From positions 12,402,001 through 12,466,000 of the forward strand of contig CM075990.1 of the NCBI GenBank assembly GCA_038087875.1: a DNA stretch of 64,000 bases, written 5' to 3'. Below the pieces are notes generated by a model that had not been told where the DNA came from, did not search any database, and saw nothing but the letters and a program-made list of their open reading frames with translations. How positions within the stretch are numbered: position 1 is the first letter of the stretch; every line of letters starts with the position of its first letter. The translations under genes and the position numbers were made by a program. The DNA is from Malacoraja senta. Lineage: Eukaryota. This document shows positions 1 through 64,000 of this stretch, piece by piece.

Positions 1-63
1 AGAGACACAAAGTACTGGAGTAACTCAGCAGGTCAGGCAGCATCCCTGGAGGAATGGATAGGT

Positions 64-420
64 CATAGAGTGAAATAGTGTGGAAACAGGGCCTTCGTCC
101 CAACTTGCCCACACCGGCCAACATGTCCCAGCTACACTAGTCCAACCTGCCTGCGCTTGGTCCATATCTCTCCAAACCTGTCCTATCCATGTACCTGTCT
201 AACTTTTTCTTAAACGTTGGGATAGTCCCAGCCTCAACTACCTCCTCTAGCAGAATGTTCCATACACCCACCACCCTTTGTGTGAAAAAGTTACCCCTCA
301 GATTCCTTTTAAATCTTTTCCCCTTCACCTTGAACCTATGTCCTCTGGTCCTCGATTGCCCTACTCTGGGCAAGAGATCCTGTGCATCTACCCGATCTAT
401 TCCTCTCATGATTTCATACA
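64..420 (-). mobile_element. CR1-clade LINE 3' fragment inserted in a palindromic element
   Basis: ORF C-terminus RTRGH...FFTQRVVGVWN...FKKKLDRYM plus the conserved CR1 3' tail. Confidence 0.85.
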
Positions 421-554
421 TGATTTTCGGTGATGTCGATAGGGGTCCAAAGAAAATTCCCGACCCGAAACGTCACCTGTCCGTGTTCTCCAGGCATGCT
501 GCTGGAATTGCTCCTGCACTTTGTGTCTTTGAAACTAAATCTTATTTAATCATT

Positions 555-857
555 GGGTGGCCTGGTGGTGTTGCGGTAGAATTGCTGCCTTACAACGCCA
601 GAATTTGATGCTGACTACAGTGCTGTCTGTACGGAGTTTGTACGTTCTCCACGTGGCCTGTGTGGATTTTCTCCGGGAGCTCCAGTTTCCTCCCACCCTC
701 CAAAGATGTGCAGCTTTGTAGGTTAATTGGCTTCAGTAAAATCGTAAATTGTCCCTAGTGTGTATAGGATAGTGTTGGTGTGCGGGAATCAGTGGTCGGT
801 GCAGACTCGGTGGGCCGATGGGCCCGTTTCTGCGCTGAATCACTAAATTAACTAAAC
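555..857 (+). mobile_element. tRNA-derived SINE (HE1/V-SINE-like) with CR1-like tail
   Basis: Degenerate tRNA-like head, core TGCTGTCTGTACGGAGTTTG...TTTCCTCCCAC, tail GGTGGGCCGA..GGCC.GTTTC and (CTAAA)n. Confidence 0.8.
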
Positions 858-3243
858 ATCAAGAAAATGTTAATTCTTGGTCAAATCAGGGATGGAATGG
901 AACATTGTTATAAATGTAACCTGGTTCTGGCCTATTGTAGACACATTAAATGGGGGAGAGAAATTAAAGTAGTGCTGAGTTGCAAAGCTGTGTTGATGTT
1001 TGTACTGTTTGTACTGTTAGTTACATGGCAACTAACAAAAAGTGTTCCCACTACATTAACAGTTTTGCTGATGTACCGTAGCCTGCGGAATCTCATCCTA
1101 TTGCTGCTGTAAACATTCCCAGCCCTTTTGGAATCGTGCAATAATAATTGCAGAAGGCCATTCGATCCTTACATCTGTCAAAGATAAATCCGTGTAGTCC
1201 TCTCCCCGTTCATTCTCACAGCCCTGCATTTTGTTTATTTTTGGGAATCTATCTGATTTCCATTTGAAAGCTACTATGGAATCTGATCCCACTGCCCCTT
1301 CAGGTAGTATATTGGAAAACACAGCTCAGTACATAAATACATTCTGGGAGAACCTCTTTTAACAAGCACGTACAGGATGCACCAAATGATAAAATCATGT
1401 CATCAATTTTCTCTGGTTCAATGAATTAGCTTTAATCTGTTGCCTTCCAATTACAGAATGGCCTGCTATTGGATGCACTTTCTTGTTATTGAAAACCTGT
1501 GCTGAATCTCTTAATCATTTTCTCTCTCTGAATGGCCCGAGCACTTCCAGTCAGTCCATATACCGTAAGTTAGAGGGCTGTAGGGGAAAAATACACAGGC
1601 TACAGTTTTAGCTGCTAGTGAAAGATCAACGGAAATTTTTGTTACCTTTTCACTCACATGATCACTCCAGTAGTCAGCGTTTGATCCTCAATATGTTCTT
1701 CGTAACGTGGCCAGGATCATGTTAGCATCAGACGCCTGAAACATAGATAAAAGTCATTTGTACGCTCAAAAAGCAAGGGTCACGTGTATAAATGTGCGTC
1801 AGAGCAGAAAAACTCTGCCGTGCTTTCAGAAAGTTTTATATTTAGACAAGTTCTTATTGAATTATTTAAGGGCAAGTTGACAAATTTAAAGCAATTGGTG
1901 TTTTTATCACCTTTGCGCTAAACCCAAGTGATTCATGCCTTTTCTACAGCATGTGACCGAAATCAGTGTAAACTGTGTGTTGGTTCATATAACCATTATA
2001 ACTTGGATCAAGAAAAAAACAGGTGACCTTGTGCTGGACAATCATACAGCAGCAACGTTAAAAACCTTGCCTGCGCTCTCAGGAGGATATAAAATATCAC
2101 ATAGCATGATTTTAACCTACTTTGGTATCTAAGTTAAATAGGCACTTCTATAATTTTAAGCCAGTGGGTTGTCTTGTGTTTACTATGTGCCATTAGTTAA
2201 TTTATGCATCGTGCAATGATACCCAAAGCATCACATCAAAACCCTGCCCGCTGTGTCTGATAGCAGTAAAGGACTATATAGGTAATATCTTGTGAATAAC
2301 CTGGAGAGACACACTATCCTGAGACACTGAGAAGTACCTATCCATGCAACACCACCACCCACCCTATCATGGTATTGCTCATTGTAGAATCCTCTGTAGA
2401 ATAAGCTAGCAGTCCCACTGTCCTGGTGAAGGTGCCTGCCTCAGACTCCACAGCTGATCAACAGTCATTTCATTCCACTGTGGGCTATGAATCCAATTCT
2501 TAACAGGCAGGAGATAGCTGCAGCCTTTACGGAGATGTAAATCAAATCTCAGTCAAAGGCTACTCGAAGAATCTGGACAGACAATCAGAGTGGAGTCAGC
2601 CTCCCCCTCCCCAGTTATCCTCTACGTAATAAAGACAATTTAGCAAACAGGAGATCCCGGGGGATGGGGAGGGGGGGGGGGGGGTTGTGACCTGCCGCCC
2701 ATCCTTTAAGCTGCAGTCAAACTGGATCTCAGGGGACTGGGGAGACAATGGGAGGATTACGTGACCTCCGATATAAAGAGCAGGTTAATGTGCAATATAA
2801 ACAGAGTACAATAACCAAGAACAACGATGATTTATATCGACTGGTTGAAATTGGCCATAACTCAGCTGGGAGCTATCCGCTGACTAGTAGGGGTGTTAAT
2901 CAGATAACACGGCTCTTCATCAAATTTCCTCTGTCACTTAACCAGCACCACTACTTTTTGAGGTATGTCGCTCAGTGATTAATGGGAAGCCCTTCAGATC
3001 CTCTGATAGTTAGCGGTGATAAAATGTAGACTCAGGTCCTCATGGGCAGCATGAAGTCACCTTGCTTTTCTTCAAATTCTTCAGTGCTAATCCTTTTTAT
3101 TCTTTTACAGAAACCTTTTTCTTTGCTGATGAAACATTACAAAAAATCAGGGACAGCCTAGTAGCTGGGTCAAGAACCTGTTCCTATTTTAAGAGGAAAA
3201 TAGCAAATTTAGCAAAACTTGGAGTGCCCCTGTCACTCAGTAA

Positions 3244-3825
3244 AAGGCCCGTCTCACGAGTCTGCGGTCATTGGCGGTGAAACGGGAAGAATCTGCCGCC
3301 ATAGACCGCGCACTCGTGAGAACGCACAATTCCGGGGCCGTGCGGCGGTGTTCCCAACACCGCACGGTGCTAAAATAAAACCTACACTGTTGAAAAATAT
3401 TTTCCTACCGCACAGTCTCCGCCAGTGAGGCACGAGTGCGGCACGGCCGCCCGCACGGCCGCCGCCAGTGTGGCTCGAGCGCCGTGCGTCAAACTTGCAC
3501 TGCCACAGCCTCCGCCAGTGAGGCACGTGTGCGGCACGGCCGCAGGCACAGCCACCGCTACAGCGCCGCGATCAGGACGGCCGCCGCCACAGCCGCCGCT
3601 AGTGAGTCACGTGCGGCAGGCCGACGTCATCGCAGTCGGCCCGCCCTTTTTTTAACTTACCGCAAGCACGTGGGACCAGCCGTAATTGAATCACTCGGCC
3701 CCCGCGCAGCATCCGTGCGGCGCTCCCGTGGATAGGCTCGGCGCCCTCGCCGTTGCCGTGCGGTCCACTCTACAGGCGAAGCCGCGCTTCACCGCCGATG
3801 ACCGCAAACACGTAAGACAGAGCCT
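3244..3825. mobile_element. Non-autonomous TIR element (PIF/Harbinger-like MITE), CpG-rich interior
   Basis: ~38-bp imperfect TIRs (..GTCTCACGAGTCTGCGGTCATTGGCGGTGAA / TTCACCGCCGATGACCGCAAACACGTAAGAC..) flanked by TAA at 3241-3243 and 3826-3828. Confidence 0.75.
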
Positions 3826-4784
3826 TAACTCAGCCATGTCACTGAAATGGTTCAGTTTAGTTTATTGTCACGTGCACCGAGGTGCAGTGAAAAACGTCAC
3901 CCATTCCTTCTCCCCAGAGATGCTGCCTAAGTTACTCCAGCTATTTGTGTCTTTCTTTGGTGGAAAGCTTTTGTTGCGTGCTGAGAACTATATTCTGATG
4001 TAAAATTTTCCACAATGCCCAAATTGAAATCATTTGTCAAGATATTGTGCACAGTGTTGGGTCAGTCCTTCGGCCCATGTGTTCTCTATTCTTCGTTCCT
4101 CCACACAAATCCCCTCCCACCCAACATCAACCAAAATGAGTAGAATTTCTTGAAGCTATTTTGATCTCCGTATTTTCTTCTTCCTGCCTTCTGTTTTGTG
4201 CATTGGTTTTTGTGGGCTTCCACGTTGATGTGAATATAACCAAGAGGTGAAAATTGCACCTCCCACGAGGAGCCATACCCACAGCTCGCTGTGTTGCAGA
4301 AGGTGCTCAAAGAACGCAAGGTGTTTGATGCCGTGCTGTGTGACATCCATTTCTGTTCACCAGAGCATGCAGGGAAGTCATCAAAGGAGCTGATCCCAGT
4401 TTTGCTTCAAGGGTGACTGAGCGCTGAAGGATCAGCTGTAATCTGCGAGACACTCCTCGTGTGTGCACCAGAGTTGGCTCAGAGCATTGGGCAGGCACGA
4501 GCAAAGGGCCATCGTACTGGACAGTGGAGTCGTGAGGAAGCAAGCTTCAATTTACACCAGGTCTAGGAGGAGCCTCTATTCACAAGTAGTGCCATAGAAA
4601 TCTGCCACAGGTACCTGGGTGGACAGCTGGGGTTAGTCCTCTGTCTAACATGTGCAGGACACCCTCATTATGATTGTAACTTAGGTAGCATCACTATGGC
4701 TATTAGAACATTTAATTGCTCTTCTATCCTGCCCAGATCCTTTGGGAAGCCTGCAAAAGTAGTGGAAGTCATCACTTTAGCTTC

Positions 4785-5095
4785 AAGTTTATTACTGTCA
4801 CAAGCACCGAGGTGTAATGAAAAGCATTGATGTGCATGCTATCCAATCAAATAAAATAATACTGTACAGAAATGCAATCAAGCCAAACTCAAATACGATA
4901 GGATAGGTAGAGTGACGGGGAAGATACAAGAGCAGAATGTAGTTCTCAGCGTTATGGTGCAACAGTTTGCAGAGCCAAACTCCAATGCCCATAATGAAGC
5001 AGAGGAGAATTGGACTGTACCCTAGCCTGTGGAAGGACAATACAGAAGCTTGAACACAGAGGGGAAGAAGCCGTTCCTGAGTCTGGTGGTGCGCA
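4785..5095 (-). mobile_element. Rex1/Babar-like LINE 3' end
   Basis: Minus-strand RTTRLRNGFFP..KLL resembles the Rex1-type ORF terminus, followed by an AATAAA-like tail. Confidence 0.55.
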
Positions 5096-6524
5096 TTAAT
5101 GCAATATTTAAAACATAATCTGGACCAGCACGGATGGCTGGTGCTTGTAAATAGGATTTGCATGGGTGGGTGCTTGCTGGGTGGTGTTGATATGATGGGC
5201 CAAACGGCCTCATCTCTGCTGCATGGTTCAAACCATTGATTTATTTGAGTTGGTATTTCAAACCATTACTCAGGTTGATGGGAATGTGAGAGGGAATTGG
5301 TTGCCGGGAAATGAGCGGGACTGTTGGGATTGCTGACCCAGCATAGACTTTGTGGGCTGAATGGCCTCTTCGTACATTATCAGGGAACTTCTGAGAAAGT
5401 GGTGGAAACTGAGTCGCTGACAGGATTTAAGCAGCATCTGGACAACCTTAGCATACTGATCGGCCTAGGCATTGAAGGCTGTGGGCCAAGTGCTGGAAGA
5501 TGGTATTAATATGGATAACTGCCCACTGGTTGGCATGGACATGATGGGCCGAATGGCCTGTTTCCAGCTGTCTCCCTGACTCTACATGAAATGTGACGCT
5601 GCCCAGCTGCAGCACAACATAGATCAAGAACAGAGTGTTTACAGACTGGGGTTTACGTCGACCTTTTCCATTTACAAAGGCATTTTATGAGCACACACTG
5701 GTCTTTCTGTTGCACAGAATGTTATGGTTTTCCACTGTCCGGTTGGTGTTGCCCACAGAATGATCCAACGTTGAAAGCCTTTTATTCAGCCTGATTATTT
5801 CTGACTGGGTTTTATGAAAGGCTTCATTTAGTTTAGGGTTTCCAGAGTGGGAGCTAGGTTTGGTGAATCTAACGTCTTGTTATTTACCTCATGGAGCTGA
5901 TATTTATTGCAATCCTCCCCCCCTAGGCCTTTGGGGTTTAGCCCGGCCTTCATCGCTCTCATATCACCAGGGATTGCCCTCCCATGATCACTGCAACTCT
6001 CCACACTTGTGGCTTTCGTGGAGGGAAATGTTTTTCTAGTGAAATGTTTGGATTTTTGTCATTTATTTCATGGGCGTTTGACTTATGCGACGATACAATG
6101 GTTCACAGTGTCGTTTCTTTTCATTAATTTGGGGATATTCCTTGGGGATTCCCCATCCCACGCTCTTTAATGGGTGTTTAGTAAGTTTTCATTTATTTGC
6201 AGGATATTGGAGTTGCTTGCTAAACTGGCATTCATTGCCGCTCCTTAATTGCCCTTGAAACGGTGTTGATTAGCTGCAGTCTTGAACTGGTTATATGAAC
6301 TTAAGTTTAGTTTGCAGATACAGTGTGGGAACAGGCCCTTCGACCCACCGAGTCCACACCGATCAGCCATGCCCGCACATTAACACTACCCTACACACCC
6401 TAGGAATCCAAGCCAATTAACCTACAAACATGTGCACCTTTGAAGTGTGGTAAGAAACCGAAGATCTCGGAGAAAACCCACACAGTCATGGGGAGAACGT
6501 ACAAACTCCGTACAGACAACCACC

Positions 6525-6888
6525 AGGTACAAAATCATGAGAGGAATAGATCGGGTAGATGCACATTCTCTTGCCCAGAGTAGGGGAATCGAGGACCAGA
6601 GGACATAAGTTCAAGGTGAAGGAGAAACAGATTTAATAGGAATCCGAGGGGTAACTTTTTCACACATAGGGTGGTGGGTTTATGGAACGAGTTGCCAGAG
6701 GAGGAAGTTGAGGCTGGGACTATCCCATTGTTTAAGAAACAGTCAGGCAGGTAATGGATAGGACAGGTTTGGAGGGATATGGACCAAGTGCAGGCAAGTG
6801 GGACTAGTGTAGCTGGGACATTGTTGGGCGGTGTGGACAAGTTGGGCTGAAGGGCCTGTTTCCACACTGTATCACTCGATGACTCTAT
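6525..6888 (+). mobile_element. CR1 3' fragment inserted into a SINE (~6305-6950)
   Basis: CR1 terminal ORF/tail flanked by direct repeat AACCACC (6518-6524, 6889-6895). Confidence 0.8.
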
Positions 6889-7184
6889 AACCACCCATAG
6901 TCAGGATCGAACCCGGGTCTCTGGCGCAGTCGGGCAGTAGCTCTGTGCCACTTGTATATGGAACGAGCTGCCAGAGGAGGTAGTTGAGGCAGCTACTATA
7001 ACGGCATTAAAACACAGACAGATACTGGATAGGAAAGGTTGAGAGGGATATGGGCCAAATGCAGGCAGGTGTGACTAGCTGAGAAATGGGGCATCTGATT
7101 GGCATGGACAAGTTGAGCTGAAGGCCTGTTTCTGAGCTGTATGACTCTATGGTGCTGCCATTACGCTGTTGAGGAAGGAATTGC

Positions 7185-7323
<139 letters not shown>

Positions 7324-8045
7324 TAGATTCTTGATTAGTACGGGGGTCAGAGGATATGGGAAAAGGCAGGAGATTGGGGTTAGGAGGGAGAGATAGATCA
7401 GCCATGATTGAATGGCGGAGTAGACTTGATGGGCCAAATGGCCTAATTCTACTCCTATCACGTATGAATGATGGATGAAGAAGAATGGGCAATAATTGTC
7501 CATATCAGGGGGGTGGCTCCGATAACCTATCAACTTATGACTCTTAGAAGACCTATATATCACACCAAACACATTTCCAGCATCAACCCTTTATTACTAC
7601 ATAAAAAAACTCGTATTAGTTTTTGGACGTTTGCCTTTAACAAATCCAAGATTCCAGCATCCGCAGACACCTGTTTGCTTGCTTGAATTATTCTACATTT
7701 GTCCAATTGACTGTAACTTCGGTTCCAGATTGTTTTTACCAGAATTTTTCCCATCACTGAGATTAAACTGAGCAGTCGATCGTTGCTTGCTTTACTCAGG
7801 GAAAACAATCCAAGTCTTTGAAAATTGAAGAAGGGTCTCGACCTGAAAAGTCACCTATTCCTTTTCTCTAGAGATGCTGTCTGACCCGCTGAGTTACTCC
7901 AACTCCAGTCTATCCAAGTATTCCAACCTCTCCTGACAACTAATATCCTGGAATCCAGGCAGCGTCCTGGTCAACCTCTAGTGCACCTTCTCCAAAGCCT
8001 TATCATCCTTCTTGTAATGGGGGGACCACATTACTTGGGAACTAA

Positions 8046-8435
8046 AGCCCCTGTCCCACTTAGGAGACCTAAACAGCGACCTCTGGTGACCTTGCCCGCC
8101 ACCCAAGGTTTCCATGAGGTCACCAGAGGTTTTGGTCACTCTCCCTAATGGTCGAAAGTGGTTTCCGCGTGGTCGAGGCTTCATCTAGGTTGCTGCTATT
8201 TTTTCATCATGTTTGAAACCGGCCTCGACTAAAAATAGGTCGCCGTTTTAAAAATCAATAATGTTTTAGTTGCAGGTCTAGTCGAAGCCGGTTTTCTTCA
8301 TAGTCGAGGAAGGTTTTCAACATATGCGTGGGAGGTGGTAGGAGGTTGCAGGTCACCTCGACCGTGATTTTTTTTTGGGTGGCGGGCAAGGTCACCAGAG
8401 GTTGCTGTTTAGGTCTCCTAAGTGGGACAGGGGCT
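8046..8435. mobile_element. PIF/Harbinger-like MITE
   Basis: ~60-bp near-perfect TIRs starting AGCCCCTGTCCCACTTAGG; TAA flanks at 8043-8045 and 8436-8438. Confidence 0.85.
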
Positions 8436-9428
8436 TAAATTGCAACCTCCATCTTGTTGAAAACTGTGTCATTCTTGTGCGTTCTATATATTATCAGGCA
8501 TTCATTTGAAGGGAGAGAATATTAAATGTGGTCATTCACACAATTTGGTTCAATCTGGATCTTTGTCGCTGCCGTTATTTTCTGGAAGACCCCACCTATT
8601 ATGCTGTGGAATTCCTTGGGAGTTCTCAAGTCTGCTGTTGTAACTTCTACTTGAGATAGCTGCAAACATTTAGGCTGATACTCCCAACGCTGGTCAGGGG
8701 ATGCATCTTCAAGATAGAATGTGAAACTGCAGTCATGTCCGCCCTCTCAGTTAACATAGAATATAGAACAGTACAGCTGAAGAACAGGGCCCTTTGGCCC
8801 AAAGTGTTCGTTGCCAAGCACGATGCCAAGATCATCTCTTATCTACCTGCACATAATCCATATTCCTCCATTCCTTGCATATCCACAGTGCCTATCTAAA
8901 AGCCTCTTCAATGACACTATCGTTTCTGCCTCAACCACCAACCCTGGCAGCGCGATCTAGGTACTCACCACCCACTGTGCAAGTTGACCCAGCTGGGGTT
9001 GGGGGTCACCGAGAACAAAGAAGGACCAAGCAGAAGTGGGGGTTGTGGGGGGGGGGGGTCGGGGGGGGGGTCTAGGCTGCCAAGAACAAAGAGGGACCAT
9101 TGGGACTCTAATGAGTCAGTGGATATTTTTACGGCAGAGATAGACAAATTCTTGATTAGAACGGGTGTCTCGGGTTATGAGGAGAAGGCAGGAAAATGGG
9201 ATTAGGAGGCAGAGATCAGCCGTGATTGAATGGCGGCGTAGACACGATGGGCCGAATGGCCGAATTCTACCCCTATAACGTGAACTTGTGAGTACTTTTG
9301 TAACTTCGTCGGCATCAAATACGTGGCGTCCCTTTGCGTACTTTGTGCATTGTATGCAAACTTATAAAATATATAAAATATATTATTTTTTTAAAAAGTA
9401 TCGTTGAATATCGTTTAAAATTTGCCCA

Positions 9429-9868
9429 TTTCAAAACTTCATGGATATCAAAGGTTTAGAGGGATCTGGGGCAAACGCAGGCAAGTGGGACGAGCTTACA
9501 TGGAGATCTTGGTTGGCATGGATGAGTTGGGCTGAAGGGCCTGGTTCCGTGCTGACGAAAACCAGAGAATCTTTTCTGTCTAGCTTTCTTTAAGGTGAAG
9601 TAAGTAAGTGAGTTTATTGGCCAAGTATTCACATGCAAATTCCTTGTAAAACACTTGGCCAATAAACTAACTTACTTACTTACTTCACCTTAAAGAAAGC
9701 TAGACAGAAAGGATTCTCTGGTTTTAGAGTCATAGAGTCATTCAGCACGGAACCAGGCCCTTCAGCCCAACTCATCCATGCCAACCAAGATCTCCATGTA
9801 AGCTCATCCCACTTGCCTGCGTTTGCCCCAGATCCCTCTAAACCTTTAATATCCATGAAGTTTTGAAA
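9429..9868. repeat. ~440-bp fold-back inverted repeat (arms ~200 bp)
   Basis: TTTCAAAACTTCATGG... mirrored by ...CCATGAAGTTTTGAAA; centre near 9640. Confidence 0.92.
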
Positions 9869-10339
9869 AAGAGTAGGGAGTTTTTCAATGTGTAAGAAGG
9901 AACTGCAGATGCTGGTTTAAACCAAAGATAGACACAAAAAGCTGGAGTAACTCAGGCAGCATCTCTGGAGAGAAGGAACGGGTGACGTTTCGGGTCGAGT
10001 CCCTTCTCCAGACCGTACACCATTTTTCAATAGTGTGCTGACCTCGCAATTGGTGCCAATATAAGCAAATGATGCACTAATTCTAACATTATTCTTATCG
10101 AGTAGGTTGCGGGGGCTTCTGCGTACAATTTAGTTGCAGCATTCCAAGGGACTATACTTCAGAAGTATTTCATTACCCGCAGAGTGCTGGTGTAATGACA
10201 GAAAGCATGCATGTGCAACTCTTCATCTTTCTACTTTCAAAATACACCTTAAATCCTTCCTCTTGGAGCCCTTTGGGCACTTTGCAACTTGAAGGAACTG
10301 ACAAGGATTACTAGTTATAAGGATGAGTTGTGGGGGGAG

Positions 10340-10730
10340 GAAGCATCTCATTGAAACCTCCCCAATAATGAAAGGCGTAGATAGAATGGATGTGGAGAGG
10401 ATGTTGCCAGTAGGGGTTGGAGAGCCTAGGACCAGTGGGCACAGCCTCAACATTAAAGGGCATACATTTAGAACAGAGATGAGGAGGAATTTCTTTACCC
10501 AGAGGGTGATGTATCTGTGGAAGTCATTGCCACAGGCAGCTGTGGGAGACAAGTCATTGGGTATTTTAAAAGCAAACTTTGATAGGTTCATGATTAGTAA
10601 CGGCATCAAAGGTTGCAGTGAGAAGGCAGGAGAATGGGGTTGAGAGGGAACAATAGAACACCCATGATCAAATGGCGGAGCAGATTCAATGGACCAAATG
10701 GTCTAATTCTGCTCCTGTGTCTTATGAAGT
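10340..10730 (+). mobile_element. CR1 LINE 3' fragment
   Basis: LIET..IMKGVDR...RTSGHSL...FFTQRV plus 3' tail. Confidence 0.85.
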
Positions 10731-11867
10731 TATGTTTAAGAAGGAACTGCAGATGCTGGAAAATTGAAGGTAGACAAAAATGCTGGAGAAACTCAGCGGG
10801 TGAGGCAGCATCGATGGAGCAAAGGAAATAGGCAACGTCTCGATCCGAAACTTTGCCTATTTCCTTCGCTCCATAGATGCTGTCTCGCCCGCTGAGTTTC
10901 TCCAGCATATTTTCATCATGAACCTATGGTCTTATTGGGCATTTATCGAAAAACAATTAGCCTGCATGCAGTCAACACAACATTAGCAAGGTTTATCGGT
11001 TAAATCCTGTGGGATTAAAAATGCAGTCCCCTGCCAGTAAACAACATATTCCATAAAAATCCAGACGGGAACTTCTGCATCAGATGGGGAGAAACTTTCT
11101 CACAGTTGACCCAGTCCCCAAAGCACTGACACTGGTTAAATTAACCTTATCAGAAGAATGCCTTTACCTGAGGTTCATGAGCAGCTGCTGAATGATCTCT
11201 CTCTCTCTCTCTCTCTCTCTCTTTTCCACACTCACCGCTTCGTCAGGCAGAGCTGCATGTTATAGGGCCGGAGGTGGTGGGAGAGCAGGGGGTGGAGAGG
11301 ATTCAGTGGCGGCAGCTCTGTAGCTCTCAGCCCACACTGGCCTGAGGCAGCTCAGCTCAGCTCTGCGTTCGATGAACTTTCGTTACGTTTTCCTTTTGCC
11401 CTGGAGAACTGCCCGCGGGGAGGTTGGTCTGTCCGCCGACTGCCTTTAAAGGAGTTTGCATTCCCTCCATGATTCCTTGCAGGATGGAATATTCCAGAGC
11501 TGGGGCCACTGCCTGTCTGCAAGTCCTGGTGCGATCAGCTGAGTGGAGGGATTGCCAACTCTCCAGGAAAGTCCCGGGTTAACCACGAGTTTGCTAATCT
11601 CCACAGTTAGAGACAGCTTCAGCTCGACAGCAACACCTCTACACCAAAGAGCTACAACTGGGGGAGAGAACTCATAAGAGCCCTTTTAAAACAAAATGTG
11701 CGTGTGTTTAACGGTAACAGTGGTGCAGCTGGTAGAGCTGTTGTCTTGTAACCCCAGTGACCCAGGTCTAATTCTGACCTCCAGTGCTGTCTGTGTGGAT
11801 TTTTCACATTATCCCTGCACCACGTGGGTTTTCCCTGGGAGAACCAGTTTACCCGCACATCCTAGAA

Positions 11868-12471
11868 CAGGGGTGGGGAACCATTTCATGGTGGAATGCC
11901 GCATTAAGTTAGCTGTAATCTAATAAGGCCGCATCCAAGATACTTCAATTAGATATACTTCAAAATGTACATTATTTTGTTAAAATAGCCCCCATGACTG
12001 ACTAACGTTTTAATTGTGGCCGTCAGTTGGGGAGGATTATTTCGTTGAAACTTCTTTTACTCTTTGGTATTTTAAATACGTTCATTTTAAGATTAAAATT
12101 AAAATAATAAAAGACAAACAAAATCATATTAATAAAAATAAAAGGTAGACAAAAATGCTGGAGAAACTCAACGGGTGAGGCAGCATCAAAGGAGCGAAGG
12201 AAATAGGCGACGTTTCGGGTCGAGACCCTTCTTCAGTCTGAAGAAGAGTCTCGACCCGAAACGTCGCCTATTTCCTTCGCTCCATAGATGCTGCCTCACC
12301 CGCTGAGTTTCTCCAGCATTTTTGTCTACCTTCGATTTTCCAGTATCTGCAGTTCCTTCTTAAATAAAATTAAGAGGATTTGTTCTACAAAATTTGGATT
12401 CATTCAAAAGGCCGCACTTAATGGCCTAGAAGGCCGCATGCAGCCTTAAGGCCGCAGGTTCCCCACCCCTG
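11868..12471. mobile_element. hAT-like non-autonomous DNA transposon inserted in a SINE and interrupted by a palindromic element
   Basis: Perfect 15-bp TIRs CAGGGGTGGGGAACC / GGTTCCCCACCCCTG; degenerate 8-bp flanks. Confidence 0.75.
12142..12362. mobile_element. Palindromic non-autonomous element (Penelope-like terminus derived) with hammerhead-like core; one of >20 full or partial copies in the window
   Basis: Palindrome 12142-12332 centred at 12237; CTGAAGAAG(G/A)GTCTCGACCCGAAACGTC on both strands. Confidence 0.75.
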
Positions 12472-12950
12472 TCCGAGTCACTTGCGGGTTGGTAGTTTAA
12501 TGGGGCCACTGTAGTGTTGCTAGTGTAGGTGAGAGGTCGGGTGATTGAACTGCGGGAACAATAAAACGGGATTCACGTAGGATTAGTGCAAAAGCTCTAC
12601 AGCTCCTTCCCGACTGAGACAAGATAATTTAGCCAAGATGGGGAACAGCGCTATCCCACGACAGAGGGCTTCATACTGAACAATCGGACTGTTCTAGGTC
12701 CCTTTTCTACTGAGTTACCTTGTAAACCTTACCTGGTTAACTGTTTTAGCCAGTGTTAATGAATGCTTCATATTGATCGATAAGGTTTAATTTCCCAGGT
12801 AGAGATCTTGACTAAATTAGGATCTGAAATTAATATTAAATTCATTTACAGCCCAGTAAAGATCATCTGTTTCCTCACTTGTAAATGTGGTGTTTCCAAG
12901 ATCCGTGGCTCTGTCAGTGTTTTTTGTTGAATTATTTTCATTGCATCTTT

Positions 12951-13220
12951 TTATTTATTTTTTATTTTTATTTTATTAGAAGTAAGTACAATAATGTGGC
13001 ACCAAGATGCCTAATATATATTGACGTGTTACATTTTAAGTACAGCTTCTTATTTTTTAATGATAAAAGAAAGAGAGAATAGATAATAAAAAAAAGAAAA
13101 ACGTGTGATGTATGGTGTGTGAAAAGGAAAAGGGGGAAAGAGGAAAAGTGGAGAAAAGAAAAGGAGAGCGAAAGAGAAAGAGTAGAGCGTTGGAGATTAT
13201 AGGAGGTCGTTATTTATTTA
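12951..13220 (-). mobile_element. L1-like 3'UTR/poly(A) fragment
   Basis: Tail ..TACTTCTAATAAAATAAAA shared with the L1 copies below; 13-bp TSD TCATTGCATCTTT (12938-12950, 13221-13233). Confidence 0.7.
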
Positions 13221-13634
13221 TCATTGCATCTTTAATTCTGTAAAACATCTATGATCATTTCTCAGGATAGTTCTACAGTTTAGTTTGGAGATACAGGGTG
13301 TAAATCGGCCATTCGGCCCATCGAGTCCGTGCCGGCCAGCGATCACCTGTGTACTAGTTCTGCCCTACACACTATGTACAATTTTTACAAAGCCTATTAA
13401 CCTACAAACCTGCACGTCCTTGGAGTGTGGGAGGAAACCGGAGAACCTGTGGAAAGCCCACGCAGTCACAGGGAGAACGTGCAAACTCCGTACAGGTAGC
13501 ACCCATAGTCAGGATCAAACTCGGGTCTCTGGTGCAGTGAGGTATGTCTATCACACCTCCAAGGAATGGTGTGGGATAGAGTTACTAGGTTAGTCAAATA
13601 GCGACAAGCATTGTTCCAAAGATGTGTGTTCATA

Positions 13635-13920
13635 ACTTCATAAAACATAGGAGTAGAATTAGGCCATTCGGCCCATCGAGTCTGCTCCACCATTCAAACA
13701 TGGCTAATCGATCTTTTCCTCTCAGTCCCTTTTTCCTGCCTTCCCCTGTAACATTTGACACCCTTGCTAATCTGTAACCTATCTATCTCCGCTTTAAAAA
13801 TACCCAATGACGTGGCCTCCGCAGCCGTCTGTGGCAATGAATTCCACAGATTCACCACCATCTGGCTAAAGAAATTCCTTCCCATCTCCATTCGCAAGGT
13901 ACATCCTTTTATTCTGAGGT
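13635..13920 (-). mobile_element. CR1 LINE 3' fragment
   Basis: NFFSQMVVNLWNSLP...FKAEID motif and tail. Confidence 0.8.
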
Positions 13921-15399
13921 TGTGGAGCTGTGGGGAAGCAGTTCTTCCAGGTGCTGTGTAGGAAGGAACTGTAGATGCTGGTTTATACTGAAAATAGACA
14001 CAAAGTGCTGGAGTAACTCAGCGGGCCAGGCAGCATCTCTGGGGGAAAGGGTTCGTCACCCATCCTTTTTCTCCAGAGATGCTGCCTGACCCGCTGAGTT
14101 ACTCCAGCACTTTGTGTCTATCTTCCAGATGCCGCCTTGAAATCCTGCTCTGTTTCGAGAGGAATTCACACAAAGGATCCCTGCTCCTCGTTAGAGATGG
14201 TGATGAAGGTCAGCCTTAACCCTGGTGTTAAAGAGGAGAGTCGTTTTGTCATTCATGCCGGTGTTTCATTCAGACACGCACAACCGCTGATGCGAGTCTA
14301 CTTTCCAATCTGCCAGGAAATGGGTTTAGCACTGATAGCAATCCTGTCAATGCCTCAATGGTTTCCTTTTACTGCACAACTTTTCTGAAATCCCTCAGTC
14401 TAAACAACTTGGCAAATCCCCTTCACTTTCTTTCACGTAACTGCGCATGGTTTGGCTCAGACTTTTCACCCCAAATCCGCCCATGCCTTTAACGTCACCG
14501 TGTTTTTCAACCACGCCTTGTCCATGGACATGCATCCCACTGACAAGTGGGATTGCTGAGTGGTTGGAACGCATGTTTTGAACGGCACTTAACTGCGTTT
14601 TGTTAGTAAAGTGCAAATTCTGCGTGATCACTGTTTATTACCAGCAGGTGAAAAGAACAACTTTGTCCGTAGGATTGAGTTCCACTGAAGTCCAACTTAA
14701 GTGTGTCTCTACTGTGACTCAGAAGCTAAATGAAAAGTCCAAGCAGTTTAATTGAATCTTAACTTGATGAAAATAACTCATTGTGGGTTGATGTAATAAC
14801 CATTAACTCCAATTGAACAAAAATCTCATAATCTCACCTGTGTTGGAAGGAACTATAGATGCTGGTTTATACTGAAGATAGACACCCAATGCTGGAGTAA
14901 CTCAGCGGGTCAGGCAGCATCTCTGGAGGAAAGGAATAGGTGACGTTTCGAGTCTGAAGATGCTTCAGATGCTGCCTGACCTGCTAAGTTCCTCCAGCAT
15001 TGTGTGTCCATCTTTGGTATAAATCAGCATCTGCAGTTCCTTCCTACACATAGAGTGAAGGACAGATTAGATAAACTTTCCCCTGAAGCTTGGAAGTGCA
15101 TTTGTTTTAAGCGGCTTGATCTTATTTAAACAGTCAGCTGCGAGCGAGGTGGTGTACCGTAAATATTGTTAATCAGGTGCAAATGTATGAGAATTAGCAA
15201 AACACAGATAGAGAATTAGAATGTAGAAACAAAGAACTGCAGATGCCGGTTAATACACAAAAGGAGAGGCAAAGTTCTGGAGTAACTCAGCAAGTCAGGC
15301 AGCATCTCTGGAGAACATGGCTAGATGACGATTCAGGTCGAGACTGAAGAAGAAGGGCCCCGGCCCAAATTGTCACTGATCGATGTTCTCCAGAGATGG

Positions 15400-15987
15400 A
15401 CAATAGACAATAGGTGCAGGAGTAGGCCATTCGGCCCTTCGAGCCAGCACCGCCATTCAATGTGATCATGGCTGATCATCCCCAATCAGTACCCCGTTCC
15501 TGCCTTCATCTCATATCCCCTGACTCTGCTATTTTTAAGAGCCCTATCTAGCTCTCTCTTGAAAGTATCCAGAGAACCTGCCTCCACCGCTCTCTGAGGC
15601 AGAAAATTCCACAGACTCACCACTCTCTGTGAGAAAAAGTGTTTCCTCGTCTCCGTTCTAAATGGCTTACTCCTTATTCTTAAACTGTGGCCCCTGGTTC
15701 TGGTCTCCCCCAACATCGGGAACATGTTTCCTGCCTCTAACGTGTCCAAGCCCTTAACATTCTTATATGTTTCAATGAGATCACCTCTCATCCTTCTAAA
15801 CTCCAGAGTGTACAAGCCCAGCTGCCCCATTCTCTCAGCATATGACAGTCCCGCCATCCCGGGAATTAACCTTGTAAACCTACGCTGCACTCCCTCAATA
15901 GCAAGAATGTCCTTCCTCAAATTAGGGGACCAAAACTGCACACAATACTCCAGGTGTGGTCTCACTAGGGCCCTGTACAACTGCAGA
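15400..15987 (-). mobile_element. CR1 LINE 3' fragment (open ORF2 C-terminus) inserted in a palindromic element
   Basis: YRALVRPHLEYCVQFWSP...RRMRGDLIETYK...RTRGHS...FFSQRVV; short tandem tail. Confidence 0.92.
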
Positions 15988-17174
15988 ATGCTGCCTGATG
16001 TGCTGAATTACTCCAGCCCTTTGTATCCTTTAGAGAATTAGGACTTTATTAACGCAGTGATCGAAAATAACCCAATTAAAATAGTGCTCAATACAAACTC
16101 AATATTATCTTTCCAAATTGCTTGAGTAAATTGAATCTTGTAAGTTGAAGCACCGTAAGAAGCCATGGAGTCTACCGAGTCCTCGATGCCCCCTGCAGTG
16201 CAGTCCAGCACCTTACCCCAGGCTCTTTCCTTCAATCAGCATAAGTTATCTTTCCTCAATTACGTACCCAATTTCCGTTTACAAACCCAGATTAACACTT
16301 GCATCCCCCACCTCTGCAGGCCACGTGTTCAGGAGAAAAGCCACCCATGAAAAAAGTGATTCCCTGCACTTTGGACCAGTTTATTGATACAACCACGTTA
16401 ACTGGTCCTTCGGCCCACCGCATCCACGCCAACCATTGACCATCCGTTCATACCAAATCTATGTTATCCCACTTTCTCGTCAGCTCCCTACACAATTTTA
16501 TAGAGGCCAAATAACCTGAATATCTTTGGAAGAATGTGCAAACTCCACACAGACAGAACCCGAGGTCAGGTTCGAACCCAGGTCTCTGGCGCTGTGAGGC
16601 AGTCGCACGACCAGCTGCACCACTCTGATGCACTGTGTCACTCTGGTATGTGTGCAGTGAAAGAGAATTATTGGTATTGTTCAAAATGTTTCCTTTGTTG
16701 AAAGACTGCTCAGTAACTGAAAGAACTGCAATATAAGAACCACATTGACAAAGGTGCAGAAAGATATCTGAAATTTAAATGACACCACTTGTTCCTGTAA
16801 ATTCTTTAGAACTATATAATGTTAGTCATTCCTTCCTTTGTTCTGTTGCATTGCCTCTTATGTTGAGGAGAACACTTTGAGCAGGACTTTGGAGATAAAC
16901 TAATGTAAGTGGAGTGTGTAGAAAGGAACTGCAGATGCTGGCTTATACTTAAGATAGACACAAAGTGCTGGAGTAACTCAGTGGGTCAGGCAGTATCTGG
17001 AGAAAAAGGAGGGGTGACGTTTCGGGTTGGGACCCTTCTACTTGGAAGTGGAGGTAAATGGAGCTTACAGAGGCCTAGCCACACATTGTGGGCTGAATGG
17101 CCTCCTATGCTATATGATTCCATGTGAACAAGGACAACACTTCTGCACCATGAGCGGACTCCAGCAATGATGTG

Positions 17175-17383
17175 TGTGGGAAGGAACTGCAGATGCTGGT
17201 TTACATCGAAGATAGACACAAAAAGCTGGAGTAACTCAGCGGGACAGGCAGCATCTCTGGAGAGAAGGAATGGGTGACGTTTCGGGTCTGAAGAAGGGTC
17301 TCAACCCCGAAACGTCACCCATTCCTTCTCTCCAGAGATGCTGCCTGTCCCGCAGAGTTACTCCAGTTTTTGGTGTCTATCTT
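17175..17383. mobile_element. Palindromic Penelope-derived element with the best-formed type I hammerhead-like fold (17284-17320)
   Basis: GGGT-CTGAAGA-AGGGTCTCAACCCC-GAAA-CGTC-ACCC. Confidence 0.7.
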
Positions 17384-17869
17384 GAAGGTTAAGGTGTTTG
17401 GCAAATCTCCAGAGTTATCATACAGCAGGGAGGTCAACATTAGTGCACATTAGCAACTTAATTTGTCTCCGACAGCAGGTTAATCAGAATTTAGTTAAAA
17501 TCATGCAAATCTACCACAGTCATTGCATATGGCAATTTATTATAATAAGCATTAACAAATGTCAGTAATTGTGACTTTGGATCCTGGATGGTAAATGAGC
17601 AGATGAGAACTACTCGTGTAACAAAGAGGTGGTGCAGATGTTCGCTTGGATTTTTGGAATAATTATGGCACTTAACCCTGGAGGGAAGGATCCCACAGAC
17701 GAGGGAACAGGGAGAATGTGGGCAGACTTTACAACTGGATAAAACAGAATATGATTTAGAAGCTTTTTAGTGTTTATCCATTTTAGTTTAGTTTAGTTTA
17801 GACATACAGCACAGAACCAGGCCCTTTGGCCCACCGAGTCTGCACCCACCAGCGACCCACACACACTAA

Positions 17870-18189
17870 TAGCCCTGTCCCACGGTACGAGTTCATTCCA
17901 AGAGTTCTCCCGAGTTTGCCCTGATTTGAACTCGGAGATTTACGGTAATGGCCACTCGACGGTACTCGGGGCTCTCGTGGACATTTTTCAACATGTTGAA
18001 AAATCTTCACGAGTCTTCCCGTGCTTACCTGGCGTTAGCGAGTCTTCCCGAGTACCTGCCGTTAGCGCTAAGAGACGTCCCCGAGCTCCGACGTACCCGC
18101 TACGTTCATTCTCCGTGCTTACCATGAGTTTGATTTTTTTAAAACTCGGGAGAGCTCTTGGAATGAACTCGTACCGTGGGACAGGGCTT
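17870..18189. mobile_element. PIF/Harbinger-like MITE inserted in a SINE
   Basis: TIRs AGCCCTGTCCCACGGTACGAGTTCATTCCAAGAG.. with TAA/TTA flanks; the SINE resumes (CACTATCC) after the element. Confidence 0.8.
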
Positions 18190-19599
18190 TTACACTATCC
18201 TACACTCTAGTGACAATTTACATTTACACCAAGCCTATTAACTTACAAACATGTACATCTTTGCAGTGTGGGAGGAAGCCAAAGATCTCGGAGAAAATCC
18301 ACGCGGTCACTGGGTGAACGAACAAACAGCACGCGTAGTCAGGATCGAACCCGGGTGTCTTGCGCTGCAAGGCGGCAACTCTACAGCTGCACCACAGTGC
18401 CACCCTAAGTTACAAGTTTCATTAAAAAAGTTTCATTTTATTTTCATTAAACTCTCCAACCATTTCCAGTATAACAAGGCAACTTAGGTCTGTTTGTGCT
18501 TCAGCTTTTGACCAGGGGATTTGTTCTAGAAAGGCCTAGAATTGTAGAATTTATTTATGGTACAGACAGACTCTTAATCAATAAATATCCGCAGATTACA
18601 AAGCATACGGCCAATCCAAACGCTGGTTTAATTCCATGATATTCCTTTATCTGAACGTCTACATATTCGTCAAAATTCCCGCCCTAGCAGTCTGGATCTG
18701 AAGCTGATTGAGGAGTTTCCACAGTAACAGCGTTTCATGTCCAAGTCCCAATAAGAATTAGATAAGAGATAGCCGTCAGTGGAAGTTAAACTGGTGTTTA
18801 ACTGGCGCTCAGCCACGCCATGTGCCTTTCTGGAATCCTCCCATATAATAAATGAAGCATCACATCGTTAATTTACATTATGGCTGCTCAAAGGCTGCCA
18901 TTAGCTCCTCTGGCTTGCCACTTTCTGGTGGGGTGGGGTGCAGCGATTGAACAGTCCCGATACGATTCCCGTGATGCATTCTGCTCGGCACTGATCCATA
19001 TTGGGATCTGAAAATGAACATGAAAAGCAACCGAGCATTTCACACGGGTAAACTTTTGCAGTTTGAATTTGTGCAATGTGTAGAACAAGAGGCTGTGAGC
19101 TGACAGCTTGTTTTACAATGCAGCGAGAGATACAGTTTCCAACCCAGCACTTTTTGCAGTCTCGTGCTGATTGAACAAACTTTGCAGCCAATTAGTTATT
19201 TTCCAAAGCACACAGTGGTCTCTGTTGCAAAGTGAGGAAGGAGCAGGGGACTGAGCCATCATTCCACAGGGTATGCGGGGCAAGTTGCAGAATAAATTTT
19301 AAATGTGCGATGGGGTGGGAAGCCTTTGGCATAGATAGCAACATTGAGGTGGGTGGAAGATTGGCTGTTTCACAGCAAACAAAGAGCAAGCAGAATGGGT
19401 CATTTTCAGAATTGGGAAAGTGTAATGAATGTTCTGCTATAGAATTGGCACTGGAGCCTCAACTTCCTAAAAATGTATATAGATGAATTGGATAAAGGCA
19501 CTGGAGACAAAATTGGTAAATTTGCTGATGACTCAAAACTAGACAGGAAAATTCAATGATACTTTATTGTCACATGTACCCAGGTACAGCCATGGAACT

Positions 19600-20305
19600 G
19601 AAGATGGTGTTAGGTAAATTGTTGGGACTGAATGCAGATAAATCCCCAGGGCCTGATGGTGTGCTTCCCAGAGTACTCAAGGAGGTGGCCCTAGAAATCG
19701 TGGTTGCATTGGTGATCATTTTCCAATGTTCTCTCGACTCTGGATCAGTTCCTGTGGACTGGAGGGTAGCCAATGTAACTCCACTTTTTAAGACAGGAAG
19801 GAGAGAGAAAACAGGCAATTATAGACCAGTCTGAAGAAGGGTTTTCGACCCGAAACGTTGCCTATTTCCTTCGCTCCATAGATGCTGCTGCACCCGCTGA
19901 GTTTCTCAAGCATTTTTTGTGTACCTATAGACCAGTCATACATCGGTAGTGGGGAAGATGCTTGAGTTAAAGATGTTAGCAGCGCATTTGGAAAGCAGTG
20001 ACAGGATCGGTTAAGTCAGCATGGATTTATGAAGGGGAAACCATACATGACTAATCTTCTGGAATTTTTTTGAGGATGTAACCAGTAGAATGGATAAGGG
20101 AAAGCCATTGGATGTGGTGTATCTGGACTTTCAAAAAGCCTTTGACAAGGTCCCACACAACAGATTAGCGTGCAAAATTAGAGCACATGGTATTGGCGGT
20201 AGGGTATTGAGATGGATAGAGAACTGGTTGGCAGACAGGAAGCAAAGAGAAAGGTAGACAGTGACTAGTGCCGCAAGGCTCGGTGCTGGGACCCCAGTTA
20301 TTTAC
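19600..20305 (+). mobile_element. CR1 LINE ORF2 reverse-transcriptase fragment (degenerate), interrupted by a half palindromic element at ~19832-19925
   Basis: KSPGPDG..PRVLKE..WRVANVTPLFK..NYRPV; YLDFQKAFDKV; PQGSVLGP. Confidence 0.9.
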
Positions 20306-20371
20306 TATCTATATACTTTTAAGAGTGTGTGAGTGTGTGTGTGTGTGTGTGTGTGAGTGCGTGTGTGCGTG

Positions 20372-20402
<31 letters not shown>

Positions 20403-20483
20403 AAAATTAGACGCAAAAACGTGGAGATTTTTACATATTTCGGTAGGGATTTAACTTATGATTTCGGAAATCCACTACTCTTA

Positions 20484-21922
20484 ATTATTATTATTATTGT
20501 TTTTAATTTTTATTTATTAGAAGTACATTACATTACAACCAATTACATTAGTACTCATCACGTATATCTTATTACAATTAATGTACTCCGTCATTTTTTA
20601 CACTAATAAAAAGGAAAGGTTGAGATTAAGGAAACAGAGAAAGTGAAGGAAAATAGTGAAGGTGTAAAAACGTGACAACAAGAAAGAACAGAGACCCTGT
20701 AGAAAAGAAATTAAAAAGAAAGGATTAAGAGATAGACCCTAAAGAAGAAAAAAAAGAGAAAGAGGAAAAAAGAGAAAAACAAATACTTTGTTATAAGCAT
20801 CACGCAAATGGGACATACCAACTCTCCAGCTTTCATCCCCCTTTACCTGACCTCAGTTTTTTTTTAAGTACTTTTGCACCCTATACTTGTAATAATTCTA
20901 TAAATGCAGACCACGTCAGGTGGAAGTGATCTGGTTTACCTGCCAGGAGGAATCTTATCTCTTCTAGGTGTAATGTTTCAAACATATTTGAAATCCACAT
21001 GTTAATAGTTGGTATTGGAGCGTTTTTCCAGAAAATTTTATTAATTTTAGTTTTTGAATAATATAATCTATGTAAATTTTATGTAATCTATGTAAAATTT
21101 TAAATTGTATTAAAGTGTGTCTTACATTAATCAAACATTTATGCATGTTTAATAAATGTTCATTCCACCTTTCCTTTGAGATTTTAATAGCTAATTCTTG
21201 TTCCCAGTCTCTTCTAATACCTTCCGTAGATGGTATTTCTACATTTAAGATAATATTATACAAATATGATATTAAGTTTGCTGATTCAGCTTTTATCTGC
21301 ATTGCTTCATCCAATACATCTGCTGGGATATTATAATGATCTTTTGTATATTTTTTCAAATAGTCACATATTTGAAAATATTTAAAATATTGATTATTTC
21401 CCAGTTTATATTTTATTTGTAATTGTTGGAATGATAGTAATTTTCCAGTTTCGTACAGAAGTTTAAAAAAAAATTGGACTCAGACATTACTAATTTTATA
21501 TGGGACTATAAATCCCATAGAATACAGAGAACACACTTGAACAAACCTAAAGTATTAGGGGGCTTAGCACTCCCTAACTTCATGTATTATTATTGGTCAG
21601 TAAATATTAAAAATATGATCCAACTGATGGACAACTCTGCCCAGCAAGTGGACTGGATTGTAATGGAGAGAGAGGACTGCTCCTCTGGTAACATTGGAGC
21701 GATCCTCCTCTCACCAATGAAACTGAATAACATAAATTATAACAAAAACCCAATTATACATAGTACAATCAGAACTTGGAAACAAATAAAACAAAATTTA
21801 AAATTAAGAAATCTATCGCTTTTATCTCCAATAGTTAATAACCCTTCGTTTAATCCCTCTATTACAGACAAATCTTTTATACAATGGGATAGACTACGAA
21901 TTAAAACGTTCGGTGACTTGTA
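20484..21922. mobile_element. L1-clade LINE with 5' inversion (3' part on - strand 20484-~21458, inverted part on + strand ~21459-21922)
   Basis: GGLALPNF..YYW motif. The + part ends ...FGDLY and the - part begins LYETGKLLSFQQL; poly(A)-like tail at ~20484-20520. Confidence 0.85.
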
Positions 21923-22621
21923 TTTCCCCAGATTTTGAATAAAATTGTTCACAAATCTCACTTTAAAAAAAAAATCACCGCTTGCCAGCTGCTGACGTCA
22001 CAATGCCCACATGCCCACCAATCAAAGCCCATCTGCCTCCTGGTCCCGCCCCCCTCCCGCCGCTGTGGATTAATGCAGCTGCTGTCAATGCGCATGCGCA
22101 GTTTTCCACGAGGTACGTTACTCCACCCACCCCCCCTTCTTCAAAAGGCGCAGAAAGAACGAGAATGTTCTGCAGCAAAGATCCTAGAGCTGCGCTCAGC
22201 TATAGGATCTTTGTTCTGCAGATGGCTCACGCGCTGAACCCTTCTCCTCACTGTCGGCTCAGCTCTTGGAGCCCCGCCCCTCCCATCCCATCTCATTCCA
22301 GCTATGGGTTTCCACAGAGTCAGAAGCCACTTCTGTCTCCGCATTTCGCAGCGCACTCACTCGCCCGGCTCCCCTCCAACCCCCCCCCTTCCTCTTCTCA
22401 CCTCCTCCCCTCTCCTCCTTCCCTCTCTCCCCTCTCCTCTCTACCCATCACAGGGGATGACCTCCTCTCCGGGGAGGCCCGATCGTCTGTCCCCCAGCCC
22501 GGCCAGGCCCGGCTCTGTCACACTGGTGGGTGCGTTTACCTTTGCGGAAGCCACAATCGGCTGGTCCCCCCGCTGCTTTTCACCGTCCTCAGATTGCTCC
22601 ATGCCTCGCTCGGGCTGCCGT

Positions 22622-22646
22622 CTCCCTCCTCTCTCTCTCTCTCCTG

Positions 22647-22714
<68 letters not shown>

Positions 22715-22845
22715 CCTCTCTCCCCTCTCTCCCCTCTATCTCTCTCTCTCTCTCTCTCTCTCCCTCCCCCCCTCTCTGCCCCCCTCTCCTCTGTCTCCCC
22801 ATTCTCTCTCTGTCCTCATTCTCTACCCCCCCCTCCTCCCTCTCT
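22622..22845. repeat. (CT)n / polypyrimidine low-complexity tract
   Basis: Direct observation. Confidence 0.95.
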
Positions 22846-23546
22846 AGACGTGCCTGTGTGTTGGGGGCTATGCGTCAGTGGATAGGGCAGTTATGGGGTA
22901 AAAGGAGCAAATTAATAATATTAATATAATATCAAAGGGGTAGTTAGTGTGTGTGTGGGGGTGGTTAGTGTGTGTGTGGCACCGCATGTATAGGATAGGT
23001 GGCCATTTGGCCCATCCTTTACATGTCAGCATTGATGCTTCTGCTTCCCAGCTTTTGGTTCATAGACGTGTGGGTTACAATTGTTCAAGTTCCAGGAACA
23101 TTGCACTATAGGAGTAGGCATCTCGTGTAGTACCCCAGCTATGCTGCTTCTGCCCCTCAGGTGGATGTATATCACCCTTTGGCATGACAAGTCATCGAGT
23201 GATACAGCATGGAAACAGGCCCTACAACCCAACCGCCCACGCTGATCAAGATGCCCCATATAAGGGAGTACCATTTGCCTGCATTCGGCCCGTATCCTTC
23301 TAAACCTTTCCTATCCATGTGGCTGTACAAATAACTTGTAAATGTTGCCATTATCCTTTCCCTAGTTGTCCACAAGTTGCAAACTCCTGACCTATGTACA
23401 CATGAGACCAGTGGGATGGATTTGTGCAAACCCAGTTCATGGCGATTTGCGGCAGCACGGTGGCGCAGTGGTAGAGTTGCTGCCTCACAGCGCCAGATAC
23501 CCGGGTTTGATCATGACCACGAGTGCTGTCTGTTCAGAGTCTATAC

Positions 23547-23780
23547 CAAGGGTTCCCAACCTGGGGTAAATTTACCCTCAGGGGGTCAATTTTGCTTACC
23601 CAGGGGGTAACTTTGTTGATTCTGGATTTGTAGATATTTTTTCTCACTGACTGACTGTGTTTGGTTCTGGTATACAGGTATCTGTTCATCATTAGTTGTT
23701 CATAAATAAGTGAAATAACATTGTTATGTGCTATTAAAGTTGCCAGGTGTAAATGGGACGAAAAAGGTTGAGAATCCCTG
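23547..23780. mobile_element. hAT (Charlie-like) MITE
   Basis: TIR CAAGGGTTCCCAACC / GGTTGAGAATCCCTG; 8-bp TSD GTCTATAC / GTCTATGC. Confidence 0.8.
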
Positions 23781-24720
23781 GTCTATGCTAACCATCGATC
23801 ACATGTGCACACTAGTTCTGTGTTATCCCACATTCTATCCAATCCCTGCATACTTGGGGCCAATTAACCTACATGCCCACATGTCTTTGGGATGTGGGAG
23901 GAAACCGGAGCACCTGGAGAAAACCCACGAGGTCACAGGGAGAAAGTGCAAACTCCACACAGACCGTATATGCTTAAACAATTCAGGTAGACACATCGTA
24001 CATTCTGACAGCGATTTTGCTTCTACCACTCTATCGCAGGCACTGCATTCCAGGTCCCCCCTACTAGACCGTTGGGTCTGTTTCCCCAACACGCGGTTGC
24101 GGGTGGGGAGGTGGGGGGGGCTACTTACTTACTTACTTACTAAAGTTACTTACTTACTCGATCCACAAATATCCTCCTCAGACCCTTTCTGAAGCATTTA
24201 CCTCTTATACAAGATCTATGTCTGTCTAGAGTGGGGTTTCATATTTCCCGGGTCATTCTTGCCAGGAGAGGTTGATCCCACTGCGTTAGTGTGCTGTGCT
24301 GAGACAGGCAGGAACACCACAGAAAATAAATAAACCTTATCCTTCTGCCAACAAAGTGAAATACATATGGGTACAATGATTTACAAATTAAAATGCAGGG
24401 TAAACGTGTAACAGAAGCAGGAAAATGGGATACAAGCTAGAGCGAAAATGAAAGATGTTAAATCATTGATTTTACTGCTTGATTATGTGTATAATGATGA
24501 AACTGACTCTCAAAACGCTGGGCAACCTGATACCAGCAGCATCAGTGAAACAGCTGAAATATTCTTGCCCTGGAGAGAACATTCTTGGTGTAATAAATAA
24601 TGAAAGTGTAGGAAGCTAACAAAGGCCGACAGAACAACTGGTGTAAGTCTGTGACAGGCAAAAACAGGAGGCATCAGCAGGAGAGAGCAAGTCGGAGATC
24701 GAATTAGAGGATGACAGAGC

Positions 24721-24782
<62 letters not shown>

Positions 24783-25606
24783 TGACAGTGTCAGAGAATG
24801 AATTGGGACTGGTTGCTGATGGGTTCGGAGGAGAGCAGAAGGGTGGCCAAACGACAATATTAGAGCATGCATTAGCACAATGAAAGAAAGAGCCAGACAG
24901 TATTAGTGCAAAGAGAGAGATGGTACCGGAATATGAATTTAGAACAGTCCTGGATCCAGCTCACATTGCTGAGCGGACACAAGTCGGTATCAAGTAAATA
25001 ATATTGTTCGGTCTGGCGGATCACAAGCTGGCTGTAATGGGTGCAATTTTGTGTGTTTTGGGTGTTTACGTGAGTCTCTGTTATATCTGTCAGCTCGGTG
25101 CTGTCAGAAGCAGCAGGAACCCAGTACTTATTCCTGTTTGCGCCTCTTGTACATTTTCCAGTAAGCTGTCCTCGACCATTTTGAATATGATTTAAATGCC
25201 TTCTCACAAGTGCATCCAGCCAGTGTCTGAAGAAGGGTCTCGACCCGAAATGTCACCCATTCTTTCTATCCAGAGATACTGCCTGTTCCGCTGAGTTACT
25301 CCAGCATTTTGTGTCTATCTTCGGTGTAAACCAGCACCTGTCATTCATTCCTACACAGTAATTTTATGTGCTGCTCTTGGTACTTGGTGAGAACTCGGTG
25401 GGCCAAAGAGTTCCATGCTGTATCTCTAATCCAAACTGGCCAAGGTTTCTTCACCTGCATTCCAACAGAGCCTTGTTTTGAATTGTTGTTATAACAGCAG
25501 GAGGCTGGGTTACGGTTCCAGAGTGTTGAAGCCATGTAAACGATTTGATGAGTTCTGGAGGGTTTTTCAGCCTCGAGATGCAAACCGAGGTTGATTGCCC
25601 TTTGAC

Positions 25607-25820
25607 CAAGGGTTCCCAACCTGGGGTACATTTACCCCCAGTGGGGTAAATTTGTTGATTCTGGATTTGTACATATTTTTTCTCATTGACTGACTGTGTT
25701 TGGTTCTGGTATACCAGGTATCTGTTCATCATTAGTTGGTCATAAATAAGTGAAAATACCTTGTTATGTGCTATTAAAGTTGCCAGGGGTAAATGGGACG
25801 AAAAGGGTTGAGAACCCTTG
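25607..25820. mobile_element. hAT (Charlie-like) MITE, same family as 23547-23780 (duplicate at 38580-38793)
   Basis: Same TIRs and near-identical interior. Confidence 0.78.
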
Positions 25821-26538
25821 TCTAGACTGAGATGCAAGATTGAGAGGGTGGGCTGCTGGAATGGTGGAGAGGTTTAAGCTGACTTCTCATTTTTTTAGAA
25901 TAGATAGACACAAAAAGCTGGAGTAACTCAGCGGGTCAGACAGCATCTCTGGAGAAAAGGATTAGGTGATTATGTGATTATTCCTTTTCTCCAGAGATGC
26001 TGTCTGACATGCTGAGTTACTCCAGCTTTTTGTGTCTATCTTTGATTTAAACCGGCATCTGCCGTTCCTTCCGACACACTTCTCATTTGGAGCTACAGTG
26101 CGAAAACAGGCCCTTCGCTCCACCGAGTCCACACCAGCCAGTGATCATCGTGTGTGTGTAAAACACTAACACTATCCTACACACACTAGGGACAATATAC
26201 ATTTACACCAAGCCAATTAACATGCAACCCTGCACGTCTTTGGTGTGTGGGAGCAAACCGAAGATCTCGGAGAAAACCCACGCAGGTCACGGGGAGAACG
26301 TACAAACTCCGTACAGACAGTGCCCGTAGTCAGGATTGAACCCGGGTCTCTGACGCTGTAAGGCAGCAACTCTACTGCTGTACCACCCTGGGGGCACGTG
26401 TTCTGGGGATGCAGACATGTTCTTCCTCTTCCTCTCCTCTTGTCTCCCTTTTCTGAAGATGTTGGTATTAGTATTGTCAAGAGTATTTTATTGTCATATG
26501 TACCGATAACAGAGTAATGAAATTCTGACTTGAAGCAG

Positions 26539-26596
26539 CAGCACAACAGGTGTGTCAGCACAACAGGTGTGTCAGCACAACAGGTGTGTCAGCACA
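26539..26596. repeat. 17-bp tandem repeat CAGCACAACAGGTGTGT x3.4 (duplicate near 39512-39569)
   Basis: Direct observation, inside a LINE-tail fragment. Confidence 0.9.
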
Positions 26597-29309
26597 GTAC
26601 TCAATTGATAATACAATAAGCAAAAAATAAAATCAGTGAATAAAAATACAATATAGTGCAACTCAGGCAGTTAGTTCAGTATTTAGTTAGTGTTCATAGT
26701 GTTCAACAGCCTGATGGTTGCTGAGAAGATGCTCTTCACTGGTGTTCAATTAGTGGGTGTGGATGTTTGGAGGCAAAGGGCCTGTTTCATGGAGTCACAG
26801 AGTGATACAGTGTGGAAACAGGCCCTTCGGCCCAACTTGCCCACACCGGCCAACATGTCCCAACTACACCAGTCCCACCTGCCTGCGCTTGGTCCATAAT
26901 CCTCCAAAACCTGTCCTATCCATGTACCTGTCTAACTGTTCCTTAAATGTTGGGATAGTCCCTGCCTCAACTACCTCCTCTGGCAGCTTGTTCCATACAC
27001 CCACCACCCTTTTGTGTGAAAAAAGCTACCCATCAGATTCTTATTAAATCTTTTCCCCTTCACATTGAGCCCTTTGGTCCTCGATTCCCCTACTCTGGGC
27101 AAGACAGTCTGTATTCTGTGCCCAGTGACTCCTCATCTGTTTCCTCATGACATGAGCTTTGTTTAAGTGTAGTCTGACTCTGTGGATCATCCTGTGCAAA
27201 CTAGTGACTGATTCCGTGGGATACCCTACAGCACGCTCTGATTTGGGTGAAGTTTTCAGCAGCCAATGCACCATATAAAAGCTGCACGAGATAGCCCAAA
27301 CCTCAGCTGCAGACGTGCCCTTATTCAAGCCAGTGGTTTAAATATAACTTGGAACTGTGAAACCTGTCATCGCACAAGTAAAAGGGCTAAACCCCTTCTG
27401 GCAAATAAAAAGATTTTCCGGCGCATTCGATTTTTGAAAGGAAATAACAATTTGGAGAGAGAGAGAAAATGATAGGTTAGCAGCAGAGTGCAGGTGAGAT
27501 CGGCGTGTAGAATGGAGCATCGGCTTGAATCCGAGTGGAAATGGGGGCTCGAGCAAAGCTGGCAATTGTGTGTGTGTGAGCGGGGAGAGAGAGGCCTGAC
27601 AACTTCTGATGGCACTGTGCACTTCCGACCACTCCGTGCAAACCACTTTAAAGCTTTTAAGGAAGGATATCCAAGCAGTTCCTATGGAGCAGGGCAATTT
27701 CTTTGTGAGTTAATCGCTATTTGCAAACCCACATCCACTGATTTATTTTTGGTAAGTATATAGAGGTCAAAAAACATATCTGTACATCACCTGTGCCCAT
27801 TGCCTGATTATCTCTCCATTCACTTTCTTTTCTAGAGAGTGAAATGTTGACTTGTGTGCATGTAATGAAAGAGCGCCATCTACAGGTTCACAAAGAACCA
27901 CCAGCCAACCCAAAATTATTACAATCTGTCCACCAATTCGTCCTTTTCAATTTAGTTTTCGTTTTTTTTATAAGGTACAGCATGGAAACAGGCCCGTCAA
28001 CCCATCAAGTCCACACCGGCCATTGATCACCCGATCACAGTCGTTCTGTTTTCCCACTCGGTTCCACCACTCCCTACAAGCTGGAGGGGTATGGGCCAAA
28101 CGTATGCAGGTGGGACTAGTGTAGATTGGTCGGTGTGGGCAAGTTGGGCCGATAAGCTTACTGGGCCGATTAACCTTCAAACTGGCACGTCTTTGGGACG
28201 TGGCGGGAAACCAGAGCACCCAGAGGAAACCCACGTGGTCACAGGGAAATGCAAGCAGGCAAACTCCACACAGACAGGACCCGAGGTCAGGATCAAACAC
28301 GGTTTTCTGGTGCTATGAGGCAGCAGCTCTAACAGCTGTGCCATTGTGTCGTAGAGTCATTGAACGGGGAAACTGGCCCTTCGGCCCAACTTGCCCACAC
28401 CGACCAATCTACACTAGTCCCACCTGCATACGTTTGGCCCATACCCCTCCAAATCTGTCCTATCCATGTGCCTGTCTAATTGTTTCTTAAATGTTGCAAA
28501 AGCCCCTGCCTCAACCACCTCAAGCTTCAAGTGTCGGAGAGAAGCAGATGTGACCATTCAGCCCATTGACCCTTTTCCATCATTCATTGAGATCAAGCCC
28601 AACTCCAGATGCCAACCCTTTCCCCATATTCCTTACTGTCTTGACAAATGTTGTTCGGTCTTATCTTTGAAAATAATCAATTGCCATTTGTGAAGGTGGA
28701 TTCCAAAACCTCCGTGTTTCTTGAACTCACTCCGATTTTTCAATGTTGACCTTCACTGCCCAGCTTGTGAAAATGCTCTCTGTTCATCTAGCTTATTAGC
28801 TCTTGAAAAATGCAGTCAAATCACCCAATAACCAAAATCCAAGAGGATAATCCCAGGTTAAGTCTGTGCACTGGAGAAAGGACTCTGATAAAAAGCTGCA
28901 CGATATAGGTGGAATTCAATCCTCCTCTGAAATCCATTCCTGCAATGCATTTGAGCTGAAGGGCAAGAAAGTTTTTTTTTAAAACACATTCACACATGCT
29001 ACTGATTGGTGTGCAAATGTGTGTATGTGTAGCCACACAGTGGGACAGGCGTATGCATGAATTCGAAGGATGGTGTGTGCAAAATGTATGGAATAAGCAA
29101 ACTAAACAAGGGCTTCTCCCTGGTGCTCAGTAATAATATTTAAGGTCAGGCATTCCAAAAAATAAATGCACTTTCCTTTTGAAGTTTATTAGGTCTAAAA
29201 ACACCCCTGGGTGAGTGTACTGGCAACTGTTTATGTTTTATGTTTTTGACGACGAGTTTTTAGAGCAGATTCAAGGCAGGGAAAAAGCATTATAATAATC
29301 ACGGCCTTA

Positions 29310-29993
29310 TAAGACTGATACCCAAAGCAGAATGGATTATCTTCGGTATAACAGAAGATGGTCCAGAACTAAATGTGTTTCAAAAGAAACTAATGGACTA
29401 TGGGTTAATAACTGGAAAAAAGCTAATTCTAAAATTTTGGAAGAAGGCTCCAATACCAACTATAAATATGTGGATTTCAAATATGTTTGAAACATTACAC
29501 CTAGAAGAGATAAGACTCCTCCTAGCAGGTAAACCAGATCATTTCCACCTGACGTGGTCTGCATTTATAGAATTATTACAAACATAAGGTGCAAAAGTAC
29601 TTAAAAAAAAAAAAAAATTGAGGTCAGGTAAGGGGGGATGATAGTTGAAGAGTTGGTATGTCCCATTTGCGTAATGCTCATAAAAATATTTGTTTCTCTC
29701 TTTTTCCTCTTTCTCTCTTTCTTTTTTTCCTAGGGTCTATTTCTTAACTCTTTTTCTTTTGTTTTAATTTTGCTCTTATAGGGTCTTTGTCCTTTTTTGT
29801 TGTCACATTTCCTACACTTCCACTTTTTCCTTCACTTTCTTCTTTCTTTCAATCTTTTCCTTTTCTAGTGTAAAAAATAAATGGAGTACATTAATTGTAA
29901 GAAGATATAAATGACAAGTACTAATGTATGTGGTTGTAATGTAATGTACTTCTAATAAAATACAAATTAAAAAAAAAAAAAATAATAAAAAAA
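29310..29993 (+). mobile_element. 5'-truncated L1-clade LINE (duplicate at 42283-42966)
   Basis: ORF2 C-terminus ..KFWKKAPIPTINMWISNMFETLHLEE..TWSAF, T-rich 3'UTR, poly(A); 13-bp TSD AATCACGGCCTTA (29297-29309, 29994-30006). Confidence 0.9.
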
Positions 29994-31394
29994 AATCACG
30001 GCCTTACTATTGTACTCAAACGAATCCTATTTATTCTCCTCATCGTTGCCATCAACTGAACCAACCTTTCCTCAGGCCAGATTCCACCAGCCATCGGCTA
30101 GCAATGGGCAATTTGCCTCCAAACCTGCCAACCCACTTCTCTTTGAGTGTGGGAGGAAACCATCATAGTCACAGCGGAAATGTCCAAATTCCGCGCAGAA
30201 GTGAATCGGGTTTCATTTATATTCCATGACTTTACCGCACCTTATTTTTCCTTATTCATCAAACCATCATCTGCAGTATGACTGATTGTAATAAAAACAA
30301 CTTGACTGATTGTAAAAAATAAACACCTGAGGACGTGCAGAGGTCCTGAAAGAAGGGAAATGTTTTTTCAATTTTTTTTCCCCGATGACTCATGGCCGAT
30401 AAAAAACAAACAAGTTAAAGTAGTTGGAATCTGGAATTCACGGCCCGTATGGTTCTCCATAGGGGAACTGGAAAATAAATGGTGAGGAAAACTCTTCAAG
30501 CCAACAGAGAAGATGCTGGAGGACTGATCTAGTGCATCGCTCTAGTGGAGAACTAGTATCGTCACAATGGGCCGAATGGACTCATTTTGTGGTGTAATCA
30601 TCTCATGATTCTAAAAGCAGATTTCTTAGATGACGGGCTTATATGTGTCATGTTTGCCCATGAAACAATTGCATTGACTTGCGCTTGTAATCCATGGCTT
30701 TCATCATGAACAAACAAATGCAGTACATTACAGCTGCCAGATGATGGTGGCCTAAGATTCTTTGACAGGGAATCACAAACTACGAGTATGTCTATGAATT
30801 CCCACGACTATTTCGATGCCCTCCTTACAAGTAAAATGTTGCAATTTCTTTCATCCCGACCATTTTTTTACTCGTGGACATTTTTTATCGGGCTCGAAAA
30901 AACGTCCCGACTTACCTGATGCCCCGAGTACCTACGGCTGGCGTAACGAGCCGCTACGATATATCTACGGACTCCTACGGACCCGTTACGAACATTCTGC
31001 GAGTTTGAATCAAGGGGAAAACTCGGGAGAATTCGTGAATAACCCGTGAAAGTGGGACAGGCCCTTTAGAGTTGTTTTTGACAGGAGGGGCGGCACGGTG
31101 GCGCAACGGTAGAGTTGCCATCTTACAGCGCTTTACAGTGCCGGAGACCCGGGTTCGATCCTGACCACGGGTGCTGTCTGTATGGAGTTTGTTCGTTCTT
31201 CCGTGGGTTTTCTCTGTTGTTTTTGACAGGGCTGAAGCTTGCAAATGCAAATTCTTTTGTTCTTGTGGATTGCAGCTGATTAGAGTTTCTGCATGTGTGA
31301 AAACCTGGCTTTGAAGCACGTCCGAGCAGCTAGAAGCTGCCTCCTGTTGTTGCAGGTGTTTTTGCTGAATCTGTCTTTACTCTTGTTTTAATAG

Positions 31395-31455
31395 GTGGAA
31401 GCTACTGATGCAGATGAAGGAGATAATGGGAAGATTTGGTACAGAATCCTCTCAG
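31395..31455 (+). CDS. CDH23: Cadherin-23 internal exon (61 nt), copy 1; VEATDADEGDNGKIWYRILS(G)
   Basis: Acceptor ttttaatag| and donor |gtaacg, phase 0 to 1. Cadherin ATDAD-G motif; matches recalled mammalian CDH23 LKATDADEGEFGRVWYRILHG. Confidence 0.93.
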
Positions 31456-32017
31456 GTAACGTTAAGCTGCTCCTCCACCATTTGCCTGACCTGGCATGAA
31501 GCGTTAGAATCTAATTTGAGGGTCTGTTTTTGCTGGAAGCAGATGTTTTCCACAGAGTTTGGCCATGTGGATTCACAGGCTAGACAGAAGGGTCACATCA
31601 GTTTAACTAGCATCAATATCAGAATCTCTTTCAGGTGTTCTTACATTGTCAGCCACGGCTCAGCAGATTCCACTTTCAGGGAGTCTGAAGGTTGTGACTT
31701 CAAGACCCTCTCTAGTAGGTGTCCTGCCTAATCTAGACTGTCTGGGAAACAGCTGCATGGTATCGTTTAGTTCAGAGATACAGCGCGGAAACAGGCCCTT
31801 CAGCCCACCAAGTCCACGTCGGCCAGCGATCGATCCCCAAACACTAACACTATCCTACACACACTGGGGATAATTTACAATTTTACCAAATTAGCTTACG
31901 TTTGTATGCCTTTGAAGTTTGGGAGGAAACCGGAGCACCAAGAGAAATCCCCACACAGCTCACGGGGAGAACGTACAAACTCTGTACAGGATCGAACCCG
32001 GGTCTCTGGCGCTGTAA

Positions 32018-33997
32018 AAGCCCTGTCTCACGGTGCAAGTTGACCCACGAGGTACCCCGAGCGAAAGACTCGTGGTTGTGCACGAGATTCCAAGTGTATG
32101 CTCAAGAGTTTAACCGAGTTCCCACGGGTATGACTCAAGTTTGCCGTTAACTGTCATTTCTGCGATGTTCCAAGTTCGTCTCCCGAGTTAACAAGTTCCT
32201 TTCCCGAGTTACCCTTGAGCCAACCTTCAATGAAGGTCTGTTTTAATAAGCAACATCTCCATCCTGCGGCTTTGAAGGCTGCATCTATTGATGTGACCTA
32301 CAAAGGGAAAATGCGCACCGTCCAGTGCCAGGGCAGTTATACTGATGATTTGTTTGAAACACACATCACGTAGTTAGAAGACCAGCAGGCGGAGGTTTGC
32401 TATATTTTAATTGAATTTACTGCCAGGTCTACACACTGCGGGGAGGCTGAAGATGAAATCTTTGAATGTGCATGGATGCGCACATCAGATTGTTGGGAGA
32501 CGGAGCTCAGGGTTCGCCTCCTGAGCTGCTTTGGTGCCCAGGCGTGAGTTGAGGTGGAGGGAGGTTGGGGGGTCAGGTTAAACTCACCCATTTGACAGAG
32601 GCAGAGGATTACGAGGATCCAGCGAGACTCGGACTGCATGGAGAGCCGAGACTGCCCCGCTGGTGGCCAACTTCCCCCTGTCCTCCGTTGCCGCTCCCAG
32701 CCGGCCGGCAGGAGCTATGCATGGAGCCCGCCACCGGAGTCGTGTCTGATTGCCTGGGCAGCCTGAGGCAGATGCGCCCTGCCCGGGGAGAGCCCGCGGA
32801 GAGACTGTGGGGGGAGTACCTCACTCTGACTGTGATAGGGAGAGACAGAGGCACACACACACACACACACACAGTGTGGAGTTCCTCTGACTGACTAACT
32901 GTGTGTGGGTGTGGGGGGTGGGACAGAGAGAGAGACACACACACACAGGCAGCGTGGAGTACCTTTAACTGTGTGTGGGAGAGAGAGACAGAGGCAGACA
33001 CACACACACAACGGGCAGTGTGTACCTCAGTCTGTGTGTGTGTGAAGGGGGGAGAGAGAGAGACAGAGACAGTGTGGACCTCTGACTGTATGAAGGAGAG
33101 AGGGGGAGAGAGGGAGAGAGAGAGGCACAGAGGCAGTGTGGTGTACTTCGGCGTGACTGTGGGGGAGAGAGAAAGAGCGCACAGGACCTCGGTCTATCTG
33201 TGTGTGTGGGAGGGAAGAGAGACTAAGCAGAATACATCGGTCCTATTGTGTGCGCGGGGAGAAAGAGAGAGGTGGGGGGGAGAAAGAGAGAGGTGGGGGG
33301 GGGAGAAAGAGAAATGGGGAGAGACGTGTATATACACACACAAAGCAGAGTTTACTGTGTATGTGGGAGACACAGATGGACTTACCTCGGTCTTACTGTG
33401 TGTGGGAGAGGGGGAGAAAGAGACGTACACTCACAGGGGCAGAGTCTCTCAGCCTGTGTGAGAGGGAGGGAGAGAGAGAGAGAGACACACACACACAAGG
33501 TGGATGTTAAATCTCACCTGCCTGTTTCAGTGACAGGCAGCCGCCGCCAGTGAAGGAAGACACCCCCATCTGTCTCCCCCTCCTCTCCCTCCACTCTCCA
33601 CCCTCCCTCCTCCCACCCCCCCCCCCCCCCCCAATTTGGAAATGTCATCCCATCACCCATTCCTTCTCTCCAGAGATGCTGCCTGCCCGCTGAGTTAAAG
33701 AGTTCCCACGGTAGACTCACGAGTCACTAAGGTAAACGCACGGGCCACTACGTTCTTACAACGTGTTTAAATGTTTCACATTTTAACCTCAAGAGTACAT
33801 TTTACTCGTGGAAAAGTTTAAACATGTTTGAATTTTTCCAAGAGTTAACAAGTGTCACGGGTACCGCCAAGAGTCGCTAAGTTGCGTCCACGGGTTCCGA
33901 CGTTCCCGCTACGTTAATCGTACGTGATTACCACGACTTAAATTTGTTTTAAGCTCGGGGTACCTCGTGGGTCAACTCGCACCATGAGACAGGGGTT
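32018..33997. mobile_element. PIF/Harbinger-like TIR element nested in a SINE and carrying a ~1.48 kb foreign insert (duplicate at 44992-46968)
   Basis: 45-bp TIRs (32018-32062, 33953-33997; 3 mismatches) and TAA TSD (32015-32017, 33998-34000). The host SINE is split at CTGGCGCTGTAA|GGCAGTAACTCTACC. Confidence 0.85.
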
Positions 33998-35439
33998 TAA
34001 GGCAGTAACTCTACCGTGCCACCCTTAGCAAGCCCCTATTCCGTCTATATGTCAGTTGTAAGTGTTCAGAGATACCGCGTAAATGTAGCCCAGAGCTTAT
34101 CTCTCTCCTGGGGGAGCTCAGTGTCAGATCTTTGTCTATGTTACAGCTTTAAAGAGCTGTCTGACATCTTACTACATTAAAGATTGCATTAATACAACTT
34201 GTCGGAGTCTTTAAAAGGTTTGGAAGGCCCCTCTGTTAAATGCAAACTTGCAAGCACTGGATGGCACACGATGGAATTCACTTTCATGAGCAGAGAAACA
34301 GTAATAAAACTGTCTCATCTGATTCCCGAGACGTGTTTTCCTGCAGGCAGTGTTTTGTATTTTGATCCTGCCGCTACTTAACCATGTTCCCTTTGATTTT
34401 TTAACGTCTATCTAAATAGTTGCTGGTGACTTTCTTTACTCACCCAGCTTCCTGCAAACTATTAACAAGCAGTTAAACGCTGACCTATGACAATTGAACA
34501 TTCTTGACTAACCTTACAAGGTGAAAAAGCCTTCATTATACACTTGCTTCCAAAACCTAAGCCTTCACATTTATTTTACATTGAACGGCATCTGCCACTA
34601 TTTGCCTATCCTGCAGCCTATTTTTGTCTTGTCTTTGTTTCCTTCCCCAGAGATTTATCAGACATTTCATCAGTTGAGACTACCATTTTTTATTGTGTAG
34701 GAAGGAACTGCAGGTGCTGGTTTACACCGAAGATAGACACACAATGCTGGAGTACCTCAGCGGGACAGGCAGCACCTCTGGGGAGAAGGAATGGGTGACT
34801 TGTCGGGTCAGTCTGAAGAAGGGTCTCAACCCGAAACATCACCCATTCCTTCTCTCCAGAGATGCTGCCTGTCCCACTGAGTTACTCCAACATTTTGTGC
34901 CTATCTTCATTTTTTAAATTCTTGGATAAGAGATCTGTAGAGCGATTAAACCCATGAAATAGTCATCGGTATCATCCTTCGGCTAATTACTATAGTCCGA
35001 CAAGACACAGCAGAACACAGTCTCCTGGCCTGCTGAGCTGCTCAGAATTGTAGCATCAACAGTCTCTTGTGTGTCTGTTTTACAAGTTGCAAGGTAACTT
35101 TAGAAGTAAATTGGAACTTTCCGCCAACTATAGAAAGAAAAAGAAAAAAAAGTATGATATGATGCTATTTCTGCCATTGCCATGAGTTAATGCTCTTTTT
35201 CCAAGAAATAGATAAAGGCTTTGTTTATCAGTAACATAGGCTTCCGGGAACTCTAATGTTGTAATGCAATTGTAGACCTGATACAGGCTGCATCCTGTAC
35301 CATGGAATATCCCACTGCTTCCTCGGATGTCAACAAGAAAATAAATTATTGCCCTTAACAGTATGAGGGATAGATAGCCAAGGATACATATTTTTAGCTT
35401 TGAAACTAATGGCGTGATGTGTGTGGTTTTGTTTTTCAG

Positions 35440-35588
35440 GAAATTCCATTGATAACTTCCGGATGGACCAAGGCACCGGACTCATCTCCAGAGGAACCCA
35501 CCCTCTGGACCGAGAGGGCAGCACCACCCATGTGCTGGAGGTGGAGGCCTACAACAGTGACTTTGGGAGGATGCGGAGCTCAGTCAGA
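35440..35588 (+). CDS. CDH23: Cadherin-23 internal exon (149 nt), copy 1; (G)NSIDNFRMDQGTGLISRGTHPLDREGSTTHVLEVEAYNSDFGRMRSSVR
   Basis: gtttttcag| ... |gtaaga, phase 1 to 0, in frame with the previous exon. Has the LDRE motif and the CDH23-typical VEAYNxDxGxMRSSVR. Confidence 0.95.
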
Positions 35589-36428
35589 GTAAGAGCTCAA
35601 TGCTTGCTCATAAGTATCTTTTGTTTTAGTTTAGTTTAGAGATACAGCACGGAAACAGGTGTATGGAACGAGCTGCCGGAGGAAGTAGTTGAGGCAGGTA
35701 CGGTTGCAATGTTTAAGAAACATTAGACAGGTACATGGATAGGACAGGTTTGGAGGGATATGGACCAAACACAGGCAGATGGGACTAGTGTAGTTGGGAC
35801 ATGTTGGTCGGTGTGGGCAAGTTGGGCCGAAGGGCCTGTTTGCACACTCTATGTTATATATAAGCATCTGATCATGACTGCCGCAGTCAAATCTGGATCA
35901 TGTCACCATTGACAATGCAGGACTCCATCAGTCATTTTAAATTTCAGTTTTCAAATTTCCAGAGCAGGATTTGAACCCAAAATCTATCGGGGAGTCAAAA
36001 GTGTTACCCGCAGCTGTAGGAGCACCCACTCCTGCCTCACTCGGATACTGCATTAGGTTTGCCATTCTCGTTAATATTCTCCCATCCTCTTCAAGGCAGT
36101 AAACTATTAAATGGCACACAAAGAGCTGGAGTAACTCAGTGGGTCAGGCAGCCTTTGTGGAAGACATGGACAGGTGACGTTTCAGGTCAGGACCTTTCTT
36201 CAGTCTGAAACATCACCTGTCTATATCCTCCACAGATGCTGCCAGATGTGATACTTTCCTCCAGCACTTTGTGTTTTGCACAAGACTCCAGTGTCTGCAG
36301 TTCCTTGTTTCTCCAACTGTTAAGTTATGCTGTGGGTGTGGCTTCAAAGGGATAACCGAATGCACGATAATCCTGTCATCTGCTTCTCTTGTCTTTCCAT
36401 GCCCTTGTCTTGGCCTTCCCTTGCCCAG

Positions 36429-36564
36429 GTCATCGTGTATGTGGAGGATGTGAATGATGAGACGCCAGTCTTTACCCAGCTGCAGTACAACCGGCTCGGC
36501 CTGCGAGAAACAGCAGGGATCGGCACGTCGGTCATTGTGGTCCGGGCGAGCGATGGGGATACAG
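36429..36564 (+). CDS. CDH23: Cadherin-23 internal exon (136 nt), copy 1; VIVYVEDVNDETPVFTQLQYNRLGLRETAGIGTSVIVVRASDGDT(G)
   Basis: cttgcccag| ... |gtaacg, phase 0 to 1. DVNDE linker; RLGLRETAGIGTSVIVV is identical to recalled CDH23. Confidence 0.95.
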
Positions 36565-36725
36565 GTAACGCTCTCCTCCCAAGCCAGCATTGGCCTTTCC
36601 TTCGCTCCATAGATGCTGCTGCACCGCTGAGTTCTCCAGCACTTTGATCAATCTATACCTGTGATTTTCTTGCATTGCTAGCATAAATGGGCTAAGAGTG
36701 GAGCCATTCCCACATCTGCTAACTG

Positions 36726-36925
36726 NNNNNNNNNNNNNNNNNNNNNNNNNNNNNNNNNNNNNNNNNNNNNNNNNNNNNNNNNNNNNNNNNNNNNNNNNNN
36801 NNNNNNNNNNNNNNNNNNNNNNNNNNNNNNNNNNNNNNNNNNNNNNNNNNNNNNNNNNNNNNNNNNNNNNNNNNNNNNNNNNNNNNNNNNNNNNNNNNNN
36901 NNNNNNNNNNNNNNNNNNNNNNNNN
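36726..36925. other. Assembly gap (exactly 200 N, placeholder size)
   Basis: Run of N counted from 36726 to 36925. Confidence 0.99.
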
Positions 36926-37712
36926 AAAGTGCAAACTCCACACAGACCGTATATGCTTAAACAATTCAGGTAGACACATCGTACATTCTGACAGCGATTT
37001 TGCTTCTACCACTCTATCGCAGGCACTGCATTCCAGGTCCCCCCTACTAGACCGTTGGGTCTGTTTCCCCAACACGCGGTTGCGGGTGGGGGGGTGGGGG
37101 GGGCTACTTACTTACTTACTTACTAAAGTTACTTACTTACTCGATCCACAAATATCCTCCTCAGACCCTTTCTGAAGCATTTACCTCTTATACAAGATCT
37201 ATGTCTGTCTAGAGTGGGGTTTCATATTTCCCGGGTCATTCTTGCCAGGAGAGGTTGATCCCACTGCGTTAGTGTGCTGTGCTGAGACAGGCAGGAACAC
37301 CACAGAAAATAAATAAACCTTATCCTTCTGCCAACAAAGTGAAATACATATGGGTACAATGATTTACAAATTAAAATGCAGGGTAAACGTGTAACAGAAG
37401 CAGGAAAATGGGATACAAGCTAGAGCGAAAATGAAAGATGTTAAATCATTGATTTTACTGCTTGATTATGTGTATAATGATGAAACTGACTCTCAAAACG
37501 CTGGGCAACCTGATACCAGCAGCATCAGTGAAACAGCTGAAATATTCTTGCCCTGGAGAGAACATTCTTGGTGTAATAAATAATGAAAGTGTAGGAAGCC
37601 AACAAAGGCCGACAGAACAACTGGTGTAAGTCTGTGACAGGCAAAAACAGGAGGCATCAGCAGGAGAGAGCAAGTCGGAGATCGAATTAGAGGATGACAG
37701 AGCTGTGGAGAG

Positions 37713-37755
<43 letters not shown>

Positions 37756-40700
37756 TGACAGTGTCAGAGAATGAATTGGGACTGGCTGCTGATGGGTTCG
37801 GAGGAGAGCAGAAGGGTGGCCAAACGACAATATTAGAGCATGCATTAGCACAATGAAAGAAAGAGCCAGACAGTATTAGTGCAAAGAGAGAGATGGTACC
37901 GGAATATGAATTTAGAACAGTCCTGGATCCAGCTCACATTGCTGAGCGGACACAAGTCGGTATCAAGTAAATAATATTGTTCGGTCTGGCGGATCACAAG
38001 CTGGCTGTAATGGGTGCAATTTTGTGTGTTTTGGGTGTTTACGTGAGTCTCTGTTATATCTGTCAGCTCGGTGCTGTCAGAAGCAGCAGGAACCCAGTAC
38101 TTATTCCTGTTTGCGCCTCTTGTACATTTTCCAGTAAGCTGTCCTCGACCATTTTGAATATGATTTAAATGCCTTCTCACAAGTGCATCCAGCCAGTGTC
38201 TGAAGAAGGGTCTCGACCCGAAATGTCACCCATTCTTTCTATCCAGAGATACTGCCTGTTCCGCTGAGTTACTCCAGCATTTTGTGTCTATCTTCGGTGT
38301 AAACCAGCACCTGTCATTCATTCCTACACAGTAATTTTATGTGCTGCTCTTGGTACTTGGTGAGAACTCGGTGGGCCAAAGAGTTCCATGCTGTATCTCT
38401 AATCCAAACTGGCCAAGGTTTCTTCACCTGCATTCCAACAGAGCCTTGTTTTGAATTGTTGTTATAACAGCAGGAGGCTGGGTTACGGTTCCAGAGTGTT
38501 GAAGCCATGTAAACGATTTGATGAGTTCTGGAGGGTTTTTCAGCCTCGAGATGCAAACCGAGGTTGATTGCCCTTTGACCAAGGGTTCCCAACCTGGGGT
38601 ACATTTACCCCCAGTGGGGTAAATTTGTTGATTCTGGATTTGTACATATTTTTTCTCATTGACTGACTGTGTTTGGTTCTGGTATACCAGGTATCTGTTC
38701 ATCATTAGTTGGTCATAAATAAGTGAAAATACCTTGTTATGTGCTATTAAAGTTGCCAGGGGTAAATGGGACGAAAAGGGTTGAGAACCCTTGTCTAGAC
38801 TGAGATGCAAGATTGAGAGGGTGGGCTGCTGGAATGGTGGAGAGGTTTAAGCTGACTTCTCATTTTTTTAGAATAGATAGACACAAAAAGCTGGAGTAAC
38901 TCAGCGGGTCAGACAGCATCTCTGGAGAAAAGGATTAGGTGATTATGTGATTATTCCTTTTCTCCAGAGATGCTGTCTGACATGCTGAGTTACTCCAGCT
39001 TTTTGTGTCTATCTTTGATTTAAACCGGCATCTGCCGTTCCTTCCGACACACTTCTCATTTGGAGCTACAGTGCGAAAACAGGCCCTTCGCTCCACCGAG
39101 TCCACACCAGCCAGTGATCATCGTGTGTGTGTAAAACACTAACACTATCCTACACACACTAGGGACAATATACATTTACACCAAGCCAATTAACATGCAA
39201 CCCTGCACGTCTTTGGTGTGTGGGAGCAAACCGAAGATCTCGGAGAAAACCCACGCAGGTCACGGGGAGAACGTACAAACTCCGTACAGACAGTGCCCGT
39301 AGTCAGGATTGAACCCGGGTCTCTGACGCTGTAAGGCAGCAACTCTACTGCTGTACCACCCTGGGGGCACGTGTTCTGGGGATGCAGACATGTTCTTCCT
39401 CTTCCTCTCCTCTTGTCTCCCTTTTCTGAAGATGTTGGTATTAGTATTGTCAAGAGTATTTTATTGTCATATGTACCGATAACAGAGTAATGAAATTCTG
39501 ACTTGAAGCAGCAGCACAACAGGTGTGTCAGCACAACAGGTGTGTCAGCACAACAGGTGTGTCAGCACAGTACTCAATTGATAATACAATAAGCAAAAAT
39601 AAAATCAGTGAATAAAAATACAATATAGTGCAACTCAGGCAGTTAGTTCAGTATTTAGTTAGTGTTCATAGTGTTCAACAGCCTGATGGTTGCTGAGAAG
39701 ATGCTCTTCACTGGTGTTCAATTAGTGGGTGTGGATGTTTGGAGGCAAAGGGCCTGTTTCATGGAGTCACAGAGTGATACAGTGTGGAAACAGGCCCTTC
39801 GGCCCAACTTGCCCACACCGGCCAACATGTCCCAACTACACCAGTCCCACCTGCCTGCGCTTGGTCCATAATCCTCCAAACCTGTCCTATCCATGTACCT
39901 GTCTAACTGTTCCTTAAATGTTGGGATAGTCCCTGCCTCAACTACCTCCTCTGGCAGCTTGTTCCATACACCCACCACCCTTTTGTGTGAAAAAAGCTAC
40001 CCATCAGATTCTTATTAAATCTTTTCCCCTTCACATTGAGCCCTTTGGTCCTCGATTCCCCTACTCTGGGCAAGACAGTCTGTATTCTGTGCCCAGTGAC
40101 TCCTCATCTGTTTCCTCATGACATGAGCTTTGTTTAAGTGTAGTCTGACTCTGTGGATCATCCTGTGCAAACTAGTGACTGATTCCGTGGGATACCCTAC
40201 AGCACGCTCTGATTTGGGTGAAGTTTTCAGCAGCCAATGCACCATATAAAAGCTGCACGAGATAGCCCAAACCTCAGCTGCAGACGTGCCCTTATTCAAG
40301 CCAGTGGTTTAAATATAACTTGGAACTGTGAAACCTGTCATCGCACAAGTAAAAGGGCTAAACCCCTTCTGGCAAATAAAAAGATTTTCCGGCGCATTCG
40401 ATTTTTGAAAGGAAATAACAATTTGGAGAGAGAGAGAAAATGATAGGTTAGCAGCAGAGTGCGGGTGAGATCGGCGTGTAGAATGGAGCATCGGCTTGAA
40501 TCCGAGTGGAAATGGGGGCTCGAGCAAAGCTGGCAATTGTGTGTGTGTGAGCGGGGAGAGAGAGGCCTGACAACTTCTGATGGCACTGTGCACTTCCGAC
40601 CACTCCGTGCAAACCACTTTAAAGCTTTTAAGGAAGGATATCCAAGCAGTTCCTATGGAGCAGGGCAATTTCTTTGTGAGTTAATCGCTATTTGCAAACC

Positions 40701-43700
40701 CACATCCACTGATTTATTTTTGGTAAGTATATAGAGGTCAAAAAAACATATCTGTACATCACCTGTGCCCATTGCCTGATTATCTCTCCATTCACTTTCT
40801 TTTCTAGAGAGTGAAATGTTGACTTGTGTGCATGTAATGAAAGAGCGCCATCTACAGGTTCACAAAGAACCACCAGCCAACCCAAATTATTACAATCTGT
40901 CCACCAATTCGTCCTTTTCAATTTAGTTTTCGTTTTTTTTATAAGGTACAGCATGGAAACAGGCCCGTCAACCCATCAAGTCCACACCGGCCATTGATCA
41001 CCCGATCACAGTCGTTCTGTTTTCCCACTCGGTTCCACCACTCCCTACAAGCTGGAGGGGTATGGGCCAAACGTATGCAGGTGGGACTAGTGTAGATTGG
41101 TCGGTGTGGGCAAGTTGGGCCGATAAGCTTACTGGGCCGATTAACCTTCAAACTGGCACGTCTTTGGGACGTGGCGGGAAACCAGAGCACCCAGAGGAAA
41201 CCCACGTGGTCACAGGGAAATGCAAGCAGGCAAACTCCACACAGACAGGACCCGAGGTCAGGATCAAACACGGTTTTCTGGTGCTATGAGGCAGCAGCTC
41301 TAACAGCTGTGCCATTGTGTCGTAGAGTCATTGAACGGGGAAACTGGCCCTTCGGCCCAACTTGCCCACACCGACCAATCTACACTAGTCCCACCTGCAT
41401 ACGTTTGGCCCATACCCCTCCAAATCTGTCCTATCCATGTGCCTGTCTAATTGTTTCTTAAATGTTGCAAAAGCCCCTGCCTCAACCACCTCAAGCTTCA
41501 AGTGTCGGAGAGAAGCAGATGTGACCATTCAGCCCATTGACCCTTTTCCATCATTCATTGAGATCAAGCCCAACTCCAGATGCCAACCCTTTCCCCATAT
41601 TCCTTACTGTCTTGACAAATGTTGTTCGGTCTTATCTTTGAAAATAATCAATTGCCATTTGTGAAGGTGGATTCCAAAACCCTCCGTGTTTCTTGAACTC
41701 ACTCCGATTTTTCAATGTTGACCTTCACTGCCCAGCTTGTGAAAATGCTCTCTGTTCATCTAGCTTATTAGCTCTTGAAAAATGCAGTCAAATCACCCAA
41801 TAACCAAAATCCAAGAGGATAATCCCAGGTTAAGTCTGTGCACTGGAGAAAGGACTCTGATAAAAAGCTGCACGATATAGGTGGAATTCAATCCTCCTCT
41901 GAAATCCATTCCTGCAATGCATTTGAGCTGAAGGGCAAGAAAGTTTTTTTTTTAAAACACATTCACACATGCTACTGATTGGTGTGCAAATGTGTGTATG
42001 TGTAGCCACACAGTGGGACAGGCGTATGCATGAATTCGAAGGATGGTGTGTGCAAAATGTATGGAATAAGCAAACTAAACAAGGGCTTCTCCCTGGTGCT
42101 CAGTAATAATATTTAAGGTCAGGCATTCCAAAAAATAAATGCACTTTCCTTTTGAAGTTTATTAGGTCTAAAAACACCCCTGGGTGAGTGTACTGGCAAC
42201 TGTTTATGTTTTATGTTTTTGACGACGAGTTTTTAGAGCAGATTCAAGGCAGGGAAAAAGCATTATAATAATCACGGCCTTATAAGACTGATACCCAAAG
42301 CAGAATGGATTATCTTCGGTATAACGGAAGATGGTCCAGAACTAAATGTGTTTCAAAAGAAACTAATGGACTATGCGTTAATAACTGGAAAAAAGCTAAT
42401 TCTAAAATTTTGGAAGAAGGCTCCAATACCAACTATAAATATGTGGATTTCAAATATGTTTGAAACATTACACCTAGAAGAGATAAGACTCCTCCTAGCA
42501 GGTAAACCAGATCATTTCCACCTGACGTGGTCTGCATTTATAGAATTATTACAAACATAAGGTGCAAAAGTACTTAAAAAAAAAAAAAAATTGAGGTCAG
42601 GTAAGGGGGGATGATAGTTGAAGAGTTGGTATGTCCCATTTGCGTAATGCTCATAAAAATATTTGTTTCTCTCTTTTTCCTCTTTCTCTCTTTCTTTTTT
42701 TCCTAGGGTCTATTTCTTAACTCTTTTTCTTTTGTTTTTAATTTTGCTCTTATAGGGTCTTTGTCCTTTTTTGTTGTCACATTTCCTACACTTCCACTTT
42801 TTCCTTCACTTTCTTCTTTCTTTCAATCTTTTCCTTTTCTAGTGTAAAAAATAAATGGAGTACATTAATTGTAAGAAGATATAAATGACAAGTACTAATG
42901 TATGTGGTTGTAATGTAATGTACTTCTAATAAATACAAATTTTAAAAAAAATAAAAAATAAAAAAAAATCACGGCCTTACTATTGTACTCAAACGAATCC
43001 TATTTATTCTCCTCATCGTTGCCATCAACTGAACCAACCTTTCCTCAGGCCAGATTCCACCAGCCATCGGCTAGCAATGGGCAATTTGCCTCCAAACCTG
43101 CCAACCCACTTCTCTTTGAGTGTGGGAGGAAACCATCATAGTCACAGCGGAAATGTCCAAATTCCGCGCAGAAGTGAATCGGGTTTCATTTATATTCCAT
43201 GACTTTACCGCACCTTATTTTTCCTTATTCATCAAACCATCATCTGCAGTATGACTGATTGTAATAAAAACAACTTGACTGATTGTAAAAAATAAACACC
43301 TGAGGACGTGCAGAGGTCCTGAAAGAAGGGAAATGTTTTTTCAATTTTTTTCCCCCGATGACTCATGGCCGATAAAAAACAAACAAGTTAAAGTAGTTGG
43401 AATCTGGAATTCACGGCCCGTATGGTTCTCCATAGGGGAACTGGAAAATAAATGGTGAGGAAAACTCTTCAAGCCAACAGAGAAGATGCTGGAGGACTGA
43501 TCTAGTGCATCGCTCTAGTGGAGAACTAGTATCGTCACAATGGGCCGAATGGACTCATTTTGTGGTGTAATCATCTCATGATTCTAAAAGCAGATTTCTT
43601 AGATGACGGGCTTATATGTGTCATGTTTGCCCATGAAACAATTGCATTGACTTGCGCTTGTAATCCATGGCTTTCATCATGAACAAACAAATGCAGTACA

Positions 43701-44367
43701 TTACAGCTGCCAGATGATGGTGGCCTAAGATTCTTTGACAGGGAATCACAAACTACGAGTATGTCTATGAATTCCCACGACTATTTCGATGCCCTCCTTA
43801 CAAGTAAAATGTTGCAATTTCTTTCATCCCGACCATTTTTTTACTCGTGGACATTTTTTATCGGGCTCGAAAAAACGTCCCGACTTACCTGATGCCCCGA
43901 GTACCTACGGCTGGCGTAACGAGCCGCTACGATATATCTACGGACTCCTACGGACCCGTTACGAACATTCTGCGAGTTTGAATCAAGGGGAAAACTCGGG
44001 AGAATTCGTGAATAACCCGTGAAAGTGGGACAGGCCCTTTAGAGTTGTTTTTGACAGGAGGGGCGGCACGGTGGCGCAACGGTAGAGTTGCCATCTTACA
44101 GCGCTTTACAGTGCCGGAGACCCGGGTTCGATCCTGACCACGGGTGCTGTCTGTATGGAGTTTGTTCGTTCTTCCGTGGGTTTTCTCTGTTGTTTTTGAC
44201 AGGGCTGAAGCTTGCAAATGCAAATTCTTTTGTTCTTGTGGATTGCAGCTGATTAGAGTTTCTGCATGTGTGAAAACCTGGCTTTGAAGCACGTCCGAGC
44301 AGCTAGAAGCTGCCTCCTGTTGTTGCAGGTGTTTTTGCTGAATCTGTCTTTACTCTTGTTTTAATAG

Positions 44368-44428
44368 GTGGAAGCTACTGATGCAGATGAAGGAGATAAT
44401 GGGAAGATTTGGTACAGAATCCTCTCAG
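44368..44428 (+). CDS. CDH23: Cadherin-23 61-nt exon, copy 2 (inside duplicated block)
   Basis: Same sequence and splice sites as 31395-31455. Confidence 0.9.
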
Positions 44429-47400
44429 GTAACGTTAAGCTGCTCCTCCACCATTTGCCTGACCTGGCATGAAGCGTTAGAATCTAATTTGAGGGTCTGT
44501 TTTTGCTGGAAGCAGATGTTTTCCACAGAGTTTGGCCATGTGGATTCACAGGCTAGACAGAAGGGTCACATCAGTTTAACTAGCATCAATATCAGAATCT
44601 CTTTCAGGTGTTCTTACATTGTCAGCCACGGCTCAGCCAGATTCCACTTTCAGGGAGTCTGAAGGTTGTGACTTCAAGACCCTCTCTAGTAGGTGTCCTG
44701 CCTAATCTAGACTGTCTGGGAAACAGCTGCACGGTATCGTTTAGTTCAGAGATACAGCGCGGAAACAGGCCCTTCAGCCCACCAAGTCCACGTCGGCCAG
44801 CGATCGATCCCCAAACACTAACACTATCCTACACACACTGGGGATAATTTACAATTTTACCAAATTAGCTTACGTTTGTATGCCTTTGAAGTTTGGGAGG
44901 AAACCGGAGCACCAAGAGAAATCCCCACACAGCTCACGGGGAGAACGTACAAACTCTGTACAGGATCGAACCCGGGTCTCTGGCGCTGTAAAAGCCCTGT
45001 CTCACGGTGCAAGTTGACCCACGAGGTACCCCGAGCGAAAGACTCGTGGTTGTGCACGAGATTCCAAGTGTATGCTCAAGAGTTTAACCGAGTTCCCACG
45101 GGTATGACTCAAGTTTGCCGTTAACTGTCATTTCTGCGATGTTCCAAGTTCGTCTCCCGAGTTAACAAGTTCCTTTCCCGAGTTACCCTTGAGCCAACCT
45201 TCAATGAAGGTCTGTTTTAATAAGCAACATCTCCATCCTGCGGCTTTGAAGGCTGCATCTATTGATGTGACCTACAAAGGGAAAATGCGCACCGTCCAGT
45301 GCCAGGGCAGTTATACTGATGATTTGTTTGAAACACACATCACGTAGTTAGAAGACCAGCAGGCGGAGGTTTGCTATATTTTAATTGAATTTACTGCCAG
45401 GTCTACACACTGCGGGGAGGCTGAAGATGAAATCTTTGAATGTGCACGGATGCGCACATCAGATTGTTGGGAGACGGAGCTCAGGGTTCGCCTCCTGAGC
45501 TGCTTTGGTGCCCAGGCGTGAGTTGAGGTGGAGGGAGGTTGGGGGGTCAGGTTAAACTCACCCATTTGACAGAGGCAGAGGATTACGAGGATCCAGCGAG
45601 ACTCGGACTGCATGGAGAGCCGAGACTGCCCCGCTGGTGGCCAACTTCCCCTGTCCTCCGTTGCCGCTCCCAGCCGGCCGGCAGGAGCTATGCATGGAGC
45701 CCGCCACCGGAGTCGTGTCTGATTGCCTGGGCAGCCTGAGGCAGATGCGCCCTGCCCGGGGAGAGCCCGCGGAGAGACTGCGGGGGGAGTACCTCACTCT
45801 GACTGTGATAGGGAGAGACAGAGGCACACACACACACACACACACAGTGTGGAGTTCCTCTGACTGACTAACTGTGTGTGGGTGTGGGGGTGGGACAGAG
45901 AGAGAGACACACACACACAGGCAGCGTGGAGTACCTTTAACTGTGTGTGGGAGAGAGAGACAGAGGCAGACACACACACACAACGGGCAGTGTGTACCTC
46001 AGTCTGTGTGTGTGTGAAGGGGGAGAGAGAGAGACAGAGACAGTGTGGACCTCTGACTGTGTATGAAGGAGAGAGGGGGAGAGAGGGAGAGAGAGAGGCA
46101 CAGAGGCAGTGTGGTGTACTTCGGCGTGACTGTGGGGGAGAGAGAAAGAGCGCACAGGACCTCGGTCTATCTGTGTGTGTGGGAGGGAAGAGAGACTAAG
46201 CAGAATACATCGGTCCTATTGTGTGCGCGGGGAGAAAGAGAGAGGTGGGGGGGAGAAAGAGAGAGGTGGGGGGGGAGAAAGAGAAATGGGGAGAGACGTG
46301 TATATACACACACAAAGCAGAGTTTACTGTGTATGTGGGAGACACAGATGGACTTACCTCGGTCTTACTGTGTGTGGGAGAGGGGGAGAAAGAGACGTAC
46401 ACTCACAGGGGCAGAGTCTCTCAGCCTGTGTGAGAGGGAGGGAGAGAGAGAGAGAGACACACACACACAAGGTGGATGTTAAATCTCACCTGCCTGTTTC
46501 AGTGACAGGCAGCCGCCGCCAGTGAAGGAAGACACCCCCATCTGTCTCCCCCTCCTCTCCCTCCACTCTCCACCCTCCCTCCTCCCACCCCCCCCCCCCC
46601 CCCCAATTTGGAAATGTCATCCCATCACCCATTCCTTCTCTCCAGAGATGCTGCCTGCCCGCTGAGTTAAAGAGTTCCCACGGTAGACTCACGAGTCACT
46701 AAGGTAAACGCACGGGCCACTACGTTCTTACAACGTGTTTAAATGTTTCACATTTTAACCTCAAGAGTACATTTTACTCGTGGAAAAGTTTAAACATGTT
46801 TGAATTTTTCCAAGAGTTAACAAGTGTCACGGGTACCGCCAAGAGTCGCTAAGTGCGTCCACGGGTTCCGACGTTCCCGCTACGTTAATCGTACGTGATT
46901 ACCACGACTTAAATTTGTTTTAAGCTCGGGGTACCTCGTGGGTCAACTCGCACCATGAGACAGGGGTTTAAGGCAGTAACTCTACCGTGCCACCCTTAGC
47001 AAGCCCCTATTCCGTCTATATGTCAGTTGTAAGTGTTCAGAGATACCGCGTAAATGTAGCCCAGAGCTTATCTCTCTCCTGGGGGAGCTCAGTGTCAGAT
47101 CTTTGTCTATGTTACAGCTTTAAAGAGCTGTCTGACATCTTACTACATTAAAGATTGCATTAATACAACTTGTCGGAGTCTTTAAAAGGTTTGGAAGGCC
47201 CCTCTGTTAAATGCAAACTTGCAGGCACTGGATGGCACACGATGGAATTCACTTTCATGAGCAGAGAAACAGTAATAAAACTGTCTCATCTGATTCCCGA
47301 GACGTGTTTTCCTGCAGGCAGTGTTTTGTATTTTGATCCTGCTGCTACTTAACCATGTTCCCTTTGATTTTTTAACGTCTATCTAAATAGTTGCTGGTGA

Positions 47401-48410
47401 CTTTCTTTACTCACCCAGCTTCCTGCAAACTATTAACAAGCAGTTAAACGCTGACCTATGACAATTGAACATTCTTGACTAACCTTACAAGGTGAAAAAG
47501 CCTTCATTATACACTTGCTTCCAAAACCTAAGCCTTCACATTTATTTTACATTGAACGGCATCTGCCACTATTTGCCTATCCTGCAGCCTATTTTTGTCT
47601 TGTCTTTGTTTCCTTCCCCAGAGATTTATCAGACATTTCATCAGTTGAGACTACCATTTTTTATTGTGTAGGAAGGAACTGCAGGTGCTGGTTTACACCG
47701 AAGATAGACACACAATGCTGGAGTACCTCAGCGGGACAGGCAGCACCTCTGGGGAGAAGGAATGGGTGACTTGTCGGGTCAGTCTGAAGAAGGGTCTCAA
47801 CCCGAAACTTCACCCATTCCTTCTCTCCAGAGATGCTGCCTGTCCCACTGAGTTACTCCAACATTTTGTGCCTATCTTCATTTTTTAAATTGTTGGATAA
47901 GAGATCTGTAGAGCGATTAAACCCATGAAATAGTCATCGGTATCATCCTTCGGCTAATTACTATAGTCCGACAAGACACAGCAGAACACAGTCTCCTGGC
48001 CTGCTGAGCTGCTCAGAATTGTAGCATCAACAGTCTCTTGTGTGTCTGTTTTACAAGTTGCAAGGTAACTTTAGAAGTAAATTGGAACTTTCCGCCAACT
48101 ATAGAAAGAAAAAGAAAAAAAAGTATGATATGATGCTATTTCTGCCATTGGCATGAGTAAATGCTCTTTTTCCAAGAAATAGATAAAGGCTTTGTTTATC
48201 AGTAACATAGGCTTCCGGGAACTCTAATGTTGTAATGCAATTGTAGACCTGATACAGGCTGCATCCTGTACCATGGAATATCCCACTGCTTCCTCGGATG
48301 TCAACAAGAAAATAAATTATTGCCCTTAACAGTATGAGGGATAGATAGCCAAGGATACATATTTTTAGCTTTGAAACTAATGGCGTGATGTGTGTGGTTT
48401 TGTTTTTCAG

Positions 48411-48559
48411 GAAATTCCATTGATAACTTCCGGATGGACCAAGGCACCGGACTCATCTCCAGAGGAACCCACCCTCTGGACCGAGAGGGCAGCACCACCC
48501 ATGTGCTGGAGGTGGAGGCCTACAACAGTGACTTTGGGAGGATGCGGAGCTCTGTCAGA
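48411..48559 (+). CDS. CDH23: Cadherin-23 149-nt exon, copy 2
   Basis: Same as 35440-35588 except a synonymous Ser codon, TCT (48551-48553) versus TCA (35580-35582). Confidence 0.93.
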
Positions 48560-49399
48560 GTAAGAGCTCAATGCTTGCTCATAAGTATCTTTTGTTTTAG
48601 TTTAGTTTAGAGATACAGCACGGAAACAGGTGTATGGAACGAGCTGCCGGAGGAAGTAGTTGAGGCAGGTACGGTTGCAATGTTTAAGAAACATTAGACA
48701 GGTACATGGATAGGACAGGTTTGGAGGGATATGGACCAAACACAGGCAGATGGGACTAGTGTAGTTGGGACATGTTGGTCGGTGTGGGCAAGTTGGGCCG
48801 AAGGGCCTGTTTGCACACTCTATGTTATATATAAGCATCTGATCATGACTGCCGCAGTCAAATCTGGATCATGTCACCATTGACAATGCAGGACTCCATC
48901 AGTCATTTTAAATTTCAGTTTTCAAATTTCCAGAGCAGGATTTGAAACCCAAAATCTATCGGGGAGTCAAAAGTGTTACCCGCAGCTGTAGGAGCACCCA
49001 CTCCTGCCTCACTCGGATACTGCATTAGGTTTGCCATTCTCGTTAATATTCTCCCATCCTCTTCAAGGCAGTAAACTATTAAATGGCACACAAAGAGCTG
49101 GAGTAACTCAGTGGGTCAGGCAGCCTTTGTGGAAGACATGGACAGGTGACGTTTCAGGTCAGGACCTTTCTTCAGTCTGAAACATCACCTGTCTATATCC
49201 TCCACAGATGCTGCCAGATGTGATACTTTCCTCCAGCACTTTGTGTTTTGCACAAGACTCCAGTGTCTGCAGTTCCTTGTTTCTCCAACTGTTAAGTTAT
49301 GCTGTGGGTGTGGCTTCAAAGGGATAACCGAATGCACGATAATCCTGTCATCTGCTTCTCTTGTCTTTCCATGCCCTTGTCTTGGCCTTCCTTGCCCAG

Positions 49400-49535
49400 G
49401 TCATCGTGTATGTGGAGGATGTGAATGATGAGACGCCAGTCTTTACCCAGCTGCAGTACAACCGGCTCGGCCTGCGAGAAACAGCAGGGATCGGCACGTC
49501 GGTCATTGTGGTCCGGGCGAGCGATGGGGATACAG
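49400..49535 (+). CDS. CDH23: Cadherin-23 136-nt exon, copy 2
   Basis: Same sequence and splice sites as 36429-36564; its phase-1 end fits the next exon at 50846. Confidence 0.93.
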
Positions 49536-49834
49536 GTAACGCTCTCCTCCCAAGCCAGCATTGGCCTTTCCTCAGCCCCAGGTTGAATAAACAGGAATAA
49601 CTTTGAAATAGATTAGCTATGGAAGGACAGGGACCGTGCGCAGGCTGATGAGATTAGTATCTCAAGTGTTCCAAACATATTTATCACCGCATGATTGGAA
49701 CTAGAGTCAAAATTGGGATAAACAAATTCAGATTGTAACTTCCATCCCCTTCATGGCAGTTAGCAGATGTGGGCAATGGCTCCACTCTTGCCATTTATGT
49801 AAGAATGCAAGAAAATCACAGGTATAGTTGATCA

Positions 49835-50000
49835 AAGTGCTGGAGAAACTCAGCGGGTGCAGCAGCATCTATGGAGCGAAGGAAATAGGCAACCGAAACG
49901 TTGCCTATTTCCTTCGCTCCATAGATGCTGCTGCACCCGCTGAGTTTCTCCAGCACTTTTGTCTACCTTCGATTTTCCAGCATCTGCAGTTCCTTCCTAA
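49835..50000. mobile_element. Palindromic Penelope-derived element with 17-bp TSD
   Basis: ACAGGTATAGTTGATCA at 49818-49834 and 50001-50017. Confidence 0.85.
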
Positions 50001-50221
50001 ACAGGTATAGTTGATCATTTGACCCCTTTAATCTGCTCTGCCATTCAACAAAATTGTGGCTGATCTATCTCAAATACCATTCTCCTGCCCTATCTCACTA
50101 GTAAACTGAATATAGAATAGTACAGCCAAGGAACAGGCTCTTCTTCTCACAGAAACATAGAAAATAGGTGCAGGAGTAGGCCATTTGGCTCTTCGAGCCA
50201 GCACCGCCATTCAACATGATC

Positions 50222-50657
50222 TTCTTCTGTCGTGTGTCTTTTAGACCTGCAGCTCCGTTGAGGCGAGCCAGGACAACGTGTCATCGTCCAGGTCAATCAG
50301 ACCTCGTTCACCATTCGGTGGCTGGTGTTTGGAGCAACTGGTGACAATGTGCTCCACTGTCTGTGTTGGGTCCCCACACTCGCAGGAGGCGCTGTCCACG
50401 AGGCCCCACCTCGTCATCGCTACTCCATAGCGTCCGATGCCTGTCCTCAAGCGGTTGAGGTTGTCCACTGCTTCCGGGGCAGGTCCTGGCCGGGGACGTC
50501 CATGGGGTCATCGATGTAATGGTGTAGCCTAGATGGTTCCGCTGACTTCCACTGGTCTCTCCATCTCGTCTTGACCCAGGCAGCCTTAGAAGCGTCAGCC
50601 GGTGTTGTGCAGAGCAGCTCTTGGGCTTGCGTGGCAAAGGGGTGCCGTGACTTGAGG
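50222..50657 (-). mobile_element. Vingi/Ingi-like non-LTR retrotransposon 3' end inserted in a CR1 tail
   Basis: LKSRHPF...PGQDLPRKQW(fs)LNRLRTG.GR...WG...CECG...QTVEHIVTSC; GAAGAA tail; 13-bp TSD ATTCAACATGATC / ATTCAATATGATC (50209-50221, 50658-50670). Confidence 0.75.
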
Positions 50658-50845
50658 ATTCAATATGATCATGGCTGATCATCCAAAATCCTGCTTTCTC
50701 CCCATCTCCCTTGATTCAGTTAGCCCTCAGAGTGATATCTAACTATCTCTTAAATACATCCAGTGAATTGGCTTCCACTGCCTTCTGTGGCAGGGAATTC
50801 CACAGATTAATTGAACAGGGTGACAGGGATTTCTCATCATTCCAG

Positions 50846-51234
50846 GTGATGGAGGTACAGTGGCCTATGCCATTTTGAGTGGATCGGACGGGAAGTTTTC
50901 CATTGACGAGAGCACAGGTCTGATCACCACTGTGGATTACTTGGACTACGAAAGCAGCACCAGTTACCTGATGAACGTCTCTGCCATGGACCAGACCACA
51001 CCTTACAACAGGGGTCACTGCACTGTGTACGTCACCCTGTTAAATGAATTGGATGAACCTGTGCAGTTTACAAATCTAGTGTATGAAGCCACCATTACAG
51101 AGAACATCGCCACTGGGACTGAGGTGGTTCAGATTCAAGCCCGTTCTGCTGACAACATGAACATCATCACCTACAGATTCGACCCGGACACGTCTGCGCA
51201 AACACTGTCCCTGTTCCAGATAAACAGAGTTACT
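50846..51234 (+). CDS. CDH23: Cadherin-23 internal exon (389 nt); (G)DGGTVAYAILSGSDGKFSIDESTGLITTVDYLDYE...LLNELDEPVQF...LFQINRVT
   Basis: catcattccag| ... |gtgagt, phase 1 to 0, open frame. LDYE and CDH23-characteristic NELDE motifs. Confidence 0.96.
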
Positions 51235-51245
51235 GTGAGTATACA

Positions 51246-51680
51246 CAGGCACGAAAATCGCTATCAAAACATGCGTGGGGCACAATTTCTTGGCGGCCGC
51301 GCGCGCGCACGCGCACACTCACACACGCGAGGCTTCGGCCGCGGGCCCTGTGGACGGTAACATCGGGAGCTGACCTGGTTGGTGACCGACTCCGAACTCC
51401 AGCAACAGCAGCTTCGTCCGCCCCGAATCGTGGGGCTTGAATCGGCCCGTCCATGGGGTCTCTCATCGGCCGGCGGGGGGGCTTCAACATCGGGAGCCTC
51501 GATCGCTTCGACGCAGCAGTTTGATTTTAAGCCGTGCCGGGCGCTGAAAGACCCCGCGAACTGGGCCGATTCAGCCCTGAGAAAGCGTCTGATAAAATCC
51601 GGATTACAAACATGGGGGGGGGGGTTGTCCCCCACCTCTCAAAGTATGGGGGGGACCCCCCCCCAGGATTTGCGCCCATG
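51246..51680. mobile_element. hAT-like non-autonomous element with GC-rich interior, 11 nt into the intron
   Basis: 8-bp TSD AGTATACA (51238-51245, 51681-51688); imperfect 14-bp TIR CAGGCACGAAAATC / GATTTGCGCCCATG. Confidence 0.7.
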
Positions 51681-51992
51681 AGTATACATGTTGACGGTGT
51701 GCTCATTTGTGGTGTGTGAAGTTACAATCATTTACTGAACCACCTTCAATGCAAGTTTTGCTTTTGCTGCACGCAGTTTAGAACTTTGAGATTATTTTTT
51801 ACCTCAGCCATGTCACACAGAATGAAAGGGGGAGAATTGCTCTCAGTTTTGAGGAAGTAATCTCAATAACACGCTTCTGGTTTCCAAGCATAACATCCTA
51901 AAGAGATACACATCTTGGAAACTTGCGCCATAGAGAGACACTCTGCGCTGACCACCATTTACACTAACCCATTTTTAATTCTCCCTCACTAT

Positions 51993-52560
51993 TCAGTAAG
52001 TTTCAATGAGGTCCCCCCTCATCTTTCTAAACTCCAGCGAGTACAGGCCTAGCGCCGTCAAACGCTCATCATATGTTAACCCACTCATTCCTAGGATCAT
52101 TCTCATAAACCTCCCCTGGACCCTCTCCAGAGCCAGCACATCCTTCCTCAGATATGGGGCCCAGAATAGCTCACAATACTCCAATTGCAGCCTGACTAGC
52201 ATCTTATAAAGCCTCAGTATTACATCCCTGTTCTTGTATTCTATTCCTCTCGAAATATATGCTAGCATTGTGTTTGCCTTCCTAATAACCGATTCAAACT
52301 TGCAAATTATTTTTTTTTGCGAATCCTGCACCACCACTCCCAACTCCCTTTGCACCTCCGATTTCTAAATTCTCTACCCATTTAGGAAATAGTCCTTGCC
52401 TTTATTCCTACTACCAAAGTGCATGACTCCACACTTCACGACGCTGTATTCCATCTGACACTTCTCTGCCCACCCTCCCAACCTGTCCAAGTCCTTCTGC
52501 AGAGTCCTTGCTTTCTCTACACTACCTGCCCCTCCACCTATCTTTGTATCATCTGCAAAC
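51993..52560 (-). mobile_element. CR1 LINE ORF2 fragment (RT C-terminal half)
   Basis: FADDTK..LQKDLDRL..KCGVMHFG; LYKMLVRLQLEYC..RMRGDLIETY. Confidence 0.9.
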
Positions 52561-52709
52561 TGTATTATTTTCAATATATGTCCAATTTTTCATTTCAAAT
52601 CTACTCTGGCAAGTAAAATATCTATCAGGATGGGAGTTTTGGATCTGGATTTGCAGAAAGACTGGTATTCACAGGATATGGTCATCTTATTCTTGCCTTT
52701 CCATCGCAG

Positions 52710-52811
52710 GGGGTGATTACAGTCAGAGGTCAAGTGGATCGGGAGAAGAGCGAGTACTATCTCATCACTGTCATAGCAGATGACGGTGGACCTAAAAAAG
52801 ACTCCACTGTG
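52710..52811 (+). CDS. CDH23: Cadherin-23 internal exon (102 nt); GVITVRGQVDREKSEYYLITVIADDGGPKKDSTV
   Basis: ctttccatcgcag| ... |gtgagc, phase 0 to 0. VDRE and ADDGGP motifs match recalled CDH23 GVITVQGLVDREKGDFYTLTVVADDGGPKVDSTV. Confidence 0.95.
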
Positions 52812-53049
52812 GTGAGCGTACATTTTTTAAAAATCAAAACAAGTTCATGTATTTCTAATTTATGTTAAAGATAAAAAGTAAACATTTTATTCATAAAATA
52901 GCTGGAGTCTATGTTGTGGCCATGGGAACAAAATATGCCCGTGCTGGGTTGGGAAGAGAAGCGACTGATGAGGCACAAAGATCTAGAAGTTGGTGTTGCC
53001 TTCAGGCACAAGGCAATCTATTTAATCACCAGATTTGCTCTCTTAATTA

Positions 53050-53370
53050 GGGCGGCACGGTGGCGCAGCGGTACAGTTGCTGCCTGACGGCGCCAGAGCC
53101 ACAGGTCCCTGGTTCGATCCTGAATACGGGTGCTGTCTGTACAGAGTTTGTACATTCTTACCGTGACTTGCGTGGGTTTTCTCTGAGGTTTCCTCCCACA
53201 CTCCAAAGACGTACAGGTTTGTAGGTTAATTGGCCTGGTATATATGTAATTGTCCCTAGTGTGTGTAGGATAGTGTTAACGTGCGGGGATCGCTGGTCGG
53301 TGCGGACACGGTGGGCCGAAGGGCCTGTTTCTGCGCTGTGTCTCTAAAATAAAATAAAATAAAACTAAAC
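53050..53370 (+). mobile_element. Near-full-length tRNA-derived SINE (HE1/V-SINE-like)
   Basis: A box TGGCGCAGCGG, B box GGTTCGATCC, conserved core, CR1-like tail and (TAAAA)n. Confidence 0.85.
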
Positions 53371-54139
53371 AACTTCACCCGGGGTAAACCATCTAATCAT
53401 ATTTAATCCACTTTACGCAAAGATCTTGGTCAAACCCTTGAATCTTTCCATGGTTCTCTCCTGATCCTTCATATTATCCCTTCCCATTGCTTCCAATTAT
53501 CCTCTCCCCATCCACAATCCTTCACATCGTCTCCTCTCAATACTTCCCAGCATCTTCTCCTGAGAATCTGGCAGTCCAACCGACTCCCATGTGTGATTCT
53601 CCCCTGGATCCATTCTTGATTAGTGCAGGTGTCAGAGGTTATGGGGAGAAGGCAGGAGAATGGTGTTTGGAGGGAGAGATAGGTCAGTCATGATTGAATG
53701 GCGGAGTAGACTTGATGGGCCGAACGGCCTAATTCTACTCTTGTTCCTTATGACCTCATGACAAGACTCTTGTGAATGGCCTGAATTACCACTGGGTTTA
53801 GCAGTGGTCTGTTGACCCCACTCCCTTGGACTGGTGTAACAAGGTCTATGGGTGGCGCTAGTGGTACTTGCACCTCATGGAGCTTTGGGCAGAGGAAACA
53901 ATCACTGCACACATTGCCCATGCATAGTGTGTGTACTGATATAGCATTGCCAGGTTGCTAGTATTCCGTTTCCACATACCTTTTCAATCACAACAGCGGA
54001 AGCAGCAAAGTTGAAGTGGCACCTTATGAAGGAGGAGATGTTACAACATTAAGTTAAGTATTGCTGTTGTAAATTGAATGATGTTGAGACACGTTTGATT
54101 AATTATCTCCTTTGTTTCTCTTTTATCGTGGACGAGCAG

Positions 54140-54142
54140 AAG
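54140..54142 (+). CDS. CDH23: Probable 3-nt microexon (AAG, Lys) of cadherin-23
   Basis: ctcctttgtttctcttttatcgtggacgagcag|AAG|gtaaac lies after the phase-0 exon ending DSTV. Mammalian CDH23 reads DSTV-K-VYITV, with K recalled as coming from a 3-nt mini-exon. Confidence 0.75.
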
Positions 54143-54173
54143 GTAAACTATGTGTATCAGAGCAGATTGGTGT

Positions 54174-54211
54174 TGCATGCGTTACCTCAGTGGAGCTGTG
54201 CATGCTGCATG
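54174..54211 (+). promoter_or_regulatory. Cluster of three TGCATG (RBFOX-type) intronic splicing elements downstream of the microexon
   Basis: TGCATG at 54174-54179, 54199-54204 and 54206-54211, all within 70 nt of the donor at 54143. Confidence 0.6.
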
Positions 54212-56870
54212 CTACCTGGTCGAGCTTGCTCCCTCACGGACATCCTAAGACTTTTATTTTGTTCATGAGCATTGTCCAAAACTCACCACATCTATCACTT
54301 GTAAGCCCAGTGGAGAAAGCACGGTGATACTCTAGTCACATACTATCTTAACTTGGAAATATGTTGCTGCTCCTTCGTTGTCACTGGTCAGATTCCCAAA
54401 CCCTTACCTACGTACTTCGTCAGCATGCCTTCACACTGAGATTAGCTACTGCATTCTCAAGAACATTGCATCATAGGCATTAAATGGTGACCTTGCCAGT
54501 GAAGCTTCTTCCCCATGAAAGAACAATTAAAAACAGATTTTTAAAGAAGTGGAAGGAAGTTCTTTCCAATCTCTGGTCAATAGTCAACCCGCATTTGACG
54601 TTTTGTATGCAGTTTTGGGCCCCATTTCTGAGGAGGGACGTGTTGGCCATGGAGAGGGTCCAAAGGAGGTTTACGAGAATGATCCGGGATGGGGGGGGGG
54701 GGGGGGGTACAACTTACGACACCACCTACGTCATCAGAAGTCAAGCTATGCCCATTGGCGTCAAGCCAACTGTCGCCAAAAGGTTTTGTACATTTGAAAA
54801 TCCAGCGCCGACCAGAAAAACGCTACGATTCTTTGGGCGACTGAGGAGACTACTCACGACCAACAGGTGACACACGGCGACCATGTGGCGACAGCCTAGT
54901 CGTCTAAAAAATCACATAAGTGGGATAGGGGCATGACACTCTGAGAAGAAGAGCTATGATGTGGGTGTCACTGGCAAGTCCAGCTCATTATCTTGATTTA
55001 AACTAGATGGTTGTCTGGGCATTTCAAGGGGCAGTTAAGAGTCAGTTATGTTGCTGTGTGTCTGAAGCCTCATATAGACCAGACTGAGTAAGGATGGTAG
55101 ATTTCCTCTCATGAAGAACATGAGCAAGAAAAGGATTTTTTCAAAAATCTGGTGGATTCACAGCTGGGTATTAGCATTTGAATTACAGGGAAGAGGTACT
55201 AAATTGGTTAAGTTCCCCAGCTAATGGTGGGTATCAACTTGTTTCTTTGCATCATTAGACCAAGTTTCTGGATTAAGGAGTGTGAGCATCCTACTTGCTG
55301 TGAGATTTGTAATAAATTGATGTCAGTGCAGACTTAATGAGCTTTGGAAGCAATTGATAGTTTGCATGGGAGATGAGATGAAGGATGTATCTCTATTGTG
55401 CACCTGTGGTGTTTCACTCTCACAGGACTCTTAAGTATTTTACTAAGCTTTTGGCAAATCAGAAATGCATGCTCGTGATGCTTAGAGAGGACCCAAGGCC
55501 AGTACGTTGGGAATAACATATCTGGTGTAAAACTAACACCAATAGGGATGGATTTCACATTCCTTATTCTAATTAAACCGGGACACAATAAATTTAACAG
55601 GAAAGCTTAAAAAAAAATTAAAGTAGAAACAAAGAACTGCAGATACTGGTATAAAAAAAGACACAACATGCTGGAGTAACTGAGCAGGGCAGGCAGCATC
55701 TCGGGAGAACATGGATAGGGGACATTCTGGATCAGGACCCTTCTTCAGATTCAATAAGGGTATCATTAAAGTGCATTACTCATTTTAAAAATGAAACAAA
55801 ACCCGAATTGTACCGGTGTAGGAAAGAACTGCAGATGCCGGTTTAAACCGAAGATGGATACAAAGCTGGGGTAACACGGCGGGTCAGACAGCATCCCTGG
55901 AGAAAAGGAATAGGTGACGTTTTGGGTCGTGCCTGTCTGAAGGGTCTCAACCTGAAACGTCACCTATTCATTTTCTCCAGAGATACTGTCTGACCCACTG
56001 AGATACTCCAGCCTTTTGTATCTATCCTGAATTGTAACTGATGCATGCACATGCCCAGTTCCCAATCACAGCCCACACATACAGACCTCTCATCAATGCA
56101 TATCAGGAGTTTTGTTCAGAGATATAGAGATATTTTCAGGGATCAAGTTCAGGGACATATTTAAGAATGATTTTGAGTACGGACAAGCTTTAGGATCTGG
56201 TGCTATCATCAACCATGAAAGGAAGACGGTGGCACTGGGGAGAAGCAAGAGCTTCCTTCACGTTCAACGAACACCTATAGCCAAAACATCTATCACTTGG
56301 GACCCCAATGGAGAAAGACAATAGACAATAGGTGCAGGAGTAAGCCATTCGGCCCTTTGAGCCAACACCTCCATTTAATGTGATCATGGCTGATCATCCA
56401 CAATCAGTACCTCGTTCCTGCCTTCTCACCCCCCCCCCCTGACTGCCATCTTTAAGAGCTCCATCTAACTCTCTCTTGAAAGCATCCAGGTACTCCAGTG
56501 CTAAGGCTCATGTATTTGGCAACTGCATCTGCTGTGCTGATTCCAGTACTGGGTCAGCCCCAGGTCTCCTTGCTGCACCCCTTTACTTAAGTTGTTTTTT
56601 GCGAGGGACTTGCATGGTTGGAAGAAGCAGTTGAAGGGTTGAGAACATTGCCATGTGATAGCTGAGAACATAGAGTCATCATTTTATCTCTGGCTAAAGA
56701 AGGTGGTGACCAAGTAGTTGTTACCATCTTCTTTTGCCAAGGATTGTGATGATGATACTTATTTGTCACTTATACCTAGCTAGGTGCAGTGAAATTATTC
56801 GGAGACCCAAAACGTCACCCATTCCTTGTCTCCATAGATGCTGCTTCACCCACTGAGTTACTCTAGCATT

Positions 56871-57730
56871 TACAATACAATACAATACAATACCATTTAT
56901 TGTCATTTGAACCTCAAATGAGGTTCAAACGAAATTTGGTTTCTGCAGTCATACAAACAAGTAAAAATAACCAAGACACAACACAATTTACACAAACATC
57001 CATCGCAGCGAATCTCGTCCTCGCTGTGATGGAAGGCAAAGTCTTGTCTCTCCCCTGCACTCCCCATTCTCCTCCCGATGTCAGAGTCAGAGCCCTCGGC
57101 GGGCGATGGTAAATATGTCCCGCGGCCATTAAAGCCGCGCCGGGCGATGCAAGGCCGCGCTCCGGGTCTGGATGTTGGAGCCCCCGGTAGCGCTAGCAAG
57201 TCCCGCGGCCATTAAAGCCGCGCCGGGCGATGCAAGGCCGCGCTCCGGGTCTGGATGTTGGAGCCCCCGGTAGCGCTAGCAAATCCCGCGGCCATTAAAG
57301 CCGCGCCGGGCGATGTCAGACCCAGCTCCAGGTCATCTTCAACCCCGCAACTCGGGCGGGAGAAGTTGCCGTTGCGGGAGCCCCACGAAAAGCGGTCTCC
57401 CACCAGGGACCCGCGAGCTCCCGATGTCACCGTCCACCAGACCCGCGGCTGGAGCCTCCGAAGTTCCGGGGTCGGGTCACAGCCGCGCGCCACCACAGCT
57501 CTCCACGCTCCGAACTCGGCCAGCTCCACGATGGTGAGTAGTTCGCAGGCTCCGCGACTGGAGCCCCCAGGTCGTTCCGGTTGGAGGCCTCTCCACGGTG
57601 CTAGGCCCCAACGACAACGGAGACCCGACAGAGAAAGGTCGGGTCCTCCATACAGGAAGAGATTTTTTTAAAGTTCCCCCTCTCCCCCCCCCCCCCCCCA
57701 CATATACACAGTTAAAAACAATATAAAAGA
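56871..57730 (-). mobile_element. GC/CpG-rich interspersed element with LINE-like (ATTGT)n tail and an internal 83-bp tandem repeat (57117-57315, x2.4)
   Basis: (TACAA)n at ~56871-56892; repeat units start at 57117, 57200 and 57283; 57410-57460 is related to the reverse complement of 51330-51372. Confidence 0.55.
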
Positions 57731-59289
57731 CACATTTTGTGTCTACCTTCGGTTTTATCCAGCATCTGCAGTTTTTTAAAATTAAGTATTCCACCACTCT
57801 CTAATGAAACGGTCTGGGTGTGATGCTGTTACATTAATCGGCAACTAACAACAATCAATTATTTTGTAAGAAATTGAAACAAAAAAGAGCACACAGCTTC
57901 TCTGGTGAGCAACGTTTGTGCTGACTATGTTTGTGAATGCTGGAGTTTTGTAGAATGAAAGGAAGGTTGATTAATGAGGTTTGCAGCCGGATGCAGAGAA
58001 GATTTCCTCTTGAGGCAGAATCTAGTACTAAGGGTCACTATTTACAAATGACCCTATTTAAGATAGAGATAAGGAGAATTTGTTTTCTCTCAGAGGGCCT
58101 TGAATCGTTGGAATTATTTTCCTCAAAGGACAGTGCAAATAAGTCTTAAATAATTTTTAAAGCAGATAGATTCTTGATAATTAAAGAGGTAAAAAGTAAC
58201 CAGAGGTAGAAGAGTTGACATTATTGTCTGATTAGCCATGACCTTGACAATCAGCGGAGTAGCCACAAGAAGTCAAATGGCCTACTCCTGCACTCAATTT
58301 GTGTGTCCTAATGCCCAAGCCTTCTCTGCCGTACATTAACGTCATGACTGCTCTTAAACGCCCACATTTCTGCTCAACCTACTAATCCCTTGAAAACCCG
58401 GTGTCCAAATCTTAATCAATTATCAGGCTTGAATATAATAAGTCACTGTCCACATGCTGTGTTAGAATTTCCAAAGGTTAGCAATCATTTGTTTTAGAAT
58501 CTTACCTTATCTCAGTCATAAGTGTGTGATATCTTACCTTGAAAGGATGTTTCCCAGTTGTAGACGCCCCATCGATGAAATATCCCTCAGCATATACCTT
58601 GTCAAACTTTCTCAGCCCACTGAGGTCTCAAAGAGGCCACTTTAAGTTCTTCCAAACTCCAGTGAGTAGGGGGTCCATCAATTTTAATCTCTCCTTCTTG
58701 GATGACCCCTTTACACACACCTCCATGTCCCAGCTGCATCTCATTCCTGGAATGATTTGGGAATTCTACACCACGTTACCAACTCCAATTTAAACACCAA
58801 GATCTGAATTTAAATCTTGGGAATTCTGCTTTCAAAAAGCAGAAATTCAGTTTGAGAGGTGTGATTAATCCAGGTACAATTGAATTGAATTGAATGGAAT
58901 ACTTTATTGTCACAAGCGACAAGTGACAGTGAGATTCTTTGCTTGCGTACCCAAGATATGCAAATAGTCGCCACATAAAGGGCACTGACAAAGTTACAAA
59001 GTTTCCCGCACCAGGCCCACCCTTGATCTCCCACTCCCTCATGGCACCTCCCCCCCCCCCCCCATGCCGGGTCCTCCTTTGTTAATTTCAATAAAGCCCT
59101 GGGTTCCCACAGGAACACTAGTCTGTTTTTGTTCAATGTTATTGTCGCGGATTAGCCAGACATCTTTCACAACTGAAAGTACAGCCTTTGGTCAATGTAA
59201 ACAAATAATCCTTGTAACAGTAAGTAACAGCAGTGGGCCGAATCCTCCTGGACTCAGTTCAATGCCATCTGTATACCAGCTGGTCATAT

Positions 59290-59503
59290 ACACACATACA
59301 CATGCACACACACACTGACAAATAGACACAGGCACAGAGACACACACACATACACACACACACACACACACACAGACACACACACATGCACACAGACACA
59401 CACACGGACTCTGACACACACGTGCACACACATACACACAGACTCAGGCATACACACACACACACAGATTCACATACACATGCGCACACACACACACACA
59501 CAC
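59290..59503. repeat. Imperfect (CA)n microsatellite
   Basis: Direct observation. Confidence 0.95.
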
Positions 59504-62500
59504 ATCTAGTACTGAGATGTCTGTGTCATAGAGGGTTCTGAGGACTGATCTCATTGATCATGTGCACCTGGGAGTTGGGCTGAGACCTCAGCCACACCTC
59601 AGCCTCAGGAGGCTTGGTTAAGGTGCCCTGCCCTTGGTTCAGGTGGGATTAGCCTGGAAGGCCTTTGACAGAAGGCCGGATTTGGGCCAGAGCTTTTCCT
59701 TTATCACAGCTTCAAGAATTAAACACAGAGACGTTTTTAAATCAGCATAACAACTTCTAAAATATTTATTAAACACGTTGACCATCAACAATAACATTTA
59801 TTTATTAAAAGATTAGGAAATAATTAAAAATGTTAAATTTTTTTTTTTTAACTTGGCTTTTGCTTGTGAATCTGTCTCTGAGCATCCACTCTCCTGCCTG
59901 GCCTGTCCAAATAATGGGTTACTGTGACAGATGCGATGCCATCTGTCGCTCAGCAAGCCCTGGCTACCAGCCAGTCTGCACAAGCCAGCAATGTAATCCC
60001 AATGGAATGGCCAAACCTTGGCAATTCCCTTCAGAGCCACCAGCGCAGGCAGGAGGTTGGCCTCAATGAACCAGCTCCAAGAAAGACAAACAATTAAAGC
60101 TCGCTAATGTATACAAAAAGCTGCAGTAACTCAGCGGGACAGGCAGCATCTCTGGAGAGAAGGAATGCGTGACCTTTCGGGTCGAGACCCTTCTTCAAAG
60201 CTCGCTACTTAGTTTAGAGATTAGGTTAGATGTACAGCGCGGAAACAGGCCCTTTTCGGACCATAGAGTTCGTGCCAACCAGCGATCCCCGCACACTAAC
60301 ACTATCCTACACACACTAGGGACAATTTACGATTGTAGCAAGCCAATTAACCTGCAAACCCATATGTCTTTGGAGTGTGGGAGGAAGCCGGAGCATCCGG
60401 GGAATACCCACGCAGGTCACGGGGAGAACGTACAAACCCCATACTTAACTGCGATAGTATTCTGCAGCAGCCAACAGGCATGGCATTTCTTAGTTATCCT
60501 AATTACCTTGTGGAGAGGATGTGTTAGAGGAGAGCTTGGAGTACAAGGTGAAAGGTGATCACATATGTAGTGTGGCTGCAGGAGCGATTGTCATGGCCAC
60601 TACTAGGCCTGGCCCTCTTGCTCCACCATCATATTACTCTTTGTCCTTGATTCCTGTGGTCTGATGTTGCCAGCTGGATCCTCGGGAGTCTGTAATTTGG
60701 ATTATTAATAGGGTCTCACCTTTGTTATGCTAAATGGACACTGGACTTAGCACCAACACCAAATAGGAACGAACTCATTAAAATTCAAAACATATGGAAG
60801 GAGGGATATTGTAAAATTCCTAAGGGTTGTTCACACCCAGAGCCTTGTGCTGAAGCTGGGATAATCCCAACAGCAGCCTTGGGAAGTGCGCGTAATTGGC
60901 ACACAGAGAAGATCGCACTTTGAAAGACCACAGACCAGCAACACAGCAGAAGAGCATCATGTATTAATGTAGGAAATATTGCTTGAGTCCCTTGATATCC
61001 AGAATCATTTCAATCTCTCCTTTCAATGTCCTCAGCCACTGAAACTCAACTGCATGGCCCTCTTGAGCAGAGAATTTCAAAGATATATTTCCATCTGGGT
61101 GAGGTTGAGTTTGAGAATTAGTTTATTGTCACGTGTACTGAGGTACATTGAAAGGCTTTTGTTGCGTGCTAACCAGTCAGCGGAAAGACAATGCATGATT
61201 ACAATCGAACCATCCACAGTAGACAGATACACGATAAAGGAATTAACGGGAATAACATTTAGTGCAAGATAAAGCCAATAAAGTCCGATCAAAAATAGCC
61301 CGAAAGAAAGAGAGTCCATTGAACCTTCATTACAGACCTATTCCAAGAAGGGACTCGACCTGAAATGTTTCCCATTCCTTCTCTCCAGAGATGCTGCCTG
61401 TCCCGCTGAGTTGCACCAGCTTTTTGTGTCTATCTTTGATTTAAACCAGCATCTGCAGTTCATCATCATCATTGAACACATCAACGGGCACAGTGCCTTA
61501 CAACGCTACTGTATGTACGACAGTGATCGCAAATTCTACTGAAGTGTGGATGGCCGTTGGCTCATCCACCCTTTGACTGGTCTTGTTTTTGGTCCTGCTG
61601 GGGGAGACAGTTTGGTCACCGACTATCCGACCACGGGATTACATGGTACCTGTGGCGGGGTGAACTCCCCCCGACCTGACAGTTCCTTCCTGCGTATTCC
61701 AAGATGATGTTCTTTAAGGTTGGGGAATCAGACCTGCATGTACTTTTTCATCTGTAGTCTTCTCCGGGCTCTATATAATTACCGTATGATGTCTTTACTC
61801 TTGCATTCAAATCCTCCTGCAGAAAGGCCGATACACTGCCTTTCTAAATGCTCATTGTAGCTGCAGTTTAACTGACAATGATCCGCGTCCAAAAGACTGC
61901 AGTGGCGGTGAGGGAAATGGAGGGGAGGGTGAGGATGGGTGACCTTCATTGTGTGTGACCAACATATGTGCAACTATCTGGCTTGAACACAGGTTATGCG
62001 AGCTGTGGGGTGATAAATAATGTAAAGATCACAGTGGGAACTGCCCAGGTATAGGACACAAACAAATAATTAATTAAAAATATATATAATGTAAACATTT
62101 CAAATATATATAATACTGAATATTCAAATCAACATTCTTCCAGCTACCAACCCCCCCCCCCCCCCAATCAGTCTGAAGAAGGATTCTGACCCGAAACGTA
62201 ACCTATTCCTTTTCTCCAGTTAAGATCATAAATGACAGAACTCGGCCCATCAAGTCTACTCCGCCATTCAATTATGGCTGATCTATCTCCCTCCTAACCC
62301 CATTCTCCTGCCTTCTCCCCCATAACCTCTGACACTCGACACCTCTGACAGAGCAACACTCCGATGCTGTCTGACCCGCTGAGTTACTCCAGCTTTTTGT
62401 GTCTACTTTCATCACGTTGTGCTGTGTTAATTACTTAACACAGCACAACATTACGCTCATTTATATATAAAACGCTTGAGCGAGGAGTTCATGGGGTTTT

Positions 62501-64000
62501 AACTCAGACTCCAGCTCCATGGTATGTAACGGTGGGAGGACCTTAAACATCGTATACAAATGTTTCCACTGTCAAAGATCCAGGCACAGCTGATTGTACA
62601 TATATCTTCAATGTTGTCAGATAGATTTGGCAGCTGCTGTGTGTGACATTTTCACTTCAAAATATGAATCATTTAATTCACATATCATGTGACAGGTTTT
62701 GCTCCTGGCTCTTATTGTGACTGTTAATTTAAGATGCTAGCTGCAGTTCACTGCTCCAGTTTAATCAGCAGAAATGTGAGTGGCCTGAGGAGTAGCATCA
62801 CTAGGTGCATGTCTGTGTTACGATACGATAGAACTTCATTTTTCCCAGGAGGGAAATTGATCTACCTACAGTCATAAAACGCAAGATGCATGAAACAGAA
62901 AATTAAAGTGACGAGTGGAAAGGATTGGGGATGTGCAAAGGTTTGGGGAGGTGGGGGGCGTAGTGGAAGGGGAGTCAGTCTACCCTGGTGAACTTTCAAA
63001 ATTCTCTCATCTGGAGGGCAGTGGAAGCTCAATCATTGATTTCTTCATAAGAAAGCATCAAAGGTTAGAGAGAGAAGGAGGAGAATGGGGTTGAGAGGGG
63101 AAAATGAGTCAGCCATGATCGAATGGCAGAGCTAACTCGATGGGCCGAAATCCTAAATTCTGCTCTTATGATCTTATGAATTTAATACAGGAATGTTTAA
63201 ATCTTTAGATATTAAAGATATCAAAGGATTTCCAGAGTAGAAAGGCCAAAGACTAGAGGGTGAGAGAGGCAAAGTTTGGAGGAGATGTACGAGGCAAGTC
63301 TTTTACACAGATTTGTGGATGTCTGGAACACACTGCCAGTGGTGGTGGTCGAGGCAGATACAAAATGGACATTTAAGGGTCTTTTAGATAAGCACATGGA
63401 TGTACCGGGAATGGAGGGATATGGATGGTGTGCAGGCAGAAGAGATTAATTTAGCTTGGCATCATGTTTGTCACAGACTTTGTGAGATGCTAACGGAATG
63501 AAGGGATATGTGGAGAAAGCAGGAACGGGGTACTGATTGTGGATGATCAGCCATGATCATATTGAATGGCGGTGCTGGCTCGAAGGGCCAAATGGCCTAC
63601 TCCTGCACCTATTGTCAATGTTTCTATGAGATGAAGGGCCTGTTCCTTTGCTGTGCTGTTCTTTATTCTGTTTACGGGAGAGATAGGGCAGGAAAATGGT
63701 ATTTGAGATAAATCAGCCACAATTATGCAAAATGGCAGAGCAGATTAAAGGGGTCAAATGATCAACTCTACCTATTATTTTCTTACATTCTTGTATAAGT
63801 ATCAAAGGTAGAACCATTGCTCACACCTGCCGACTGCAAGCAATGGGGATGGAAGTTATAATCTGTATTTGTTTATCTCGGTTTTGACTCTGGTTCCAAT
63901 CATGCACTGATAAATATGTTCGGAACACTTGGTGTGTTGCATGCTCTTACAATGCAGTCTGTTTCTTTAAATGAATGTAGTGAGTTGAGGAACGTGATAA

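What the first reader, a model, noticed from the sequence alone, without database searches (positions are those of the whole stretch)
32212..33697. Captured gene-like fragment inside a TIR element, ending in a Penelope-type arm (Pack-element or retro-transduction)
Seen: three-level nesting. A SINE is split by a 45-bp-TIR/TAA-TSD element, which is itself split by a 1.48 kb insert bounded by GAGTTA at both junctions (32206-32211, 33692-33697). The insert is not recognisable TE sequence. On the - strand it has a donor CAG|GTGAGA (33518), an acceptor ctctgtctctccctatcacag| (exon start 32829), a GC-rich UTR-like stretch, and an ATG (32639) giving MQSESRWILVILCLCQM+G|GTGAGT (32588), a phase-1 signal-peptide-like exon. 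The insert's right end is a C-rich tract plus one arm of the palindromic hammerhead-family repeat. Inference: the 5' end of another gene, with its intron retained, was moved here either by transposon capture (Pack-TIR-like) or by Penelope-type retrotransposition of a chimeric RNA. This would explain why no downstream exons exist locally. Caveats: the Kozak context is weak and the MITE interior is rich in GAGTT, so the junction repeat may be microhomology.
Basis: partly seen in the sequence, partly recalled or inferred. Interest (0 to 1): 0.7.

Follow-up and report, generated by a model that had tools for sequence, protein, structure and literature searches.

The report
High-copy transposon carrying gene-like cargo
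The supposed one-off captured gene fragment is the interior of a 2-kb non-coding cut-and-paste transposon present in hundreds to thousands of copies, and that interior may once have been copied from the start of a host gene that was not identified.

Summary
The anatomy is as described: a SINE in a cadherin-23 intron is split by a 1,980-bp element (TAA duplication, TIRs 42/45 identical), with GAGTTA at both ends of a 1.49-kb interior. But the interior is not a unique insert. Contigs of public runs cover it at 76,000-131,000 summed depth against 19-47 in the flanks, and both junctions recur in other copies, in three organisms. The element arrived whole: two nesting levels here, not three. It is a non-autonomous PIF/Harbinger-type subfamily of roughly 10^3 copies; shorter relatives with the same arms are several times commoner. 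Penelope retro-transduction is unlikely: one truncated arm, no hammerhead core, and the right GAGTTA is arm sequence, so microhomology. Host-gene origin stays open. For it: the leader-like exon beats a Markov null (29 of 5,000), and depth arithmetic implies that a 6.3-kb contig of a probable RNA run carries UTR plus exon at one end and leaves near the donor. Against it: no donor or protein homologue was found, and the acceptor is one of 12 in a degenerate array. The second window copy is probably an assembly duplication. Most likely a multicopy Pack-TIR, a known kind, unusual only in copy number.

The parts
31395..31455 (+). Host gene exon upstream (cadherin repeat, cadherin-23), 61 nt
   Evidence: Sequence; cadherin matches; host named from a later exon, 185 bits in one stretch to cadherin-23 chain 5vh2_A
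31765..32017 (.). SINE-like repeat, left part, ending in TAA
   Evidence: Matches many window copies; rejoins the right part on copy 26331-26389
32015..32017 (+). Left target-site duplication TAA
32018..33997 (.). Whole 1,980-bp non-autonomous PIF/Harbinger-type element, the mobile unit
   Evidence: TIRs and TAA; interior and both internal junctions shared with other copies
32018..32062 (+). Left TIR, 45 bp
   Evidence: 42 of 45 identical to right TIR
32018..32211 (+). Left arm shared with shorter family members; 21-bp subterminal repeats; ends in GAGTTA
   Evidence: X1 depth 395,000 in bin 32106-32206, 470,000-725,000 at 32062 and 32114; repeats
32212..33697 (-). Interior ('insert'), high-copy in organism A, patchy in organism B
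   Evidence: X1 depth 76,000-131,000 at eight listed sites 32213-33540, 34,000-47,000 at 33350/33382, 4,200 at 33243
32588..32639 (-). Leader-peptide-like coding stretch, 52 nt, phase-1 donor G|GTGAGT
   Evidence: no homologue found
32640..32804 (-). GC-rich UTR-like stretch with an overlapping upstream ATG; 32639-32730 matches one end of a 6,277-nt contig of a probable RNA run
32805..33517 (-).
33518..33569 (-). Upstream exon-like stretch ending at CAG|GTGAGA; has its own ATG with a non-hydrophobic 17-codon frame
33573..33632 (+). C-rich low-complexity tract
33653..33697 (+). Truncated arm of the palindromic hammerhead-type (Penelope pLTR-like) repeat, no catalytic core, cut at GAGTTA
33698..33997 (+). 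Right arm shared with shorter family members; right TIR 33953-33997
   Evidence: X1 depth 530,000-620,000; 76% like the short element at 17870-18189 over 125 bp
33998..34025 (.). Right TAA duplication and SINE tail
35440..35588 (+). Host gene exon downstream (cadherin repeat)
44992..46968 (.). Second copy of the element inside the 12.7-kb duplicated block; probably the same locus assembled twice

Best explanation
A multicopy Pack-TIR of PIF/Harbinger type. Step 1 (inferred): a roughly 0.5-kb MITE took up 1.5 kb of host DNA by gap repair or template switching; one junction formed at GAGTTA shared by the MITE and a Penelope-type arm that already lay in the copied DNA. That DNA was the 5' region of a gene for a secreted or membrane protein (UTR, leader exon, part of the next intron). 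Step 2 (shown by depth and shared junctions; transposase action inferred): the 2-kb composite kept its TIRs and was moved in trans as a unit, reaching order 10^3 copies in organism A and leaving internally deleted subfamilies in organism B. Step 3 (shown): one whole copy inserted at TAA in a SINE in a cadherin-23 intron, antisense to the host. It is most likely a decaying passenger, not a working gene.
For: Unit mobility: TAA duplication and TIRs. High copy: X1 interior depth 76,000-131,000 versus 19-47 in flanks, about 1,600-6,800 copy equivalents (rough). Left junction shared: a mismatch at 32213, two bases inside the insert, is read through by 27 contigs of summed depth 107,157 in X1 and by contigs in X2, X3, X19. 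Right junction bridged in all four runs (X1 33659-33759, X2 33659-33758, X3 33657-33802 at depth 388, X19 33659-33787). Arms 3-7 times deeper than the interior, so shorter relatives exist. Microhomology: 29 of 31 window arms continue past GAGTTA into the arm consensus; this one stops there; 429 of 964 same-sized window segments hold an arm. Gene origin: null test; X19 record 13 (6,277 nt, depth 43.9) is listed at 32639-32730, and bin means (8.26 and 43.9, expected 31.7 without a second piece) imply that it also covers 32611-32638 and leaves the stretch between about 32553 and 32611, which brackets the donor at 32588.
Against: No donor locus seen. No protein shares three 5-residue words with the leader among proteins of 71-2,000 aa (no control that this lineage's annotated proteins are held). 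No joint at 33518, 32829 or 32588, and no empty 32211-33698 joint, among the 15 of 376 joints shown. X19 is RNA by guess only; its second piece is deduced, not listed, and the split at 32639/32638 means its sequence differs right at the ATG. Weak start context and an overlapping upstream ATG. The upstream donor and acceptor are units of a repeat array. Summed contig depth is not a copy number, as the tool warns.
Confidence: 0.5

Rival explanations
1. Same high-copy composite element, but the interior is non-genic host filler (GC-rich DNA, a minisatellite, a repeat arm), and the leader exon and splice sites are chance motifs.
For: No homologue in any protein search; 12 acceptor-like sites in one array; one other leader-like exon in 51 kb of window; CpG observed/expected only 0.46-0.53 at 32500-32899, like the window mean 0.49.
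Against: Markov null 29 of 5,000 and 1 of 5,000; the long contig that appears to leave near the donor.
Confidence: 0.27
2. The interior is a remnant of the transposon lineage's own sequence (promoter and first exons of an autonomous Harbinger or another element); the short relatives arose from longer forms by deletion at GAGTTA.
For: Family-wide shared junctions and deletion derivatives, such as a 33539-33702 joint in X3; GAGTTA occurs 3 times in 494 bp of arms, so it could mark a deletion as well as an insertion.
Against: No transposase or Myb/SANT match in 9 read-through frames or 6 ORFs of the interior; the cut repeat arm at the junction suggests copied genomic DNA.
Confidence: 0.17
3. One reading: a chimeric RNA carrying the gene 5' end was retro-inserted into the MITE with a 6-bp GAGTTA duplication, either here or in the family founder.
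For: GAGTTA on both sides and a pLTR-like arm at one end; Penelope elements can move intron-containing host DNA (PMC3846280, passages).
Against: [quoted passage not shown]
Confidence: 0.05

Closest known systems
Animal Pack-TIRs (Tan et al. 2021, PMC8277862; sections 7 and 14, passages and supplement look-up read)
   Same: TIR element split by 0.1-5 kb of host-like DNA, microhomology at a breakpoint (67.6% of cases); PIF-Harbinger carriers are listed ('Harbinger' 37 times in Supplementary Data 1, e.g. Xenopus VI_XL).
   Different: They need an identified parental copy, which is missing here. Only four (1.4%) were multicopy, the examples read having three or five copies; here order 10^3. Their elephant shark row has 0 Pack-TIRs and 0 PIF-Harbinger.
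Non-autonomous PIF/Harbinger elements (PMC9179366 introduction; PMC8903248 passages)
   Same: TIRs of 25-50 bp, 3-bp duplication, TAA/TTA target.
   Different: No transposase or Myb-like frame; no autonomous partner identified, so the superfamily call rests on ends and target only.
HelibatN3 of bats (Thomas et al. 2014, PMC4224331, passages)
   Same: Closest in behaviour: promoter, 5' UTR, first exon and part of intron 1 of NUBPL amplified to about a thousand copies; gene 5' ends reach the highest copy numbers.
   Different: A Helitron without TIRs or target duplication, and with a known donor.
Penelope-mediated host gene transduction (PMC3846280, passages) and minimal hammerheads in pLTRs (PMC4209133, first quarter of text)
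   Same: The arm belongs to a repeat whose other copies carry CTGANGA-helix-GAAA cores.
   Different: Single truncated arm, no core, no pLTR framing, no independent duplication.

Membership tests
PIF/Harbinger non-autonomous element | TIRs of 25-50 bp | tested here: met
   45 bp, 42 identical
PIF/Harbinger non-autonomous element | 3-bp TAA/TTA target duplication | tested here: met
   TAA/TAA by SINE reconstruction; relatives at 8046-8435 TAA/TAA and 17870-18189 TAA/TTA
PIF/Harbinger non-autonomous element | Dispersed multicopy family | tested here: met
   Depth and many variant contigs in four runs; dispersal inferred, positions not seen
PIF/Harbinger non-autonomous element | Autonomous partner with the same TIRs, encoding DDE transposase and Myb-like protein | not testable with these tools
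   No genome held
Pack-TIR | Internal 0.1-5 kb sequence between two parts of the same TIR element | tested here: met
   1,486 bp between arms that are 3-7 times commoner than the interior
Pack-TIR | Unambiguous parental host copy not tied to the TE | tested here: inconclusive
   None in the window; only the indirect X19 record 13 hint; genome search impossible
Pack-TIR | Empty element contiguous across the junction | tested here: inconclusive
   Arms deeper than interior, but no 32211-33698 joint among 15 of 376 shown
Pack-TIR | Microhomology at a breakpoint (common, not required) | tested here: met
   GAGTTA shared by arm consensus and MITE; donor side of the left junction unknown
Penelope retro-transduction | Cargo framed by pLTRs | tested here: not met
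   One 45-bp arm at one end only
Penelope retro-transduction | Hammerhead core in the pLTR | tested here: not met
   No CTGANGA...GAAA in the element on either strand; 6 elsewhere; no Rfam match at gathering score in the window
Penelope retro-transduction | Target duplication independent of the element's own sequence | tested here: not met
   Right GAGTTA is arm consensus
Signal-peptide first coding exon of a host gene | Hydrophobic leader ending at a phase-1 donor | tested here: met
   Best 8-residue hydropathy 3.7, G|GTGAGT; SignalP not available
Signal-peptide first coding exon of a host gene | Homologous protein or spliced transcript | tested here: inconclusive
   No protein; transcript only by depth arithmetic

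The most novel reading that the evidence does not exclude
A cut-and-paste Harbinger derivative in a fish-like vertebrate lineage has spread the 5' UTR, signal-peptide exon and live splice donor of one host gene to thousands of sites, far beyond the few copies of the multicopy animal Pack-TIRs read about here, a TIR counterpart of bat HelibatN3. Copies lying sense within introns or upstream of genes could add secretion leaders or alternative first exons, and the 6.3-kb transcript is the donor mRNA or such a chimera.
Probability: 0.3. Interest if true: 0.62.

Novelty: new member of a known kind. Interest (0 to 1): 0.36.

Why it matters
As a non-autonomous Harbinger family with a composite interior it is ordinary. 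If the donor gene is confirmed, it shows that TIR transposons in vertebrates can amplify a captured gene start to about 10^3 copies. Screens that demand a unique best parental hit (PMC8277862 methods) would tend to miss such families, so gene capture by animal DNA transposons may be undercounted (inference). It also warns that a gene-like insert that looks unique in a 64-kb window can be a genome-wide repeat.

Tried and rejected
Whole-genome donor search: no genome held. No RNA holder listed by the run search; this is no evidence either way. X19 has no cover at 32813-33115 or 33318-33620; a hole proves nothing. Protein searches, all blank: 43-aa query, later shown underpowered, since simulated targets with one substitution passed in 1 of 15 cases; 40-aa two-row profile with simulated power of 15 of 15 at three substitutions, no candidate; plus-strand read-through frame 32212-32544; 30-aa phmmer gave 5 hits, of which the 3 fetched are unrelated repetitive frames; PDB; Pfam, only sub-threshold hits; ESM Atlas. 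None has a positive control for this lineage's proteins. Exact-pattern scans of metagenome, viral and prokaryote contigs: 0 loci. Rfam: 0. Earlier scan notes: none. The copy at 44992-46968 rejected as donor or independent copy: the 12.7-kb block is 99.6% identical across a 200-N gap, and X1's single-copy contigs show first-copy letters at 31500-31791 but second-copy letters at 34253 and 34372. A nested antisense gene in place rejected: the interior sits inside a TAA-flanked element that splits a SINE. Whether organism B has the element at this site: inconclusive (its flank contig stops aligning at 34009). Spy or Kolobok type rejected: the rejoined SINE needs a 3-bp duplication and has no TTAA site (their target rules recalled). 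A recalled likeness of the leader to immune-receptor leaders was not supported by the PDB searches.

Full report
Setting. The window is vertebrate DNA from within a cadherin-23 gene on the + strand: an exon at 50842-51213 matches cadherin-23 chain 5vh2_A with 185 bits in one stretch, and the exons flanking the finding (31395-31455, 35440-35588) encode cadherin repeat pieces. The repeats recall a cartilaginous fish (recalled, not tested). Bases 23943-36601 recur at 36926-49572 at 99.6% identity across a 200-N gap. Run X1 shows one unbranched version with first-copy letters on the left flank and second-copy letters at 34253 and 34372, so this is probably one locus assembled twice, and the second copy of the finding is not independent.

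Observation. The outer anatomy is right. A SINE-like repeat is split at TAA; its halves rejoin on another window copy with TAA counted twice. Between lies a 1,980-bp element, 32018-33997, with 45-bp TIRs (42 identical). Shorter elements with similar TIR starts and TAA/TTA flanks lie at 8046-8435 and 17870-18189. TIRs of 25-50 bp and a 3-bp TAA/TTA duplication are the PIF/Harbinger signature (PMC9179366 introduction; PMC8903248 passages). The donor, acceptor, ATG, peptide, C-rich tract and arm are all at the stated places. The leader-like exon is above chance: 29 of 5,000 order-2 Markov simulations of the insert gave a comparable exon, 1 of 5,000 with an upstream CAG|GTRAG. The test is post hoc, and one other such exon occurs in 51 kb of non-duplicated window. 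The 'intron' 32805-33517 is a degenerate array of roughly 55-70-nt units; 12 acceptor-like sites lie between 33453 and 32825, another at 32804, and the upstream donor opens the first unit. So the 33518-32829 pairing is not singled out by sequence.

The decisive result. I laid contigs of 4 of the 24 listed runs on 31500-34500: X1 and X2 (organism A, one study), X3 (organism B), X19 (organism F, RNA by guess). In X1 the unique flanks have depth 19-47. The interior has 76,000-131,000 at eight listed sites from 32213 to 33540, 34,000-47,000 at 33350 and 33382, and 4,200 at 33243 inside the array. That is about 1,600-6,800 copy equivalents for most of it. Summed contig depth is not a copy number and overlapping contigs inflate it, so I claim only hundreds to thousands. 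The junctions travel with it. A mismatch at 32213, two bases into the insert, is read through by 27 contigs of summed depth 107,157 in X1, which requires alignment to continue into the left arm (inference), and by contigs in the other three runs. The arm-to-MITE junction is bridged in all four runs, at depth 388 in one X3 contig. At 32213, 32446, 32689 and 33540 nearly all depth carries another letter than the window, so this copy has private mutations. The two arms are 3-7 times deeper than the interior (395,000-725,000 left, 530,000-620,000 right), so shorter family members exist. Organism B, whose flanks differ from the window at 13 of 285 and 31 of about 490 sites, has 4,000-fold cover at 33540 but only 20-30-fold at 32681-32689: the family predates the split and has deleted subfamilies. 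Hence the element inserted here as one unit, and nesting at this locus has two levels.

Penelope. The arm belongs to a palindromic repeat whose other copies carry CTGANGA-helix-GAAA cores of the minimal hammerhead type described in Penelope terminal repeats (6 cores; PMC4209133, first quarter read). This arm has no core and starts about where cleavage would fall (inference). Of 31 window arms, 29 run past GAGTTA into the consensus; the two exceptions are this one and one with a one-base slip that does continue. The right GAGTTA is therefore arm sequence: microhomology, not an independent duplication. Arms are so dense that 429 of 964 segments of this size hold one. Documented Penelope transduction has cargo framed by several pLTRs and a true duplication (PMC3846280 passages). 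I reject it for this locus and give it about 5% for the founder.

Is the interior a gene start? No donor could be searched for directly, and none lies in the window. Protein searches were blank. The first was underpowered; the profile search had good simulated power and found no candidate, but I have no control that this lineage's annotated proteins are held. One hint points the other way. X19 record 13 is 6,277 nt long, depth 43.9, listed at 32730-32639 from its letter 19 to 110, with 6 differences. The bin 32712-32812 reads 8.26, exactly its 19 bases. The bin 32611-32711 reads 43.9, where 31.7 is expected from the listed piece alone. So the same contig most likely has a second, unlisted piece covering 32611-32638; being shorter than the listed pieces, it would end between about 32553 and 32611, around the donor at 32588, after which some 6 kb lie elsewhere. 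That is what a spliced donor mRNA would look like. It is deduced, from one contig of a run that is RNA only by guess, and the break at 32639/32638 shows a difference right at the ATG. No splice joint and no empty-element joint is among the 15 of 376 joints shown.

Mechanism. Shown: unit insertion with TAA duplication; high copy number; shared junctions; microhomology at the right junction. Inferred: capture of host DNA into a 0.5-kb MITE by gap repair or template switching, as proposed for animal Pack-TIRs (PMC8277862); mobilisation in trans by a Harbinger transposase and Myb-like partner; gene origin of the cargo. I put capture of a gene 5' end at 0.5, non-genic filler at 0.27, a remnant of the transposon's own sequence at 0.17. 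Here the cargo is antisense to cadherin-23, and 0 of 86 minus-strand ORFs of 62 aa or more tested in 1-32200 match Pfam (4 of 90 microsatellite ORFs left out), so a local product is unlikely.

Comparison and novelty. Harbinger-borne Pack-TIRs are known in vertebrates: the word occurs 37 times in Supplementary Data 1 of PMC8277862, of which I saw two rows, both Xenopus. Only four Pack-TIRs there were multicopy, the examples read with three or five copies, and the screen required a unique best parental hit. The closest behaviour is bat HelibatN3, a Helitron that spread a promoter, UTR, first exon and partial intron to about a thousand copies (PMC4224331 passages). Searches for Pack-TIR, Pack-PIF or Pack-Harbinger, for skate or cartilaginous Harbingers and MITEs and for high-copy capture of first exons listed no description of this family; I saw listings only for most hits, the library lacks most subscription papers, and Dfam and Repbase could not be searched. 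PMC9179366 notes Harbingers absent from elephant shark and other cartilaginous fish untested. Verdict: a real element, misread as a unique nested capture; a new member of a known kind, interesting mainly if the donor is confirmed at this copy number.

Noticed in passing
window 23943-36601 and 36926-49572: 12.7-kb duplication of cadherin-23 exons at 99.6% identity across a 200-N gap; run X1 shows one version mixing letters of both copies, so probably a false duplication.
   Followed up: partly
window 8046-8435, 17870-18189, and a lone right end near 31064: Other short elements with related TIR starts and TAA/TTA flanks; the one at 17870 also sits in a SINE, at a different TAA. Several Harbinger-type MITE families in this genome.
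   Followed up: partly
window 32805-33517, - strand: Array of about a dozen mini-intron-like units separated by 6-19-nt spacers, resembling a microexon series; units are short for vertebrate introns (recalled), so probably a minisatellite.
   Followed up: partly
window 32212-32544, + strand: 111 codons with a single stop, starting at the left junction; no homologue.
   Followed up: yes
window 33518-33569 and 32588-32804, - strand: Splicing the upstream ATG exon to the acceptor at 32804 would give a 90-codon frame open to the 32588 donor, a different frame from the leader; ESM Atlas blank for its second part.
   Followed up: partly
window about 24560-24960, + strand: Broken acidic reading frame interrupted by a GA microsatellite within the cadherin-23 gene region; identity unknown.
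   Followed up: no
whole window: 31 arms of a palindromic repeat in 51 kb, 6 with minimal hammerhead-like cores that Rfam does not report at gathering score.
   Followed up: partly
run X3, joint 33539-33702: A variant in organism B lacks the C-rich tract and the repeat arm but keeps the interior joined to the right arm; derived deletion or ancestral form not settled.
   Followed up: no
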